Source: an uncultured Acidobacteriota bacterium (GTDB taxonomy: Bacteria > Acidobacteriota > Vicinamibacteria > Fen-336). Taken from it: a stretch of 64,000 bases of DNA. Position 1 is the stretch's first letter, and every line of letters begins with the position of its first letter. The notes under the pieces were generated by a model that saw nothing but the letters and a program-made list of their open reading frames with translations, did not search any database and was not told the origin of the DNA. The stretch is taken from the NCBI GenBank assembly GCA_963732935.1, contig CAVTBK010000004.1, positions 258,327 to 322,326 on the forward strand. The letters run 5' to 3'. This document shows positions 1 to 64,000 of the stretch, in pieces. The translations under genes were made by a program, and so were the position numbers.

Positions 1-1907
1 CTCCGCCGCTGCAGCTCCACCAGCGAGGAGTACTTCACCAGCGTTCGCCGGACGTCGAGGTTCTGCCCGTCGACCATGCGCTGGCCATGCTCGATCTCCT
101 GCTGGAGCCGGCCCGGGGACAGCTCGCCGCGACGCTCCGCGCCTTGGCGCTCGCGCAGCGTCGCCGCGAGCCCATGGCGTTCGAAGAGGTCGTCCTCCAG
201 GCTGATGAAGAACCGCGTCGTGCCGGGATCGCCCTGCCGTCCCGCCCGTCCGCGCAGCTGCCGGTCGATGCGTGCGCTCTCGTGGCGGTTGGTGCCGATC
301 ACGCAGAGCCCGCCGAGCCCCACCACCCGGGCGCGCTCCCGCTCGTCGCGCCCTCCCAGCCGGATGTCGGTCCCCCGCCCGGCCATGTTGGTCGAGATCG
401 TCACCGCACCCGGGAGGCCGGCGTCGGCGACGATCTCGGCCTCCTCCTGGTCGTGCTTCGCATTCAGCACCGCAGAGGCGATCCCCTGACGGCGAAGCTC
501 GTCCGCCAGCTGCTCCGACTCGTGGACGCTCGCGGTGCCCACCAGGACGGGTCGCCCTGCGGCGTGGAGGTTTCCGATCTCGTCGAGCAGCGCTCGCCGC
601 TTGGACTCGCGGTCGGAGAAGACGGCGTCGGGGAGGTCGACTCGCCGGCTGGGGACGTGGGGCGGCACGACGACCGTCTCGAGCCCATAGAACTCCTGCA
701 GCTCGTCGGCAGAGGGGCGCGCGGTGGCGGTCGTGCCGGCCAGGATCGGGTAGAGCCCGAGGAAGTGCTGCAGCGTGATCGAGCCCAGGATGCGGCCGGC
801 CGACCGCCGGGCCAGTCCTTCCTTGGCCTCGACCGCCGCCTGAAGGCCGTCGGGCCAGTGCCGGCGGTCCACCACGCGACCCGTGAGCTCGTCGACGATC
901 TCGATCCGGCCGTCGCGCACGAGGTAGTCCACGTCACGACGGAGCAGCGCCTCGGCGTGCAGCGCGCAGTGGACGGCCGCGATCAGGAGCTGGTTGTCCT
1001 CGGCGTGGAGCGGAGCGCAGCCGAGGGCCGCCTCCACCCGGTCAATGCCGGCGTCGAGCAGGAAGACGTTGCGCCGCTCGGCGTCCGTCTCGTAGTCGCG
1101 ACCGGGCACGAGCCAACGGGCGAGGGCAGCGAGCCCGTAGGCGTCCCGCTCGGGTCGCTCCTCGATGGCCGAGAGGACGAGAGGGATGCGCGCCTCGTCG
1201 ATCAGGACGGAGTCCGCCTCGTCGACCAGCGCGCAGTGGAGCGGCCGCTGCACCCGCTCGAGGGCCTGGTAGGCGATGCCGTCCCGCAGGAAATCGAAGC
1301 CCGCCTCCTTGGCCGTCAGGTAGGTGACGTCGGCTCGATAAGCCGCGCGCTTCTCGGCTGGCGGCATGCCCGCCTGCACGCAGCCGACCGACAGGCCCAG
1401 GAGACGGTAGGCCGGCCCCATCCAGGCGGCGTCCCTCCGCGCCAGGTAGTCGTTGACGGTCAGGACGTGGACGCCTCGGCCGGCGAAGGCGTGGCGTGCC
1501 GCCGCGAACACGATCGCCAGGGTCTTGCCCTCGCCGGTGGGCAACTCGGCGACACGGCCGCGCGCCATCCCCAGGCCCGCGATCATCTGCGTATCGAAGG
1601 GGTCGAGCCTTATCGCGCGCCGCGCCGCCTCCCGCACCAGGGCGAGGATCTCCCTCTCGATCTCGGCGGGGCGCAGGCCATCGACCGTCCGCCGGAGCTC
1701 GCGGGACCGGTCGGCGATGCTGCTGTCCGAGAGAATCGAGTACCCGCGGACCTTGGCCGAGGCGACGACCTCACGGTACGACTCGAGATCTGTCTCGACG
1801 GCCGAGCCCGAGACGGCGTGAAACACTCGCCCGAGAGTCGAGGAGAGGCGACGCTTCAAGGGCGAGGTGCGGCGAGACGTGCACGGCTCTCCAGCCGAGG
1901 ACGACAT
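1..1907 (-). CDS. secA: Preprotein translocase ATPase SecA, N-terminal ~635 aa; the C-terminal part lies beyond the window start
   Basis: Reverse-strand translation from ATG at 1907 (GGAGG 7 nt upstream) gives MSSSAGEP...LPTGEGKTLAIVFAAARHAFAGRGVHVLTVNDYLARRD (Walker A, DEAD motor) and, further on, ...GLPGAVTISTNMAGRGTDIRLGG. No stop before the window edge. The track omits it because the ORF is open at the edge. Confidence 0.9.
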   Translation of the reverse strand, partial: MSSSAGEPCTSRRTSPLKRRLSSTLGRVFHAVSGSAVETDLESYREVVASAKVRGYSILSDSSIADRSRELRRTVDGLRPAEIEREILALVREAARRAIRLDPFDTQMIAGLGMARGRVAELPTGEGKTLAIVFAAARHAFAGRGVHVLTVNDYLARRDAAWMGPAYRLLGLSVGCVQAGMPPAEKRAAYRADVTYLTAKEAGFDFLRDGIAYQALERVQRPLHCALVDEADSVLIDEARIPLVLSAIEERPERDAYGLAALARWLVPGRDYETDAERRNVFLLDAGIDRVEAALGCAPLHAEDNQLLIAAVHCALHAEALLRRDVDYLVRDGRIEIVDELTGRVVDRRHWPDGLQAAVEAKEGLARRSAGRILGSITLQHFLGLYPILAGTTATARPSADELQEFYGLETVVVPPHVPSRRVDLPDAVFSDRESKRRALLDEIGNLHAAGRPVLVGTASVHESEQLADELRRQGIASAVLNAKHDQEEAEIVADAGLPGAVTISTNMAGRGTDIRLGGRDERERARVVGLGGLCVIGTNRHESARIDRQLRGRAGRQGDPGTTRFFISLEDDLFERHGLAATLRERQGAERRGELSPGRLQQEIEHGQRMVDGQNLDVRRTLVKYSSLVELQRR

Positions 1908-1963
1908 GGGAGGACCTCCGGACCGGGTGTCGAAAGACAGGCTTCAGCGGGTGAACGAGGAGG

Positions 1964-2212
1964 TCAGATCTGCGGCGGCCCGCGCGGAGCGCGGGGGCGG
2001 GAGGCATCCCGCGAGGCGGGCGCGTTCGCGACGGCCCATTCCCGCCTCACCGCCGCGACCATGGGATCGCTCGGCAGGAGGAAGAGAAGCGGCAGCAGCA
2101 GCGGTGGGACCAGGACGGCGATCAGGAGCAGCGCGGAGACGACCAGCCAGAACCCGACCGCTCGACCGTAGCTGAACTCGATGCGCGAGAGCGTGCCCTG
2201 GTATCCCATCAC
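1964..2212 (-). CDS. Hypothetical small membrane protein (82 aa) upstream of secA
   Basis: ORF MMGYQGTLSRIEFSYGRAVGFWLVVSALLLIAVLV... with one hydrophobic helix and GC3-rich codons in its first two thirds. No recognisable family. Confidence 0.25.
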   Translation of the reverse strand: MMGYQGTLSRIEFSYGRAVGFWLVVSALLLIAVLVPPLLLPLLFLLPSDPMVAAVRREWAVANAPASRDASRPRAPRGPPQI

Positions 2213-2307
2213 TCAGTGCCTCTTTGCGAGGCTCCAGCAACACCCTACGACGGCGCCGGCGCGAAGGCAAACAGGTAACCCGCGGCGACAGCAGGCCCCA
2301 GGGCCGG

Positions 2308-4161
2308 CTACTCCCCGAGCGCGCCCCTCAGCTGCTCGATCCGCTCGTTCACCTGCGCGAGGCTCAGCTTGCGGAAGCGCGCGGGCAGGAAGCGGGTGTC
2401 GGTGCACTCCTTGACCGCCAGGAGGTCCATGAGCTGCAGCCGTTCGACGTGCGCGGAGGGGCGGAAGTCCGCGATCGCCGACTCGATGCAGTCCGGCAGC
2501 GGCTGCGGCTGTCCCTGGCCTCGCTCGGCCGCGTCCAGCGAGGCCTCGTGGGTACGCAGCGCGCGGACCAGGATCCCCTCCATCTCGTTGCCGCCGATCT
2601 GGTCGTTGTCGGGCAGGGTCGGAAGCTCCTCGGGCGCGCAGGGCAGCTTGAGCTTGTGCGCCATCGCGGCGAAGAGGCCCGCGCGCCCGGCGGCGTCACC
2701 GGGCGGGAAGAGGGGGATGTGGACGTCGAGCCGGCCCTGGCGCTTGAGGTCCACCTCCAGCAGGTCCGGGCGCGAGGTGGCGAAGATCCAGACGATCTTT
2801 CCCCGGTTGCGCGTGTCCGACATCTCCTTGGCGAGCATCGCGTAGACGCGGCCCGAGAGCCCCGAGTCGGAGTCGCCGCCGCCGCGCTTGCCGGTCATCT
2901 GGTCCGCCTCGTCCACGAACACGATCACCTGGCCGAGCGCGTGCAGGATCGCGAACACCTTCTCCAGGTTCCCCTCGGTGGCGCCCACCCACTTCTCGCG
3001 GAAGTTCCGGAGCTCCACGCAAGGGATGCCGATCTCGCCGGCCAGGCACTCGACCAGATAGGTCTTGCCGGTGCCGATGCGGCCGGTCAGCAGGTAGCCC
3101 ATCGGGATCGCCATCGCGCGCCCGCGCCGCAGCAGGATCGCGTCCTCGCGCAGCCAGGCCTTGGCCTCGACGTGGCCGGCCACGTCGTCGAGGGTACGGC
3201 TCGACTCCAGGAACTCCAGACGGCCCGCGGCCTCCTTCTCGATCAGCTCCTTCTTCACCCGGGTCAGATAGGCGCCGGTGATGCGCTCGCCGCCGCTGAG
3301 GGCGCGCCTGACCAGCGTTCGGATCGAGACCCGCGAGAGGCCCACCAGCTTGTCGGCCAGGGCCTCCCTCGGCACGTCGCTCGCCTGCTCGTACGCGGTG
3401 CCCTCGGGCAGCAGGTCCGCGACGAAGCTGCGGATCTCGTCCGCGTTCGGCAGCGAGATCCGGATCTTCGCGCTGTACGGGCTCTCGACCAGCGCCCGGT
3501 TGAGGTCGCTGAGGTTCTCACTGATCAGGACGGTCGCGACGAAGGCGCTGGTCACGTCGGGGTTGGCCGCCCAGTCCTGGATCTGGATCAGCGTCTGGCT
3601 GAGGTCGGCCACGTAGATCGGGTCCCCCTGCGGGACGATGAACTGCGCGTAGTCCAGGATCACGGCGACCTTGAGCGGGCTCGCCACCCCCTTGCCGTCC
3701 TGCACCACCGTGCGCCGGCGCGCGAAGGCAAGGATGCGGTCGACGATCTCGAGCGCGCGCTTGGGATCGCGCGGGAGCTGGTCGCGCAGGTCGAGACGGT
3801 CGAGCTTCTCGGCGACGGCGGCGAAGGCCCCGGGCGCGCCGCGGAACGCGTCGACGCCCTTCAGGAAGCGGAACACCTCCTCGACGCCCTTGTAGGCGTC
3901 GGCCCGCCGGCTGTCGGGCGGCTCGATGCGGATGCCGCGGCCACGGTCGTAGCGCACGACCACGTCGAACGGCTGGAACATGGTGCCGGCCAGGAAGTCC
4001 GTGAGCGAGACCCAGCTCGAGCCGCGCTTACCGTCCGGCGCCGGCACCAGGTCGAAGACGTTGCCGTGCAGCACGAACTGGCTGGTGGCCCCGGCCCGGA
4101 AGACCTGGCGCATCTCCTCGGCCCAGGCGGGAAGGCCCGCGCTCGCTATGGGGTCAGACAT
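2308..4161 (-). CDS. AAA+ ATPase (classic clade) with a ~350-aa N-terminal domain of unknown function
   Basis: Start at MSDPIASAG (ATG 4161, RBS GGAGAGGAG). Walker A GRIGTGKT, Walker B VIVFVDEADQ, SRH-like ATSRPDLLEVDLKRQGRLD. The track ORF begins 18 codons earlier at 4215. Confidence 0.8.
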   Translation of the reverse strand: MSDPIASAGLPAWAEEMRQVFRAGATSQFVLHGNVFDLVPAPDGKRGSSWVSLTDFLAGTMFQPFDVVVRYDRGRGIRIEPPDSRRADAYKGVEEVFRFLKGVDAFRGAPGAFAAVAEKLDRLDLRDQLPRDPKRALEIVDRILAFARRRTVVQDGKGVASPLKVAVILDYAQFIVPQGDPIYVADLSQTLIQIQDWAANPDVTSAFVATVLISENLSDLNRALVESPYSAKIRISLPNADEIRSFVADLLPEGTAYEQASDVPREALADKLVGLSRVSIRTLVRRALSGGERITGAYLTRVKKELIEKEAAGRLEFLESSRTLDDVAGHVEAKAWLREDAILLRRGRAMAIPMGYLLTGRIGTGKTYLVECLAGEIGIPCVELRNFREKWVGATEGNLEKVFAILHALGQVIVFVDEADQMTGKRGGGDSDSGLSGRVYAMLAKEMSDTRNRGKIVWIFATSRPDLLEVDLKRQGRLDVHIPLFPPGDAAGRAGLFAAMAHKLKLPCAPEELPTLPDNDQIGGNEMEGILVRALRTHEASLDAAERGQGQPQPLPDCIESAIADFRPSAHVERLQLMDLLAVKECTDTRFLPARFRKLSLAQVNERIEQLRGALGE

Positions 4162-4444
4162 CGCGGAACTCCTCTCCTCGACATGGCGCCCTTTCGTGCT
4201 GCGCGGACTTTGCATTCTACCGGTACTGCGGGGCGGTGGGCCGCTTGACTCGGCGACGCTGGGCCTCTGCCTTCCAGGACACGCGCGGCTCTCCTCTACT
4301 CGCTCCTCTTCGCCTGCCTGGCCATCGCAGGCGAGTGGTTTTCGGGTGCCCTCGGCCTCAACGCGCCGCCGGCAACGCCTTCGCCGCCTTCCAGAGGCTG
4401 CCCTAGCATGCGCCGACCGAGATCCCCGAAGTTGGTGGCGTCCG

Positions 4445-5365
4445 CTAGCGTTGCCTCTGACCCACGCGCGGCGCCCGGGGGCGCGGCGGGGAGGCGGGTT
4501 CCTCCTCGGCGACCGCGCCGACCGCTCGCGGCACTGGCGGAAGCGTCGTGTCGAGGTCGCCGGAGCTCAGGTCGCTGAACAGTTCCGCGTGCTGGTCCAT
4601 CCAGCGCGAGGTCTCGCTGAGCGTCGCGGAGACGGAGTCCAGCCGCGCCGAGAGGGCCTCGGGCGAGCCGCTGACGGCGCTCTCCTCGCGCACCAGACGC
4701 ACCTGCTGCTCGATCCGCTCCAGCTCCGCGTCGATCACCGCCAGGTTGTTGGTGGCGGTGTCCAGGTTGGCGAGGCGCTTCTCCTGGATCTCGAGCGTCG
4801 CCCGGAGCGAGCGGGCGAGCGCGCCCTCGGGATCGGCGACACCGGCGACGCGGGTGCGGACCGATTCGATGCTGGCCTGGAGCTGCCGGCGGTCCACCCG
4901 GGCGAGAGTGTCCTGGATCGACTCGCGCGAGGAGAGCAGGCGCAGGAAGAGCCAGAGCAGCTGGTTCAGGTTGCCGGCGCGGAAGTCCGCGATCTTGCTC
5001 TCGTCGAAGTCGCCCAGGCCGAGGATCTCGCGGCACTGCATCACGAGAGCGCGGTAGCGCGACTGGGACGCCGGCTGCAGCCGCTCGTAGGCCCGCTGCA
5101 TGGTCACCTCGGCGCCCTCGGCGCGCGCCGCGATGCGCTCGGCGTCGATGAGCTTCTGGAAACGCGCGCTCGAGGAGCGCCCGCCCACCATCGCGACGAT
5201 CAAGGCCAGCCCGAGCAGCCAGAAGCCGGGATTGAAGAACCCGGCGAGCCCGAAGGCCGCCAGCAGCATCTGGGTGAGCGGCATGGCGCCGAACGCGCGC
5301 GAGCGGACCGGCTTCCAGAAGGCGGCCTTCACGTAGTCCCAGAAGGACAGCGGTGCGCCGGACAT
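4445..5365 (-). CDS. Membrane-anchored coiled-coil protein (306 aa), unknown function
   Basis: Two N-terminal hydrophobic helices (LTQMLLAAFGLAGFF / FWLLGLALIVAMVGG), then ~230 aa predicted alpha-helical coiled coil rich in A/R/E/L/Q. Starts 18 nt after the stop of the ABC ATPase gene on the same strand. Confidence 0.6.
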   Translation of the reverse strand: MSGAPLSFWDYVKAAFWKPVRSRAFGAMPLTQMLLAAFGLAGFFNPGFWLLGLALIVAMVGGRSSSARFQKLIDAERIAARAEGAEVTMQRAYERLQPASQSRYRALVMQCREILGLGDFDESKIADFRAGNLNQLLWLFLRLLSSRESIQDTLARVDRRQLQASIESVRTRVAGVADPEGALARSLRATLEIQEKRLANLDTATNNLAVIDAELERIEQQVRLVREESAVSGSPEALSARLDSVSATLSETSRWMDQHAELFSDLSSGDLDTTLPPVPRAVGAVAEEEPASPPRPRAPRVGQRQR

Positions 5366-5382
5366 GCCCCTCTACCTTCTCC

Positions 5383-6207
5383 TCACTTCCGCCCCTCGGC
5401 GGCACGGAAGGCGTGCGCCACCTCGTCCACCACCGCCTTGAACTCGCCCGTGCCCTGCACGACGATCGGGTCGGCGTCCCGCGTCTTCGGGATGCCGTCC
5501 TGGAACTGCCGCACGATCCTCCCCGGGCCCGGGCTCATCACCCAGACCCGATCGCCGAGGTAGACGGCTTCCGCGATCGAGTGGGTGATGATCATCACGG
5601 TCGTCTCGACCTCGTGCCACAGCTCCATGATCAGCTGCTGCATCTCGTAGCGGGTCGGCTCGTCGAGCGCCGAGAAGGGCTCGTCCATCAGGATGATCTG
5701 CGGCTTCAGCACCAGCGTGCGCGCGATCGCGACCCGCTGCTGCTGGCCGCCCGAGAGCTGGTGGGGGTACTTGTACTCGTGGCCGGCGAGCCCCACCTTC
5801 TTCACCCACTCGTGGGCCTTCGCCTCGCGCTCGGGGCGGGAGAGCCGGAGCACGTCCTGGTTCAGCTCCAGGCCGAAGGTGACGTTGTCGAGCACGGTAC
5901 GGTGCGGGAACGAGCTGTACTTCTGGAAGATCATCCCGCGGTCGCGCCCGGGGCCGCTCACCTCGCGCCCGTGCACGAGCACGGCACCGCTGGTGGGCGG
6001 ATAGACGTCCGCGAAGCCCTGGATCAGGTTCAGCAGGGTCGACTTGCCGCAGCCGGAGGGCCCCACGATCGCCACGAACTCGCCGTAGCCGGGGATGTCG
6101 TCGATCCGGAAGCTGACGTCCTGGAGCGCCGTGTAGGGGGAGCGCCCGCCCAGGTCGAAGGTCTTGGTGACGTTCCTGAACTCGATGACCGGCGGCAGGC
6201 TGCTCAT
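5383..6207 (-). CDS. ABC transporter ATP-binding protein, NitT/TauT (SsuB/TauB/NrtD-like) family
   Basis: Internal ATG at 6207 gives MSSLPPVIEFRNVTKTF...GPSGCGKSTLL (Walker A), LSGGQQQRVAIARTL (signature), ILMDEPFSALD (Walker B), ITHSIAEA (H-loop). The ATG overlaps the permease stop (ATGA). The 525-aa track ORF is an upstream out-of-frame extension. Confidence 0.9.
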   Translation of the reverse strand: MSSLPPVIEFRNVTKTFDLGGRSPYTALQDVSFRIDDIPGYGEFVAIVGPSGCGKSTLLNLIQGFADVYPPTSGAVLVHGREVSGPGRDRGMIFQKYSSFPHRTVLDNVTFGLELNQDVLRLSRPEREAKAHEWVKKVGLAGHEYKYPHQLSGGQQQRVAIARTLVLKPQIILMDEPFSALDEPTRYEMQQLIMELWHEVETTVMIITHSIAEAVYLGDRVWVMSPGPGRIVRQFQDGIPKTRDADPIVVQGTGEFKAVVDEVAHAFRAAEGRK

Positions 6208-7078
6208 CGCTTGTTCGCCCGATAGGGGAAGAGCCAGCGACCCACGGTTGCCCACACCTTGTCGGTGAGGAAGGCGACCACCACGATCACCAGCAGCACC
6301 AGGTAGATGTGCTCGCGGGGCCCGCGGCGCTGCGAGGTGATGATGATGCCGCCTAGACCTCGGCCGACGTCGACCATCTCGGCGAGCAGGATGTAGCTCC
6401 AGCCGACCCCGAAGCCGAGCCGCATCGCCTGGTAGATGTCGGGCCACGAGATCGGCAGCAGCACGTGGCCGACGGCCTGGGTCTTGGAGGCGCCGAGCGT
6501 GTAGGCGGTCTTGAGGTAGGTGTCGTCGACCCCGTCCACGGCCGCTACGAACAGCGGCACCAGGTAGATCATGAAGGCGAGCGCCAGGAACATGACCTTC
6601 TGCATCTCGCCTGTGCCGAAGAGGGACAGGGTGAGAGGCACCAGGGTCGGGATCGGCAGGTAGGCCCCGAAGATCGTGAGCGGCGTGAAGGCCGCCTTGA
6701 CCTTGGTGAAGGAGCCCATCAGGACGCCGAGCGGGAAGGCCAGCGCGGCCGCCAGCGCGAAGCCTTCCACGACCCGGGTGAAGGAGACGGCCAGGTTGCG
6801 GGTGAGCGCCCGGTCGAACCACAGCATCGGGAACGAGCGCACGACCTCGAGCGGCGAGGGCAGGATGGTCGGCGAGATCACCCGCTCTTCCGCCGCTCCC
6901 GCCGTCACCGCAGCCCAGAGCGCCAGCAGCACGGCGACCGGCACCATCCCGAGGAGCCACGAGACCCAGGCGGGCAGCGGCTCGCGGATCCGCAGCAGGC
7001 CGGCGTAGACCGACGGCGCCGGCGGCGTCCCCGGCCGCAGCCGTGGGCCGTCCGCCGGCGCGGACGCGCTGCTCGTCA
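6204..7078 (-). CDS. ABC transporter permease, NitT/TauT family
   Basis: GTG at 7078 overlaps the TGA of the upstream binding-protein gene (GTGA). Six predicted TM helices. The ...LYLKTAYTLGASKTQAVGHVLLP... region matches the EAA-loop area of SsuC/TauC-type permeases. Confidence 0.85.
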
Positions 7079-8803
7079 CTTCGATTCCGGCGGGTAGACC
7101 GAGATCTCCACGCGCCGGTTGAGGGCCTGGTTCATCGGGTCGTCCGGGTCCGCCGGCTCGTCCCAGGCCTTGCCCTCGACCGCGAACTTGTTGGGATCGA
7201 AGCCGTACTTCTTGACCAGCGCCTGCTTGACCGCCTCGGCCCGGTCGGTCGAGAGCGCCTTGACGTCCTGGTAGCGCGTGCCCCGGCCCTTCATCGAGGA
7301 GTCGGTGTGCCCGATCACGGCGATCACGGCGCGCTCGTACTGGCCCACCAGGCGCGCGACCTTCTCGAGCGTCGCGGAGACGCTCGGGTCGTAGAGGGTG
7401 TTCGGCACCACCTTGCCGGTCTCGTCGTGCTGCGGCTCGAACACGTTCGCCGAGTTGGGGTAGAAGTTGATGCGGATGGTCTGGGTGAGGATGGGCGACT
7501 CCGCCGAGACCTTGCGGTAGGTCGTGGGGGCGAAGCTGGCGCGGTTCTCGTCCTTCTGGTGCGCGAAGGTCCCGGCGCGGTCCAGGTCCTTGATCACCGA
7601 GAAGTCCATCACCTCGTCGAAGCGCGTCGGCGTGTCGACCAGCCCCAGCTCGCGGTAGACGAAGTTCACGTTCTTCCAGGTGCGCTCGAAGTTCGCCGGG
7701 TCGTTGGCGTTCAGGAAGAAGTTCTTGTTCTCGGCGAAGTTCGTGGAATGCGCGTCGTTCGCCATCGCGCGCACCTCGTCGGCCTGCATGCCGTAGCCGT
7801 CCGCCATCCACTGGTAGGCCTTTTCGCGCTGGGTCGGGTCCTTGAGCCGGTCCATGCCCTCGAAGATCCCGGCCACCAGGCCCTTGATCACCTCGGGGTG
7901 GTCCTTGGCAAAGTCGGCGCGCGCCGCCCAGACGTCGGCGATCAGCTTGTTGGCCTCGGCGGTGGTGGTCAGGATCCGAGTGCCCTTCACCTTCTCGGGG
8001 ATGTTGTAGATGTCGGGCGCCCAGGAGACGCAGGCGTCGATCGACTTGTCGGCGACGAAGGCGGCGGCGGCCTCGAAGGCGGTGGCCGTGAACTTGTGCT
8101 TGACGGCCGAGGGCTGGACGCCGGCGTTCAGCAGCAGGTTGTTGATGAAGTACTGGGAGGGCGAGTTCTGGGCGTAGACGACGGTCTTGCCCTTGAGATC
8201 GGCGACCGAGTGGACGTCACCGCGCACCACGATGCCGTCGCCGCCCGAGGACCAGTCGATCTGCTGGAAGACGCGCGGGGCGCTGCGCGAGTCCCTCATC
8301 AGGTCGGGCGCGAAGAGCACGATCATGTCGAGGGTGCCCCAGAGCACGTGGCTGTCGCCCGCGGCGAAGGCGTCCCGGGCCACGACCGGGTCGTCGATCA
8401 GCTTGAGGTTGACCTTGAAGCCGTACTTCTTGGCGAAGATCGAGTCGGCGTTGGGAGCGAAGCCTCCGTTGGCGGCGACGATCGGCAGCCAGCCGATCCA
8501 GACGTTGATCGGGAAGTTGACGACCTTCTGCTGCGGGTCCCACTTGTAGGCCGAGACGCCCTTCACCGGCGGCAGCTTCTCGCCCGGCGTGTACTTGTAC
8601 TCGCTGACGGTGGTGATCCCCTTGGCGTCGGGCGCCTCCACCTTCTTGAACTGGTCGAGGTCCACGAGACCGCCGCCGCTGCGGCCGGAGGGCGCGATCA
8701 GACCGCGGAAGTACCAGGCGGCCCCGGCCAGGCACGCCACCACGAAGAGGAACAGGACCAGCTTCCCGAGGCTGGTCGGCCCGACCTTCGCCTGATCTTC
8801 CAT
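7076..8803 (-). CDS. Membrane-anchored NMT1/SsuA/TauA-like substrate-binding protein with a C-terminal OmpA-like peptidoglycan-binding domain
   Basis: N-terminal TM helix (LVLFLFVVACLAGAAWYF); central ~330 aa periplasmic binding domain (…KGKTVVYAQNSPSQYFINNLLLNAGVQP…ACVSWAPDIYN…); last ~120 aa NFYPNSANVFEP…AVIAVIGHTDSSMKGRGTRYQDVKALSTDRAEAVKQALVKKYG…NRRVEISV is a typical OmpA C-terminal domain. Confidence 0.85.
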   Translation of the reverse strand: MEDQAKVGPTSLGKLVLFLFVVACLAGAAWYFRGLIAPSGRSGGGLVDLDQFKKVEAPDAKGITTVSEYKYTPGEKLPPVKGVSAYKWDPQQKVVNFPINVWIGWLPIVAANGGFAPNADSIFAKKYGFKVNLKLIDDPVVARDAFAAGDSHVLWGTLDMIVLFAPDLMRDSRSAPRVFQQIDWSSGGDGIVVRGDVHSVADLKGKTVVYAQNSPSQYFINNLLLNAGVQPSAVKHKFTATAFEAAAAFVADKSIDACVSWAPDIYNIPEKVKGTRILTTTAEANKLIADVWAARADFAKDHPEVIKGLVAGIFEGMDRLKDPTQREKAYQWMADGYGMQADEVRAMANDAHSTNFAENKNFFLNANDPANFERTWKNVNFVYRELGLVDTPTRFDEVMDFSVIKDLDRAGTFAHQKDENRASFAPTTYRKVSAESPILTQTIRINFYPNSANVFEPQHDETGKVVPNTLYDPSVSATLEKVARLVGQYERAVIAVIGHTDSSMKGRGTRYQDVKALSTDRAEAVKQALVKKYGFDPNKFAVEGKAWDEPADPDDPMNQALNRRVEISVYPPESK

Positions 8804-8902
8804 CTTCTCGCTCCGTTTCCGTTCTCACGAGAGCCCCGGTCGCCCGGGTGCTCGGTCCACTACCCCTCCGCGACGGTCCGCGCTGCGCTCGTCCCGCCAG
8901 CG

Positions 8903-9661
8903 CTATCCCTGCTTCTCCGGCCCCATGTCCTTGGCGGGCGGCGGCGGCGCGGCGGCGGGGGCCTCGGCGGCCTTGTCTGCCGGGACGTCGATGCCGTAGG
9001 CGGCGGCGAACTCGTTGAGCGCCGCGTCCGCGAGCGCCTGCTGCTCGGCTTCCATCAGCTCCACCTTCGAGGTGTCGACGGTCGAGGAGGCGACGCGCGC
9101 GCGGCCGGCCGCCTTGTCGCGACGCTCGGTCAGGTACTCCTCGACGCGGTTCAACGTGTCGCCCGAGCCCCCGATCGAGGAGACCATGCCGGTCGCCATC
9201 TCCTGGAGCTCCGCCTGGGCCTCCAGCATCTCCGTCTCGCTCATCATCCGCTTCAGCTTCTCGATCTTGTTCTGCGCCTCGCGCACGGAGACGTCACGCG
9301 CCTGGACCAGCTTCTTGTAGGTGGCCTCGCCCGCCTCGAGCTGCCTGCGGTTCTCCTCGAGCTGCTCCTTGACGGTCCTGAGCTGGAGGGCGTACTGCCC
9401 CGCCGCGCCGCGGTTGCCGACCTTCAGGTTGGCGGTCGCCTTGGCGGCGAGGTCATGCTCCTGCCTCTCGAGGTTCTTCACCTGGCGCAGCAGCCGCTCG
9501 CAGAAACCGGCGTGGGTGGCGAGGTTGTCGTTGAAGCGCGCGATCTGGCTGCGCAGGTTCTCCCGCTCCGCTTCGATCAGGGCCTTCGGGTTCTGCCGTT
9601 CGATTCCGGAGATGAACAGGCTGAGGAACCCCTTGAAGAGGTTCGCGATACGGCTGAACAT
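8903..9661 (-). CDS. pspA: PspA/IM30 (Vipp1) family protein
   Basis: MFSRIANLFKGFLSLFISGIERQNPKALIEAERENLRSQIARF… has the characteristic N-terminal amphipathic helix followed by a long coiled coil with an A/P-rich C-terminal tail. Confidence 0.9.
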   Translation of the reverse strand: MFSRIANLFKGFLSLFISGIERQNPKALIEAERENLRSQIARFNDNLATHAGFCERLLRQVKNLERQEHDLAAKATANLKVGNRGAAGQYALQLRTVKEQLEENRRQLEAGEATYKKLVQARDVSVREAQNKIEKLKRMMSETEMLEAQAELQEMATGMVSSIGGSGDTLNRVEEYLTERRDKAAGRARVASSTVDTSKVELMEAEQQALADAALNEFAAAYGIDVPADKAAEAPAAAPPPPAKDMGPEKQG

Positions 9662-9776
9662 GGCGGCTCTCCTCGCGGGCGTCGACCGGCTCGGGCCCGC
9701 ACCATCTGTTATCTACGAGATCCCGCCGGGCGGGGTTGCATCGACGAGCCGAGGCTAACAACCAAGTCGCTGTCCG

Positions 9777-9959
9777 TCAATCGCTTCGGGGGCGAGGCGG
9801 CTTCCCCCCGTCGTCTCCACCCGCGACCAGGTCGTGGCGGGCATCGTAGACGCCGTCCATCATCAGCTCGGTGGGCCGCTCGGCCCCGTCCCGGTAGGTC
9901 GCAGCGGTCGCACCGTAGCGCAGGATCCCGAGCTTCCTCAGCAGATCGAACAGGGTCAT
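9777..9959 (-). CDS. Hypothetical 60-aa ORF upstream of pspA
   Basis: MTLFDLLRKLGILRYGATAATYRDGAERPTELMMDGVYDARHDL…; no family recognised and may not be coding. Confidence 0.2.
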   Translation of the reverse strand: MTLFDLLRKLGILRYGATAATYRDGAERPTELMMDGVYDARHDLVAGGDDGGKPPRPRSD

Positions 9960-10048
9960 GGCTCCTCCCCGCGCCGCGGGACGGCGCTCGCCGCGTCGCG
10001 ACGGCGATCATTGCATCGGCCAGGTCCGGCGTGGTACGAGGTGCGGCG

Positions 10049-10879
10049 ATGCCCCTTTCCATCGCCGACAGCGTGGCCCTGAACAATGGCGTGTCGATGC
10101 CGCGGCTGGGGCTCGGCACCTGGCAGTCGGCCGCCGGCCGCGAGGCCGAGCAGGCCGTCACCTGGGCGCTCGAGCTCGGTTACCGCCACGTCGACACGGC
10201 CGCGCTCTACGGCAACGAGGCCGACGTGGGCCGGGCGTTGCGGGCTTCGAGGATCCCCAGGGAGGAGCTGTTCGTCACCACCAAGGTCTGGAACGACGAC
10301 CTGCGCCGGCGGCGGGTCCGGCAGGCGTTCGAGGCGAGCCTCGACAAGCTCGGTCTCGACAGCGTCGATCTCTATCTCGTGCACTGGCCCGTCCCCGGCG
10401 CCTTCGTCGAGGCCTGGAAGGTCCTGGAAGAAATGCTGGCCGAGGGAAAGGCGCGCGCCATCGGCGTGAGCAACTTCCTGGTTCCGCAGCTCGAGACCCT
10501 CCTCTCCGAGGCGCTCGTCGTGCCGGCGGTGAACCAGGTCGAGTGGCATCCCTGGCTGCAGCAGCCGGAGCTGGTCGACTTCTGCCGAGGACACGGGATC
10601 GTGTTCGAGGCCTGGTCACCGCTCATGCAGGGACGCATGGCGGAAGAGCCCCAGCTCGTCCGCGTCGCCGAGAGGCTCGGCCGGAGCCCGGCGCAGGTGG
10701 CCATTCGCTGGGGCCTGCAGCGCGAGGTCGTGATGATCCCGAAGTCGGTGCGGCGGGAACGGATCGCCGAGAACGCGGCGGTCTTCGACTTCGAGCTTTC
10801 CGCGGAGGACATGGCCGCGATCTCCCGCTGCGACCGCAACCAGCGGCTGGGCGCGGACCCGAACGACTTCCGCTTCTGA
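10049..10879 (+). CDS. Aldo/keto reductase (DkgA / 2,5-diketo-D-gluconate-reductase-like)
   Basis: ATG 10049; MPRLGLGTWQ, LGYRHVDTAALYGNE, IGVSNF, VEWHPW, MIPKS. The track embeds it in a 1278-aa artefactual ORF. Confidence 0.9.
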   Translation: MPLSIADSVALNNGVSMPRLGLGTWQSAAGREAEQAVTWALELGYRHVDTAALYGNEADVGRALRASRIPREELFVTTKVWNDDLRRRRVRQAFEASLDKLGLDSVDLYLVHWPVPGAFVEAWKVLEEMLAEGKARAIGVSNFLVPQLETLLSEALVVPAVNQVEWHPWLQQPELVDFCRGHGIVFEAWSPLMQGRMAEEPQLVRVAERLGRSPAQVAIRWGLQREVVMIPKSVRRERIAENAAVFDFELSAEDMAAISRCDRNQRLGADPNDFRF

Positions 10880-10884
10880 GTCGC

Positions 10885-13863
10885 TCAGCGCGCCGGAGCC
10901 GGGATGCTCCGGGCCATGCGCTCGACGTACCTCTGCAGCTCCGGGTCGATCGGCGCCTGCTCGTCGATGGAGCGAGCGGTGTCGAGGGCGTCCTCGGCCT
11001 CCCGCCACTTGTCCTGGCGGGCGAGCGCGGCCGCCAGCCGCAGCCAGGCGGAGACGTTCGCCGGCTCGAGACGCAGCAGGGCCCGGTGCGCCTGCTCGGC
11101 ACGCGGGTAGTCGCGGCGGTCGAGCGCGATCAGCCCCAACCCCTCCCAGGCGCGGGCGCGCGTGGGATCGACGCGCACGGCCTCGGCCAGCTGGGACTCG
11201 GCTTCTTTCTGTCGGCCCTGCTCGAGCAGGAGCGCGCCGGCGCGTGCGCTGGCGGTCGCGTCGGCGGGGTCGCGACGCTTCGCCGTCTCGAAGGCCCGGA
11301 TCGCGCGCTCGGCCTGTCCCGCCCTCGCGTAGCGCTCACCCAGCCGATCGAAGAAGACCGCGGAGATCGCCCCGCCGGCGGCGAGCAGGGGCTGACCCGC
11401 GATCCGGCCGGTGACGTCGCCGGAGGCACGGCTCAGCGCCTGGTATTGAGCCGCGGCCGAGCGCGCGGCTGCGGCGGGCCGGATCACGTTGCGCCGCGGC
11501 GCCACCAGCTCGAGGTACGGATAGTCGTCCGTGTTGAGCCGGACCCGGGCATGGGGACCGGTCCCGAGCCATCGCTCCATGTCCTTTCGTCCCATGGCCC
11601 AGGTCGCCGCGAGACCGACCGGGTCCTGGAGAACGCGCGTCGAGCGCAGGTCGCCCCCGATCCGCTCGTCACCGAAGGCCTGCTCGAGCCGCGGCCAGTC
11701 GAGCGCGCGGGGCTCAAGGCTGCCGACCAGCAGCAGGTCGGCCCCGAGGTTGCGCGAGCCGTCCTCGCTTTCGGCCGGAGGGACCAGCCAGAGCGAGGCG
11801 TGATCGAAGACGGACAGGAAGGTCCGGAGCTCGACCTTCACGTCCGCGGGCTCGAGATCATAGTAGTGGAACCACTGGCCGAAGACCCCGCCCGGCCGGA
11901 GCGCCGCGCGCGCGGCCAGGTAGAACTCCCGCGTGAAGAGGTTCGAAACCCCGGTGATCCACGGGTTCGAGGGCTCGGAGACGATCACGTCGTAGCCGGC
12001 AGGTCGGCGCAGCAGGTGGTTCCGTCCGTCGGCGAAGATGATGCGGAAGCGCGGATCGCTCGCCAGGCCTCCGCTGAGATCGCCGAAGAACCGTGCGGCC
12101 TGCCAGGTCGCGGGCTCGATCTCGACGCACTCGAGCTTCTCGAGAGGGTAGCGCGCGGCCGAGGCTGCGGTGGCGCCCGCGCCCCACCCGATCACGAGCG
12201 CCGTCCGTGGGGCCGGGTGAAGCAGGAGCGGCACGTGCGCGATGAACTTCTGGGTGACCACGTCCTCGCGGCCGCTGCCCGCGTCGGTCTTCCCGTTCAG
12301 GGACAGGAAGCGGCGACCCGGGTGCTCGCGCGACTCCGAGACGGCGACCACCGCCTCCTTTCCCTCCCGGTAGAACAGCAGCGAGCGCTGCTGCCGGAGC
12401 CAGTGCCCGAGCCCGCTCGGCGGGACCAGCCGGTCGCTCCAGTCCAGGCCGTAGCGATAGACGCCGGACGACATCAGCACCGGATCCCAGGGGTGGAAGC
12501 GCGGCACCACGACTCCGAGAGCCGTGGCCAGGAGCGCGAGCGCCGCCAGCCGGAGCGGGCGCCGCGCGCCGGCGCTCTCCAGGAGAGCCAGCAGCGCGCC
12601 CAGCAGCAGCAGGCCGGCAAACACGAGGTACGGCGGCTGGAGGCCGAGCCGGGGTACCAGCCAGAGGCCGGTGACGAGCGCCGCGACCACGGCCGCGATC
12701 GTGTTCCAGGCATAGAGGCGGCCCGCCGCCTGCTGCGAGGCGCCCGGTGCGACGTTCAGCAGGTGCAGGAGCATCGGAAAGGACAGCCCGAGCAGGACCG
12801 TCGTGGGCAGCAGCACGGCGAGGCAGAGAAGGAGGCTCGCCGCCTGGTGCGCGGCGAAGGAGACCGGCAGCAGTCCCAGCAGTCCCAGCCACAGCGACGG
12901 CAGCCGGCCGATCAGCCATTGGCCGGCGAGGATCCCGGCGCCGGCGCCCGCGAAGACCAGGGCGACCGCGCGGGCCGGGCGACCGATCCGGCCCCGCACG
13001 CGCGCGTAGAGCAGCGAGCCGAGGGCGATCCCCAGCAGGACCGCGAGCAGCATGGTGTTGAAGGCGTAGGTCGAGGAGCCGATCACGAGCGCGAGCGAGC
13101 GCGTCCAGACGAGCTCCACTCCGAAGGTGGCCGCGCCCGAGAGGGCGGCGAGCGCGAGGCCGAGGGCCGCCCCCGGGGCGCCGACGGGCGCCGCGGGGGG
13201 CGAAGGGGCGGGAGCCGGCGGCGGCCCCAGCTCTCGCGCGAGCCGCAACGCGACACCGCCCACGAAGAGGCTCGAGGCGGCGGCGGCCACGAGCGTTCCC
13301 CGTACCCCGACCGTCTCCATCAGCACGAAGCCGGCGAGGGCGACGCCGAGGGCGCCGCCCAGGGTATTGAGAAGGTAGAGCCGTCCGAAGCCCGCACGGA
13401 CGTCGGCGCCCGCGCGCTCGAGGAACGCGAGCGCGAGCGGCACGGTGGCGCCCAGCAGGACCGTCGCCGGCAGCAGCACCAGCGCGGAGAGCAGGACGCG
13501 GCCGGCGGCCTCGACGGGAGCGCCGATCGCCGCGCGCGCGACGAGGCCCCCGTAGGCCCAGGGCAGGGCACGCAGCAGCGGCAGGGTCAGAAGAGCGCTG
13601 GCGCCGACCGCCAGCTCGACCCGCGCATAGTCGCGGAGCGGGTCGCGGCTGGGCCGGCGCGCCGCGAGGGCGCTGCCCAGGGCGAGCCCGCCCAGGAAGA
13701 CGGCGAGCACCATCGCCACGGCGGAGGTGGTGTTCCCGAAGATGAGGCCGAACGAGCGCATCCAGAGGGACTCGTAGACGAGAGCCGCGGCACCCGAGAC
13801 GGCCACCAGCAGAGGCAGCAGACGGGCGGCACGGCCGAGCGCGACGTCGGCGGGACGTGTCAT
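10885..13863 (-). CDS. Membrane-fused spermidine synthase-like (PABS fold) protein with C-terminal TPR repeats
   Basis: ~12 TM helices in the N-terminal 450 aa. The central methyltransferase/PABS-like domain carries VIGWGAGATAASAARYPLEKLECVEIEP…DGRNHLLRRPAGYDVIVSEPSNPW. The C-terminal ~200 aa are TPR-like. Confidence 0.85.
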   Translation of the reverse strand: MTRPADVALGRAARLLPLLVAVSGAAALVYESLWMRSFGLIFGNTTSAVAMVLAVFLGGLALGSALAARRPSRDPLRDYARVELAVGASALLTLPLLRALPWAYGGLVARAAIGAPVEAAGRVLLSALVLLPATVLLGATVPLALAFLERAGADVRAGFGRLYLLNTLGGALGVALAGFVLMETVGVRGTLVAAAASSLFVGGVALRLARELGPPPAPAPSPPAAPVGAPGAALGLALAALSGAATFGVELVWTRSLALVIGSSTYAFNTMLLAVLLGIALGSLLYARVRGRIGRPARAVALVFAGAGAGILAGQWLIGRLPSLWLGLLGLLPVSFAAHQAASLLLCLAVLLPTTVLLGLSFPMLLHLLNVAPGASQQAAGRLYAWNTIAAVVAALVTGLWLVPRLGLQPPYLVFAGLLLLGALLALLESAGARRPLRLAALALLATALGVVVPRFHPWDPVLMSSGVYRYGLDWSDRLVPPSGLGHWLRQQRSLLFYREGKEAVVAVSESREHPGRRFLSLNGKTDAGSGREDVVTQKFIAHVPLLLHPAPRTALVIGWGAGATAASAARYPLEKLECVEIEPATWQAARFFGDLSGGLASDPRFRIIFADGRNHLLRRPAGYDVIVSEPSNPWITGVSNLFTREFYLAARAALRPGGVFGQWFHYYDLEPADVKVELRTFLSVFDHASLWLVPPAESEDGSRNLGADLLLVGSLEPRALDWPRLEQAFGDERIGGDLRSTRVLQDPVGLAATWAMGRKDMERWLGTGPHARVRLNTDDYPYLELVAPRRNVIRPAAAARSAAAQYQALSRASGDVTGRIAGQPLLAAGGAISAVFFDRLGERYARAGQAERAIRAFETAKRRDPADATASARAGALLLEQGRQKEAESQLAEAVRVDPTRARAWEGLGLIALDRRDYPRAEQAHRALLRLEPANVSAWLRLAAALARQDKWREAEDALDTARSIDEQAPIDPELQRYVERMARSIPAPAR

Positions 13864-13905
13864 GGCACGTCGGCCAATCTAGCATTTCGCTATGATCGAG
13901 TCTTC

Positions 13906-14475
13906 ATGACCGCCACCTGGCGAGAGGCGCTGGTCGCCTCGCTGGAGAGGCTCGTTCCTTCCGACCCGGAGGAGGAGCGCGACCGCGCCCGGATCCTCGC
14001 CTTCCTGTGCGAGCACCCGCAGCCCTTCGACCGCGCCATCGCCGAGGGCCACCTGACCGGTTCCGCGATCACCGTCTCGGCCGACGGCGCGCGGGTCCTC
14101 CTGCTCCACCATCGCAAGCTCGAGCGTTGGCTCCAGCCCGGCGGGCACGGCGATCCCGGCGAGACGAGCGGCGAGGAGGTGGCTCTCCGCGAGGCGCGCG
14201 AGGAGACGGGCATCGAGGGACTCGGCCTGCATCATTCGGCACCGCGGCCGCTCGACGTCGACGTCCACGCGATCCCCGCCCGCGGCGCGGAGCCGGCCCA
14301 TGCGCACCTGGACCTGCGCTACCTGGTGGTGGCTCCGGAGGGTGCCGCGCTCGCGCCCGACCTGGCGGAGCTCAGCGCGATCCGCTGGCTGGCGTGGGAC
14401 GAGACGGACGCGCTGGGGCTCGACCGGGGGCTGAGGCGCGCGCTCGCGAAGGCGCGGGCGATCGTGGGACACTAG
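13906..14475 (+). CDS. NUDIX hydrolase
   Basis: ATG 13906; Nudix box GGHGDPGETSGEEVALREAREETGIE. Confidence 0.85.
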   Translation: MTATWREALVASLERLVPSDPEEERDRARILAFLCEHPQPFDRAIAEGHLTGSAITVSADGARVLLLHHRKLERWLQPGGHGDPGETSGEEVALREAREETGIEGLGLHHSAPRPLDVDVHAIPARGAEPAHAHLDLRYLVVAPEGAALAPDLAELSAIRWLAWDETDALGLDRGLRRALAKARAIVGH

Positions 14476-14486
14476 TGGGGACCCGG

Positions 14487-15389
14487 ATGCGCCTCTTCCT
14501 GGCTGTTCTGGCCACTCTCCTGCCCGCTCCGCTCCTGCGCTCTCAGTCGGTGGCCCTGACCTTCGACGACGGTCCACGGCTCGACCAGCAGGTGCGGATG
14601 GACGCGGCCGGCAAGAACCGAGCGATCCTGGCAGCCCTGAGGGGGGCGAAAGTCTCCTCGGTACTCTTCGTGGCAGGCAGGCGGGTGGACTCGCCCGAGG
14701 GGCTCGCCCTCACCAGGGCGTGGGGCGAGGACGGGCACCGTATCGCGAACCACAGCTATGCACATCGCTATTTCCACAGCGAGGCCGCTACGCTGGCCGG
14801 CTTCGAGACGGACCTGCTGAAGAACGAAGACCTCCTCCAGGGCCTGCCGAACTACACGAGGTGGTTCCGGTTTCCATTCCTGAAGGAGGGGGACACCGCC
14901 GCCAAGCGTGACGGAGCGCGCGCCTTCCTGGCGGCTCATGGCTACCGCAACGGACACGTCAGCATCGACGCCAGCGACTGGTACTACGACCAACGCCTCC
15001 AGGTCCGGCTGGGCCAGGAGCCGAACGCGGATCTCGGCCCGTACCGCAAGGCCTACCTCGACCACCTCTGGGACCGCGCGCAGTACTACCAGGGGTTGGC
15101 CAGGGCCGTCCTGGGCCGGGACGTGAAGCACGTTCTGCTGCTGCACCACAACCTGGTCAACGCGCTCTTTCTGCCCGACGTGATCCGTATGTTCCGGGGC
15201 AAGGGATGGACGATCGTCTCTCCGTCGGAAGCGTACGACGACCCCGTGTACCGCCTCGAGCCCGACGTGCTGCCGGCGGGAGAGAGCCTGCTGTGGTCCC
15301 TGGCCAAGGAGAAGGGCATCCCGGGTCTGCGCTACCCCGGCGAGGACGAGCGCTACGAGAAGCCGCTCGTGGATGCCCTGGGGCTGTGA
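14487..15389 (+). CDS. Polysaccharide deacetylase (CE4 / NodB) with signal peptide
   Basis: ATG 14487; signal peptide MRLFLAVLATLLPAPLLRSQ; NodB motifs TFDDGP and NHSYAHRYF. Confidence 0.85.
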   Translation: MRLFLAVLATLLPAPLLRSQSVALTFDDGPRLDQQVRMDAAGKNRAILAALRGAKVSSVLFVAGRRVDSPEGLALTRAWGEDGHRIANHSYAHRYFHSEAATLAGFETDLLKNEDLLQGLPNYTRWFRFPFLKEGDTAAKRDGARAFLAAHGYRNGHVSIDASDWYYDQRLQVRLGQEPNADLGPYRKAYLDHLWDRAQYYQGLARAVLGRDVKHVLLLHHNLVNALFLPDVIRMFRGKGWTIVSPSEAYDDPVYRLEPDVLPAGESLLWSLAKEKGIPGLRYPGEDERYEKPLVDALGL

Positions 15390-15393
15390 GGCC

Positions 15394-16734
15394 TCACGGG
15401 CCGGGTGCAGGTGGACTGGCGGTCTGCGACCCTTCCTCCTTGGAGTCGGTTCCCCGCACGCCGATGGTCCGGGCCTTCTGTGCCTGGATCAGCCTGTCGT
15501 GGATCTCCTGGTGCTGCCGGGCCTTCTCGGCGTCGCCGCTCCTCTGGTAGGCGATCGCCAGCTGGTACTGACCCCGGATGGAGGTCGGGGACTGCTCGAC
15601 GAGCCGGGTGAGGTGCTGGACCGCCTGGTCGTAGCGGCCGGCCCGGTTCTCGAGCATCCCGGAGTAGAGCAAGGTCTCGGGATCGTCCGGCGCGATCGCC
15701 GCCGCCTTCTGCAGCCAGGAGCCGCAGGCGCGGTCGTCTCCCTTCAGGTAGGCCAGGTAGCCGAGCTTCGCCATGCAGCGGAAGCAGCGCGGGTCGTGCG
15801 CCAGCTCCCGCTCGAGGTGGGTCTTCGCCTCGGCGGTGCGCTTCTGGTCGAGCAGTACCACCCCCAGGGAGTAGTCGGCCAGCGGGTAGTCGGGATCCTG
15901 GCGGACGACCGCCTCGAACTCCTTCCGGGCGGCGTCGAGCTCCCCGGACGAGTAGAGTGCGCCCCCGAGCCGGAGCCGCGCCTCGGTGTTGCTCGGCGCG
16001 TGGGCGACCACCTCCCGGTACGCCTGCGCCGCGAGGCCGTACTGCTCCAACCCGTACAGGCAGTCCGCCGCCACCGTCATGAGCGGCGAGTCGAGGGGCG
16101 GGAACCCGTAGCCGTCGGCCTGGCGCAGGAGCCGCAGGGCCTCGTCCTTCTTGCCGAGTCGCGCGGTAAGCAGGCCCTGGACGAAGAGGACCTCCGCAAC
16201 CCGGCGCTTCAGCTTCTGGTCGTCCGCCGGGGTCAGGGTCTTCGAGGACGCGTCCCGCAGGCTCTCCTGGACCCGCCTGGCGACCCGGCTCCACTGGGTG
16301 CGGGCCTCGTCGAGCCGGCCCCGGCCGAGCAGACAGTAGCTGGCGTCCAGTGCGAACCGCTCGTCGGTGTCCAGCTCCGGCTCGAGCCGACCGAGCAGAG
16401 CGGTGGCCGAGGCGGAGTCGCGGGCGGCCAGGTACGAGTCGAGCAGCGCCAGCTGGACGTCGTGTCGCTTCGGGAACCGGCGGGCGGCCGCATCGAGCAG
16501 GCGCCGCGCCTCGGGGCTCGCGTTGTCCTGTGCGTAGAGCCGCAGGCCCAGCTCCATCGCCACCTGAGGATCGTCGGGGTGGGCGCGCTCCGCCGCCCGC
16601 AGCCGCGACAGGGCCTCGTCGCTGGTCGCCCGCGGGGCCGTGGCCCCGCCGACGGGCAGACCCAGCACGAGGAGCAGGACCCCGGCCGTCAACGCTTCAG
16701 CTCCACGACTTGTCGCACCTGGACCTCCCGGCAA
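15394..16734 (-). CDS. Secreted TPR-repeat protein, paralogue of the 58258-59316 gene
   Basis: Signal-peptide-like N-terminus and TPR-like repeats. Shares LRQADGYGFPPLDSPLM, ...DPRC..C..LG..AYL.GDD..C.SWL.KAAA..P.D and QYQLAIAYQR.GD..KAR.H..I.DRLI..QKART.GVRG with the second TPR gene. Confidence 0.8.
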   Translation of the reverse strand: MPGGPGATSRGAEALTAGVLLLVLGLPVGGATAPRATSDEALSRLRAAERAHPDDPQVAMELGLRLYAQDNASPEARRLLDAAARRFPKRHDVQLALLDSYLAARDSASATALLGRLEPELDTDERFALDASYCLLGRGRLDEARTQWSRVARRVQESLRDASSKTLTPADDQKLKRRVAEVLFVQGLLTARLGKKDEALRLLRQADGYGFPPLDSPLMTVAADCLYGLEQYGLAAQAYREVVAHAPSNTEARLRLGGALYSSGELDAARKEFEAVVRQDPDYPLADYSLGVVLLDQKRTAEAKTHLERELAHDPRCFRCMAKLGYLAYLKGDDRACGSWLQKAAAIAPDDPETLLYSGMLENRAGRYDQAVQHLTRLVEQSPTSIRGQYQLAIAYQRSGDAEKARQHQEIHDRLIQAQKARTIGVRGTDSKEEGSQTASPPAPGP

Positions 16735-16861
16735 CGCTCTTTCGACCTGGCGGAGACTACTCCGCGTGAGCGGGCGCGATCAAGCAGCCGCTCGTCCGCT
16801 CGAGCCCGCTCGCGCCTCACCCCTCGCGGCCCAGGTCGTGCCCCAGATCAGCGTGAGGATC

Positions 16862-18166
16862 CTACGGGCGCTCCTTCACGATCTCGCCGCCCTTCATGAC
16901 GAAGAACACCTTCTCGGTCGCGCGAACGTCCTGCAGCGGATCCCCGGGGACTGCGACGAGATCAGCCAGCTTCCCCTTCTCGAGGGTGCCACGGCTGTCG
17001 GCCACTCCGAGCAGGTCCGATGCACCCGCCGTGGCCGCAAGCAGGGCCTGGGCCGGCGTCATGCCGTTCTTCACCATCAAGGCGAACTCGCGGGCGTCCT
17101 CGCCGTGAGGCTCGACCCCCGAGTCCGTGCCGAAGGCGACCTTGACGCCGATCCGCACGGCGTGCTGGAACATCTGCTGCATGCGGGCGGCCGCGGCGCG
17201 CGCCTTGTCGGCGATCGCCGGAGGGTATTCGTCCGCCTTCTCGCCGACCCACTCGCCGGCGAAGAGTGTCGGCACCAGGTAGACCCCCTTCGCCTTCATG
17301 AGCTCCAGGGTGTCATCCTCGAGGAAGGTCCCGTGCTCGATGGAGTCGACACCGGCCTGGATCGCCATCTTCGCGGCGGCGTCTCCGTGGCAGTGGGCAG
17401 CCGCCTTCCGGTGCCAGGCATGGGCTTCCGAGACGATCGCGTCCATCTCGGCCTGGCTCAGCTCCGGCACGTCCACCGGATCGGAGAGGGAGAGGACGCC
17501 ACCCGAGGGCATGAACTTGATGACGTCGGCCCCGTACTTGATCTGGTAGCGCACGGCGGCCCGGCACTCGTCGGCGCCGTTGCAGACCCCCTGAATAGGC
17601 CCCGCCGGAAGGACGAGCTGCGGTGGGAAGGGGGCCTGATCGGCGTGACCGCCGGTCGAACCGATCGGGTAGTTGCACACCAGCATCCGGGGCCCCTCGG
17701 CGACGCCCGCGTTGATGGCGTCCCGCAGGCCGAGCGCGATGTAGTCGCTCGAGCCGAGGTCCCGAGCCGTCGTGAAGCCCGCCTCGAGGGTCGCGCGCGC
17801 GTAGCGGGCGCCGTAGAGCGCCTGCTCGGCGGGGAAACGCAGCATGCGGTGGTAGAAGTCGCGATACCACTCGTCGGACATCTGAGCCGACATGTGGACG
17901 TGGGCGTCGATGAACCCCGGTAGCAGCGTTGCGTCCCCGAGGTCGACCACCCGGGCCCCGGAAGGGGCGCTGAGGTTCGCGCCCACCGCGGCGATGCGGT
18001 CCCCCTCGACCAGGACCGTTCCGGGAGCGAGCGGCGTCTCCGAGGTCGAGGTGAAGACGCGGGCCGCCTTGAGGAGGATCGCCGTCGCGGGCTTCTTGGG
18101 GGCGGGTGCCGCAGCGACCGTCGAGGCGGCGAGGGCGGCGGCCAGGGCGAGGGAGAGCTTCCTCAT
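16862..18166 (-). CDS. Amidohydrolase-family metallohydrolase with signal peptide
   Basis: Start at MRKLSLALAAALAAS (ATG 18166). LPGFIDAHVHM metal-binding motif, DVIKFM, HCHGD, FGTDSG, and an EKGKLADLV C-terminal motif typical of the amidohydrolase superfamily. Confidence 0.85.
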   Translation of the reverse strand: MRKLSLALAAALAASTVAAAPAPKKPATAILLKAARVFTSTSETPLAPGTVLVEGDRIAAVGANLSAPSGARVVDLGDATLLPGFIDAHVHMSAQMSDEWYRDFYHRMLRFPAEQALYGARYARATLEAGFTTARDLGSSDYIALGLRDAINAGVAEGPRMLVCNYPIGSTGGHADQAPFPPQLVLPAGPIQGVCNGADECRAAVRYQIKYGADVIKFMPSGGVLSLSDPVDVPELSQAEMDAIVSEAHAWHRKAAAHCHGDAAAKMAIQAGVDSIEHGTFLEDDTLELMKAKGVYLVPTLFAGEWVGEKADEYPPAIADKARAAAARMQQMFQHAVRIGVKVAFGTDSGVEPHGEDAREFALMVKNGMTPAQALLAATAGASDLLGVADSRGTLEKGKLADLVAVPGDPLQDVRATEKVFFVMKGGEIVKERP

Positions 18167-18217
18167 GCCATCTCCTTCTTCGAAGTGAGCGCTGGACAAC
18201 GAGTCTAGCACCCGGTG

Positions 18218-20228
18218 ATCCGCCGCCCCGGGCGAGCCCGAGCCGGGTGGCGGTGCGGACCTCCGGCTCGAGCTCGATCCGGCCCGAGACTACGGCCGCG
18301 GCATGAGCACCTCGACCTGCACCGACTGCTTGGTGCCGTCGGCCCGTACGTAGTCGAGACCGGTGCGCAGGTACGTGTCCCGGTCTGGCGGAAGCGCGAG
18401 CTGGAAGTCGGTCAGCAGGGGCTTGCCGTCGCCGAGCATGGGCTTCGCCGGGGACAGCCACTGCTGGGGGAGCCACTTGCCGTCGACGCGAGCGGCCGCG
18501 CTCATCGCGAACGGGCCGTCGACGCCGGGACCCGGGTCGAGCGTCCAGCGCGACGTCAGCAACGAGCCCGGCTTCCAGCGCAGCGGGAAGCGCCAGGAGA
18601 GCACCAGGTCGGGCACGTCGAGGAGCCCGCAGCGCGCCACGCGCAGGCTGACGTCGGACACGCACCGGCAGATCGGCGCCGAGGCGCCGACCGGCGCCGG
18701 CGACAACACCGCGCACGGCAGCTCGCCCTGCGAGCCGTCCGAAGACTCGGCAGCGCCGATGTCCACGGCTCGGCCTTGGACGCGCCGCGCCTGGTACACG
18801 TCCCAGGGGCCGATCTCCGGCGCCGAGTTCGAGCCGGCGTCGATCGCCGGCGAGCCGGGGTCCAGCCGGTAGTCGTCCGTGGCGGGGTCGACGAAATGCG
18901 GGTCCTCGAACAGGTTGTTCGAACCCGTGACGCCCGCCGGCCCGTCGACACCGTTGCCGAACACGATGCTGTTGTCGAGGCGCACCGCGCCGCCGCCCAC
19001 CGCCACGCCGGCACCGGTGTGGCCCGTCACCGTGAGGTTGGTCAGGTACACGGTCCCGCCCTCAAGAGCCGTCGCGAGGATGCCGCTGCTGTCGCCGCCC
19101 CCGCCCGCCACGACGCTGTCCGAGAGCACTGCCACACCCGTCCCGCCATCGGTCACGGCGACCTGCCACGCCCCAGCGTCGTCGGCCGGCACGTTGCGCA
19201 GGATCTGGTTGCGGCGGGCCGTCAGGCGCGCCGCGCCCGGACCGTCGTACGAGCTCGTCGCGAAGAGCGAGATCTCGGGTCCGCCCTGGTGCGTGTCCGA
19301 CGAGCTGCGGTTGTCGACGAACCAGTTGTCCCAGACGTCGACGGTGGCGTTCTGCGCGGCGTTTGCGGACAACGCCGAACCGTAGGTCTGGCCGGGCGCG
19401 TGGATCGTATTGCGGAGGAAGTGGTTGGACTCGAGCAATACGTTGCTGTGGCCAGTCGCGTAGACGAAGGCCCCACCGGTGGCTCCGGCATCCGTGGCCT
19501 CATGCGAGTTGTCCGTGAAGTAGTTGCCTCGCCAGGTCATCCGTGCGGATCCGACGAGATAGGCATGCGCGAAGGCCCTGCCGCTGGCCTCCACCGTGTG
19601 GTTGTCCCAGACCGCGCTCTCCGACACCTCGACCTGGGCATGGTCGTCAGCCCAGATGTCGAGCCCGGAGGCGCTTGGCCCCGGCCCACCGCCCGTCAAC
19701 ACCAGACCTCTCACGATCAGCACGCCCGAACTGCTCGCCTGCAGCACGGGACCGTCGAGAGCGCCCTGGACGACGGTGTTCTCCGCGGCGGCGGGGTCCT
19801 GCGGAGAGGGATGAGGCACGCCGCCGAAGCTGTCTGACCATCCCCCGCTGATCGTGAGCGACTCACCGGAAGCGACCCAGACGCTGAGGTTCTCTGGGTA
19901 ACGGCCGCGCGCGACCCGGATCTCGACGGGTCTCGCCGACGTTCCCGCGGCGTCGATCGCGGCCTGGATCGTCGCATAGCCGCCCGCACGCCCGACCGTC
20001 AGCACCGACGGATCCGCGCTGGCGGCCGACGCCAGGGCGCACGCCCCCACGACCGACACGATCACTCGCACTCCTCTTCCGGCCTGCCTCATGGTTCGCT
20101 CCTCGGCACCGTGATGGCGCCTTCTGCTTGTTTGGGCTTTCCTTCTGTGGCGCACGCCCGGGCGGGGCGTTACGGGAGGGGGCACGCCAAGCCGCCTGTA
20201 ACGCCGGACCCGCTGCGCACGCCCAAGT
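18218..20228. repeat. Tandem direct repeat unit 1 (~2.0 kb): beta-helix gene plus ~135 bp of its 5-prime region
   Basis: Aligns base for base with 20282-22301 at both ends (for example 20093-20228 versus 22165-22301). The central part of the gene has diverged. Confidence 0.85.
18290..20092 (-). CDS. Secreted right-handed parallel beta-helix protein with a choice-of-anchor-Q-like motif (copy A of a tandem pair), 600 aa
   Basis: Start MRQAGRGVRVIVSVVGACALASAASA (signal peptide; ATG 20092, RBS GAGGAG). Repetitive G/N/T/S/V-rich beta-helix core (…NHFLRNTIHAPG…VDNRSSSD…ILRNV…). NNLFEDPHFVDPATDDYRLDPGSPAIDAGSN matches the choice-of-anchor-Q signature. C-terminal ~190-aa Cys-containing domain. Confidence 0.8.
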   Translation of the reverse strand: MRQAGRGVRVIVSVVGACALASAASADPSVLTVGRAGGYATIQAAIDAAGTSARPVEIRVARGRYPENLSVWVASGESLTISGGWSDSFGGVPHPSPQDPAAAENTVVQGALDGPVLQASSSGVLIVRGLVLTGGGPGPSASGLDIWADDHAQVEVSESAVWDNHTVEASGRAFAHAYLVGSARMTWRGNYFTDNSHEATDAGATGGAFVYATGHSNVLLESNHFLRNTIHAPGQTYGSALSANAAQNATVDVWDNWFVDNRSSSDTHQGGPEISLFATSSYDGPGAARLTARRNQILRNVPADDAGAWQVAVTDGGTGVAVLSDSVVAGGGGDSSGILATALEGGTVYLTNLTVTGHTGAGVAVGGGAVRLDNSIVFGNGVDGPAGVTGSNNLFEDPHFVDPATDDYRLDPGSPAIDAGSNSAPEIGPWDVYQARRVQGRAVDIGAAESSDGSQGELPCAVLSPAPVGASAPICRCVSDVSLRVARCGLLDVPDLVLSWRFPLRWKPGSLLTSRWTLDPGPGVDGPFAMSAAARVDGKWLPQQWLSPAKPMLGDGKPLLTDFQLALPPDRDTYLRTGLDYVRADGTKQSVQVEVLMPRP

Positions 20229-20281
20229 TTGGGAGGGTGAAGCGCGGGTCGGGCTGCCATTGAGGCCGCGCCCTCGGGGCG

Positions 20282-22301
20282 GCGATCCGCCCCAGGCGAG
20301 CCCGAGCCGGGGCGGTGCGGCCCCCCGGCTCGAGCTCGATCCGGCCCGAGACTACGGCCGCGGCATGAGCACCTCGACCTGCACCGACTGCTTGGTGCCG
20401 TCGGCCCGTACGTAGTCGAGACCGGTGCGCAGGTACGTGTCCCGGTCCGCCGGAAGCGCGAGCTGGAAGTCCGTCAGCAGGGGCTTGCCGTCGCCGAGCA
20501 TGGGCTTCGCCGGGGACAGCCACTGCTGGGGGAGCCACTTGCCGTCGACGCGAGCGGCCGCGCTCATCGCGAACGGGCCGTCGACGCCGGGACCCGGGTC
20601 GAGCGTCCAGCGCGACGTCAGCAACGAGCCCGGCTTCCAGCGCAGCGGGAAGCGCCAGGAGAGCACCAGGTCGGGCACGTCGAGGAGCCCGCAGCGCGCC
20701 ACGCGCAGGCTGACGTCGGACACGCACCGGCAGATCGGCGCCGAGGCGCCGACCGGCGCCGGCGACAACACCGCGCACGGCAGCTCGCCCTGCGAGCCAT
20801 CCGAAGACTCGGCAGCGCCGATGTCCACGGCTCGGCCTTGGACGCGCCGCGCCTGGTACACGTCCCAGGGGCCGATCTCGGGCGCGGAGTTCGAGCCGGC
20901 GTCGATCGCCGGCGAGCCGGGGTCCAGCCGGTAGTCGTCCGTGGCGGGGTCGACGAAATGCGGGTCCTCGAACAGGTTGTTCGAACCCGCGACGCCCGCC
21001 GGCCCGTCGACACCGTTGCCGAACACGATGCTGTTGTCCAGGTGTACATCACCGCCCAGGCTGGTCACGCCGGCACCGGTGTGGCCGGTCACCGTCAGGT
21101 TGGTCAGATACACCGACCCGCCCTCGAGAGCGGTCTCGCCGACGCCACTGCTGTCTCCGCCACCGCCCGCCACGACGCTGTCCGAGAGCACCGTCACGCC
21201 CGCCCCGAGGCTGCAGACGCTGATCTGCCAGGCTCGGCCGTCGGCCGGGACGTTACGCAGGATCTGGTTGCGGCGGGCCGTCACCCGCGGCGACCCGGGA
21301 CCGCCGATCGAGCCGCTCTCGGCACAGAGCTGTATCGCCGGCCCCGGGTCGCCTGTGTCCGAGACGCTGCGATTCTCGACGAACCGGTTGTCTCGCACGT
21401 CCATCGTGGCGTCCTGCTGGGCATGCGCGGTTAACGCTGATTCGTAGGCCTGATCCGGCGCGTGGATCGAGTTGCGCAGGAACTGATTCGCCTCGATCCA
21501 CACGCTGCTGTGACCGGTCGCGAGGACATCGGCGCCTCCGTTGACCCAGGCCCCGGCGCCCGTGGCTTCGGACGAGTTGTCCGTGAAGTAGTTGCCTCTC
21601 CAGGTCATTCGTGCCGATCCGTCGACGCGAGCCTGCGCGAAGCCCCAGCCGCCCGAGTCCACGACCGTGTGGTTGTCCCAGACCGCGCTGTCCGACACCT
21701 CGACCTGGGCAGAATCGTGGGCCCAGATGTCGAGCCCGGAGGGCGTTTGGCCCCACCCCGCCGCCCGTCAGCACGAGACCCTTCACGATCAGTACGCCCC
21801 AACTGGTCGCCTGCAGCACGGGTCCGTCGAGAGCGCCCCGGACGACGGTGTTCTCCGCGGCGGCGGGGTCTTGCGGAGAGGGATGAGGCACGCCGCCGAA
21901 GCTGTCTGACCATCCCCCGCTGATCGTGAGCGACTCACCGGAAGTGACCCAGACGCTGAGGTTCTCGAGGTAGCGGCCGTGCGCGACCCGGATCTCGACG
22001 GGTCTCGCCGACGCTCCCGCGGCGTCGATCGCGGCCTGGATCGTCGCATAGTCGCCCGCACGCCCGACCGTCAGCACCAACGGATCCGCGCTGGCGGCCG
22101 ATGCCAGGGCGCACGCCCCCACGACCGACACGATCACTCGCACTCCTCTTCCGGCCTGCCTCATGGTTCGCTCCTCGGCACCGCGATGGCGCCTTCTGCT
22201 TGTTTGGGCTTTCCTTCTGTGGCGCACGCCCGGGCGGGGCGTTACGGGAGGGGGTGCGCCAAGGCCGCCTGTAACGCCGGACCCGCTGCGCACGCCCAAG
22301 T
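20282..22301. repeat. Tandem direct repeat unit 2
   Basis: See unit 1; period ~2070 bp. Confidence 0.85.
20352..22164 (-). pseudogene. Copy B of the beta-helix gene; the reading frame is broken by one extra C near 21741 (pseudogene or sequencing error)
   Basis: The N-terminal 134 aa and C-terminal ~220 aa are essentially identical to copy A at nucleotide level. The middle ~250 aa is ~65-70% identical. The track splits it into 20352-21698 and 21253-22893 in different frames. Aligned to copy A, the site reads gccctcc versus gcctcc. Confidence 0.6.
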
Positions 22302-22398
22302 GCGCGAGGACAACGTGCGCATCGGTCCCGGTCGCGGTGGCCGTCGGTCCAATCGAAACCGGAGGTGCTAGAATGCCGTCTCGCTTCAGCCCAGCAGA

Positions 22399-22980
22399 AT
22401 GGCCACTCACGAAGATGCGGACCTCGTCCAGCGCTTTCTCCGCGGGGAACCGGCCGCCGCGGCGAGGATCGACGGCTGGATCGCCGCCGCCGCCTGGTCT
22501 TTCAGGCGCCGCCTGCTCTCGGAGTGGGACGACCTGCTCCAGGAGATCCGGCTCGAGGCCCTGCGCCTGCTCGGCGCCGGACATTTCCGCGGCGAGTCCC
22601 GGCTCAAGACCTACTTGTGGCAGGTGGCCTGTCACACCTGCCTGGACGCCGTGCGCCGGCAGCGGCGGCGCACGTTCCTCGACCTCGATGCCATTGAGGC
22701 CGCGCCCTCGGGGGCTCCCTCGCCGTTCGACGTCCTGGCGCGTCGAGAGCACCGCGCCGCGGCGCTTCGCGCCCTCGAGACCCTCTCGGACGAGTGCCGG
22801 GACGTCTGGACGAGACTGCTGCAAGGCGCGAGCTATCGCGACATCTCGCGGGCGCTGGCGGTGTCCGAGGGCGCTTTGAGGGTGCGCGCACACCGCTGCC
22901 GCAAGTCGGCGGTCGAAGCCTATCGCGCGGCGACGCGACTCGCCCCGCGCGCCGCGGAGGGTGAGGATGCTCTGCCCTGA
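22399..22980 (+). CDS. ECF (sigma-70 family group 4) RNA polymerase sigma factor
   Basis: Region-2-like DLLQEIRLEALRLLGAGHFRGESRLKTYLWQVACHTCLDAVRR and region-4 HTH SYRDISRALAVSEGALRVRAHRCRKS. Its stop overlaps the start of the downstream anti-sigma ORF by 14 nt. Confidence 0.85.
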   Translation: MATHEDADLVQRFLRGEPAAAARIDGWIAAAAWSFRRRLLSEWDDLLQEIRLEALRLLGAGHFRGESRLKTYLWQVACHTCLDAVRRQRRRTFLDLDAIEAAPSGAPSPFDVLARREHRAAALRALETLSDECRDVWTRLLQGASYRDISRALAVSEGALRVRAHRCRKSAVEAYRAATRLAPRAAEGEDALP

Positions 22981-23857
22981 GGCCGTCGAGAGGCTTCCCG
23001 AGCTGCTGAACGGCAGCCTGCCGTCGGAACCGAGGGCGGAGGTCGAAGCCCACCTCGCCGATTGCGCGCCCTGCCGCGAGGAGTGGGAGGAGACACGCCA
23101 AGGTGCCGCGGTCTTCAGCGCGCATCTCCCGACGGACGCGCTCGTGGCGCTCGCCTGGGACCGCCCGCTGCCCGGGCTCGATCCGGACCTCGCCCGCCGT
23201 CATCTCGACGCCTGCGCCGACTGTCGCGAGGACCTGGCACTCGCGCGCGAGAGCCGGTCTCGCGAGAGGGCCGAGGAACGCCTCGCCCCGCGCCGCGTCT
23301 CCTGGGCGCTGCCGGCGAGCCTGGCCGCGGGTCTCGTGGCGGCGGCGCTCGTCGCAGGCTTCGCCTTGGGATCGCGGCGCGCGCAGACCCATCTCGCCCA
23401 GGCGGACGCCGCCCGGCGGCAGGCCGTCGAGACAGCCGCGCGCTTCGGAGCCGAGACGGACCACCTGCGTCAAGTCGAGTCGGAGCTCCGCGCTCGCCTG
23501 GCGCGTCTCGCCGCGCCCCGGATCAACCTGCCGGTGCTCGAGCTGCTGCCCGGCTCCACGCTGACCCGCGGCGCCTCGCAGCCCCGAGCCCGAGCTCGAC
23601 CTCGGCGCCGAGGACACGCTCGCCGCGCTGGTCCTCAGCGTTCCCACGAACCGAAGCGGCCTCACGGCCGAGCTGCGCGACGTACGGGGGCGGTTGCTCT
23701 GGAAGGCCGCCGGCCTGGAGCCGAGCACCCTCGGCGGCTATGCGCTCGCCGTGCCGGCCGATCTGCTCCCCGAGGGGCGGCTGACTCTGTCCCTCGTTCC
23801 CGAACACGGCGGGCCGACGCTCGCCAGGTTGCCCTTCCGGGTAGGCGGACACCGTGA
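22967..23857 (+). CDS. Anti-sigma factor, ZAS/zf-HC2 type, single TM. Only the first ~200 aa of this ORF look genuine; the true C-terminus is probably reached via frame switches (see findings)
   Basis: Two HxxxCxxC motifs (EAHLADCAPCREEW; RHLDACADCRED), then the TM helix WALPASLAAGLVAAALVAGFALG, then coiled coil. After ~23575 the frame turns into R/P/G-rich nonsense while the +1 frame reads like protein. Confidence 0.65.
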   Translation: MLCPEAVERLPELLNGSLPSEPRAEVEAHLADCAPCREEWEETRQGAAVFSAHLPTDALVALAWDRPLPGLDPDLARRHLDACADCREDLALARESRSRERAEERLAPRRVSWALPASLAAGLVAAALVAGFALGSRRAQTHLAQADAARRQAVETAARFGAETDHLRQVESELRARLARLAAPRINLPVLELLPGSTLTRGASQPRARARPRRRGHARRAGPQRSHEPKRPHGRAARRTGAVALEGRRPGAEHPRRLCARRAGRSAPRGAADSVPRSRTRRADARQVALPGRRTP

Positions 23858-24092
23858 GCCCGACCCCCGCCGCTCTCCTGGCTGCTCGGCGTCTGCGGCG
23901 CGCTGGTCGCATCGCCCGTCGAGGGAGCCCGACTCCGCGTGAAGGAGGTGACTCCGGAGCTGGCGGCGGCGAAAGCGGGCCTGGATCCCGGCGACGTGCT
24001 GCTGAGCTGGCGGCAGGGCGCCGGAAGCGGGAGCGCTCGCCTCGCCGCTCGACCTGCTGGAGATCGAGATCGCACGCGGACCTCGCGGCCCG

Positions 24093-27000
24093 GTGGCCCT
24101 CGATTGTGAGCGAGACGGACGCGCGCTCGCGGTCTCGCTCTTCCCCGACCAGTGGGGCCTCGACGCCCAGTTGTCAGGAGACGACGCTGGCGAGCCCTCG
24201 GCCGCCGCCTGGACGCGACTCGAACGGGCGGTGAGCCTGATCGAAACGGACCTCGAGCAGGCGCGCCGAACGGCAGTCCAGGCGGCGAACGCCGCTCCTA
24301 CGCCCAGCGCTCGTGCGCTCGTGCGCTTCGCCTTCGCCGAGGCGTTACGGCGACGCTCGCGCTACGCCGAGGCCGCGCGCGAGTACGAGGAGGCGATCCG
24401 GATCGAGGAGCCGCTGGCGGGGAACACTCTGGTGCTCGCCCGCCTCTACGAAGGCGCGGGCTTCGCCGCCTACAGCCTGCTGAAGGACCTGCCGCCCGCA
24501 CGCAGGCGGCTCGAGCGCGGGCTCGCGATCCTCGAGAAGGAGGCGCCCGAGAGCCTCGCCTGCGCGCGCACGCTGCAGGCGCTCGCCCAGACGCTGGACT
24601 CCACCACCGACGCGCAGCGGCTGCTGCTTCGGGCCTCGGCGCTCGCGGAGAAGCTGGCGCCCGATACTCTCACCCACGCCTCGATCCTGTACTCGCTGGC
24701 GTGGGTGACGCCCACGGCGGAGCAGCTCGAGTGGGCACGGCACGCCCTCGCGATCCGCGAGCGTCTGGCGCCGGACAGCGTCGAGCTGGCGGCGGCGCTG
24801 CGTCTCGTCGGTCTCTCGCTGGACAGCTTCGGACGCCGGCAGGAGGCCGAGGCGCACGTGAAACGCGCGGCGCGGCTGCTGGAACGGATCCAGCCGAAGG
24901 GCACGGCGCTCGCAAGCACCCTCGAGAGCCTCGGCGCGATGGCCATGGACTGCGGCGAGCTGGCCGACGCCGAGCGCGCGCTGCGCCGTGCCCTCGCCTT
25001 GCGCCTCGAGCACGGCTTCGCCAGCCACACCGCGATCACGCTCCTGAACCTGGTCGATCTCCTGGTCCTGCGGCGCGATCTCGACGAAGCGCGCGTGGAC
25101 GCGGAGAGGGCGCGCACCATCCTGGAGCGCGAGCTTCCCGACAGCGAGTACCTCGGCTACGCCTGCCGGAGCCTCGGCGAGATCGCCCTGGAGACGGGCG
25201 ACGTCTCCGGCGCCGAGACCTGGTTCCGACGCGCGGTCGCGATCTTCCGCAAGGTCAACCCCACCGGCTTCGCCTTCGGTACCGCCGAGAACGACCTCGG
25301 CCAGGCCCTCGCCCGCGCCGGGCGCCTGGAGGAGGCCCGGGTCGCGCACGAGCACGCGCTGCAGCTCGTCCGCGACGTGGACAACGTCCGTGCGGCGACG
25401 ATCCAGGACGACCTCGCCGCCCTGGCGCTCCAGCGCGGAGACCTGGACACGGCAGAGACGTGGTTCGAAAAGGCGCTGGCCGCACGCCGCCGGCTCGCGC
25501 CCGGCAGCATCTGGGAGGCGATGTCCGAGCACTCCCTCGGGGTCCTGGCACGCCGACGCGGGCGACCACAGCAGGCGCTCGAGCACTTCCAGCGCGCGGT
25601 CGACGCGCTCGACGCCCAGGCACGCCGCTTGGGAGGCGCGCCGGAGGTGGCCGCGGCCTTTCGTGCCCACTACCAGGACTTCTATCGCGATCTCGAGGGG
25701 CTCCTGCTCGAGAGCGGCCACCCGACCGAAGCCTTCACCGTCCTCGATCGGGGACGCGCTCGCGTCTTGCTGGCGCTGCTGGCTCAGCGTGCGATCGTGC
25801 TGCCCGAGCTGCCCGCCGACCTGGAGCGCGAGCGTCGGGAGGCCGATGCCGAGCACGATGCCGTCGTCGAGCAGCTCGCCACCCTCGCCGACCACGACCC
25901 CAAGCGCGCCGAGCTCACCCGGCGCTACGCGGAAGCGCGGCGCCGGCAGGACGAGGTGCGTGCTCGCATCCGTGCCGCAGCGCCGCGCGCGGCGGCGCTC
26001 CTCGATCCGGAGCCGCTCGACCTCGACGGTGTGCGACAGGCCCTCGAGCCCGGCACGCTGCTCCTCGCCTACAGCCTCGGCGCGGACGGCAGCCGCGTCT
26101 ACGCCGTCGGGCCGGGCCCGGCGGATTTCGCCGTCCACGACCTGGCGGCGACCGAGCCTGAGATCCGTCACGCGGTCGAGAGTTTCCGCACGCTCCTGGA
26201 GCGGCGCCGCGGCCCGCTGCTGCGGCACGGACTCGACGAGCAGGCACGCGCCCTGGGGCGGACGCTCGTGCAGCCGGCGGCCGGCGCCCTGGCCCGCGCC
26301 CGGAGGCTCCTGATCGTCCCCGACGGCGTCCTGAACCTGCTCCCTTTCTCGGCGCTCCAGCTCCGCGCTTCGGACGGCCGCTTCCGCTGGCTCGTGGAGG
26401 CGGCGCCGCCGCTCCACCTGGCCGCGTCGGTCACGCTCTACGCGCAGCTCGCGGAGCGTCGAGGGCGCAGCGCCGGGCACGAGGTCGTGGCGTTCGGCGA
26501 CCCCGCCTACGCCGCCGGGCCGGCGGCGGCGCACGACGCCGCAGTGGCCCGTGGGATGGAATGGGGTCTTCGACTGGAGCCGCTGCCTGCGGCGCGCGGG
26601 GAGCTCGCCGCGCTGCGTCAGCTCGCACCCGGCGAGACACGCCTGTGGCTCGGTGCCGAGGCGACCGAAGAGCGAGCGAAGCAGGTGGGATCCGAAGCAC
26701 GGATCATCCATTTCGCGACCCACGGTTTCGTGGACGAGGACTTTCCGCTCGAGTCGGGCCTGGCGCTGGCAACGCCGCCGCCGGGCGACGAGGGCCGCGA
26801 CAACGGCCTGCTCCAGGCCTGGGAGGTCTTCGAGTCGGTCCGGATCGACGCCGACCTCGTCACCCTTTCGGCCTGCCGCACGGCCCTCGGCAAGGAGGTC
26901 GGCGGGGAGGGCCTGGTCGGTCTGACCTGGGCGTTCGAGTATGCGGGCGCGCGCAGCGTGCTGGCCTCGCTGTGGGAGGTGAACGACGCGTCCACAGCCG

Positions 27001-27149
27001 AGCTGATGCGGCAGTTCTACAGCGCGCTTCGCGCTGGAGCACCAACGGCGAAGGCCTTGCGCCAGGCGCAACTGAAGCTGCTGCACCGGCCGGCGACCTC
27101 TGCGCCGTTCTTCTGGGCCGCCTTCCAGCTCGTCGGCGACTGGCGGTAG
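24093..27149 (+). CDS. TPR-repeat + CHAT (caspase-like protease) domain protein. The start is uncertain; this is probably the C-terminal part of a longer anti-sigma-PDZ-TPR-CHAT polypeptide
   Basis: Many TPR-like repeats (residues ~60-520). C-terminal CHAT domain with the catalytic pair …ARIIHFATHGF… and …ADLVTLSACRTALG…, followed by …RSVLASLWEVNDASTAELMRQFY. The frame is open upstream to 24006 and encodes the end of a PDZ domain. Confidence 0.85.
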   Translation: MALDCERDGRALAVSLFPDQWGLDAQLSGDDAGEPSAAAWTRLERAVSLIETDLEQARRTAVQAANAAPTPSARALVRFAFAEALRRRSRYAEAAREYEEAIRIEEPLAGNTLVLARLYEGAGFAAYSLLKDLPPARRRLERGLAILEKEAPESLACARTLQALAQTLDSTTDAQRLLLRASALAEKLAPDTLTHASILYSLAWVTPTAEQLEWARHALAIRERLAPDSVELAAALRLVGLSLDSFGRRQEAEAHVKRAARLLERIQPKGTALASTLESLGAMAMDCGELADAERALRRALALRLEHGFASHTAITLLNLVDLLVLRRDLDEARVDAERARTILERELPDSEYLGYACRSLGEIALETGDVSGAETWFRRAVAIFRKVNPTGFAFGTAENDLGQALARAGRLEEARVAHEHALQLVRDVDNVRAATIQDDLAALALQRGDLDTAETWFEKALAARRRLAPGSIWEAMSEHSLGVLARRRGRPQQALEHFQRAVDALDAQARRLGGAPEVAAAFRAHYQDFYRDLEGLLLESGHPTEAFTVLDRGRARVLLALLAQRAIVLPELPADLERERREADAEHDAVVEQLATLADHDPKRAELTRRYAEARRRQDEVRARIRAAAPRAAALLDPEPLDLDGVRQALEPGTLLLAYSLGADGSRVYAVGPGPADFAVHDLAATEPEIRHAVESFRTLLERRRGPLLRHGLDEQARALGRTLVQPAAGALARARRLLIVPDGVLNLLPFSALQLRASDGRFRWLVEAAPPLHLAASVTLYAQLAERRGRSAGHEVVAFGDPAYAAGPAAAHDAAVARGMEWGLRLEPLPAARGELAALRQLAPGETRLWLGAEATEERAKQVGSEARIIHFATHGFVDEDFPLESGLALATPPPGDEGRDNGLLQAWEVFESVRIDADLVTLSACRTALGKEVGGEGLVGLTWAFEYAGARSVLASLWEVNDASTAELMRQFYSALRAGAPTAKALRQAQLKLLHRPATSAPFFWAAFQLVGDWR

Positions 27150-27393
27150 CTCCCGGCCCCATCATTTGCGGCGTCCGGCGCGCAGTCGACTATCCTGGTG
27201 GAGCAGCGACGGGTGCCTGTGCCCTGGCAGCGGAAGGGGGTCGCGCATGATGTGGGTCGCCTCGATCAAGACGCGCCGCGTCGCCGTTTCTGCGCTCGCG
27301 GCCCGACTACACGACCGAGATCCTCCGCACGAGCCGGTCGGGCATCTCGGTGAGCTGCCGGGTCCGCTGAGCGGCCCGGCGGAGGTCCCCCTC

Positions 27394-28861
27394 ATGCGCA
27401 TCTCTCGATGGATCGTGCTCGTGCTCGGTGCGTGCCTCCTGCCTGCGGGACTCTCGGCCCAGGCGCGGCCCACGCCGACCCCCTCGCCGTCCGGGCGGCG
27501 GAACCCGTTCCTGATGAGCCCGGAGGAACGCGCGCGCCTGGACCGGCTGTCGCGTGAGGACCACGCCGACATGATGAGGCAGCTCGGCATCACGAAGCTT
27601 CGGCCCGGCTACGACGGCTGGGCGACCGCCGGCAGTCCGGGCGCCGCGAACTACGACGAGGCCAAGGCCAACCCCTACCCCGACTGGCCGGACGTGCTGA
27701 CCATGAAGGACGGCCGGAAGGTGACGACGCCGCAGCAATGGTGGCAGGAGAGACGCCCGGAGATCGTCCGCGACTTCGAACGCGAGGTCTACGGCCGCGT
27801 GCCCGCCGACGCACCCAAGGTGGCCTGGAACGTGGCCGAGACCGCGAGGACGACGGTCGGCGGCCGGCCGGTCGTAGCCCGACGCGTGATCGGGCACGTC
27901 GACAACTCCGCTTGTCCCTCGATCGCGGTGGACGTCGAGATGGCGGTCGTGCTGCCCGCGCGCGCCAAGGGGCCGGTTCCGGTCCTGATCATGTTCGGCT
28001 GGGGCAACATGCCCGACGAGCCGGTGCCGCACTTCCCGGGCTTCCAGGAACCAAAGGCTCCACCCTCCCCGAGTCAGCTCGTCGCCGCGGGCTGGGGCTA
28101 CGTGTCACTCAGCCCCTCCAGCATCCAGGCCGACAACGGGGCCGGCCTGACCGAGGGCATCATCGGGCTCACCAACCAGGGCAAGCGCCGCACGCCCGAA
28201 CAGTGGGGCGCGCTCCGCGCCTGGGCCTGGGGAGCAGCGCGCGCGCTCGACTACCTCGAGACCCTGCCCGCGGTCGACGCCAAGCGCGTGGGCATCGAAG
28301 GAGTCTCGCGCTACGGCAAGGCCGCTCTCGTCACCATGGCCTTCGAGCCGCGCTTCGCGGTCGCGCTCGTCGGATCGTCCGGCGAAGGGGGCGCCAAGCC
28401 GCACCGCCGCAACTTCGGCGAGGCGGTCGAGAACCTCACTGGTTCCGGTGCCTACCACTGGATGGCCGGCAACTTCCTCAAGTACGGCGCCGCCGAGTCG
28501 TCCTTCGGCAGCAGGAACGCGAACGACATTCCGGTCGACGCTCACGAGCTGATCGCCCTGTGCGCACCGCGCCCTGTCTTCATCAGCTACGGGGTCCCCG
28601 AGAACGGCGACGCCAAGTGGCTTGATCAGAAGGGGAGCTTCATGGCGGCGGTGGCCGCGGGGCCGGTCTATCGCCTCCTCGGCGCGCGCGACCTCGGCGT
28701 GAGAGAGGACTACCGCGTGGCCAGGATGCCGCCCCCCGGGACGGGCCTCCTGGACGGTGCCCTCGCCTGGCGCCAGCACGACGGCGGGCCACGAGGACCG
28801 CTCGAACATGAGCTTCTTCATCGCCTGGGCCGACCGGATGCTGCGTGCCACGATCCCCTAG
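27394..28861 (+). CDS. CE15-like glucuronoyl esterase with signal peptide; apparent 1-nt frameshift near 28795
   Basis: ATG 27394 (RBS GGAGG); signal peptide MRISRWIVLVLGACLLPAGLSAQA. IEGVSRYGKAALVTMAFEPRFAVALVGSSGEGGAKPHRRNFGE resembles the CE15 G-C-S-R-x-G nucleophile region (V in place of C). The last ~20 aa (…HEDRSNMSFFIAWADRMLRATIP*) are in the +1 frame and end 25 nt before the next gene. Confidence 0.7.
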
Positions 28862-28885
28862 AATCCTTCCTGCGGGAGGTAACGC

Positions 28886-31093
28886 ATGGAAACACGGCTC
28901 CCTCATCTCGCGAGTCGTTTCGGCGAGGCTGCGATCGCCGGGGTCCTGACGGCCGTCCTGGCCGGATGTGGCGGCGGCGAGACGCCGGGCGTCACTTCCA
29001 GCAGCGGCAGCCCGGACGAGCGTGCCGACCAGCTGATCGCCCAGATGACGTTGGACGAGAAGATCCAGCTGGTCCACGGCGGCGCGGCCACCGACTGGTG
29101 GAACCACGTCCTCCCGCACGGCGGCGGCTGGGTGCCCGGCATCCCGCGGCTGGGGATCCCGGACCTCTACCTGGCGGACGGAAGCGTCGGCCTGGCCAAC
29201 AAGGCGGGGCCGGCGACCGCCCTGCCCTCCTCGATCGCCAGCGCCGCCAGCTGGGATCTCGAGCTGGCCTACAGGTACGGTCAGGTGATCGGGACCGAGG
29301 CGGCGGCCAAGGGCATCAACGTGAACCTCGGCGGCAACGTCAACCTGATCGGACGCGAGCCCCGCGACGGGCGCACGTTCGAGACCAAGGGCGAGGACCC
29401 GACCCTGGCGGGTCGGATCACGGCGGCGCACCTGCGCGCGATCCAGGACCAGCACGTGATCGCCGGCGTCAAGCACTTCGCCCTCAACGACCAGGAGACC
29501 GGCCGCTTCACTGCCGACGTGAGGATCGGCGACCGCGACGCGCGGGAGAGCGACCTGCTCGCCTTCGAGATCGCGGTCCGCGACTCGGACGTCCAGTCGG
29601 TGATGTGCTCCTACAACCTCGTGAACGGCGTCTACGCCTGCGAGAATCCCGAGCTGCTGAACGGCGTGCTGAAGGGTGATTGGGGCTTCCGGGGCTTCGT
29701 CATGTCGGACTGGGACGCCACCCACAGCACGGTCCGCGCGGTCCAGAGCGGGCTCGACCAGGAGCAGCCGGAGAACCTGTATCTCGACACTGACCTGAAG
29801 CAGGCCGTCCAGAGCGGAGCGGTCCCAAGCTCGAGGCTCGACGACATGGTCCACCGCATCCTGCGCGCGATGTTCGCCGCGGGAATCTTCGAGCACCCCC
29901 CGGCGGTGGGCTCGATCGACGCTGCGGCGGGCGCCGCTGCCGCGCAGGAGGCGGAGGAGCAGGGCGCGGTACTGCTGAAGAACACCGGCCTCCTACCGCT
30001 CGACCCCTCGACACACGACTCGATCGCGATCATCGGGGCGCACGCCGACGTCGGCGTGCTCTCGGGCGGCGGCTCGGCGCAAGTGATACCCATCGGCGGA
30101 CCGGCCCTCACCGAGGGCTACCCCAACCCGCCCGGCTGGTCCCAGGTCGTCTGGGTGCCCTCCTCGCCGCTGGCGGCGATCCGCGCGGCGGCCCTCGGGG
30201 CGAACGTGCGCTTCGACGACGGCACGAACGCCGCCGCCGCGTCGGCTCTGGCAGCGGCCTCCACCGTGGCGGTGGTGTTCGTCGCCCAGTGGGAGAGCGA
30301 GGGCATGGATCGCCCCAGCCTGAACCTGGTCGACGTGGTCCACTCGAACCCGATCGACCAGGACGCGCTGGTAGCGGCGGTCGCCGCGGCCAATCCGCGC
30401 ACGGTCGTGGTGATCGAGAGCGGCGGTCCCGTCGTGATGCCGTGGCTGGCGCGGGTCGGCGCCGTGCTCGCGGCCTGGTATCCCGGGCAGCGCGGGGGCG
30501 AGGCCATCGCCAACATCCTCTTCGGCGCGGTCAATCCCTCCGGCAAGCTCCCGCTCACCTTCCCGGCGCGGGTCGGGGACCTGCCGCGCCCGACCATCGA
30601 CGTCCCCGCGAACTCGACAACGCCCTTCACGGTCGACTACACGATCGATGGCTGGCGGGTCGGCTACAAGTGGTTCGACTCCCGGCACCTCACACCGCTC
30701 TTCCCGTTCGGCTACGGGCTCTCCTACACGACCTTCTCGATCGGCAACCTGCAGCTCGCGGCGACGCCGGCCGGGACCGACTCGGCGTTCCAGGTGAGCC
30801 TCGAGCTGCAGAACACCGGAGGCCGGGCGGGCGCCGAGGTGGCGCAGGTCTATCTGGATCTGCCCGCCGCGACGGGCGAGCCGCGACGGCTGGTGGGTTG
30901 GCAGAAGGTCGCCCTCGACCCCGGCCAGCAACAGCGGGTGACGATCGAGGTCAAGGCAGGCGACTCGGCGCACCCTCTCTCGTACTGGGACGAGGGTTCG
31001 CACGCCTGGGTGGTCGCTTCGGGGACGTACGGCGTCCAGGTCGGCGACTCCTCGCGCCACCTCCAATCGGCCGGTACGTTCCACGTGCCCTAG
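28886..31093 (+). CDS. GH3-family beta-glucosidase/beta-xylosidase lipoprotein
   Basis: ATG 28886 (GGGAGG upstream). Lipobox LAGC. GH3 motifs …KHFALNDQE…, nucleophile region GFVMSDWDA, and the C-terminal fibronectin-like domain. Confidence 0.9.
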   Translation: METRLPHLASRFGEAAIAGVLTAVLAGCGGGETPGVTSSSGSPDERADQLIAQMTLDEKIQLVHGGAATDWWNHVLPHGGGWVPGIPRLGIPDLYLADGSVGLANKAGPATALPSSIASAASWDLELAYRYGQVIGTEAAAKGINVNLGGNVNLIGREPRDGRTFETKGEDPTLAGRITAAHLRAIQDQHVIAGVKHFALNDQETGRFTADVRIGDRDARESDLLAFEIAVRDSDVQSVMCSYNLVNGVYACENPELLNGVLKGDWGFRGFVMSDWDATHSTVRAVQSGLDQEQPENLYLDTDLKQAVQSGAVPSSRLDDMVHRILRAMFAAGIFEHPPAVGSIDAAAGAAAAQEAEEQGAVLLKNTGLLPLDPSTHDSIAIIGAHADVGVLSGGGSAQVIPIGGPALTEGYPNPPGWSQVVWVPSSPLAAIRAAALGANVRFDDGTNAAAASALAAASTVAVVFVAQWESEGMDRPSLNLVDVVHSNPIDQDALVAAVAAANPRTVVVIESGGPVVMPWLARVGAVLAAWYPGQRGGEAIANILFGAVNPSGKLPLTFPARVGDLPRPTIDVPANSTTPFTVDYTIDGWRVGYKWFDSRHLTPLFPFGYGLSYTTFSIGNLQLAATPAGTDSAFQVSLELQNTGGRAGAEVAQVYLDLPAATGEPRRLVGWQKVALDPGQQQRVTIEVKAGDSAHPLSYWDEGSHAWVVASGTYGVQVGDSSRHLQSAGTFHVP

Positions 31094-31236
31094 CGCCTTT
31101 CCAGCCTCAACTTCGACCGCGCGGCCCAGCGGCTGTGGCGGCTGATCGGGGTGCATGCGTATGGCTGGCGTCGGCGGGCAGCCGCCGCAGGGTAGCCCTC
31201 GCGGGCCCCGCACCGAGCGTCGCGGTGCTTCGTTCT

Positions 31237-32340
31237 TCAGAGCCGGACGGTCTTGCCGGCGGCCGCGGACTCGTAGATGGCGGTCATGATCCGGAGGTCC
31301 TGGCGCCCCTCCTCGCCCGGAACCTTGGTAGGACGGCCGGTGAGGATGCAGTCGGCGAAGTCGTCCATCTCGGCGGCGAACTGGTCGATGTCGGGCAAGC
31401 TCATCTCCTTCACCCCGTCGCTGCCGTAGGTGCGGCCCCGGATGCCGTGGTAGTAGAGCGCGGGCGAGAGCTCGAACGCCCCCTGTCCCGCGCCGGCCCA
31501 GAAGCGGCTGAGATTCGTGGCGTAGCTGCTGCTGCAGCCGGCGAGGATGCCGTTCGGGAACTCGAGGTCGAAGAGGACCGACTCGTCGACGTCCTTGAAC
31601 TTCGCGGGCTCGGTCACGCTCGAGCGCGCGCTGACCGCGATCGGCTCGGCGCCCGCGATATGGCGGGCCGCCTGCAGCGCGTAGATGCCGATGTCCATGA
31701 GCGAGCCGCCGCCCGAGAGCTTCTTGTCGAGGCGCCACTGGGAGGGATCGCCGATGCGGAAGCCCGCCGAGGCCTCGATCACCTTCACCGGTCCGAACGT
31801 CCTCTCGCGGGCGAGCCGCACCATCTCCAGGTTGTAGGGCTCGAAGTGCAGCCGGTAGCCGATCGCGAGCTGGCGCCCGGCGGCGCGGCAGGCCGCGATC
31901 ATCTCGTCGCACTCCTTCACCGAGACGGCCATCGGCTTCTCGCACAACACGTGCTTGCCGGCCTTCGCCGCGCGGATCGTGTACTCCGCGTGCATGCTGT
32001 TCGGCAGCACGACGTAGACCACGTCGATCTCGGGATCGTCGGCAATGCGATCGAAGGTCTGGTAGCTGTAGAGGCTCTCGGCCGGGACGCCGTAGCGGCT
32101 CGCCCACTCGCGCGCCTTGTCGGGGTGGCCGCTCACCAGGCCGGCCAGCCGGCAGTTCCGAGTGCGCGCGAACGCCGGCGCGAGCTGCTCGCCGGCGAGC
32201 TTCCCCAGCCCGACCAGGGCGAAGCCCAGCCGCCGGCGCGGTGGCTGTTGGGCGGCCAGCACATCCCCCATCCCCACGAGCGGCGATGCGGCGGCGGCTC
32301 CGACGGCCAGGCGCAAGAAGCGGCGGCGACTCTGGGGCAT
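31237..32340 (-). CDS. Gfo/Idh/MocA-family NAD(P)-dependent oxidoreductase with a TAT signal; candidate periplasmic sugar dehydrogenase
   Basis: Start MPQSRRRFLRLAVGAAAASPLVG (twin-arginine motif; ATG 32340). Rossmann motif GFALVGLGKLAGEQ. EKP motif LCEKPMA. Confidence 0.85.
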   Translation of the reverse strand: MPQSRRRFLRLAVGAAAASPLVGMGDVLAAQQPPRRRLGFALVGLGKLAGEQLAPAFARTRNCRLAGLVSGHPDKAREWASRYGVPAESLYSYQTFDRIADDPEIDVVYVVLPNSMHAEYTIRAAKAGKHVLCEKPMAVSVKECDEMIAACRAAGRQLAIGYRLHFEPYNLEMVRLARERTFGPVKVIEASAGFRIGDPSQWRLDKKLSGGGSLMDIGIYALQAARHIAGAEPIAVSARSSVTEPAKFKDVDESVLFDLEFPNGILAGCSSSYATNLSRFWAGAGQGAFELSPALYYHGIRGRTYGSDGVKEMSLPDIDQFAAEMDDFADCILTGRPTKVPGEEGRQDLRIMTAIYESAAAGKTVRL

Positions 32341-32717
32341 GAACGACTCCTCATCTAATGTGGTGATCGCAATCAACTATACGCCAGGAGCACTCGGGCA
32401 GCGGCGCCTGCTCCGACCCGTGCAGAGTCGCCTCGTGGGATGCTTCGCCGCCCACCGGGGCTCGTCCCGCGACGTTGCCCCGCGCTGTCCATCTCGGCAT
32501 GCCGCCGAGCCTTGCCTTCGTCCAGACCGACCCCGGACGCCGGTCGTCCTCCAGTCCCGCGAGCGAGAGCGAGGTGAGCCCCGCAGGGGTGCTCCAGTCG
32601 GCCGGGCAGACCACGACCGGCCGGAGCGCGTCCTCGGCGCGCACGGCTGCGTGCGACACTGCGGGGTCGCCTCGCAAGCTGGGGCTCGGCTGTCCCCGAG
32701 CATGCGCTGCGGTGATC

Positions 32718-34313
32718 CTAGGTGCCCGCTGCGCTCGTCCACCTCCCGTCGACCAGGCGCCAGATCCCGCGGGGATTGTCGTCCCTGAGCTCGGGCGGGA
32801 GGGCCTCCTCCGGGAAGCCCTGATAGCAGACCGGATGGGCGAAGCGCTCGATCGAGGCGGTGCCGATGGACGTGTAGTGGGAGTCGGTCGTGGCCGGATA
32901 GGGCCCGCCGTGGTGCATGGCGGCGCACACCTCGATCCCGGTCGGGAATCCGTTGAAGACGATCCGACCGACCCGGCGTTCCAGGATGCGAACCAGCCCG
33001 CCGTGGCTCTCGAGCTCTGCGTGGGTACCGTGGATCGTCGCCGTGAGGTGGCCACGCATGCGGCGCGCGACCCGCTCGAGGTCCGAGGCGGTCGGGCACG
33101 AGATGACGACCGAGACCGGGCCGAAGACCTCCTCCCACAGTCGCGGCTGGGCGTCGAGCGTCGCGAGGTCCGTGCTGAACAGGACGCAGGGCACCTCGGT
33201 CTTGCCGGCGTCGGCGGGCGCCTTCGACTCGCCCAGCAACCGCACACCGGGCGTCTTGCGGAGGCGGCCCAGGCCGCCGTGAAAGGACTCGCAGGTCCCC
33301 CGGTTGAGCATCGTGGCGGGCGCCACCTCGCGCGCGCTCGCCGCGATCGCCTCGAGAAATGGTTGAAAGGCAGGGCCCGCGACACCGAGCAGGATGCCGG
33401 GGTTGGTGCAGAACTGCCCCGTGCCGAGCGTCACGGACTGGACGTAGCCGGCGGCGATCTCGGCTCCGCGCGCAGCCATGGCCTCGGGCAGCACGAACAC
33501 GGGGTTGGTGCTGCCCATCTCGGCGTAGACGGGAATCGGCTCGGGCCGGGCCGCCGCGGCGTCGAAGAGGGCGTGTCCACCGGCCTGCGACCCCGTGAAG
33601 GCCACGACCTTCGTGAGCGGGTGACGGACGAGCGCGAGACCTACCTCGTGACCCGCCCCATGCACCATGCCGAAGACGCCGGGCGGCACGCCGCTCTTCC
33701 CGGCGGCCGCGACGATGGCGCGCCCGATCATCTCGCAGGTGCCGGGGTGCCCGGGATGGGCCTTGGCCACCACCGGGCAGCCGACCGCCAGGGCGGAGAC
33801 GGTGTCGCCGCCGCCGACCGAGATGGCAAACGGAAAGTTGCTGGCGCCGAAGACCGCCACCGGCCCGATCGGATGCAGCATGCGGCGCACGTCCGGCTTG
33901 GGAAGCGGCTGGCGGTCCGGGGCGGCGTGGTCGATGCGCGCCTCCACCCAGGACCCTTCGCGCACGAGCTGGGCGAAGAGACGCGTCTGGCTGACCATGC
34001 GGGTGCGCTCCCCCGCCAGCCGGGCCGAAGGCAGCGCCGTCTCGGCATGGGCCTGCTCGAGGAGAGCATCACCCAGGCCCAGCCATTCCTCGGCCACGGC
34101 CTCCAGGAAGGCGGCGATCGTCTCGCCGCCGAGACCGCGGTAGGCGTCGAAGGCCTGGTCGGCGGCCTGGAGCGCGCGGTCGACCTCGGCCTCGGTGGCC
34201 TCGTGAACCGGAGCTGTCGTCGCCTCCCCCGTCGACGGGTTGCGCCCGACGAAGGTGGTCTTCCCCTCCGCAACGGCCTCGCCCGCGATGATCTGTCGAC
34301 CGTGAAGCTCCAT
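32718..34313 (-). CDS. Aldehyde dehydrogenase, 2,5-dioxovalerate (alpha-ketoglutarate semialdehyde) dehydrogenase-like
   Basis: ALDH-superfamily length and motifs (…FTGSQAGG…, catalytic …GTGQFCTNPG…, …VYAEMGSTNP…). Co-operonic with the FAH and IlvD/EDD genes. Confidence 0.85.
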   Translation of the reverse strand: MELHGRQIIAGEAVAEGKTTFVGRNPSTGEATTAPVHEATEAEVDRALQAADQAFDAYRGLGGETIAAFLEAVAEEWLGLGDALLEQAHAETALPSARLAGERTRMVSQTRLFAQLVREGSWVEARIDHAAPDRQPLPKPDVRRMLHPIGPVAVFGASNFPFAISVGGGDTVSALAVGCPVVAKAHPGHPGTCEMIGRAIVAAAGKSGVPPGVFGMVHGAGHEVGLALVRHPLTKVVAFTGSQAGGHALFDAAAARPEPIPVYAEMGSTNPVFVLPEAMAARGAEIAAGYVQSVTLGTGQFCTNPGILLGVAGPAFQPFLEAIAASAREVAPATMLNRGTCESFHGGLGRLRKTPGVRLLGESKAPADAGKTEVPCVLFSTDLATLDAQPRLWEEVFGPVSVVISCPTASDLERVARRMRGHLTATIHGTHAELESHGGLVRILERRVGRIVFNGFPTGIEVCAAMHHGGPYPATTDSHYTSIGTASIERFAHPVCYQGFPEEALPPELRDDNPRGIWRLVDGRWTSAAGT

Positions 34314-34333
34314 GCCCACCTCAGTGTGTTCTG

Positions 34334-35161
34334 CTAGCCCATCTCGTTGACCAGCGTTCCGATCGGCCCGATCGTGATCCGCACCGCGTCACCGCGCCGG
34401 AGGCAGAACCGCCCGGGCGGAACGATCCCCGTTCCCGTCATCAGGAAGCAGCCGACGGGGAAGGCGTTGTCGCGGAAGAGATACGCCACCAGTCGCGCCA
34501 GCGGCTTGCGCAGCTCGGAGAGCCGCGTCTCTCCCCGGAAGATCGTTCGACCGGCACGGCGGATGCCGAGGGAGATCCGCGTCGTGGGCGGCAGGGGCGC
34601 CTCCGCGATCAGCAGCCCTGGACCGATGGCAGCGCAGGCCTCGAAGGTCTTGGCCTGCGGGAGGTAGAGAGGGTTCTCTCCCTCGAGGTCGCGGCAGCTG
34701 AGGTCGTTCCCGACGGTGTAGCCGACGATGCGGCCGCGGCTGTTGACGGCGAGCGTCAGCTCGGGCTCGGGGACGATCCAGCCCGAGTCGCGCCGGAGAT
34801 GCATGGTGCCGCCGGGACCGACCACCCGGTGGGGCGTCGCCTTGAAGAACAGCTCCGGGCGGTGCGCCCGATAGATGTGGTCGTAGAAGCTGCTGCCGCC
34901 GGCGTCCTTCGACTCGGACATGCGCGCCGTGCGGCTGCGCGCGTAGGTCACGCCCGCCGCCCAGACCTCCTGACCGCCGATGGGAGCGAGCAGCCTGGCC
35001 TGCCGCGGGAGCCGCCGGAGCGGCTCCGCGGAGCGGACCGTGGCGCGCAGGAACGCCGGCAGCGCGCGCCGGTTGAAGAGCGCGTCCCAGTCGCCCGGCA
35101 CGCGATGGTAGCGACCCTCCTGCTCGACGAAGATGCCGGCGGACGAGCGGTAGAGAATCAT
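34334..35161 (-). CDS. Fumarylacetoacetate hydrolase (FAH) family protein; candidate 2-keto-3-deoxy-pentonate dehydratase (XylX/KdxD-like) by context
   Basis: Start [16 protein letters not shown] (ATG 35161). FAH-fold motifs …[11 protein letters not shown]…, …[19 protein letters not shown]…, …GTGIVPPG…. Follows the dehydratase gene with a 1-nt gap. The track ORF carries a spurious 102-codon N-terminal extension. Confidence 0.8.
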
Positions 35162-35162
35162 C

Positions 35163-37136
35163 TCACTGCCCCCGCGGCTTCCTGCCCGTCGCGAGGGCGG
35201 CGAGGATCGCGTCGACGTCGTAGACGCACCCACCCCATGTCCCCCCGCCGACCTCCTGGAGCGCCGCCCACAGTCGCGTATCGTCCGGGAGTCCGGCGTG
35301 CGGCGCGAGGTCGGCGCGCTGCGGCCGGCGTTCGAGCTCGCCCGCCCCCCACTCGGCGCCAAGCACGTCACCGTCACTCCCGACCAGGTCCAGCCGTGCC
35401 TCGAGCGTCCTGCGATCGATGACGATCTCCACCAGGTCTCCGTCGCGCAGGCGTCCGATCGGACCACCCGCCAGGGCCTCGGGGGAGACGTGTCCGATGC
35501 ACGCGCCGCTCGAGACGCCGGAGAAGCGCGCGTCCGTGACGATCGCCACCTGCTTGCCCCACGGGAGGTGCTTCAGGGCGGAGGTGAGCTGGTAGGTCTC
35601 CTCCATGCCCGTGCCCATCGGGCCGCAGCCGGCGAGGATCAGGATGTCACCGGCCTTGACGGCCTCGGGGCCGCGGGACTTGAGGGCCGCGATCGCCTGC
35701 TCCTCGCTCGTGAAGACGCGCGCGGGACCCAGCTTGCGATAGACGCCGTCTTCGTCGACGACACCAGGATCGATGGCGGTGCTCTTCACCACCGCGCCCT
35801 GCGGCGCGATGTTCCCGACGGGAAAGGCCACCGTGCTGGTCAGGCCCGCGCGTCGGGCCGCGTCGGGATCCAGGATGACCGTGGCCGGATCGACGCCGTC
35901 CTGCTCGACCAGGAGGGCCTTGAACCGGCGACGCCGCTCGGACCCTTCCCATTCGTCGAGCACCTCGCCCAGCGGCCGTCCGAGCGCGGTCAGGCACTCG
36001 AGCTCGAGCAGCCCGAGCCGCCTCAGGTGGAGCATGACCTCGGGCACGCCACCGGCCAGGAAGACGCGCACCGTGGGATGCAGTACCGGGCCGTTCGGGA
36101 TCACGCTCACCAGGCGCGGGACCTCGCGGCTGACCTCGACCCACTCCCGGACCGTCGGCCGAGGGAGCCCGGCGGCATGCGCCACCGCCGGCAGGTGCAG
36201 GATCAGGTTGGTCGAGCCGCCGAATGCGGCATGGACGACCATGGCGTTGCGAACCGCGCGCTCCGTCAGGACCTGCTTCACGGCCACGCCGGCCGCTTCG
36301 TTGCGCACGACCGCGCGCGCCGACTGCCTGGCGATCTCACGCCAGACCTCGAAGCCCGACGGCGCCAGGGCCGAGTGCGGCAGCGAGAGGCCGAGCGTCT
36401 CCCCGACTACCTGCGAGGTCGCGGCGGTGCCCAGGAACTGGCAGCCTCCGCCGGCCGAGCCGCAGGCGCGGCAGCTCAGCTCGGCCGCCTGATCGAGCGA
36501 CACCAGGCCGTGCGCGTAGCGCGCTCCGAGCGTCTGCGCGGCGCCGGCGTCCTCGGCGCCCCTGGCCGGCAGGGTGACGCCTCCCGGCACGAGAACGGCC
36601 GGAAGCTCCCGGCATCCGGCGAGGGCCATCATCATCGCGGGATGGCCCTTGTCGCAGGTGGCGACCCCGATGAGACCACGCCGGGTCGGGAGCGAGCGAA
36701 CCAGGCGGCGCAGGACGATCGCCGCGTCGTTGCGGTACGGCAGGCTGTCGAACATCCCCGTCGTACCCTGCGTGCGGCCGTCGCACGGGTCGCTGCAGAA
36801 GCCGGCGAAGGGCACGCCGCCCTGCGCCTCGATCTCGCGTGCGGCGGCCTCCATCAGCAGACCGACCTCCCAGTGCCCGGTGTGGTAACCCAGCGCGACC
36901 GGCGTGCCGTCCGGCGCGCGGATCCCGCCCAGCGTGCTCAGGATCAGGAACTCCTTGCGGCCGAAGCCCACAGGGCTCCAGCCCATGCCGACGTTCTGCG
37001 TCCAGCCGAAGAGCTCGCCGCTGGGCCGGCGCAGCAGCGCGTCCTCGCTGACGGGCAGCCGGCCCTGAGGGCCGGCGCCCGTGGTGCGCAGCTCGTAGAC
37101 CGAGTCGCCGACGGCGTCGAAGAAGGGCGAGTCCAT
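35163..37136 (-). CDS. IlvD/EDD-family sugar-acid dehydratase, 657 aa (YjhG/YagF xylonate-dehydratase-like length)
   Basis: Start MDSPFFDAV (ATG 37136). IlvD/EDD motifs …[16 protein letters not shown]…, …[10 protein letters not shown]…, …[24 protein letters not shown]…. The track ORF adds a ~270-codon false N-terminus. Confidence 0.9.
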
Positions 37137-37150
37137 GGACGCGTCCCGAG

Positions 37151-38551
37151 CTAGGGGGCGGCGGCGGGCGCCATCGGAAAGACGAGCGCCAGCAGGACCG
37201 TGACGAGGACGCCCGTCAGGCCGACCGAGGTGGAGAGGACGGTCCAGGTCTTGAGCGTCTCGGCCTCGCTCAGGTTGCCCATCTTGGAGAAGATCCAGAA
37301 GCCGCTGTCGTTCATCCAGGTGCCGATGAGCGAGGCGGAGGAGATACCGAGCGCCAGGTAGACGGGATGGTATGGCAGCGAACCGCCGGCGGGCACCAGG
37401 GCGGCGACCATCGCGGAGGTCGTGAGCATGGCCACCGTGCTCGAGCCCTGTACCATCTTGAAGAGGCTCGACATCGCCGCGCCGAGAAGCAGCAGCGACA
37501 GGCCGCCGGTCGCGCCCCCGGAGCGGAACAGGGCCTCTACCGCGGAACCCACGTGCGCCAGGCGCAGCATGGCACCGAAGGCCCCGCCGGCGGCGGTGAT
37601 GAGGATGATGACACCGCCGCTCATCAGCGACTGCTCGACCAGCTCGGCCATCCGGTCGCGGCCCGGCCGTCGCTTCCAGTAGACGAGACCCAGGGCGACG
37701 ACCGCGGAGGCCAGGAGGGCCAGGTTGGGGTCGCCGACCAGACCGGCGAAGGCCGCCAGCGAGGCCGGCACGCTCACGCCGCGGGCGGAGAGCATCGAGA
37801 TGACGGTATTGCCGGAGATGAGGACGATCGGGAGAGCGATCGGGAGCAGGGAGAGCCCGAGGGAAGGCAGGCTGTCGTCCGCGATCGGCGTCGGCTCGGC
37901 CTCGACACCCGGCAGGGGACGATACTCGATGCCCAGCCAACGGTCGACCCAGGCCGAGACCAGGAGGCCGACCAGAGCCGCCGGGACCGCCACCACCAGA
38001 CCGACCAGGATCATCGTCCCGAGATCGACGCCCAGGTTGGAAGCCACGGCCAGCGGTCCCGGCGTGGGCGGCACCAGCGCGTGCGTGGCGGCCGCCCCCG
38101 CGGCGATCGCCATCAGGTAGCGCACGTAGTGCCGGCCGACCCGGCGCGTCATCGAGCGCGCCAGCGGCAGCAGCAGGTAGAAGACGGTGTCGTAGAAGAC
38201 CGGGATGCTCAGCACGAAGCCGCTGCCCATCATGGCCACGTCCCCGCGCTTCTCGCCCAGCGCGCGCAGAAAGGCGCGGACGATCCGGTCGGCGGCGCCG
38301 CTCTCGGTCATGGCGCGCCCAATCACCGCGGCAAGCGCGATCACGATGCCGATGCTGCCAGCGGCCGAGCCGAAGGCCGTGGCCACGCGCGCGCCCTTCT
38401 CCGCCGCCGCGCCAGGAGCGAGCAGGCTCACGACCAGGGCCGCGATGACGAGGGCCAGGAAGGCGTTCACGCGAGCCACGACGATCAGGCCCACGACGGT
38501 CACGACTCCCGCGCCCAGGATCAGCCAGGGATTGACGAGCGGCTCGCCCAC
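37151..38551 (-). CDS. GntP-family gluconate/sugar-acid:H+ symporter
   Basis: 12-14 TM helices; the N-terminal region aligns with GntP (…[15 protein letters not shown]…[30 protein letters not shown]…). GTG start at 38551 without an obvious SD, so the start is uncertain. Confidence 0.85.
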
Positions 38552-38648
38552 GATCTGGGCACTATGTCACGCGCTCCCGGCGAGGGGCAACAATCGGGCC
38601 GCTGCTGGAGGCACGGCCTGCCGCCGCGCGTGCTGCCGTCGCCCCCGC

Positions 38649-39026
38649 TCAGCGCCGCTTGCGGTTCGGCGCCCGGTTCACGAAGTCCTCGAGGGCCTGG
38701 CGGCTCGGCCCGTCGGTCGCGCCGAACTGCACGGCGAGACCGTGGGGATGCTGCGGCGACTCCTCGCCAGTCTGGGCGACCCGCACGACGCGCGCGGGCA
38801 GGCGCAGCTCGCGCCGGCCGGGCAGCAGCAGCAGCTTCAGCACGACCTCGTGCGCGAGCGGGAGGCTCACCCGGGTGACCACGAAGGCGCCCGTCGCGCT
38901 CACGTCGGCCAGACCGACGATGTGCTCGCGGCCCTGCGCCACGAGCACCGCCGCCTGGCCGAACGGGAGCGCCCGGCGGCGCGCCCGCCCTCCCTTTCCG
39001 GACACGCTCGACGCGAGCTTCGCCAT
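38649..39026 (-). CDS. PilZ-domain protein (c-di-GMP receptor-like), 125 aa
   Basis: ATG 39026; RxxxR motif GRARRRALPF and D/NxSxxG motif DVSATGAFV. The upstream part of the 366-aa track ORF is antisense to the deaminase gene. Confidence 0.7.
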   Translation of the reverse strand: MAKLASSVSGKGGRARRRALPFGQAAVLVAQGREHIVGLADVSATGAFVVTRVSLPLAHEVVLKLLLLPGRRELRLPARVVRVAQTGEESPQHPHGLAVQFGATDGPSRQALEDFVNRAPNRKRR

Positions 39027-39188
39027 GGTGTTGTCTCTCGAGGCCCAAACGACACGACCGCGCGATCGGGGTCCAACGGGGGAACTATAGCCTCGGATCG
39101 CATTCCGGCGCCGCCCGGCCCCGCCCCCCTGCGCTCTTGCGCGCGGGAGCGGCCCGGGTGACACTCGCTCGATCAGAGGAGACCAGGC

Positions 39189-39659
39189 TTGGTACACGAG
39201 CGACCGGACTGGGACGAGTACTACATGTCGATCGCGCGGACCGTCTCGATGCGCTCGAACTGCCTGCGCCGCCGGGTGGGGGCGGTGATCGTGGTCGACA
39301 AGGCGATCATCGCCACCGGCTACAACGGGACGCCGATGGGCGTACGCAACTGCTACGACGGGGGCTGCCCGCGCTGCGCCTCGGACGCCCCCTCCGGGGC
39401 CGGCTACGACACCTGCGTGTGCGTGCACGCCGAGCAGAACGCGATCGTGCTGGCGGCACGGCACGGCAACGCCACCGACGGCGGGATCCTCTACGCCACC
39501 CTGCGTCCCTGCTTCGGCTGCGCCAAGGAGTCGATCCAGGCCGGCATCCGCGAGATCGTCTTCGACGAGCCCTACGAGTACGGCGAGGGCCTGGAGGAGG
39601 CCTACCGCAGCCTGATCGCGGAGTCGGGCATCAAGCTGCGGCAGCACCGGACACGCTGA
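39189..39659 (+). CDS. dCMP deaminase (cytidine/deoxycytidylate deaminase zinc-binding family, ComEB-like)
   Basis: CVHAEQNAI (H-A-E) and PCFGCAKE (PCxxC) zinc ligands. TTG start at 39189 with AGAGGAG 9 nt upstream; ATG at 39225 is the alternative. Confidence 0.8.
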   Translation: MVHERPDWDEYYMSIARTVSMRSNCLRRRVGAVIVVDKAIIATGYNGTPMGVRNCYDGGCPRCASDAPSGAGYDTCVCVHAEQNAIVLAARHGNATDGGILYATLRPCFGCAKESIQAGIREIVFDEPYEYGEGLEEAYRSLIAESGIKLRQHRTR

Positions 39660-39738
39660 GGCGCCACCTGGGGGCAGGCCGCCGAGGCCGGGGCGAGCAC
39701 CGCGACCAGGACGGCCAGGGGGACGACGGACTCGCTTC

Positions 39739-40659
39739 TCATCGCTCACGACCTCGCTGTTTCGCGGCGTCGGACGACTCTTCGCTCGGCTCGGGCGGCC
39801 GCGCGAGCATCACCGAGTCCGCGTGCAGGCAACGCCCTTCCCCGCAGGCCTCGATACGACCGACGACCTCCAGCCAGCGCGAGGTGTCGCCCTTCGAGAA
39901 GGGGTCCAGCCACCAGCCCTTGCCCTTCGCCTTCTTGCCCACCACCCAGACGGCGGCCCCATCCTGCGCCAGGACCCAGGCGTCGCCCTTCGGCGCAGCG
40001 GCGCTGAGCCCGCCGCACAGGTTCCTCCCGCAGAAGCGCCCACGCACGGTCACGCGCCCATCCGACGGCGTCTCGCCGCCGAGAAGCTCGCGCAGGGTCG
40101 TCGAGGTCTCGTCCTCGCTGCGAGAGCGGCGGGCGAGCGGCGTCAGATCCGAGATGCTCCAGATCGTGAGTGAGGTGCGCGGCCAGAAGGGGTGCGTCGT
40201 GCCGAGGTCGGGGGTCGCCGGGAGCGGCGGATCGTCGCAGATGCTCTGCGGGACCGTCTGGTTCAGGAAGATGCAGGTGCCCTGGCTCTCGTGCAGCTCC
40301 CGCGGCAGGCCCGTCACCTCCACGCGAAGTCCCACGAAGGATCGGACCTCGTCGCGCAGCTCGTTGACCACGATCACGAGCACCTCGTCGCCGCGATCCC
40401 TGAGCTTCAGGTAGCCGCTGGTCGGATCGGCGTAGGAGAGGGTGCCGAGAGTGCGCACCGCCTGTCGCCGGTAGCGACCGTTCACGATCTCCCGGAGCGT
40501 CGCGGGCATCGGACGCCCGTAGCCCACGTAGCGGTCGGAGCCTCCGGGCCGACGCAACTCCGGCCTGCGCGGCAGGCCGTCCGTCCCCTGGCCGCGCGAC
40601 TGCGACGGCAGCGACGTCCCCAGCAGCAGGATGCCAGCCAAGACAGCCGCGCTCTTCAT
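39739..40659 (-). CDS. Secreted hypothetical protein (306 aa), possibly two tandem OB-fold (BOF/YgiW-like) domains
   Basis: Start MKSAAVLAGILLLGTSLPSQSRGQ (signal peptide; ATG 40659). Two internal segments have a pattern like …V.V.G.V…..F.L.D.TG… The family assignment is tentative. Confidence 0.55.
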   Translation of the reverse strand: MKSAAVLAGILLLGTSLPSQSRGQGTDGLPRRPELRRPGGSDRYVGYGRPMPATLREIVNGRYRRQAVRTLGTLSYADPTSGYLKLRDRGDEVLVIVVNELRDEVRSFVGLRVEVTGLPRELHESQGTCIFLNQTVPQSICDDPPLPATPDLGTTHPFWPRTSLTIWSISDLTPLARRSRSEDETSTTLRELLGGETPSDGRVTVRGRFCGRNLCGGLSAAAPKGDAWVLAQDGAAVWVVGKKAKGKGWWLDPFSKGDTSRWLEVVGRIEACGEGRCLHADSVMLARPPEPSEESSDAAKQRGRER

Positions 40660-40830
40660 GCGGCCTCGCCTCCCGATCCCAGGGTCGTTCGAACCCCCGA
40701 ATCGCCCCCCGCTCCGGGCTCGGGCAGTGGATCGAGCGTTTGTAGCACACGCCGCCGGCCTTCGGGCGGACCGCGCGCGATCGGGCACACGCGATCGGGT
40801 ATAGTTGCTTCCGGGGGCAAGAGCAACGTC

Positions 40831-41298
40831 ATGAACAACGTCAGCAACGTGGAAAAGGCGGTCGAGCTCTTTCGCGGCGGGTGCGCCTGCTCACAGGCGG
40901 TGCTGGGGACCTACGGCCCGCGCTACGGTCTCAGCGAGAACCAGGCGATGCGGATTGCCGCTGCCTTCGCGGGCGGCATGCGAATGGCGGAAACTTGCGG
41001 TGTCGTGACGGGCGCCCTCATGGTGCTGGGCCTCGCCCACTGCACGGACGAGTGCCGCAGCATCGAGGGCCGGAGGAACGCGTACCGGGCCGCCCTCGAC
41101 TTCGCCGAGGCTTTCAAGGCGCGCAACGGCTCGCTCGCCTGTCGGGAGCTGCTCGGCTGCGACATCAGCACGCCCGCCGGCGGGGAGATCGCTCGTGAGA
41201 AGGGCCTCTTTGAGACCCTGTGTCCGCGCCTGGTCGGCGACGCCGCCCGGATCCTCGAGGCCAACCTGCCCGAGGCCGCCGCGGCCACGCGCGGCTAG
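40831..41298 (+). CDS. C_GCAxxG_C_C family putative redox-active protein
   Basis: ATG 40831. …FRGGCACSQAVLGTYG…MRMAETCGVVTGALMVLGL…LACRELLGC…LCPRLV… fits the family's conserved Cys pattern. Confidence 0.7.
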   Translation: MNNVSNVEKAVELFRGGCACSQAVLGTYGPRYGLSENQAMRIAAAFAGGMRMAETCGVVTGALMVLGLAHCTDECRSIEGRRNAYRAALDFAEAFKARNGSLACRELLGCDISTPAGGEIAREKGLFETLCPRLVGDAARILEANLPEAAAATRG

Positions 41299-42023
41299 AC
41301 GCCGCCGCGCCCGGTGCCGACCCTCGCCCGCCAGGCTTCCCCGGGAACGGCGGTCGCGAGCGCGGGCGGTTCGAGAAAGGACCGGGGCGGGGCCATCTCC
41401 GAGGCCGCCGCCACGGTCAGCACGAAGGCACCGAAGCGCTGCCACCAGCCCGGGAACAGGGTCCCCTCGGTCGCCTGAACGAGCATCGGCGCCCAGCCGT
41501 CGACGCTCGCGGCGGACGGGAAGGACACCTCGACGCTCAGAGTGCTGCGCCGCAGACCCGTGCGCAGGACCTTGAGCGCCGACTCCTTGCCGCACCAGAT
41601 CAGGTTGGCGAGCAACTCGCGAGCCTGCCCGGCGTCCGCTACCAGTCGCTGCTCCTCGGTCGTGAGGTAGTCGGCCACGAAGGCGGCGCTGCGCGGCTCG
41701 ACCAGCTCGAGATCGCAGCCGAGCGCCGTGCCGGACGGGCCCACCAGGCAGACGGCCTGATCGGCGCGATCGGTCATCGTCAGGTAGGCCTCGGCGGGCC
41801 GACCCTCGACGTAGGCGGCGGGCGCGCCGTCAGGGGCACGATCGATCAGGATCGCGCGCAGCTCGACCGCGGACGAGCCACGCCCGAGCTGGAAGCCGAT
41901 CGCGCGCTTGGCGGTCCAGCGCCCGAGCCGAAACTCGCTCCGGCGCTTCTCGAAGCGCAGGCGCGCGAGGTAGTCGGCCTCCCGGGGCGCCAGCCAGGCG
42001 TCGTCGGCCGGCAGGTCGCTCAT
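41295..42023 (-). CDS. 4-prime-phosphopantetheinyl transferase (Sfp/EntD type)
   Basis: Start MSDLPADD (~42023; one-base uncertainty in my indexing). …CLVGPSGTALGCDLE… and the W/KES motif LIWCGKESALKVLRTGL. The track ORF has a long false N-terminal extension. Confidence 0.8.
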   Translation of the reverse strand: MSDLPADDAWLAPREADYLARLRFEKRRSEFRLGRWTAKRAIGFQLGRGSSAVELRAILIDRAPDGAPAAYVEGRPAEAYLTMTDRADQAVCLVGPSGTALGCDLELVEPRSAAFVADYLTTEEQRLVADAGQARELLANLIWCGKESALKVLRTGLRRSTLSVEVSFPSAASVDGWAPMLVQATEGTLFPGWWQRFGAFVLTVAAASEMAPPRSFLEPPALATAVPGEAWRARVGTGRGGV

Positions 42024-42119
42024 CCCCTGCGAGAGCCAGCAGGTCCCCGGTCGCACCGGAGGAGGATACCCCGCGCGACGGCTTTGTTTCCGGGGAGCAG
42101 TCCGGTGAAGATAGAGATC

Positions 42120-43016
42120 ATGAATACCCTCGCACCTCTGATGGGAGTCGCTCGCGCGCCCTTCCTCGCGCTGCCGTTCACGCTGGTCGCCGCCGGGGCC
42201 GCCGCCGCGGCCTACGCGGGGCACTTCGGCTGGCTGCCCACCGTCCTCGCGCTCGTCGGCCTGCTGCTGCTGCACGCAGCCGTCAACTCGCTGAACGAGG
42301 CGAGCGACATGAAGACGGGGATCGACCTGCACACGAACCGGACTCCTTTCTCGGGGGGCAGCGGAACCCTGCCCGCGGGGCGGCTCTCGCTGCGCGCGAC
42401 CCGTGTCTTCGCCTACGGCTGTGCCCTGGGCGGGGGTCTCATCGGCGTCTACTTCGCCGCCCAGCTGGGGACCGCCTTCGCGCTGCTGATCACGGTGGGA
42501 GCGATCGCCGTTCTCTTCTACTCGGAGGTGTTCGCGCGCTCGGGGCTCGGCGAGATCTTCGCCGGTCTCGGGCTCGGCGCGCTGCCGGTGTGGGGGGCTG
42601 CCTGGGTGCAGGGCAGCGCTCCCGGCGCGGCGGCGCTCTGGGCCGGCGCACCCGCCTTCTTCATGACCTTCAATCTGCTGCTGCTGAACGAGTTCCCCGA
42701 CGAGGAGGCCGACCGCGAGGGCGGACGCCGCAACCTGGTGCTGCTGTTCGGCCGCAAGGGTGCCGCCCTCGTGTACGCGGCGGCCGCCCTGCTCACGCCG
42801 GTCGCGATCGTGGTGGCGGTCGCGATCGGGGCCCTGCCCGCCTTCGCGCTCGCGGCGGTGCTGCCGTCGCTGCTGCTCGCGAAGCCTCTCTCCTGGGCGT
42901 TCGGAGACACGCGCAGGCCGGTGCCCCTGCCGGCGCTGGGCGCCAACGTGGTCTGGAACCTGGCGACGAATGGCGTTCTCGCGATGGCTTTGGTCGCGGC
43001 CCGCCTGCTTCACTGA
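42120..43016 (+). CDS. UbiA-superfamily prenyltransferase-like membrane protein
   Basis: ATG 42120. ~8 TM helices. Asp-rich motifs NSLNEASDMKTGID and NEFPDEEADREGG in the loop positions typical of UbiA enzymes. Confidence 0.7.
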   Translation: MNTLAPLMGVARAPFLALPFTLVAAGAAAAAYAGHFGWLPTVLALVGLLLLHAAVNSLNEASDMKTGIDLHTNRTPFSGGSGTLPAGRLSLRATRVFAYGCALGGGLIGVYFAAQLGTAFALLITVGAIAVLFYSEVFARSGLGEIFAGLGLGALPVWGAAWVQGSAPGAAALWAGAPAFFMTFNLLLLNEFPDEEADREGGRRNLVLLFGRKGAALVYAAAALLTPVAIVVAVAIGALPAFALAAVLPSLLLAKPLSWAFGDTRRPVPLPALGANVVWNLATNGVLAMALVAARLLH

Positions 43017-43334
43017 GCGCGCGGCACGGCGGCCCGCGGGCGGGGTGAACCGCCGTGGGTTACCGTGTGACGAGCGCGGGACAGGGGGGGCGCTCGGCCA
43101 GGGTGCGCGCGGACCCTCTCGAAGCCGACCATGCGACGGATCAGCACGGACTTCCGCATCGCCCGGCGTGGGATCTCACGCGCCGAGCTGGCCAGACTGA
43201 TGGGCATCCGCCGCCGCGCCGCCGGGGAGACGCTGCGGCAGCAGTCGCTGCTTCGAGAGGCCGGCGAGACCGAGATCCTGCCCGTCGGCCGCGGCGAGTA
43301 CCGCCTGTCCGGGGCAGAATCGTCCGGGCGCGAG

Positions 43335-43363
43335 TTGACAGCCAGTCCGGCCGGGCCTATAAG
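43335..43363 (+). promoter_or_regulatory. Sigma-70-like promoter candidate (TTGACA-N17-TATAAG) for the GPH/GH52/GH10… operon
   Basis: TTGACA at 43335-43340, 17-nt spacer, TATAAG at 43358-43363. Lies ~250 nt upstream of the transporter ATG in an otherwise 70% GC context. Confidence 0.5.
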
Positions 43364-43609
43364 ACGCGAGTTTGTCTCTCTCGAGAACTAAATCGGCGGG
43401 AGGGACGAGGCGCTGGAACGAGGCCTGCCAGGATCGGTGACACTCGGCGACGGGCGGATGCCGATCGAGCGGCCGCCGGAGGAGGCGATCGTGGCGCAGG
43501 CGGCGATCCCGGTGGACGGGACGGGCGAGCGCCTCTCGGTCGTCGGCTCACGGCGCGACGCGATCGGGTAGCCCGGCAGACGAACCGGCACGCCCAGGAA
43601 AGAGGAACG

Positions 43610-44965
43610 ATGGCCCAGAGACTCCCGGTCAAAGAGAAGGTCGGCTACGCACTCGGCGACATGGCCGCCAATTTCGTGTTCCAGTTCATGATCGCCCTGC
43701 AGCTGGACTTCTACACCCACACCTTCGGCCTCACACCGGCGCAGGCGGGGACCATGCTGGGCGTCGTCGGCCTGGGCGTCGCCGTGCTCAACCCGGTGAT
43801 GGGCGTGATCGCCGACCGGACCACCAGCAGGTGGGGCAAGTTCCGGCCCTGGGTCCTGTGGAGCGCGCTCCCCTTCGGCATCATCGGCGTTCTCACCTTC
43901 ACGACGCCTGATCTCAGCCTCGGCGCCAAGGTGATCTACGCCTGGGTGACCTACACCGCGCTGCGCGTCGTCTACATCATCAACAACGTGCCCTATGCCT
44001 CGCTGACCGCCGTGATGACCGAAGACCCGGACGAGCGGACCAGCATCTCCTCGTACCGCCAGATCGCGGCGAACACCGCCGGCCTCATCATCGCCAGCTT
44101 CGTCATCCCGCTGGTCGGCATCCTCGGCCGGGGTAACGACGCGCGCGGGTATCAGCTCACGATGGGGCTGCTCTCGGTGGTGAGCGTCGTCTTCTTCGTC
44201 ATCACGTTCCTCGTCGCCAAGGAGCGCATCCAGCCCGATCCGCAGCAGAAGAGCTCGCTCGCCCTGGACATGTCGGACTTGTTCAGCAACAAGGCCTTCG
44301 TCATGCTGTTCATGGCAACGCTCTTCTACTTCACGGCGATCCTCATCCGCGGCAACGTGATGTTGCCGTACTTCCGCTTCGTCTCGGGCAAGGTGAACGT
44401 CTACTCCTGGTTCAACGGATTCGGCCTTGGTTCGCTGCTCCTGGGCGTCGCCTGTTCGACGCCGGTCTCGATCCGCGTGGGCAAGCTGCGACTCTTCCAG
44501 GTCAGCATGATCCTCACGGGCGTCTTGTCGATGGCGCTCTACGTCCTGCCACCGACGGGGACGATCGCAATCGTCGCCACGGAATCGCTGCGCCAGTTCT
44601 CGTTCGGCCTTTCGGGACCGATCCTGTGGGCCATGATGGGCGACGTGGCCGACTACGGCGAGTGGAAGACGGGCCGGCGCGCCAGCGGCACCGTCACCTC
44701 GGCCGTCGTGTTCGCGCTCTGGGCGGGACTGGCACTCGGCGGCGCTGCCGCCGGCTGGCTGCTCGGGGCCTACGGAGTGGTCTCGGACGCCGCAACGCAA
44801 ACACCGACCGCACAGTCGGGCATCGTGCTCACCGGCAGCATCTATGCGGGTCTGGCCTTCCTGGCGGCGGCCGCCTTCCTGTTCCTCTATCCACTGTCCG
44901 GCGAGAAGGCCAGGTCGATCGCCGACGAGCTGACGGAGCGCCGCAAGTCCTTTGCGCAGAGCTAG
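43610..44965 (+). CDS. MFS transporter, glycoside-pentoside-hexuronide (GPH):cation symporter family
   Basis: ATG 43610 (AGGAAAGAGGAACG upstream). 12 TM helices. GPH N-terminal motif [27 protein letters not shown]… and …[18 protein letters not shown]…. Confidence 0.9.
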
Positions 44966-45008
44966 TCGTTCGCCTCGGGAAGCAAGAGAAAGACGGACGG
45001 AGGAAACG

Positions 45009-47277
45009 ATGTCGAAACGCCTGTCCTGCCCCATCGGGTTCAACGCCCAGCATTCCCCGATGGGCGCCTTCATGAGCTTCACCTGTGGCCATCCCGGAAC
45101 CAAGGGCGGCATCGGGCTGCAGATCGGGCAGCCGGCCGACCAGGAGGTCTTCGTCGGGCTGGTCGACGGCGACCGCTACGCCGACGCGCCGCTCCAGAGC
45201 CTGCCCTTCTACATAGGGGCGGTCAGCAAGGCCGCCGAGGCCTTCACGGTGGAGCAGGCCGGACCGTCGGAGGCGAACGTGAGGCCCGACGCAGTGCCGT
45301 TCAAGCTCGAGGAGATCGAGCGGCGCTACGGCTGGTGCACGGACACCTGGCGGGCCGGGGACCTGACCTTCACGGTCTACACGCCCTTCGGCTCGATCGC
45401 CGATCCGAAGCGGGCGAGCACCCAGAAGATGCGCGACGCGCTGCGGCCGGCGGTCGTGGCGCAACTCGTCGTCGACAACACGAAAGGGACCAGGCCCAAG
45501 ACCGGCATCTTCGCGCTCAACCACTCGCGGACCGGCCCGCGGATGATCACCGACGACCTGGGACGGAAGAACCGCGTCGGCTTCGCCTTCCGCCGCGAGG
45601 CGGGTGTCGCCGCCGAGGTGTTCGACGTCACGTCACGCAAGAAGGCGGCCGGGCCGCAGCCCTTCGGCTTCATGCGCTGGTCGGCGACCGACGGCATCCG
45701 GGAGCGCTACAACCCGGTGCACCTCCTGGGATCCTGCCCGGGCGTCGGGTTCGAGGTGCCGCCCGGCAAGCGCTACGCCATGGTGCTGGCCATCGGCTCC
45801 TACCTCGAGTGCCCGGTGACCACCGGGCTCGACGGGCGCTACCTCTACACCCGCTACTACGAAGACCTCAACGACGTCCTGCGCTCGACGCTCGATAGGG
45901 CCGACGCGCTCGTGGCCGCCGCGGAAGCGCTCGACGCGAAGCTCGACGCGGCCAAGCTGTCCGACGACCAGCGTTTCATGATCGCGCACGCCACGCACAG
46001 CTACTACGGCTCGACACAGCTGCTCGAGATCAACCGCCAGCCCTTCTGGGTGGTGAACGAGGGCGAGTACTGCATGATGAACACGCTCGACCTCGCGGTC
46101 GACCACGTGTTCTGGGAGCTCGACCGCAACCCCTGGCTGGTGAGGAACCTGCTCGACAGCTTCGTGCGGCTCTACAGCTACCGGGACGAGATCAAGACCT
46201 ACAAGGCAGAGGCAGAGCTGTCGTCGCACGCGATGGACCACGATCCCTCGGAGCCTCCGCCTCCGCCCGACGCGGCGCAGCTGGCCCGGCCTTTCGAAAA
46301 GAAGCCGGGAGGCATCAGCTTCTGCCATGACATGGGCGCGCACAACAACTTCGCGCCAAAGGGTCGGTCGAGCTACGAGCTCGCCAACCTGACCTCCACC
46401 TTCAGCTACATGACCGTGGAGCAGCTCTGCAACTGGACGCTCACCGCCGCCTGCTACCTGGCGAAGACGCGCGACACGGCGTGGCTGAAGAAGAACCAGA
46501 AGGTCATCCGGGACTGCCTGACCAGCATGATCAACCGCGGGGGCGAGGTCGGCTTCGCGCAGTACGACTCTACCAGGACGGCGGGCGGCCAGGAGATCAC
46601 GACCTACGACTCGCTCGACCACTCGCTGGCACAGACGCGCAACAACGTCTACATGGCCGTCAAGAGCTGGGCAACCTATCACGCCCTGGCTCTCTTGTTC
46701 CGCGATCTCGGCGACAAGGCGACCCAGCAGAAGTGCCGGAAGCTCGCCGAGACGGTCGCGGGCGTCGTCGCCGAGCAGGCTGTGGACGGTGTGCTCCCCG
46801 CCATCTTCGAGAAGTCGAACCCCGGCTACAACTCGCGCATCCTGCCGGCGGTGGAAGGCTGCGCCTATCCGCTGTACTTCGTGAAGACGGGCTATCAGCG
46901 GCAGACTCTCGATCAGGTCTTCGGCACGCCGGCCGAGAAGAAGATGTACGACGTGCTCAAGGAGCACACGCGCAGGCTGCTGCTCGATCCCCAGCGGCGC
47001 AGCGTGTTCGCGGACGGCGGCATCAAGCTGTCCTCGACCAGCAACAACTCGTGGATGAGCAAGATCTCGATCTTCATGCACGTGACGCGGCAGCGTCTTC
47101 CGTCTCGACCAGGATCCGGGCGTGGTCGAGGTCTTCCGCAAGGCCGACGCGGCTCACGTGAAGTGGCAGGTCGAGGGCAGCGCCTACTGGGCCTGCTCGG
47201 ACCAGATCGTCTCGGGCGAAGGCAAGGCCAGCCGGTACTATCCGCGCATCATCACCAGCGCGCTCTGGATGGAGTGA
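45009..47277 (+). CDS. GH52-family beta-xylosidase (cytoplasmic); apparent 1-nt frameshift near 47090
   Basis: ATG 45009 (GGAGG). Strong co-linearity with Geobacillus XynB2-type GH52: NAQHSPMGAFMSFTCG, TDTWRAGDLTFTVY, LSDDQRFMIAHATHSYYGSTQLLE, WVVNEGEYCMMNTLDL, GGISFCHDMG, SSTSNNSWMSKI. The final ~60 aa (…VFRLDQDPGVVEVFRKADAAHVKWQVEGSAYWACSDQIVSGEGKASRYYPRIITSALWME*) are read in the +1 frame. Confidence 0.8.
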
Positions 47278-47285
47278 CGGCCACC

Positions 47286-48437
47286 ATGCAGATGCGTCGC
47301 ACCCTGACGTGGTCGCCCGGCCTGCTGCTGTGCGCCGCGACAGCGCTCGTGGCCGTGTCCGCCGCCGCTGAAACGCCAGCGCTCAAGGACGTGGCGCCGC
47401 AGGGCCTGCGCATCGGGGCGGCGCTCAGCCAGACCCAGAGCGACGGGCTCGACCCGGTCGCGCTCCGGATCGTCAGCCGCCAGTTCGACACGATCAGCCC
47501 GGAGAACCTCCTCAAGTGGGAGTCGGTGCACCCCGAGCCGGGGCGCTACGACTTCGGCCCCGCGGACCGTTTCGTGAGCTTCGGCACCAGCCGCGGGATG
47601 TTCGTGGTGGGCCACGTGCTCGTCTGGCATCAGCAGACGCCCGCCTGGGTCTTCGCCGGGGCGGACGGCAAGCGGGCCGACCGCGAGACGCTGCTCGCCC
47701 GCCTGCGCGACCACATCGCGACCGTGGTCGGCCGCTACCGCGGGCGAATCGGCGGCTGGGACGTCGTCAACGAGGCGCTCGAGGACGACGGCAGCCTGCG
47801 CAAGAGCCCCTGGCTCGCTGCGATCGGCGAGGACTATCTGGCCCAGGCCTTCGCGGCCGCGCACGCGGCGGATCCCGGGGCGGAGCTCTACTACAACGAC
47901 TACAACCTCTGGAAGCCGGCCAAGCGCGACGCCGCGGTGCGCCTGGTGGCGCGCCTGCGGGAGCAGGGCCTGCGCGTCGACGGCATCGGCGAGCAGGGTC
48001 ACTGGGGCATCGACGACCCGCCGCTCGGCGCAATCGACGCGGCCCTCGCCGCGATCGTGGCGAGCGGGACGAGGGCGCTCGTGACCGAGCTGGACATGGA
48101 CGTGCTGCCGCGGGACCCCGACATGTGGGGGGCCGACCTCGCCAAGAAGGCCAAGCTCCGCGCGACCACGAACGTCTACCCGGACGGCCTGCCCCCGGCC
48201 GTGGAGCAGCAGCTCGCCCGCCGCTATGCGGACGTCTTCCGGCTCTTCCTCAAGCACGGCGTCGCGCGGGTCACTTTCTGGGGAGTCAGCGACGCCACCA
48301 CCTGGCTCGACGACTTCCCGATCCCGGGCCGCGTGAACTACCCCCTGCTCTTCGATCGCTCCGGTCGCGAGAAGCCGGCGTTCCACGCCGTCCTGGACGT
48401 CCTCGAGAAGAGATCGGCAGGAGACGCGGCCCGCTGA
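47286..48437 (+). CDS. GH10 endo-1,4-beta-xylanase with signal peptide
   Basis: ATG 47286. Signal peptide …[16 protein letters not shown]. Catalytic acid/base WDVVNEA and nucleophile region VTELDMD. Confidence 0.9.
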
Positions 48438-48438
48438 C

Positions 48439-49683
48439 ATGCGCATTACCGACCTGCGTGCGACGCCCGTCTCGGTGCCGCTCGCGGCGCCGTTGCGCCA
48501 CGCGAACGGCTGCCACTGGGGGCGCTTCGTGCGCACGATCGTGGAGCTCGCGACCGACGAGGGCCTGGTGGGACTCGGGGAGATGGGTGGTGGCGGGGAG
48601 AGCGCAACCGCGGCGCTCCTGGCCCTGAAGCCGTACCTGCTGGGCCGCGACCCGGCCCGGCTCGAGGAGATGCGCTTCCTGCTCGCGAACCCGACGGCGT
48701 CGCTCTACAACAACCGCACGCAGATCGTGGCGGCCCTCGAGTTCGCCTGCCTGGACCTGCTCGGGCAGCGCTGGGGGGTTCCCGTCTCGGAGATCCTGGG
48801 CGGCCGGGTCCGGGAGCGGGTACCGTTCGCCTCCTATCTCTTCTTCCGCTACCCGCACCCGCGCACCGGCGAGGGCGAGGTGCGCACCGTCGCTCAGCTG
48901 GTCGCCGAGGCGCGCGCCCTCAAGGAGCGCCACGGCTTCACCACCCACAAGCTCAAGGGCGGCGTCTTCCCGCCCGAGTACGAGCTGGGCTGCTACCGGG
49001 CGCTGGCCGACGCCCTGCCCGACGACAGCCTGCGCTTCGACCCGAACGGCGTCTGGTCCGTCGAGCAGGGGATCTGGTTCGGACGCAGGATCGAGGATCT
49101 CCGCAACGACTACCTCGAGGATCCTGTGTTCGGCCTCAACGGCATGCGCCGCGTGCGCCAGAAGCTGCGCCTGCCGCTCGCCACCAACACGGTGGTCGTC
49201 AACTTCGAGCAGCTCGCCGCCAACGTGCTCTCGACCGCGGTCGACGTGATCCTGCTCGACACCACCTTCTGGGGAGGCATCCGTCCCTGCCTCAAGGCCG
49301 CCGCCGTCTGCGAGACGTTCCAGCTCGGCACGGCGGTGCACTCCTCGGGCGAGCTCGGGATCCAGCTCGCGACCATGCTCCACCTGGGCGCGTGCGTCCC
49401 GAACCTGACCTTCGCGGCCGACGCCCACTATCACCAGCTGCTCGACGACGTGATCGAAGGGGGTGCGATCCCCTACCAGGGCGGCTCGATCGCGGTGCCG
49501 ACCGGCCCGGGCCTCGGTGTCCGGCTCGATCGCGAGAAGCTGGCGCGCTACCACGAGGAGTTCCAGCGGCTCGGGTCCTATCCCTACGACCAGGACCCGC
49601 TGCGGCCGGGCTGGACGCCCCTGGTTCCGAACGACCGCTGGGCCGATCCTGACGACGACCGGGTTCCGGAGGTGCCGTTCTGA
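48439..49683 (+). CDS. Enolase-superfamily acid-sugar dehydratase, glucarate dehydratase (GudD/GudX)-like
   Basis: ATG 48439, 2 nt after the GH10 stop. Glucarate-dehydratase-like blocks [38 protein letters not shown]. Its stop overlaps the GH67 start (TGATG). Confidence 0.8.
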
Positions 49684-51884
49684 TGCTCCGCAACCTGTAC
49701 CACGCCTCCCTCACGGCCCTGGTCGCCTTCGCCGCCCTCGCCGCATCCGCGCCGGTGCGGGCCGAGGACGGCTACGAGCTATGGCTGCGCTACCGTCTCG
49801 TGTCCGACCCCGCCCGGGTCGAGGCCTATCGCGCGGCTCTCACGCAGCTGCTGCTGCCTGGTGAATCCCCCACCCTGCGCGCCGCGCGCGAGGAGCTGCG
49901 ACGCGGACTGGGCGGGCTGCTCGGAGCGGAGATCGTCGACGTGTCGAGCCTTCCCGGGCGCGACGGGCACGACCAGGACGCGAAGGGCGTGCTGGTCGTG
50001 GGCACCAGGCAGAGCTGCCCCGAGATCGCGGCACTCGACCTCGACGACGCCCTCGCGCGCGCGGGCCGCGAGGGTTTTCTGCTCCGCAGGACGAGCGTCC
50101 GCGGCACCCCCGTGACGTTGGTCGCCGCCAACACCGAGATCGGCGTCCTCTACGGCGCCTTCGCGCTGCTGCGGCGGGTCGCGACCGAGAGCCCGCTCGA
50201 CGTCCTCGACCAGGTCGAGGCGCCGCGCATCCAGCATCGCCTGCTCGACCACTGGGACAACCTCGACCGCACGGTCGAGCGCGGCTACGCGGGCTGCTCG
50301 CTGTGGGACTGGTTCAAGCTGCCCGACTACCGCGAGCCCCGCTACACGGACTACGCGCGGGCGAACGCCTCGATCGGGATCAACGGCGCGGTGCTGAACA
50401 ACGTCAACGCCGACGCCATCAGCCTGACCCACCCGTATCTGGCGAAGGCGGCGGCCCTGGCCGAGGTCTTCCGGCCCTACGGCATCCGGGTCTACCTGAG
50501 CGCCCGCTTCAGCGCCCCGGTGGAGATCGGCGGGCTCACGACGGCCGACCCGCTCGATCCCGCCGTCGCGTCCTGGTGGAAGCGGAAGGCGGACGAGATC
50601 TACCGCCTGATCCCCGACTTCGGCGGTTTCCTGGTGAAGGCGAACTCGGAGGGGCAGCCCGGGCCGCAGGACTACGGCCGCAGTCACGCGGACGGCGCCA
50701 ACCTGCTCGCCGACGCGCTCGCGCCCCACGGCGGCATCGTGATGTGGCGGGCCTTCGTCTACTCGCACGAGGTACCGGAGGACCGGGCCAAGCAGGCCTA
50801 CGACGAGTTCCACCCGCTCGACGGTGCCTTCCGGCCGAACGTGCTGGTGCAGGTGAAGAACGGCCCCATCGACTTCCAGCCGCGGGAGCCCTTCCACCCC
50901 CTCTTCGGCGCCATGCCGAAGACGCCGCTCGCGCTCGAGCTGCAGATCACCCAGGAGTACCTGGGCTTCTCGACCCACCTCGTCTTCCTGGCGCCGCTCT
51001 TCGAGGAGGTGCTGCGAGCCGACACCTTCGCCCGGGGCGAAGGCTCGACCGTGGCGAAGGTGGTCGACGGCTCGCTCGAGGGCCACCAGTTGACGGGCAT
51101 CGCCGGCGTCGCCAACGTGGGCAGCGATCGCAACTGGTGCGGTTCGGTCTTCGCCTGCGCCAACTGGTACGCGTTCGGCCGCCTGGCCTGGGACCCGGGT
51201 CTGGCGTCCGCGACGATCGCCGACGAGTGGCTGCGCCTGACCTTCACCAACGATCCCGCCTTCCTGGCGCCCGCCGCGGGGATGATGCTGCGCTCCCGCG
51301 AGGCGGCGGTCGACTACAGGACGCCGCTCGGACTCGTTCACCTGATGGCGCGAGGGCACCACCACGGCCCGGGGCCCTGGGTGAGCGGAGGTCCCCGCCC
51401 CGACTGGACCTCCGTCTACTACCACCGCGCGGACGCGGAGGGGATCGGCTTCGACCGCACCGCCACCGGCAGCGACGCGGTCGCCCAGTACGCCCCGCCG
51501 GTCCGCGACGAGTTCGCCAGCCTGGACCGCTGCCCCGAGAAGTACCTGCTCTTCTTCCATCACGTTCCCTGGGACTACCGCCTTCGGTCGGGTCGGACCC
51601 TGTGGGACGGACTGGTCGACCACTACTACCGGGGCGTCGAGGAGGTGCGGGCGATGCAGGCGACCTGGGACTCGCTGGCCCGGTTCGTCGACGCCGAGCG
51701 CTACCGGCAGGTGCGCGTCTTCCTGGGGATCCAGGAGCGCGAGGCCCGCTGGTGGCGTGACGCCTGCGTGCTGTACTTCCGGACCTTCTCGAAGCGCCCG
51801 GTCCCCGCCGGCTACCCCGCACCGGCCGGGACCCTGGAGCAGTACATGGCGATCGACGAGCGCTACGTTCCGGGGAGCCGGTGA
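49683..51884 (+). CDS. GH67 alpha-glucuronidase (xylan alpha-1,2-glucuronosidase) with signal peptide
   Basis: Signal peptide, then the hallmark DGYELWLRY; …VLVVGT…[20 protein letters not shown]…; central TIM-barrel region …[12 protein letters not shown]…. Confidence 0.9.
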
Positions 51885-52699
51885 GCGGCCTCCCGAGCTT
51901 CGACCTCGCGGACCGGGTCGCCGTGGTCACGGGAGGCTACGGAGTCATCGGCGGCAGCCTGGCCGACGGGCTCGCCGCTGCCGGCGCGAAGGTCGCGGTC
52001 CTGGGCCGCAGCCGGGAGGCCGCCGAGGCGAAGGCCGCGGGCCTCCGGCGCTCGCGTGCCTCGTCCCTCGCCCTCGTGGCCGACGTGCTCGATCGCGCCG
52101 CGCTCGAGGCCGCGCGCGAGGCCGTCCTCGCGGCCTGGGGGCGCCTCGACGTGCTGGTCAACGCGGCGGGCGGCAACGTCCCGGACGCCCGGACCGACGA
52201 CACGCCGGTCTTGACGCTGGACCTGCCCGCCTTCGACGCCGTCGTCCAGCTGAACCTCAACGGTGCGGTGCTGCCGACGCTCGTCTTCGGCGAGGCGATG
52301 GCCCGCCAGCGCAAGGGCAGCATCGTCAACATCTCCTCGATGGCGGCGAGCCGTGCCCTCTCCGGCGTCCCCGGCTACTCGGCGGCCAAGGCCGGCATCG
52401 AGAGCTTCACCCGCTGGCTCGCCGTCGACCTCGCGCGTCGGTGCGGCCCCGAGCTGCGCGTCAACGCGGTGGCGCCGGGCTTCTTCCTCGCCAGCCAGAA
52501 CCGCGACGTGCTGATGAAGCCGGACGGCTCGCTCAGCGCGCGGGCGGAGGCGATCCTGGGCCACACGCCCATGCGCCGCTTCGGGGAACCGAGGGAGCTG
52601 CAGGGCGCCGTCGTCTGGCTCGCCAGCGAGGCATCCTCGTTCGTCACGGGCGCGGTCATCGCGGTCGATGGAGGCTTCAGTGCAGACACCGGAATCTAG
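51881..52699 (+). CDS. Classical SDR-family oxidoreductase (candidate uronate or fructuronate/mannonate dehydrogenase by context)
   Basis: GTG 51881 overlaps the GH67 stop (GTGA). [26 protein letters not shown] (TGxxxGxG), NAAG, catalytic YSAAKAG (YxxxK). Confidence 0.85.
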
Positions 52700-53741
52700 G
52701 CGGCAGGCGGCCCTGGAACGCTTCCTGGTCGCCGCGCGCGGCGGGCGGCCCGATCAGGTCCCCACCGCCCTCATCGTCGACAGCCCCTGGCTGCCCGGCT
52801 TCGTGGGGATGGACACGCGTGACTTCTTCCTCGATCCCGCGCTCTGGCTGGCCGCTCACCTGCGGATCGCCGAACGCTTCCCTGACGTGGTCTTCCTGCC
52901 CGGTTTCTGGGTGGAGTACGGCATGGCCAACGAGCCGGCGGCCTTCGGCGCTCGGCCGCTCTGGCAGGCCGATACCCCGCCCCCGCTCAGACCGATCGAC
53001 CTGCCGGTCGAGCGCTGGGGCGAGCTGCCGCGGGTCGATCCGGAGACGGACGGTCTTATGCCCTTCGTGCTCCGCCGCATGGAACGGCTGGAGCGCGGCG
53101 AGCTGCCCGAGCCCCACCGAGCGCACTTCGCCGCCGCCCGGGGGCCGCTCGCGGTGGCCAGCCATGTCCTGGGGATGACCCCCTTCCTGGAGGCGACGGC
53201 CGCCGCGCCCGACGCGGCACGGGCGGCCCTCGACGTCTTCACCGACACGGCGATCGCGTTCCTGCGCGCGCAGCTCGAGCGCCTGCGGGAGCCGCTCGGC
53301 ATCCTCCTGCTCGACGACGTGGCCGGACTCCTCTCCCCGAGGGGCTTCGACAGCCTCGCCCTGCCCTGCCTGCAGCGGGTTCTCGACGCCTTCCCGGGCA
53401 AGGTCCGCATCTATCACAACGACACGCCCTGCCCGCACCTGCTCTCCCGGATCGGTCAGCTGCACTGCGAGGTCTGGAATCTCAGCCACGAGCTGGACCT
53501 GGGCGAGGTGCGCGCCGCGGTCGGGCCGGGGATGGCCCTGATGGGCAACGTCGCCCCCCTCGACCTCATGGTTCGGGGAACGCCCAAAGAAGTCTCTGAC
53601 GCTGCACGCGCTTGTATCGCCGATGGGGCGTCGAGCGGGGCCTTCGTCCTCTCGGCGGGGGGCGGCCTCTCCCCGGGAACGCTCGCGGAGCACATCGATG
53701 CTCTCGTGGACGCTGCCCGCCTGGGCCTGGCGGCCGAATGA
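52668..53741 (+). CDS. Uroporphyrinogen-decarboxylase (URO-D) superfamily protein, MtaA/CmuA-like; function in this locus unknown
   Basis: …[35 protein letters not shown]… N-terminus and overall length typical of URO-D-like (beta/alpha)8 proteins. Start 52668 overlaps the SDR gene by 32 nt. Confidence 0.7.
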   Translation: MEASVQTPESRRQAALERFLVAARGGRPDQVPTALIVDSPWLPGFVGMDTRDFFLDPALWLAAHLRIAERFPDVVFLPGFWVEYGMANEPAAFGARPLWQADTPPPLRPIDLPVERWGELPRVDPETDGLMPFVLRRMERLERGELPEPHRAHFAAARGPLAVASHVLGMTPFLEATAAAPDAARAALDVFTDTAIAFLRAQLERLREPLGILLLDDVAGLLSPRGFDSLALPCLQRVLDAFPGKVRIYHNDTPCPHLLSRIGQLHCEVWNLSHELDLGEVRAAVGPGMALMGNVAPLDLMVRGTPKEVSDAARACIADGASSGAFVLSAGGGLSPGTLAEHIDALVDAARLGLAAE

Positions 53742-53765
53742 CCGCTTCCGCCTGAGCCATACCCC

Positions 53766-53807
53766 CCGCCCGGGCGTCTCGGGTGGCCGCCCGGGCGTCT
53801 CGGGTGG
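53766..53807. repeat. Perfect 21-bp tandem duplication CCGCCCGGGCGTCTCGGGTGG x2 just downstream of the URO-D-like gene
   Basis: Direct reading of 53766-53786 and 53787-53807. Followed by the inverted repeat GGAGTCGCC (53812-53820) / GGCGACTCC (53840-53848). Confidence 0.8.
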
Positions 53808-53906
53808 CACAGGAGTCGCCGCTTCTCACCTCGCCGGGAGGCGACTCCCAGATCGCGCTGGCGTTTCGGATCTTTGGATCAGGACTCGGAAAATTGCTCT
53901 ATTGTC

Positions 53907-53950
53907 CACATCGCGAACAAAGCCGTGATGCGGTTTCACATCGCCAACAA
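53907..53950 (+). promoter_or_regulatory. Direct repeat CACATCGCGAACAA / CACATCGCCAACAA (30-bp spacing) upstream of the TonB-receptor promoter: candidate activator/repressor site
   Basis: 53907-53920 and 53937-53950; 13/14 identical; sits in the most AT-rich island of the window, immediately 5-prime of the -35 box. Confidence 0.4.
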
Positions 53951-53955
53951 TGATG

Positions 53956-53985
53956 TTGACATCCCTCCCGTCCTCGACCTATAAA
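53956..53985 (+). promoter_or_regulatory. Sigma-70-like promoter candidate TTGACA-N18-TATAAA for the TonB-dependent receptor gene
   Basis: TTGACA 53956-53961, 18-nt spacer, TATAAA 53980-53985, ~90 nt upstream of ATG 54076. Confidence 0.5.
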
Positions 53986-54018
53986 GCCGTGCTTTTGTCC
54001 CTGTCCGGGACGAAATCA

Positions 54019-54048
54019 TTCGCGTCCGCAAATTTCGCGTCCGCAAAT
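54019..54048 (+). promoter_or_regulatory. Perfect tandem 15-bp direct repeat TTCGCGTCCGCAAAT x2 between the -10 box and the RBS: candidate operator
   Basis: 54019-54033 and 54034-54048, located ~35 nt downstream of the -10 box and 28 nt upstream of the start codon. Confidence 0.45.
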
Positions 54049-54075
54049 AAGGTTGGCAGACTAGGGAGGCTGAGA

Positions 54076-57000
54076 ATGGACTTTATCCGTGGCTTCCGCT
54101 TGGCGGCGGTGGCGGCCCTGGTGGGGCTGCTGGTGCTGGCGGGCGGAACGTCGATACAGGCGCAGACGACCAGCGCGTCGGTGTCGGGCACCGTCAAGGA
54201 CTCCCAGGGAGGGGTCCTGGCCGGCGCGACCGTGACGCTGACGAGCCGCACCCAAGGCAGCACGCTGACGGCCATCGTGAACAGCGCCGGAAGCTTCGCA
54301 TTCCCGATCGTGCGTCCGGACACGTACACGCTCCGGGTGACGATGGAAGGCTTCAAGACGCTGGAGCGCGACAACCTGGTGGTCAACGCGAACGACCGGC
54401 TCTCCGCCGGCAACCTGGTCCTCGAGGTCGGCTCGCTCACCGAGAGCGTCACCGTTTCCTCGCGCGTCAGCGAGCTGCAGTCGACTAGCGGTGAGCGCTC
54501 GTACACCCTGGAGAGCGAAGCGATCAGGGACATCGCCTCCAACTCGCGCCAGTTGTTCAACTACGCGCTGCTCGTCCCTGGCGTCGTCTCCACCGACACC
54601 AACGCCGGCACCGAGCGGACCCAGGTGTCCAGCATCGTCGTGAACGGCCAGCGGGAGACCTCCAACAACGTGACGGTCGACGGTGTCGCCAACATCGACA
54701 CGGGCGACAACGGCGGCAACATGGCCGTCACCAACACCGAGGCCATCGCCGAGTTCAAGGTCCTGACGAGCTCGTACCAGGCGGAATACGGACGCGCGGT
54801 CGGCGGGCAGGTGCAGATGGTGACCAAGAGCGGGACCCAGTCCTTCCACGGCTCGGGTTACTGGTTCGGCCGCCGCTCCGGCTGGAACGCCAACAGCTGG
54901 ACCAACAAGCGTGCCGGGGCGCCTGCGCCGGTCGGCAACGGCGCGGTGATCGAGCCACCGACGGCCACGCGTGACGACTTCGGTTTCACGATCGGCGGCC
55001 CGATCTACATCCCGGGCCTCTTCAACACGGACAAGAAGAAGCTCTTCTTCTTCTGGAGCGAGGAGTTCCAGAAGCGCAGCAGCCCGCCGTCGCAGCGCAC
55101 GGCGCGCGTGCCCACCGCCCTCGAGCGGGCAGGGGACTTCTCCCAGAGCGTCGACAACAGCGGCAACCCCTATCCCTACATCCGCGACTACACGACCGGC
55201 CTGCCCTGCAACGCCAGCGATACCCGCGGCTGCTACCAGGACGGCGGCGTCGTCGGTAAGATCCCCGCGAGCCGCCTCTATGCTCCCGGCCTCGCCGCGC
55301 TCGGCCTCTTCCCCTCGCCGAACTACACCTCCGGCGGCGGCGTCAACTACACGAGCCAGGACTCGGACAGTTCGTCACCGCGTTCGGACCTGATCCGGCT
55401 GGACTTCCAGCCCAGCGACAACTGGCGCGTCACCGGCCGCTACATGCAGACCAAGAACGACACCACCCAGGCGTACGGCACCCCCTGGGCCGGTAACGGC
55501 AGCTACCAGGTCCCGATGGCAGTGCTCTTCAAGAACCCCGGCTACAACTTCATGGTGAGCACCAGCGGCATCCTCAACAACTCGACCTCGCTCGAGCTGA
55601 GCGTCGGGACCGCGCACAACTCGCTCAACTACGAGATGCAAGCCCAGCAGCTGTACCGGGCGAACTCGGGGCTCAGCGACTTCCCCTACCTCTATCCGGA
55701 CGCCGTCCAGGCCGACTACGTCCCGTTCTTCCAGTTCGGCGGCACGAACATCGGAAACCAGGCCGAGTACCAGACGAACAACGGCCCGTTCGCCAACTAC
55801 AACACGACCTGGGACGTGGTCGCGAACCTGACGAAGATCTGGGGAGCGCACAACTCCAAGTTCGGCATCTACTTCCAGAGCAGCAAGAAGCCCCAGACGA
55901 TCTTCTACAGCTTCAACGCCCAGGTGGACTTCGCCGGCAACCCGAGCAACCCCTACGACACGAGCCTCAGCTACGCCAACGCGGCGACCGGGGTGTTCAA
56001 CACCTACACCCAGGTCAACAAGTACTCGATGCCGAAGTGGGAGTACAAGAACCTCGAGTTCTACCTCCAGGACAACTGGAAGGCCAGCTCCAGGCTCACG
56101 CTCGACTACGGCGTGCGCTTCTACTACATGACGCCGCAGTGGGACGTGGATAAGGGCGTCTCGAACTTCCTGCCCGACAAGTACGACCCCAGCAAGGCCG
56201 CGCAGCTCTACGCCCCGGCCATCGTCAACGGCGTGAAGGTCGGGCGCGATCCCGCCACGGGCCAGACGGTCGACGCGCGCTTCATCGGCCGGCTGACCCC
56301 GGAGTCGGACCGGTTCAACGGAGCCTTCGAGGCCGGCCAGGGGATCTCCGACACGGTGCAGAGCGGGAGCGTCTTCAAGGTGTCTCCTCGCCTCGGCTTC
56401 GTGTTCGACCTCACTGGGAAGGGCGACACCATCGTCCGCGGGGCCGGCGGGATCTTCTACGACCGCCCGATGGGCAACATCGACTTCGACATGGGCGGCA
56501 ACGCGCCGAGCGTCCTGAACTCCACCCTCCAGTGGGGGCAGCTGCAGAACCTCAGCGCTGCGCAAGGGGACCCCAACGCGCCGCTGTCGCTGTCCCCGAC
56601 CGCCTACGACTTCAACCCTCCCAAGGTCTACGCCTGGAACATCGGCCTGCAGCAGAAGCTGCCGGGCAAGGTGATCTTCGACATCGCCTACGTCGGCTCC
56701 TCGTCGAAGAACCTGGTGCGCAGGTCGCAAATCAACTCGCCGGCGCTGGGCGCCACCTTCGACCCGGCCAACCAGGACCCGACGAAGCCCGCAAACCTCA
56801 ACGGGAGCTCCGCGCTGCCCACCGACTTCCTGCGGCCCTACCCGGGCTACTCCAACATCAATGCCTATGACTACTCGGGCTTCTCGAGCTACAACTCGCT
56901 GCAGACGTCGGTGCAGCGGCGGTTCGACAACGGGTTCATGTTCGCGGTCTTCTACGTCTGGAGCAAGAACCTCACGACCAACACCTCGGACTACACCTCA

Positions 57001-57680
57001 GACGGAGTGCCCGGGGGCGTCGTGGGCGACCACGCCACGATCAGGCAGTACGACTACTCGTATTCGAACTGGGACCGCCCGCACAACTTCGTCATCAACG
57101 CCATCTACCAGACGCCGAAGGTGACCGACAACGCTGCGCTCGGTCTCCTCGTGAACGGGTGGCAGCTCTCGGGGGTCTACCGCTTGACGAGCGGTCAGGC
57201 CTACCCGATCACGTACGCGATCTCCGGCGTCTCCAACGACAACCTGACCGGCACGAGCATGCCTGCCGCCCGCATCGTCGTCACCTGCGATCCGGGCGGC
57301 GGCACGAGCAGCGATCCTTACAAGCAGTTCGACACCTCGTGCTTCGCTCCGCCGCAGCCGGGCAGCAACGGCAACGAGTCGGCCCGGCGCTTCATGCACG
57401 GGCCGTGGACCAACAACCTCGACCTGTCGATCTCCAAGTCCTTCACGTTCTACAAGGACCTGAAGCTCGAGGTGCGCCTGGACGCCTTCAACGCGCTCAA
57501 CCACACCCAGTTCACGGGCGTCAACGCCAATGCCAACTTCAACAGCACGAGCGACCCCACGATCACCAACCTGCCCTACAACTCGGCCGGGGCAATCTGG
57601 TCAACGTCAACGGGTTCGGCGCCATCAACGGTGTGGCATCCCCGCGGACGATCCAGCTGGTCACGCGGCTGACGTTCTAG
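54076..57680 (+). CDS. TonB-dependent outer-membrane receptor-like protein with an N-terminal CarboxypepD_reg domain (Acidobacteria type); apparent 1-nt frameshift near 57588
   Basis: ATG 54076 (GGGAGG). Signal peptide, then CarboxypepD_reg …VSGTVKDSQGGVLAGATVTLTSRTQG…RPDTYTLRVTMEGFKT…, a plug-like region, and a very long beta-barrel. The expected C-terminal …GNLVNVNGFGAINGVASPRTIQLVTRLTF* is in the +1 frame from ~57590. Confidence 0.8.
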
Positions 57681-57796
57681 AAGCAGCCTGATCGTCGACT
57701 GTACCTGGGGTCGGCGCTCGTCCGGAACGAGCGCCGGCCCCATTTCCTTCTCGGCGCGACCGCAGCGCCGATCCACTGTAGAATCGCCGGACGGTG

Positions 57797-58261
57797 ATGC
57801 GCCTTCTCCTCCCCCTGCTCGCTCTGCCCCTGGCCGTGCTGCCGGCGCCGCCACCGGCGCCCCTCGCCCCCGGCGCCTGGCGTGGGGTGGCGGTCGCCGA
57901 CGTCGACAACGACGGCACGCCGGAGATGGCGGTGTCGCGGCTGAACGGCGCCGCTGCTCTCTTGGTGAAGAGGGGCGGGCCGGTCCACAACTGGATCCTG
58001 CTGGACCTCGAGGGCCGCCGGAGCGACCGCGACGCCATCGGGGCGCGGGTCCGCCTGGTGCTGCCGTCCGGGCGCACGCTGCACCAGCACGTGACCACCG
58101 CGAACGGGATCTACTCGGCCAGCGACAAGCGCCTGCTCTTCGGGCTGGGCACGGAGACGGCGATCGCCACCATCGAGATCGTCTGGCCCAGCGGCATCGT
58201 GCAGACGCTTTCGAACCAGGCCGTCAACCGGGGGATGCAAGTCGTGGAGCCGACGAATTGA
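57797..58261 (+). CDS. Small secreted protein with one FG-GAP/VCBS-like motif and an ASPIC/UnbV-like C-terminal domain (a minimal CRTAC1-like protein)
   Basis: Signal peptide MMRLLLPLLALPLAVLPAPP. VADVDNDGTPEMAV. …RSDRDAIGARVRLVLPSGRTLHQHVTTANGIYSASDKRLLFGLGTETAIATIEIVWPSGIVQT… resembles the UnbV_ASPIC domain that ends the two large downstream proteins. Confidence 0.6.
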   Translation: MRLLLPLLALPLAVLPAPPPAPLAPGAWRGVAVADVDNDGTPEMAVSRLNGAAALLVKRGGPVHNWILLDLEGRRSDRDAIGARVRLVLPSGRTLHQHVTTANGIYSASDKRLLFGLGTETAIATIEIVWPSGIVQTLSNQAVNRGMQVVEPTN

Positions 58262-59316
58262 GGGCCGCCGCCCGGACGCGCTCACGGCTGGGGACGGCCG
58301 TGGCCCTGTTTCTGGCCGCTGGGTTCCCGGTCTCCGCGCCGGCGGCTCAGGCGAAGGCAGCGAGCCGCCAGGCCGTCGCCCACACCTCCCCCGACCGGCG
58401 GGCCCTGGACGCGGTCTACGTCCTCATCCAGCAGCGTCGCTTTGCCGAGGCGCGAACCCGCTGGAAGCCGATCGCCGAGCGAGTGCAGCGGGACGTGAAG
58501 GCCTCGTCCGGGCGCAGCCTGGCGCCTGTGGCGCGGCAGGAGCTGCAGCGCCGGTACGCGGAGGTCGTCTTCATCCAGGGCCTGCTCGAGGCGCGGCTCG
58601 GCCGCCGGGAGGACGCGCTTGCGCAGCTCCGCCAGGCCGACGGCTACGGCTTCCCGCCACTGGACTCGCCGCTCATGGGTCTGGCCGGTCAGTGCCTGCT
58701 CGAGCTGCGGGAGCCGGCGTTGGCCTCGCAGGCCTATGGCGAGCGGGTGAAGGCTGCGCCAGCCGACAGCGAGGCACGGCTGGGGCTGGGGGCGGCGCTG
58801 CTGGCCAAGGGCGACCTGACGGCCGCCGAGCGTGAGCTGCGCGAGGTGCTGAGGCGCCGGCCGGAGCAACCGCAGGCGGAGTACTACCTGGGGGCGGTGC
58901 TGGCCGAAGAGCGCCGCGGCGCGGAAGCCAGGGGGCACCTGCAGCGGGAGCTCGCCCGCGACCCACGCTGCGTCGGCTGCCTGGCCCGGCTCGGGCTGGT
59001 CGCCTACCTCGAGGGGGACGACGCGGCGTGCGAATCATGGTTGGGCAAGGCGGCGGCGCTCGACCCGGAGGACGTCGACACGAACATGATCTACGGAATG
59101 CTCTACAACCGGACCGGCCGGCCCGCGCTCGCCGTCGAGCGCCTGTCGCGGGTCGTCCAGCGGACGCCGGCCTACACCACGGCACAGTACCAGCTGGCGA
59201 TCGCGTACCAGCGCGCCGGCGATCCCACCAAGGCACGCGAGCACCGGGCGATCTACGACCGGCTGATCGCGGAGCAGAAGGCGAGGACCCTGGGCGTGCG
59301 CGGGTCGGAGCAGTAG
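58258..59316 (+). CDS. Secreted TPR-repeat protein, paralogue of 15394-16734
   Basis: TTG start at 58258 overlapping the upstream stop (TTGA). Signal peptide MRAAARTRSRLGTAVALFLAAGFPVSAPAAQA. Shared paralogue motifs are listed under the first TPR gene. Confidence 0.8.
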   Translation: MRAAARTRSRLGTAVALFLAAGFPVSAPAAQAKAASRQAVAHTSPDRRALDAVYVLIQQRRFAEARTRWKPIAERVQRDVKASSGRSLAPVARQELQRRYAEVVFIQGLLEARLGRREDALAQLRQADGYGFPPLDSPLMGLAGQCLLELREPALASQAYGERVKAAPADSEARLGLGAALLAKGDLTAAERELREVLRRRPEQPQAEYYLGAVLAEERRGAEARGHLQRELARDPRCVGCLARLGLVAYLEGDDAACESWLGKAAALDPEDVDTNMIYGMLYNRTGRPALAVERLSRVVQRTPAYTTAQYQLAIAYQRAGDPTKAREHRAIYDRLIAEQKARTLGVRGSEQ

Positions 59317-59388
59317 CGTGGCGCGCGCGCGAGGACGGCGACCCTTTCGCTCGCCCTGGCCCTGCTGCCGGCCGCCGGGCTCGCCCTG

Positions 59389-61464
59389 GTGGCGCTGACG
59401 GCGGCGGCGCCGCCCGACGCCGCGGAAACGCCGGCGATGCAGATCCAGAAGCGGGCGATCGAGCGGCTGCGCGAGGCTTCGCGGGCGGCGACCGTGGGCG
59501 ACGGAGCCGGCTTCTCGCAGGCCCTGCGCGACGCCAGCCGTGAGGTCGGCAGCCTGCTCGAGGCGGCCCCGTCGCTGCCGTCGTCCGTCCGCGAGGGTCT
59601 CCGCACGACGGCGGCCGGGCTGGACGCCCGGGCAAGGTCGGGACCGACCGGCTACTCGGTCGACGCGGACCTCGCGGCCATCGACCGCGCCGGCTACTGG
59701 CTGCGCAAGGGCGGCGGTGCCGGGCTCGAGCTGCAGGGCAGCTTCGCGCGGGGCGAGCCCGGGGCACCCGAGGAGCCGGCCTATGGCGGCCACGCCACCG
59801 CAATGGGGCCGCCGCCGGTGGAGATGCCCGCCGCGGCCGGGCCGGAGGCGACGACGATACACTTCGAGCCGGTGCGCGGACAGCTCACGGAGTACACCTT
59901 CGGCGGCGGCCCGTCGAAGCTGCACCTCGTCGAGTCGGGGGGCAACGGCGTCGCCCTGCTCGACTACGACGGTGACGGCCTCCAAGACGTCTACGTGGTG
60001 AGCGGCCCCGAGCTCGACGAGAGGAACGGCCGCAGCCTCGTCCCTCACCGCAACGCTCTCTACCGCAACCTGGGCGGGATGAAGTTCGAGAACGTCGCGG
60101 CCCGGGCAGGTGTCGACGGGGCCTCCTGGGGCTACGGCGTCTGCTCGGGCGACTCCGACGGCGACGGCCGGCTCGATCTCTACGTCACGAACTACGGACC
60201 GAACTACCTGTACCGCAACAAGGGGGACGGCACGTTCGAGGAGGTGGCGGCGAAGGCCGGCGTGGCCGCGGAGGGCTGGAGCACCGGCTGTGCCTTCTTC
60301 GATGCCGACGGCGACGGCGATCTCGACCTGTACGTGGCGCGCTACGTCACCACCTCGTGGGACGAGGTGCTGAACCCGCGGCTGTTCCTGACCTGGCGCG
60401 GGGTGGCCAAGGTGATGCTCGGCCCGGCCGGACTGCCCGGCGCCGACGATCTCTACTTCGAGAACCGCGGCGACGGCACGTTCGTCGAGAGGACCGTGCC
60501 GATGGGCCTCACCGACACCATCCACGGCTACGGGTTCGGGGTGCTTGCAACGGACTACGACGGCGACGGCTGGACGGACATCTTCGTGGCCAACGACTCC
60601 AACCCGGACTTCCTCTACCACAACCGCGGCGGCCACGGCTTCGAGAGCGTCGGCCTGACTGCGGGCGTCTCCCTGACCGTCGACGCCCGCGCGCAGGCCG
60701 GCATGGGCGCCGACTCTGGCGACTACGACGGCGACGGCCGGCTCGACATCGCGGTGGCCGCCTTCGCCTTCGACCACAACAGCCTGTACCACAACCTGGG
60801 CGACGGCGGCTTCGAGGACGTTTCGCAGCGGGCCGGCCTGGCGACGCCGGATCCGCAGCAGCGGATGACCTGGGGCCTGGCCTTCCTCGACGCCGACCTC
60901 GACGGCGATCTCGACCTTTTCTTCGCCCACGGGCACCTGTTCCCGCAGGTCGACGAGTACCCGGCGCTGCACGAGAGCTACGCGCAGAAGAACCAGATCC
61001 TCCAGAACGAAAACGGCAGGTTCCGCGACGTCTCCGCCAGCGCCGGCCGGGGGCTGGCGGTGCTCAAGTGCAACCGCGCGGTCGCGGTCGGCGACCTCGA
61101 CAACGACGGCGATCCCGACCTGGTGGTGAGCGCGATGGACGAGCCGCCCACCCTGCTCGAGAACACGCAGCGCACAGGCAATCACTGGCTGGGAGTGCAG
61201 CTGCGCAAGCCGAGCGGCAACCGCTTCGCGATCGGGGCGCGGGTCACGGTCACCGCCGACGGTCGCCGGCAGGTCCGCGAGGTCCGCTCGGGGGGCGGCT
61301 ACCTGTCGCAGAACGACCTGCGTCCCCTGTTCGGCCTCGGCCGATCGACCGCACCGGTCACCGTCGACGTGCGCCTCGGCCAGGCCAGCTGGCGCTGGAC
61401 CGGCATCGCGCCCGATCGCTACGTCACCCTGGACCTGGACGACGCGCACCATGTCGAGCAGTAG
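59389..61464 (+). CDS. CRTAC1-family protein (FG-GAP/VCBS repeats + ASPIC/UnbV C-terminal domain); true start possibly GTG 59317 via a frame break
   Basis: Repeated DxDxDGxxD loops (DYDGDGLQDVYVV; DSDGDGRLDLYVTNYG; DADGDGDLDLYVARY; DYDGDGWTDIFVANDS; DYDGDGRLDIAVAAF; DADLDGDLDLFFAHG; DLDNDGDPDLVVSAM). C-terminal …GNHWLGVQLRKPSGNRFAIGARVTVTADGRRQVREVRSGGGYLSQNDLRPLFGLG…. Confidence 0.8.
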   Translation: MALTAAAPPDAAETPAMQIQKRAIERLREASRAATVGDGAGFSQALRDASREVGSLLEAAPSLPSSVREGLRTTAAGLDARARSGPTGYSVDADLAAIDRAGYWLRKGGGAGLELQGSFARGEPGAPEEPAYGGHATAMGPPPVEMPAAAGPEATTIHFEPVRGQLTEYTFGGGPSKLHLVESGGNGVALLDYDGDGLQDVYVVSGPELDERNGRSLVPHRNALYRNLGGMKFENVAARAGVDGASWGYGVCSGDSDGDGRLDLYVTNYGPNYLYRNKGDGTFEEVAAKAGVAAEGWSTGCAFFDADGDGDLDLYVARYVTTSWDEVLNPRLFLTWRGVAKVMLGPAGLPGADDLYFENRGDGTFVERTVPMGLTDTIHGYGFGVLATDYDGDGWTDIFVANDSNPDFLYHNRGGHGFESVGLTAGVSLTVDARAQAGMGADSGDYDGDGRLDIAVAAFAFDHNSLYHNLGDGGFEDVSQRAGLATPDPQQRMTWGLAFLDADLDGDLDLFFAHGHLFPQVDEYPALHESYAQKNQILQNENGRFRDVSASAGRGLAVLKCNRAVAVGDLDNDGDPDLVVSAMDEPPTLLENTQRTGNHWLGVQLRKPSGNRFAIGARVTVTADGRRQVREVRSGGGYLSQNDLRPLFGLGRSTAPVTVDVRLGQASWRWTGIAPDRYVTLDLDDAHHVEQ

Positions 61465-64000
61465 GGCGGGTGCGGGCGGCAGCGCTGGCCGCGCCCTGCT
61501 GGCGGGGTTCGCGCTGCTGGCGACCCTGGCGGGGCAGGCGATGGGGGACCAGACAGAGCCGCGAGGGCGCGTCGAGCCGCCGCGGTCGCCTGGACAGCCG
61601 TACGTCTACAGGGCCACGGTCGTGCTCTCCGACACGCTGCAGTCCTACCTGAACGAGGCCGCGCGAGACATCGACTTCCTGCCCGACGAGCGCGTCGCCG
61701 GGGAGCTGATCGCGCGGCTTTCGGAGCTGAGCGCCCGGATCAAACAGGGGGACGACCCCGCGCGCGCCGTTTCCAGCCTGCTCGCCGCCGGCTTCCACGG
61801 TGCCCGCCTCCGCCCGCAGGCGGAAGACGCCGTCGTCCGCACCTCGGCCCTGCAGGTCCTGCAGGGGCGGGTCATGGCGAAGAAGCCGGTCCTCGACGCC
61901 CGGAAATTCGCACCGGAGCTGGCGGCGCTGCTCCAGGACTTCCGCCAGGTCACCACCGCCGAGTTCCTGGTTCCCGACCTCAAGGTGGATCCAGGGAAGG
62001 AGGCGGCCACCGCCGAGGTGCGCTACGACTTCGTCGGTCCGGGCCGCGCTGCCTACCGCGTCCAGCGCGTCGGCCTGTGGCAGATGCGCTGGCAGAAGAG
62101 ACCCTCCGGCTGGCAAGTCGTCGAATGGACGCCGCTGCGCGACACCCGCAGCAGCGCCTCGGTACCCATCTTCACCGAGGTGACGATGGCCGCCTTCGGC
62201 GCCATCGACTCGTTCCGCCGGCAGCTCAGCGTGACGCTCGACGAGTGGGGGAAGACGCTCGACTCGGCGCTCGCCCGCGATTCGAACGGCCACCACGCCA
62301 TCGCCGTCGGCGACGTCGACGGGGACGGGTTGGAGGACGTGTACATCTGCCAGCCCCACGCTTTTCCGAACCGCCTCTACCGGGCCCGCGGTGACGGCAC
62401 CTTCGAGGACATCTCGGAGGGTTCCGGGGTCGACACCCTGGAGGACACGCAGCATGCGCTCTTCGCCGACCTCGACAACGACGGCGACCAGGACCTCATC
62501 CTGCTGCCCAGCAGCGGCCCGATCCTCTTCCGCAACGACGGGACCGGCCACTTCACTCGGGACCCGGATGGCTTCCGCTTCGCGAACCACCTGCAGGGTG
62601 CGGCCATGGGGTTGGCGCTCGGCGACTACGACCGCGACGGGTTTCTCGACCTGTACCTGTGCGTCTACTCCTACACCTACGGCGCCGCCGACAAGAAGGC
62701 GGGCACGCCCACGCCGTATCACGACGCGGTCAACGGGCCGCCGAACATCTTCTTCCGCAACGACGGCCACGGGCGGTTCGTCGAGGTGACCGACGAGGTG
62801 GGACTGAACGCGGGCAACGACCGCTTCAGCTTCTCGGCGGCGTGGGGCGACTACGACGGGGACGGCTGGCCCGACCTGGTCGTCACCAACGACTTCGGGC
62901 GCAAGAACCTGTACCACAACCTGGGCCTGCGGGACGGGAAGGTGCGCTTCGAGGACGTCTCGGCCCAGGCCGGCATCGAGGACTACGCCGCCGGCATGAG
63001 CGTCTTCTGGTTCGACTTCGACGGCGACGGCCGGCAGGACATCTACGGCGGGCAGATGTGGAGTGCCGACGGCTTGCGGTTGACGGCCAGCCCGGACTTC
63101 ATGCCCGAGGCGCCGCAGAGCGTGCGTGCGCTCTACCATCACCACGCGCGGGGGAACTCCCTCTTCCGCAACCGCGGCGACGGCACGTTCGAGGACGTCT
63201 CCGTGCCGGCGCGCGCCGAGATGGGCCGCTGGACGTGGTCCTCGGGGGCCCTCGACTTCGACAGCGACGGCTGGGAGGACATCTACTGCGTGAACGGCAT
63301 GGTCACCCGCGAAGGGAGCGACCTCGACCTCGACGAGCTGTTCTGGGGCGGCGTCGTCGCACGCTCGCCGCTCACCCAGGCGGCCGGCACCCCGTACGAC
63401 GACGGCTGGCGCGGGCTCAACTGGCTGATGGCCGACCGCTCGATCGCCGGGCGCCACCGCGACGTGTTCCTGCGCAACGACGGCCGGGGCGGGCTCGACG
63501 ACATCTCCGGCGCGCTCGGCCTCGATCGCGAGGTGGACGGGCGGGCCTTCTCCGTCCTCGATTTCGACCAGGACGGCGACCCGGACATTCTCTACTTCTC
63601 CCCCCGCTCGGCCCCCCAGTTGCGGCTCTTCCGGAACGACTACGGACCTCGCGGAGCGACGCTCTCCGTGCGCCTGCTGGGCACCCCCGACCGGCCGTTC
63701 GAGTCCGCGGCGGGGCGTCTGGTGAGCAGCCGCGACGCGATCGGCGCGCGCGTCACCGTGGAGACCGACGTGCTGCGGCGGACCAAGGTGGTGAACGCCA
63801 ACTCGGGCTTCCTCTCGCAGCACTCCAGGGAGCTGCTGTTCGGGCTGGGCGCGAGCAGGCAGGTGAAGCGGCTGACGGTCGAGTGGCCGAGCGGCCTGCG
63901 GCAGGAGTTCACGGGGCTGCCGCTGGCGCAGCGGGTCCGGATCGAGGAAGGCGGAGCGCCGGTCGTCGAGCCGTACGCCTCCGCGCCGCCGCTCGCGGCG
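61451..64000 (+). CDS. Second CRTAC1-family protein (FG-GAP/VCBS + ASPIC/UnbV), 3-prime end beyond the window
   Basis: ATG 61451 overlapping the previous stop by 14 nt. Signal peptide …GRALLAGFALLATLAGQAMG. Repeats VGDVDGDGLEDVYICQ, DLDNDGDQDLILL, DYDRDGFLDLYLCVYS, DYDGDGWPDLVVTNDFG, DFDGDGRQDIYGG, DFDSDGWEDIYCVNG, DFDQDGDPDILYF. Near the end …IGARVTVETDVLRRTKVVNANSGFLSQHSRELLFGLG…. Confidence 0.8.
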   Translation, partial: MSSSRAGAGGSAGRALLAGFALLATLAGQAMGDQTEPRGRVEPPRSPGQPYVYRATVVLSDTLQSYLNEAARDIDFLPDERVAGELIARLSELSARIKQGDDPARAVSSLLAAGFHGARLRPQAEDAVVRTSALQVLQGRVMAKKPVLDARKFAPELAALLQDFRQVTTAEFLVPDLKVDPGKEAATAEVRYDFVGPGRAAYRVQRVGLWQMRWQKRPSGWQVVEWTPLRDTRSSASVPIFTEVTMAAFGAIDSFRRQLSVTLDEWGKTLDSALARDSNGHHAIAVGDVDGDGLEDVYICQPHAFPNRLYRARGDGTFEDISEGSGVDTLEDTQHALFADLDNDGDQDLILLPSSGPILFRNDGTGHFTRDPDGFRFANHLQGAAMGLALGDYDRDGFLDLYLCVYSYTYGAADKKAGTPTPYHDAVNGPPNIFFRNDGHGRFVEVTDEVGLNAGNDRFSFSAAWGDYDGDGWPDLVVTNDFGRKNLYHNLGLRDGKVRFEDVSAQAGIEDYAAGMSVFWFDFDGDGRQDIYGGQMWSADGLRLTASPDFMPEAPQSVRALYHHHARGNSLFRNRGDGTFEDVSVPARAEMGRWTWSSGALDFDSDGWEDIYCVNGMVTREGSDLDLDELFWGGVVARSPLTQAAGTPYDDGWRGLNWLMADRSIAGRHRDVFLRNDGRGGLDDISGALGLDREVDGRAFSVLDFDQDGDPDILYFSPRSAPQLRLFRNDYGPRGATLSVRLLGTPDRPFESAAGRLVSSRDAIGARVTVETDVLRRTKVVNANSGFLSQHSRELLFGLGASRQVKRLTVEWPSGLRQEFTGLPLAQRVRIEEGGAPVVEPYASAPPLAA

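Follow-up and report, generated by a model that had tools for sequence, protein, structure and literature searches.

An exported GH67 α-glucuronidase is the type of enzyme that frees 4-O-methyl-D-glucuronate (MeGlcA) from xylo-oligosaccharides, and an operon that encodes one raises the question of how the uronate is metabolized and what removes its methyl group. Such an operon lies within the 64-kb stretch of DNA analyzed here, which is referred to as the window. Its segment from an enolase-superfamily gene (ENOL) through GH67 and an SDR gene to a UroD-superfamily gene (UROD) is best explained as the distal half of a glucuronoxylan-utilization operon in a Vicinamibacteria-like acidobacterium. 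Taken as a whole, the reading preferred here, in which the operon feeds an isomerase route and UROD acts as a MeGlcA methyltransferase I, is tentative and falls slightly short of an even chance. It offers UROD as a testable candidate for the missing demethylase that acts on methyl-glucuronic acid side chains from wood xylan.

Organization of the Operon

All four genes were recovered by an ORF check on the plus strand, each with the GC3 coding signature in a window of approximately 71% GC. They complete the order MFS-GH52-GH10-ENOL-GH67-SDR-UROD, which is followed by a TonB-dependent receptor gene (Table 1). Stop and start codons touch or overlap at every junction from ENOL to UROD: TGATG is common to the end of ENOL and the start of GH67, GTGA to the end of GH67 and the start of SDR, and SDR and UROD overlap by 20-32 nt, the database copy of the UROD protein using an alternative GTG start at 52680, four codons later. 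Upstream, 1 nt separates the stop codon of GH10 from the ATG of ENOL. A terminator scan found no terminator-like sites at 48.4-53.9 kb and a strong terminator at 57706-57742, 3′ of the receptor gene. Co-transcription is supported because the junctions are tight and no terminator separates the genes; the gene content, gene order, and joint transcription with GH67 proposed in the first-pass annotation are thus borne out by coordinates, Pfam assignments, and junctions. The arrangement ENOL-GH67-(SDR)-UROD is beyond chance, as at least 10 independent loci from Vicinamibacteria or Acidobacteriota share it.

On inspection, the GH67 N-terminus appears to carry a Sec signal peptide (...ASAPVRA/ED). 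An apparent 1-nt frameshift near 47085 places the C-terminal 64 residues of GH52 in the next frame, with a stop at 47277. The same MFS_2 gene type is present in two related loci (L084 and L089), and the receptor type recurs in L002, L084, and many ENOL loci. Further glucuronoxylan genes outside the operon encode a CE15 glucuronoyl esterase (Pfam GCE_fung, 113 bits) and a GH3 protein with N, C, and Fn3-like domains.

Table 1. Features of the operon and of other sugar-related genes in the window.
Feature	Position	Strand	Basis
CE15 glucuronoyl esterase and GH3	27241..31093	+	Pfam
Xylose oxidative (Weimberg-type) cluster	31237..38566	-	Pfam, NCBIfam
MFS_2 (GPH-type) sugar transporter, first gene of the operon	43610..44965	+	Pfam MFS_2, 268 bits; start mapped
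GH52 β-xylosidase	45009..47277	+	Pfam Glyco_hydro_52, 442 bits
GH10 endoxylanase with signal peptide	47286..48437	+	Pfam Glyco_hydro_10, 300 bits; start mapped
ENOL, enolase-superfamily acid-sugar dehydratase, glucarate-dehydratase subgroup	48439..49683	+	Pfam MR_MLE_N + MR_MLE_C
GH67 α-glucuronidase, exported	49683..51884	+	Pfam GH67 N/M/C domains, 81/507/310 bits
SDR, UxuB-type fructuronate reductase/D-mannonate oxidoreductase	51881..52699	+	NCBIfam PRK08277
UROD, UroD-superfamily protein, proposed methyltransferase I	52668..53741	+	Pfam URO-D, 127 bits
21-nt direct repeat, two copies, UROD-receptor spacer	53766..53807	.	Exact match
TonB-dependent receptor (CarboxypepD_reg + Plug + OMP_b-brl_4)	53950..57672	+	Pfam

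Routes for the Uronate

The first-pass annotation had proposed an oxidative route, with SDR as uronate dehydrogenase, ENOL as glucarate (aldarate) dehydratase, and FAH and KGSADH enzymes encoded at 32-35 kb finishing the conversion to 2-oxoglutarate. The closest NCBIfam and PDB relatives of ENOL are indeed glucarate dehydratases. Among structures, 3VC5, 3VDG, and 4IT1 come closest to it; their PDB entries give the molecule a generic name or call it "putative/probable glucarate dehydratase." With these, 3VA8, and GudD, ENOL has in common the enolase-superfamily fold and a catalytic set of the GlucD type (K171-x-K173, D201, E227, N250, D274, and H301), the Asn metal ligand included. However, ENOL reaches only 160 bits against the glucarate dehydratase (GlucD) cut-off of 829, and the ManD-type mannonate dehydratase that the first-pass annotation had also weighed falls short at 86 bits against 550. 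By its sequence, ENOL is therefore a GlucD-subgroup member of the enolase superfamily that is neither GlucD nor ManD by these equivalog scores.

SDR likewise departs from the oxidative scheme. It has the motifs of a classical SDR (TGxxxGxG, residues 17-24; YxxxK, residues 166-170) and passes the D-mannonate oxidoreductase model PRK08277 at 339 bits, where the cut-off is 281 and the runner-up family reaches 182 bits. By sequence, it thus falls in the UxuB-type D-mannonate oxidoreductase family. Its relatives lie downstream of uxaC-uxaE in approximately 19 Chloroflexota loci. To our knowledge, the uronate dehydrogenases characterized so far fall into another SDR class.

The enzymes assigned to the final oxidative steps lie instead in a self-contained, minus-strand Weimberg cluster for xylose, comprising a Gfo6-like xylose dehydrogenase (best match XylDh_Gfo6, 218 bits, under its cut-off of 350), an aldehyde dehydrogenase, an FAH-family protein, a bona fide YjhG/YagF D-xylonate dehydratase (TIGR03432, 1079 bits against 808), and a GntP permease. 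No KdgD-type 5-keto-4-deoxyglucarate dehydratase was seen. In favor of oxidation, the aldehyde dehydrogenase, 14 kb away, has weak similarity to 2,5-dioxovalerate/KGSA dehydrogenase. The missing isomerase also speaks for it: as first reported, uxaC and UxuA are absent from the window, where no ORF with a coding signature matches PF02614 or PF03786 and neither a Chloroflexi UxaC query nor a profile of the Bh0493-type uronate isomerase finds a match. The latter isomerase has no Pfam match, and Pfam-based calls of "no isomerase" elsewhere can be false negatives.

Genomic context favors the isomerase. In a survey of 84 related ENOL loci from several phyla, ENOL adjoins GH67 in 58 and the Bh0493-type isomerase in 33 (E = 1e-140 to PDB 2Q08/2QEE), and a uronate isomerase of Bh0493 or UxaC type clusters with it in 34. 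The SDR type is beside ENOL in 29 loci; one (L124) holds ENOL together with UxaC and SDR, and three (L117, L162, and L170) have the order ENOL-isomerase-SDR, with no candidate for an alternative dehydratase conserved in loci of this type. Since the Bh0493-type isomerase, though absent from the window and from every UROD locus, is a conserved neighbor of ENOL, the ENOL pathway would be the non-oxidative isomerase (Ashwell) route, and the oxidative scheme is very improbable. The neighbors in the 84 loci, namely GH67, uronate isomerases, and the SDR type, make it most likely that ENOL fills the mannonate-dehydratase slot, and it is proposed to be a mannonate (or 3-O-methyl-mannonate) dehydratase. 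Its proposed β-elimination at the glucuronate C4-equivalent carbon is the same as that of GudD and of its functional analogs ManD and UxuA, whereas its context of GH67, uronate isomerase, and UxuB-type SDR differs from the glucarate genes expected of GudD.

β-Elimination is an established mechanism of the enolase superfamily, and because dehydration strips the former C4 of glucuronate of its substituent, ENOL itself could eliminate methanol from 3-O-methyl-D-mannonate (or directly from MeGlcA), yielding the normal 2-keto-3-deoxy product and leaving UROD accessory or unrelated. In line with such chemistry, the dehydratase that consistently accompanies GH67 across Bacteroidota, Rhodothermales, Gemmatimonadota, and Acidobacteriota is ENOL, at least 75% identical among them, and not UxuA or ManD; most of the 84 ENOL loci lack UROD. 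Yet this argument proceeds from chemical logic, both the isomerase and the reductase would have to accept methylated substrates, and the conservation of UROD in the Vicinamibacteria operon and beside uxaC elsewhere is left unexplained. Methanol elimination by ENOL is accordingly considered distinctly unlikely.

The UROD Protein and Its Active Site

UROD belongs to a large, tightly conserved, widespread, and uncharacterized family found in 432 species genomes. As the first-pass annotation had it, UROD is nearer to MtaA/CmuA than to HemE, scoring 93, 72, and 65 bits with MtaA-type NCBIfam models and 42 bits with the hemE model TIGR01464, whose cut-off is 303; the prospect of a genuine hemE, raised at the same time, falls away with that score. 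The best NCBIfam and PDB sequence matches are to MtaA/CmuA methylcobamide:CoM methyltransferases (4AY7), but UROD is not MtaA either: its 72 bits with mtaA_cmuA are far under the cut-off of 235, and of the Zn ligands H-x-C...C only the His (H250) is kept, D252 replacing the first Cys and G332 the second. In the related loci, the paralogs UROD2 and URODc keep the MtaA Zn motif. An AF2 model (pLDDT 84) predicts a fold that MtaA and HemE fit equally well (TM about 0.75), with MtaA (4AY7) an equal-best structural match at TM 0.76. HemE is in the same Pfam family, whereas the context of UROD is carbohydrate catabolism and not heme synthesis.

In 84 family members, variation is absent or almost absent at 26 active-site positions, among them D38, E83, R158, D216, D217, H250, D252, H274, and N294, and these residues are the same in the UROD of the window and in members with a corrinoid context. 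The conserved cluster H250-N-D252-x-x-C255-x-H257 at the barrel mouth may, speculatively, be a metal site serving to activate the ether oxygen.

Genomic Neighborhoods of the UROD Family

The neighborhoods of 83 UROD loci were surveyed. Hexuronate genes dominate: uxaC and/or uxaE occur in 38 loci, uxaC being the commonest neighbor (31 loci) and usually the next gene, and GH67 occurs in 11. In Vicinamibacteria the family is linked to GH67, and in Chloroflexota, where operons hold up to three URO-D paralogs, to uxaC-uxaE. Nine of the 83 loci encode a corrinoid protein, a pterin-binding methyltransferase, or a RACo activase within 10 kb, against none of the 84 ENOL control loci. The fullest case (L033) runs UROD, B12-binding corrinoid protein, Pterin_bind, UxaC, URO-D paralog, CE15, and UxaE; L015 and L017 have UROD, DUF1638, RACo, and Pterin_bind; L076 has a corrinoid protein, UROD, Pterin_bind, and RACo; and L003, a Bacteroidota PUL, has UROD, a corrinoid protein, and an MtaA-like Zn methyltransferase. 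Among remote homologs, the H-N-D motif is retained in proteins fused to B12-binding domains (P0467), one of which (P0473) also has a pterin-binding domain. The first-pass annotation had speculated that the last gene removes the 4-O-methyl group or decarboxylates an intermediate. The former gains comparative support from these methyltransferase I/corrinoid protein/methyltransferase II/activase systems in hexuronate operons and from the B12-domain fusions, its substrate being suggested by context, while the decarboxylase finds no support.

Near the operon, as first noted, a corrinoid protein is not present: the window holds no corrinoid protein, pterin-binding methyltransferase, RACo, DUF1638, or cobalamin riboswitch, and genes for the first four of these are likewise missing from approximately 12 Vicinamibacteria ENOL-GH67-UROD loci. 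Since the isomerase is missing there too, the Vicinamibacteria UROD might be corrinoid-free, for instance a new uronate isomerase, epimerase, or decarboxylase supplying the first step, as the modeled TIM-barrel fold with its possible metal site would allow. This is improbable: the Chloroflexota UROD stands beside a normal uxaC and thus is not its replacement, SDR-ENOL-GH67 clusters without UROD also lack an isomerase, the active site is that of corrinoid-system members, and the hemE score is far under threshold. We know of no decarboxylase or isomerase acting on sugars in the UroD superfamily.

A second alternative keeps UROD as a corrinoid-dependent methyltransferase I and changes its substrate to a different O-methyl sugar or to a methoxy-aromatic of lignin origin released with glucuronoxylan. 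Homologs at 62-71% identity sit in carbohydrate loci without uronate genes, accompanied by GH2 and DUF4838 in the L003 PUL, a sulfatase, GH5, and fucosidase in L087, a PfkB kinase and RhaA-like isomerase in L085, and an erythromycin-esterase-like gene in L015; because of them, the UROD substrate may not be MeGlcA. Moreover, xylan is linked to lignin through the bonds that CE15 esterases address, and the known methyltransferase I substrates are aryl methyl ethers (PMC13222342). Against this stand the leading neighbors, uxaC overall and GH67 in Vicinamibacteria, and a polar, acidic active site with an Arg that would suit a sugar acid better than an aromatic. A different substrate is therefore unlikely, though by no means negligible.

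Proposed Pathway

In the preferred reading, UROD is a candidate methyltransferase I for MeGlcA, a substrate suggested by the conserved context. As part of a corrinoid-dependent O-demethylase, it would act ahead of the isomerase, moving the 4-O-methyl group to the Co(I) of a corrinoid protein and leaving glucuronate. A pterin-binding methyltransferase II would then hand the methyl group on to tetrahydrofolate, and a RACo-type activase would maintain the reduced cobalt, with all three partners presumably encoded elsewhere in the genome. An isomerase encoded outside the window would convert glucuronate to fructuronate, SDR would reduce fructuronate to mannonate, and ENOL, in the UxuA/ManD slot, would produce 2-keto-3-deoxygluconate. 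Several observations weigh against this proposal: the window and the related Vicinamibacteria loci contain none of the corrinoid partners, about 90% of UROD loci have no corrinoid genes nearby, the four homologous loci described above lack uronate genes, Chloroflexota operons have several URO-D paralogs without assigned roles, the ENOL substrate is deduced solely from context, and the isomerase is not in the window. In addition, the aryl ethers cleaved by known O-demethylases offer a better leaving-group system than an alkyl (sugar) methyl ether does.

Comparison With Known Demethylation Systems

Methyltransferase I enzymes of corrinoid systems belong to the UroD superfamily (PMC13222342). With OdmB, VdmB, MtvB, MtoB, and CdmB, UROD shares the UroD-type TIM barrel, and its family shares their neighborhood of methyltransferase I, corrinoid protein, methyltransferase II, and RACo; the fusions of remote homologs to corrinoid domains recall CmuA (PMC13222342). 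Sequence similarity to these enzymes is almost lacking, that to CdmB being negligible (E = 0.03), which also counts against the proposal. UROD further differs from the OdmB-type enzymes in its polar, acidic active site, its place in xylan/hexuronate operons rather than aromatic or C1 operons, its proposed alkyl (sugar) methyl ether substrate, and its partner genes, which are not visible in the window.

The same task, taking a methyl ether off a sugar released inside a polysaccharide-utilization locus, is performed in marine Bacteroidota by a cytochrome P450 that demethylates 6-O-methyl-D-galactose (PMC6292453). The P450 belongs to an unrelated family and works oxidatively, whereas UROD would transfer the methyl group intact to the corrinoid and then to folate. 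Formaldehyde is reported to form during 6-O-methyl-D-galactose use (PMC9400963, a companion paper).

Organization of the GH67 Operon

The window has a GC content of ~71%, and its closest relatives are Vicinamibacteria MAGs. Between 43.6 and 57.7 kb, the plus strand carries a tightly packed row of genes with a strong third-position GC signal, which includes an enolase-superfamily protein (ENOL), GH67, a short-chain dehydrogenase (SDR), and a URO-D-family protein (UROD). From GH10 to UROD, adjacent genes lie 1 nt apart or overlap (TGAcATG, TGATG, GTGA, and a 20–32 nt overlap), and a terminator scan found no terminator-like site in the operon before 57706–57742. The first-pass annotation of four genes in one row with GH67, together with their coordinates, is therefore correct. 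A promoter scan gave nothing exceeding shuffled expectation, and an Rfam scan of the window detected neither a cobalamin riboswitch nor any other RNA.

Features of the GH67 operon and of the xylose cluster in the window
Feature	Coordinates	Strand	Remarks
MFS_2 transporter	43610-44965	+	domain search
GH52	45009-47277	+	apparent frameshift
GH10	47286-48437	+	
ENOL, enolase-superfamily protein	48439-49683	+	
GH67	49683-51884	+	all three GH67 alpha-glucuronidase domains (81, 507, and 310 bits)
SDR, classical	51881-52699	+	
UROD, URO-D-family protein	52668 or 52680 to 53741	+	
TonB-dependent receptor	53950-57672	+	
Xylose oxidative (Weimberg) cluster	31237-38566	-	Gfo6-like dehydrogenase, aldehyde dehydrogenase, FAH-family protein, YjhG/YagF dehydratase, GntP permease

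A Probable Isomerase Route for the Uronate Branch

ENOL and SDR had been read as an oxidative uronate route, with ENOL acting as an aldarate dehydratase and the FAH and aldehyde dehydrogenase genes at 32–35 kb supplying the later steps. SDR keeps the classical TGxxxGxG and YxxxK motifs and passes the D-mannonate oxidoreductase model NCBIfam PRK08277 with 339 bits (cut-off 281), well ahead of the 182 bits for the family ranked next; as PRK08277 is a subfamily model, the score establishes membership, and the activity is predicted from sequence. ENOL reaches just 160 bits against the glucarate-dehydratase equivalog TIGR03247, whose cut-off is 829, which speaks against an aldarate dehydratase. Nor is it the ManD-type enzyme that the first-pass annotation had raised as a competing identity, given 86 bits against a cut-off of 550 for the ManD equivalog NF043051. 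The nearest structures (3VC5, 3VDG, 4IT1, and 3VA8) carry PDB molecule names that are generic or “putative/probable.” Alignment with 3VC5/3VDG and motif position show that ENOL retains the GlucD-type set K171-x-K173, D201, E227, N250, D274, and H301, and thus the K-x-K motif, Asp/Glu/Asn metal ligands, and Asp-His dyad of the glucarate-dehydratase subgroup; the residues presumably have the catalytic roles generally ascribed to them in GlucD.

ENOL is exceptionally well conserved, with 75–85% identity across Acidobacteriota, Gemmatimonadota, Rhodothermales, and Bacteroidota. Among the 84 loci retrieved via ENOL, GH67 adjoins it in 58 and a UxuB-type SDR is present in 29, and a 430-aa protein without a Pfam match follows it in 33. 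This neighbor is orthologous to the uronate isomerase Bh0493, matching PDB 2Q08/2QEE at E = 1e-140. Gene orders include ENOL-isomerase-SDR (L117, L162, and L170) and SDR-UxaC-MFS-ENOL (L124), and neither UxuA nor any further dehydratase recurs as a conserved member of the ENOL loci. The simplest reading is that the uronate branch is an isomerase (Ashwell) route, passing from the isomerase to the UxuB-type reductase and then to ENOL as mannonate dehydratase. ENOL may act like ManD or UxuA while belonging to neither family. The oxidative route is wrong, since SDR passes the PRK08277 cut-off, ENOL falls far under that for GlucD, and ENOL stands beside uronate isomerases; a “glucarate dehydratase” and an SDR next to GH67 are not a sign of an oxidative uronate pathway, and the mis-annotation is corrected here. 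The 64-kb window encodes no UxaC, Bh0493-type isomerase, or UxuA, and the reported absence of uxaC and UxuA holds at that scale.

The Bh0493-type isomerases that follow ENOL in L098–L170 (e.g., L156:10880–12190) have zero Pfam-A matches. Because Pfam does not see them, Pfam-based claims that a uronate isomerase is absent can be false negatives.

The FAH and aldehyde dehydrogenase genes lie on the opposite strand to the operon, alongside a xylonate dehydratase that scores 1079 bits against TIGR03432 (YjhG/YagF D-xylonate dehydratase; cut-off 808). The same cluster holds proteins matching Pfam FAA_hydrolase and Aldedh as well as a GFO protein, whose best match is the xylose dehydrogenase Gfo6 at 218 bits, under the cut-off of 350. 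The 31–38.5 kb cluster is thus predicted to be a complete-looking Weimberg pathway for xylose, which rules out its FAH/KGSADH genes as oxidative uronate steps. The window showed neither a xylose isomerase nor a xylulokinase, whereas XylA and FGGY-kinase genes are found with ENOL-GH67 in other phyla.

Among the acidic side chains of hardwood xylan, 4-O-methyl-D-glucuronic acid (MeGlcA) predominates, and to our knowledge no enzyme handling its methyl ether has been described. On chemical grounds, ENOL itself could dispose of the methyl group by eliminating methanol to give the ordinary product, if the isomerase and reductase tolerate the methylated substrate. The dehydratase step strips the substituent from the former glucuronate C4, which is the position of the methyl ether. 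Such a reaction would also explain why GH67 is paired with ENOL rather than with UxuA or ManD in several phyla, mostly without UROD.

Classification and Fold of UROD

UROD matches Pfam URO-D with 127 bits. It reaches 42 bits against the HemE equivalog TIGR01464 (cut-off 303), the C-terminal half alone aligning, and 72, 93, and 65 bits against TIGR01463, PRK06252, and MtaA_Meth (cut-offs 235, 244, and 400). In alignment with MtaA (4AY7), the zinc-binding His is kept as H250, and the Cys ligands are D252 and G332; all three are conserved without exception among 84 members of the family. HemE, which the first-pass annotation had considered as a possible identity, is ruled out by the curated cut-off, and MtaA by its cut-offs together with the lack of the H-x-C...C zinc ligands. 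The choice that it had posed between URO-D and MtaA_CmuA falls to Pfam URO-D, below all MtaA/CmuA cut-offs.

The AlphaFold (AF2) model of UROD is a TIM barrel (pLDDT 84, pTM 0.88), and Foldseek places it at TM 0.73–0.77 to MtaA and HemE alike, a range that does not separate the two. Pfam, AF2, and Foldseek agree on the UroD-type TIM-barrel fold expected of a methyltransferase I, the corrinoid-system component that in O-demethylase and dehalogenase systems is an established member of the UroD superfamily, in some cases with zinc and in others without (PMC13222342). The invariant residues lie at the C-terminal ends of predicted strands and are polar or acidic, plus two Trp and one Arg; they include an H-N-D-x-x-C-x-H cluster. 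At the 26 active-site positions examined, the window UROD is identical to every member found in a corrinoid context, and on this sequence identity the family is taken as isofunctional. The 467-aa homologue P0115 was rejected as a domain fusion, its tail being low-complexity, rich in Arg/Gly/Pro/Ser, and resembling out-of-frame translation.

Association of UROD With Hexuronate Catabolism

UROD has >2000 homologues, many of them 65–84% identical. Relatives were located in 432 species-level genomes, the majority from Vicinamibacteria and Chloroflexota (Anaerolineae), with others in Armatimonadota and Actinomycetota. In Vicinamibacteria, UROD closes an ENOL-GH67-[SDR]-UROD row (L001, L002, L004, L006–L008, L010, L012, L016, and L039), and L084 has the same row without ENOL. 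In Chloroflexota, where UROD is ~50% identical, the next gene is usually uxaC, with uxaE and a UxuB-type SDR after it; further members of these operons are an Opp-type ABC transporter, LacI, oligogalacturonate lyase, and a LarA-like protein, together with as many as two extra URO-D paralogues. Across the 83 UROD loci compared, uxaC and/or uxaE are found in 38 and GH67 in 11; these neighborhoods tie UROD to hexuronate catabolism in two phyla. A normal uxaC adjoins UROD in 31 loci, so UROD acts in addition to the isomerase and not as its replacement. UROD-less SDR-ENOL-GH67 clusters, which have no isomerase either, likewise speak against such a replacement.

Three URO-D paralogues occur in the hexuronate operons of L021, L022, L027, L045, L052, L080, and other Chloroflexota loci, where UROD and URODb carry an H-x-D motif and URODc an MtaA-like H-x-C...C motif. 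These operons also contain NagA-like, NagB-like, AKR, GFO, and LarA-like genes.

Association of the UROD Family With Corrinoid Systems

Corrinoid-system genes were found within 10 kb of UROD in 9 of the 83 loci (L003, L015, L017, L033, L037, L061, L076, L077, and L080) as opposed to 0 of the 84 ENOL loci, which served as the carbohydrate-locus control. In L003, which is taken to be probably Bacteroidota from its SusD-type PUL genes, UROD is followed by a B12-binding protein with a DxHxxG motif and an MtaA-like URO-D with H-x-C...C. L033 reads GFO, AKR, UROD, a B12-binding corrinoid protein, a Pterin_bind methyltransferase, UxaC, a URO-D paralogue, a CE15 glucuronoyl esterase, and UxaE. L015 and L017, whose UROD is 65–67% identical to that of the window, have the order UROD, DUF1638, RACo activase, and Pterin_bind, and in L076 a corrinoid protein, UROD, Pterin_bind, and RACo adjoin one another. 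In the loci with a pterin-binding-type methyltransferase II, UROD is the sole candidate for methyltransferase I.

In an exhaustive search over 1.8 billion representative proteins, remote homologues (27–31% identity) turned up that are fused to a B12-binding domain (P0467, P0451, and P0497). P0467 (615 aa) joins UroD-like and B12-binding domains, and P0473 (750 aa) combines pterin-binding, UroD-like, and B12-binding domains; both retain the H-N-D motif, and by their domain content they would be corrinoid methyltransferase systems of two or three components in one polypeptide. The UROD family is quite probably one of corrinoid methyltransferases. Demethylation, put forward tentatively in the first-pass annotation, is the best-supported reading of UROD given the corrinoid-system neighbors and B12-domain fusions; that half of the earlier interpretation is strengthened, and the oxidative half gives way to an isomerase route and a separate Weimberg cluster.

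The L003 corrinoid protein used as a query returned Chloroflexota as its best 120 named matches, which is uninformative on Vicinamibacteria. A stand-alone corrinoid protein occurs in an Anaerolineae sugar-catabolic cluster (L173:8001–8633) with AKR, FGGY kinase, xylose-isomerase-like TIM barrels, and GFO, and with no methyltransferase next to it. Its 376-aa neighbor by eye resembles a secreted glycoside hydrolase, and no similarity could be detected between that neighbor and the four URO-D proteins with which it was compared. The stand-alone corrinoid protein suggests that such proteins may each serve more than one carbohydrate locus.

Proposed Route of 4-O-Methyl-Glucuronate

The operon, its domains, and the contexts of the family are observed directly, and from them we infer each step of the following scheme. 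Exported GH67 would free MeGlcA, which would then be imported and bound by UROD. The Co(I) corrinoid protein would attack the carbon of the methyl group to leave glucuronate and methyl-Co(III), and a MeTr-type enzyme would methylate tetrahydrofolate to regenerate Co(I), with RACo repairing oxidized cobalt. The isomerase, SDR, and ENOL would then convert glucuronate to 2-keto-3-deoxygluconate. The largest gap in this mechanism is that the corrinoid components are absent from the 64-kb window, where the first reading had likewise seen no corrinoid protein, and from ~12 Vicinamibacteria loci.

That MeGlcA is the substrate in this operon is a tentative assignment, to which we give slightly less than even chances; adjacency to GH67 and uxaC and co-occurrence with CE15 argue for it, and close homologues whose loci have no uronate genes count against it. 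Somewhat more doubtful is the full proposal that the UROD clade comprises widespread, unrecognized corrinoid-dependent carbohydrate O-demethylases, which here would convert MeGlcA to glucuronate and pass the methyl group intact to the corrinoid protein and then to folate.

The literature searched describes no methylglucuronate demethylase, no URO-D-family genes in hexuronate operons (glucuronate isomerase, tagaturonate), and no GH67-linked enolase; the lone sugar O-demethylase found there is a P450 for 6-O-methyl-galactose (PMC6292453). The kinds of protein, a UroD-fold methyltransferase I and an enolase-superfamily dehydratase, are already known; the novelty lies in a carbohydrate as the class of substrate and in the operon setting. 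Two candidates can be cloned: the UroD-fold methyltransferase I, whose corrinoid partners can be identified (e.g., UROD-CP-MeTr-UxaC of L033), and the GH67-linked enolase-superfamily dehydratase. Either, if true, would supply a missing step of hemicellulose catabolism and help to convert glucuronoxylan completely. The corrinoid route would in addition widen B12-dependent O-demethylation from aryl ethers to carbohydrates, and hemicellulose methoxyl would enter the C1 metabolism of Acidobacteriota and Anaerolineae in soil instead of going unused or being lost as methanol or formaldehyde.

Other Features of the Window

GH52 and GH10 appear as a single 1161-aa ORF (44952–48437) owing to an apparent 1-nt frameshift near 47085. 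The last 64 residues of GH52 run on in the next frame to the stop at 47277, ahead of the GH10 start at 47286; the frameshift is either an assembly error or the mark of a pseudogene. UROD and the TonB-dependent receptor are separated by 208 nt, and in this spacer a 21-nt exact direct repeat, CCGCCCGGGCGTCTCGGGTGG, is present in two copies (53766–53807), perhaps as a site to which a regulator binds. After the TonB-dependent receptor come FG-GAP/ASPIC (UnbV) repeat proteins (57782–64000), as they also do in the related xylan locus L002 (2742–4466). The row at 22372–27149, made up of an ECF-type sigma factor, a zf-HC2 anti-sigma factor, and a TPR-CHAT protein of 1048 aa, is unrelated to the operon described here.
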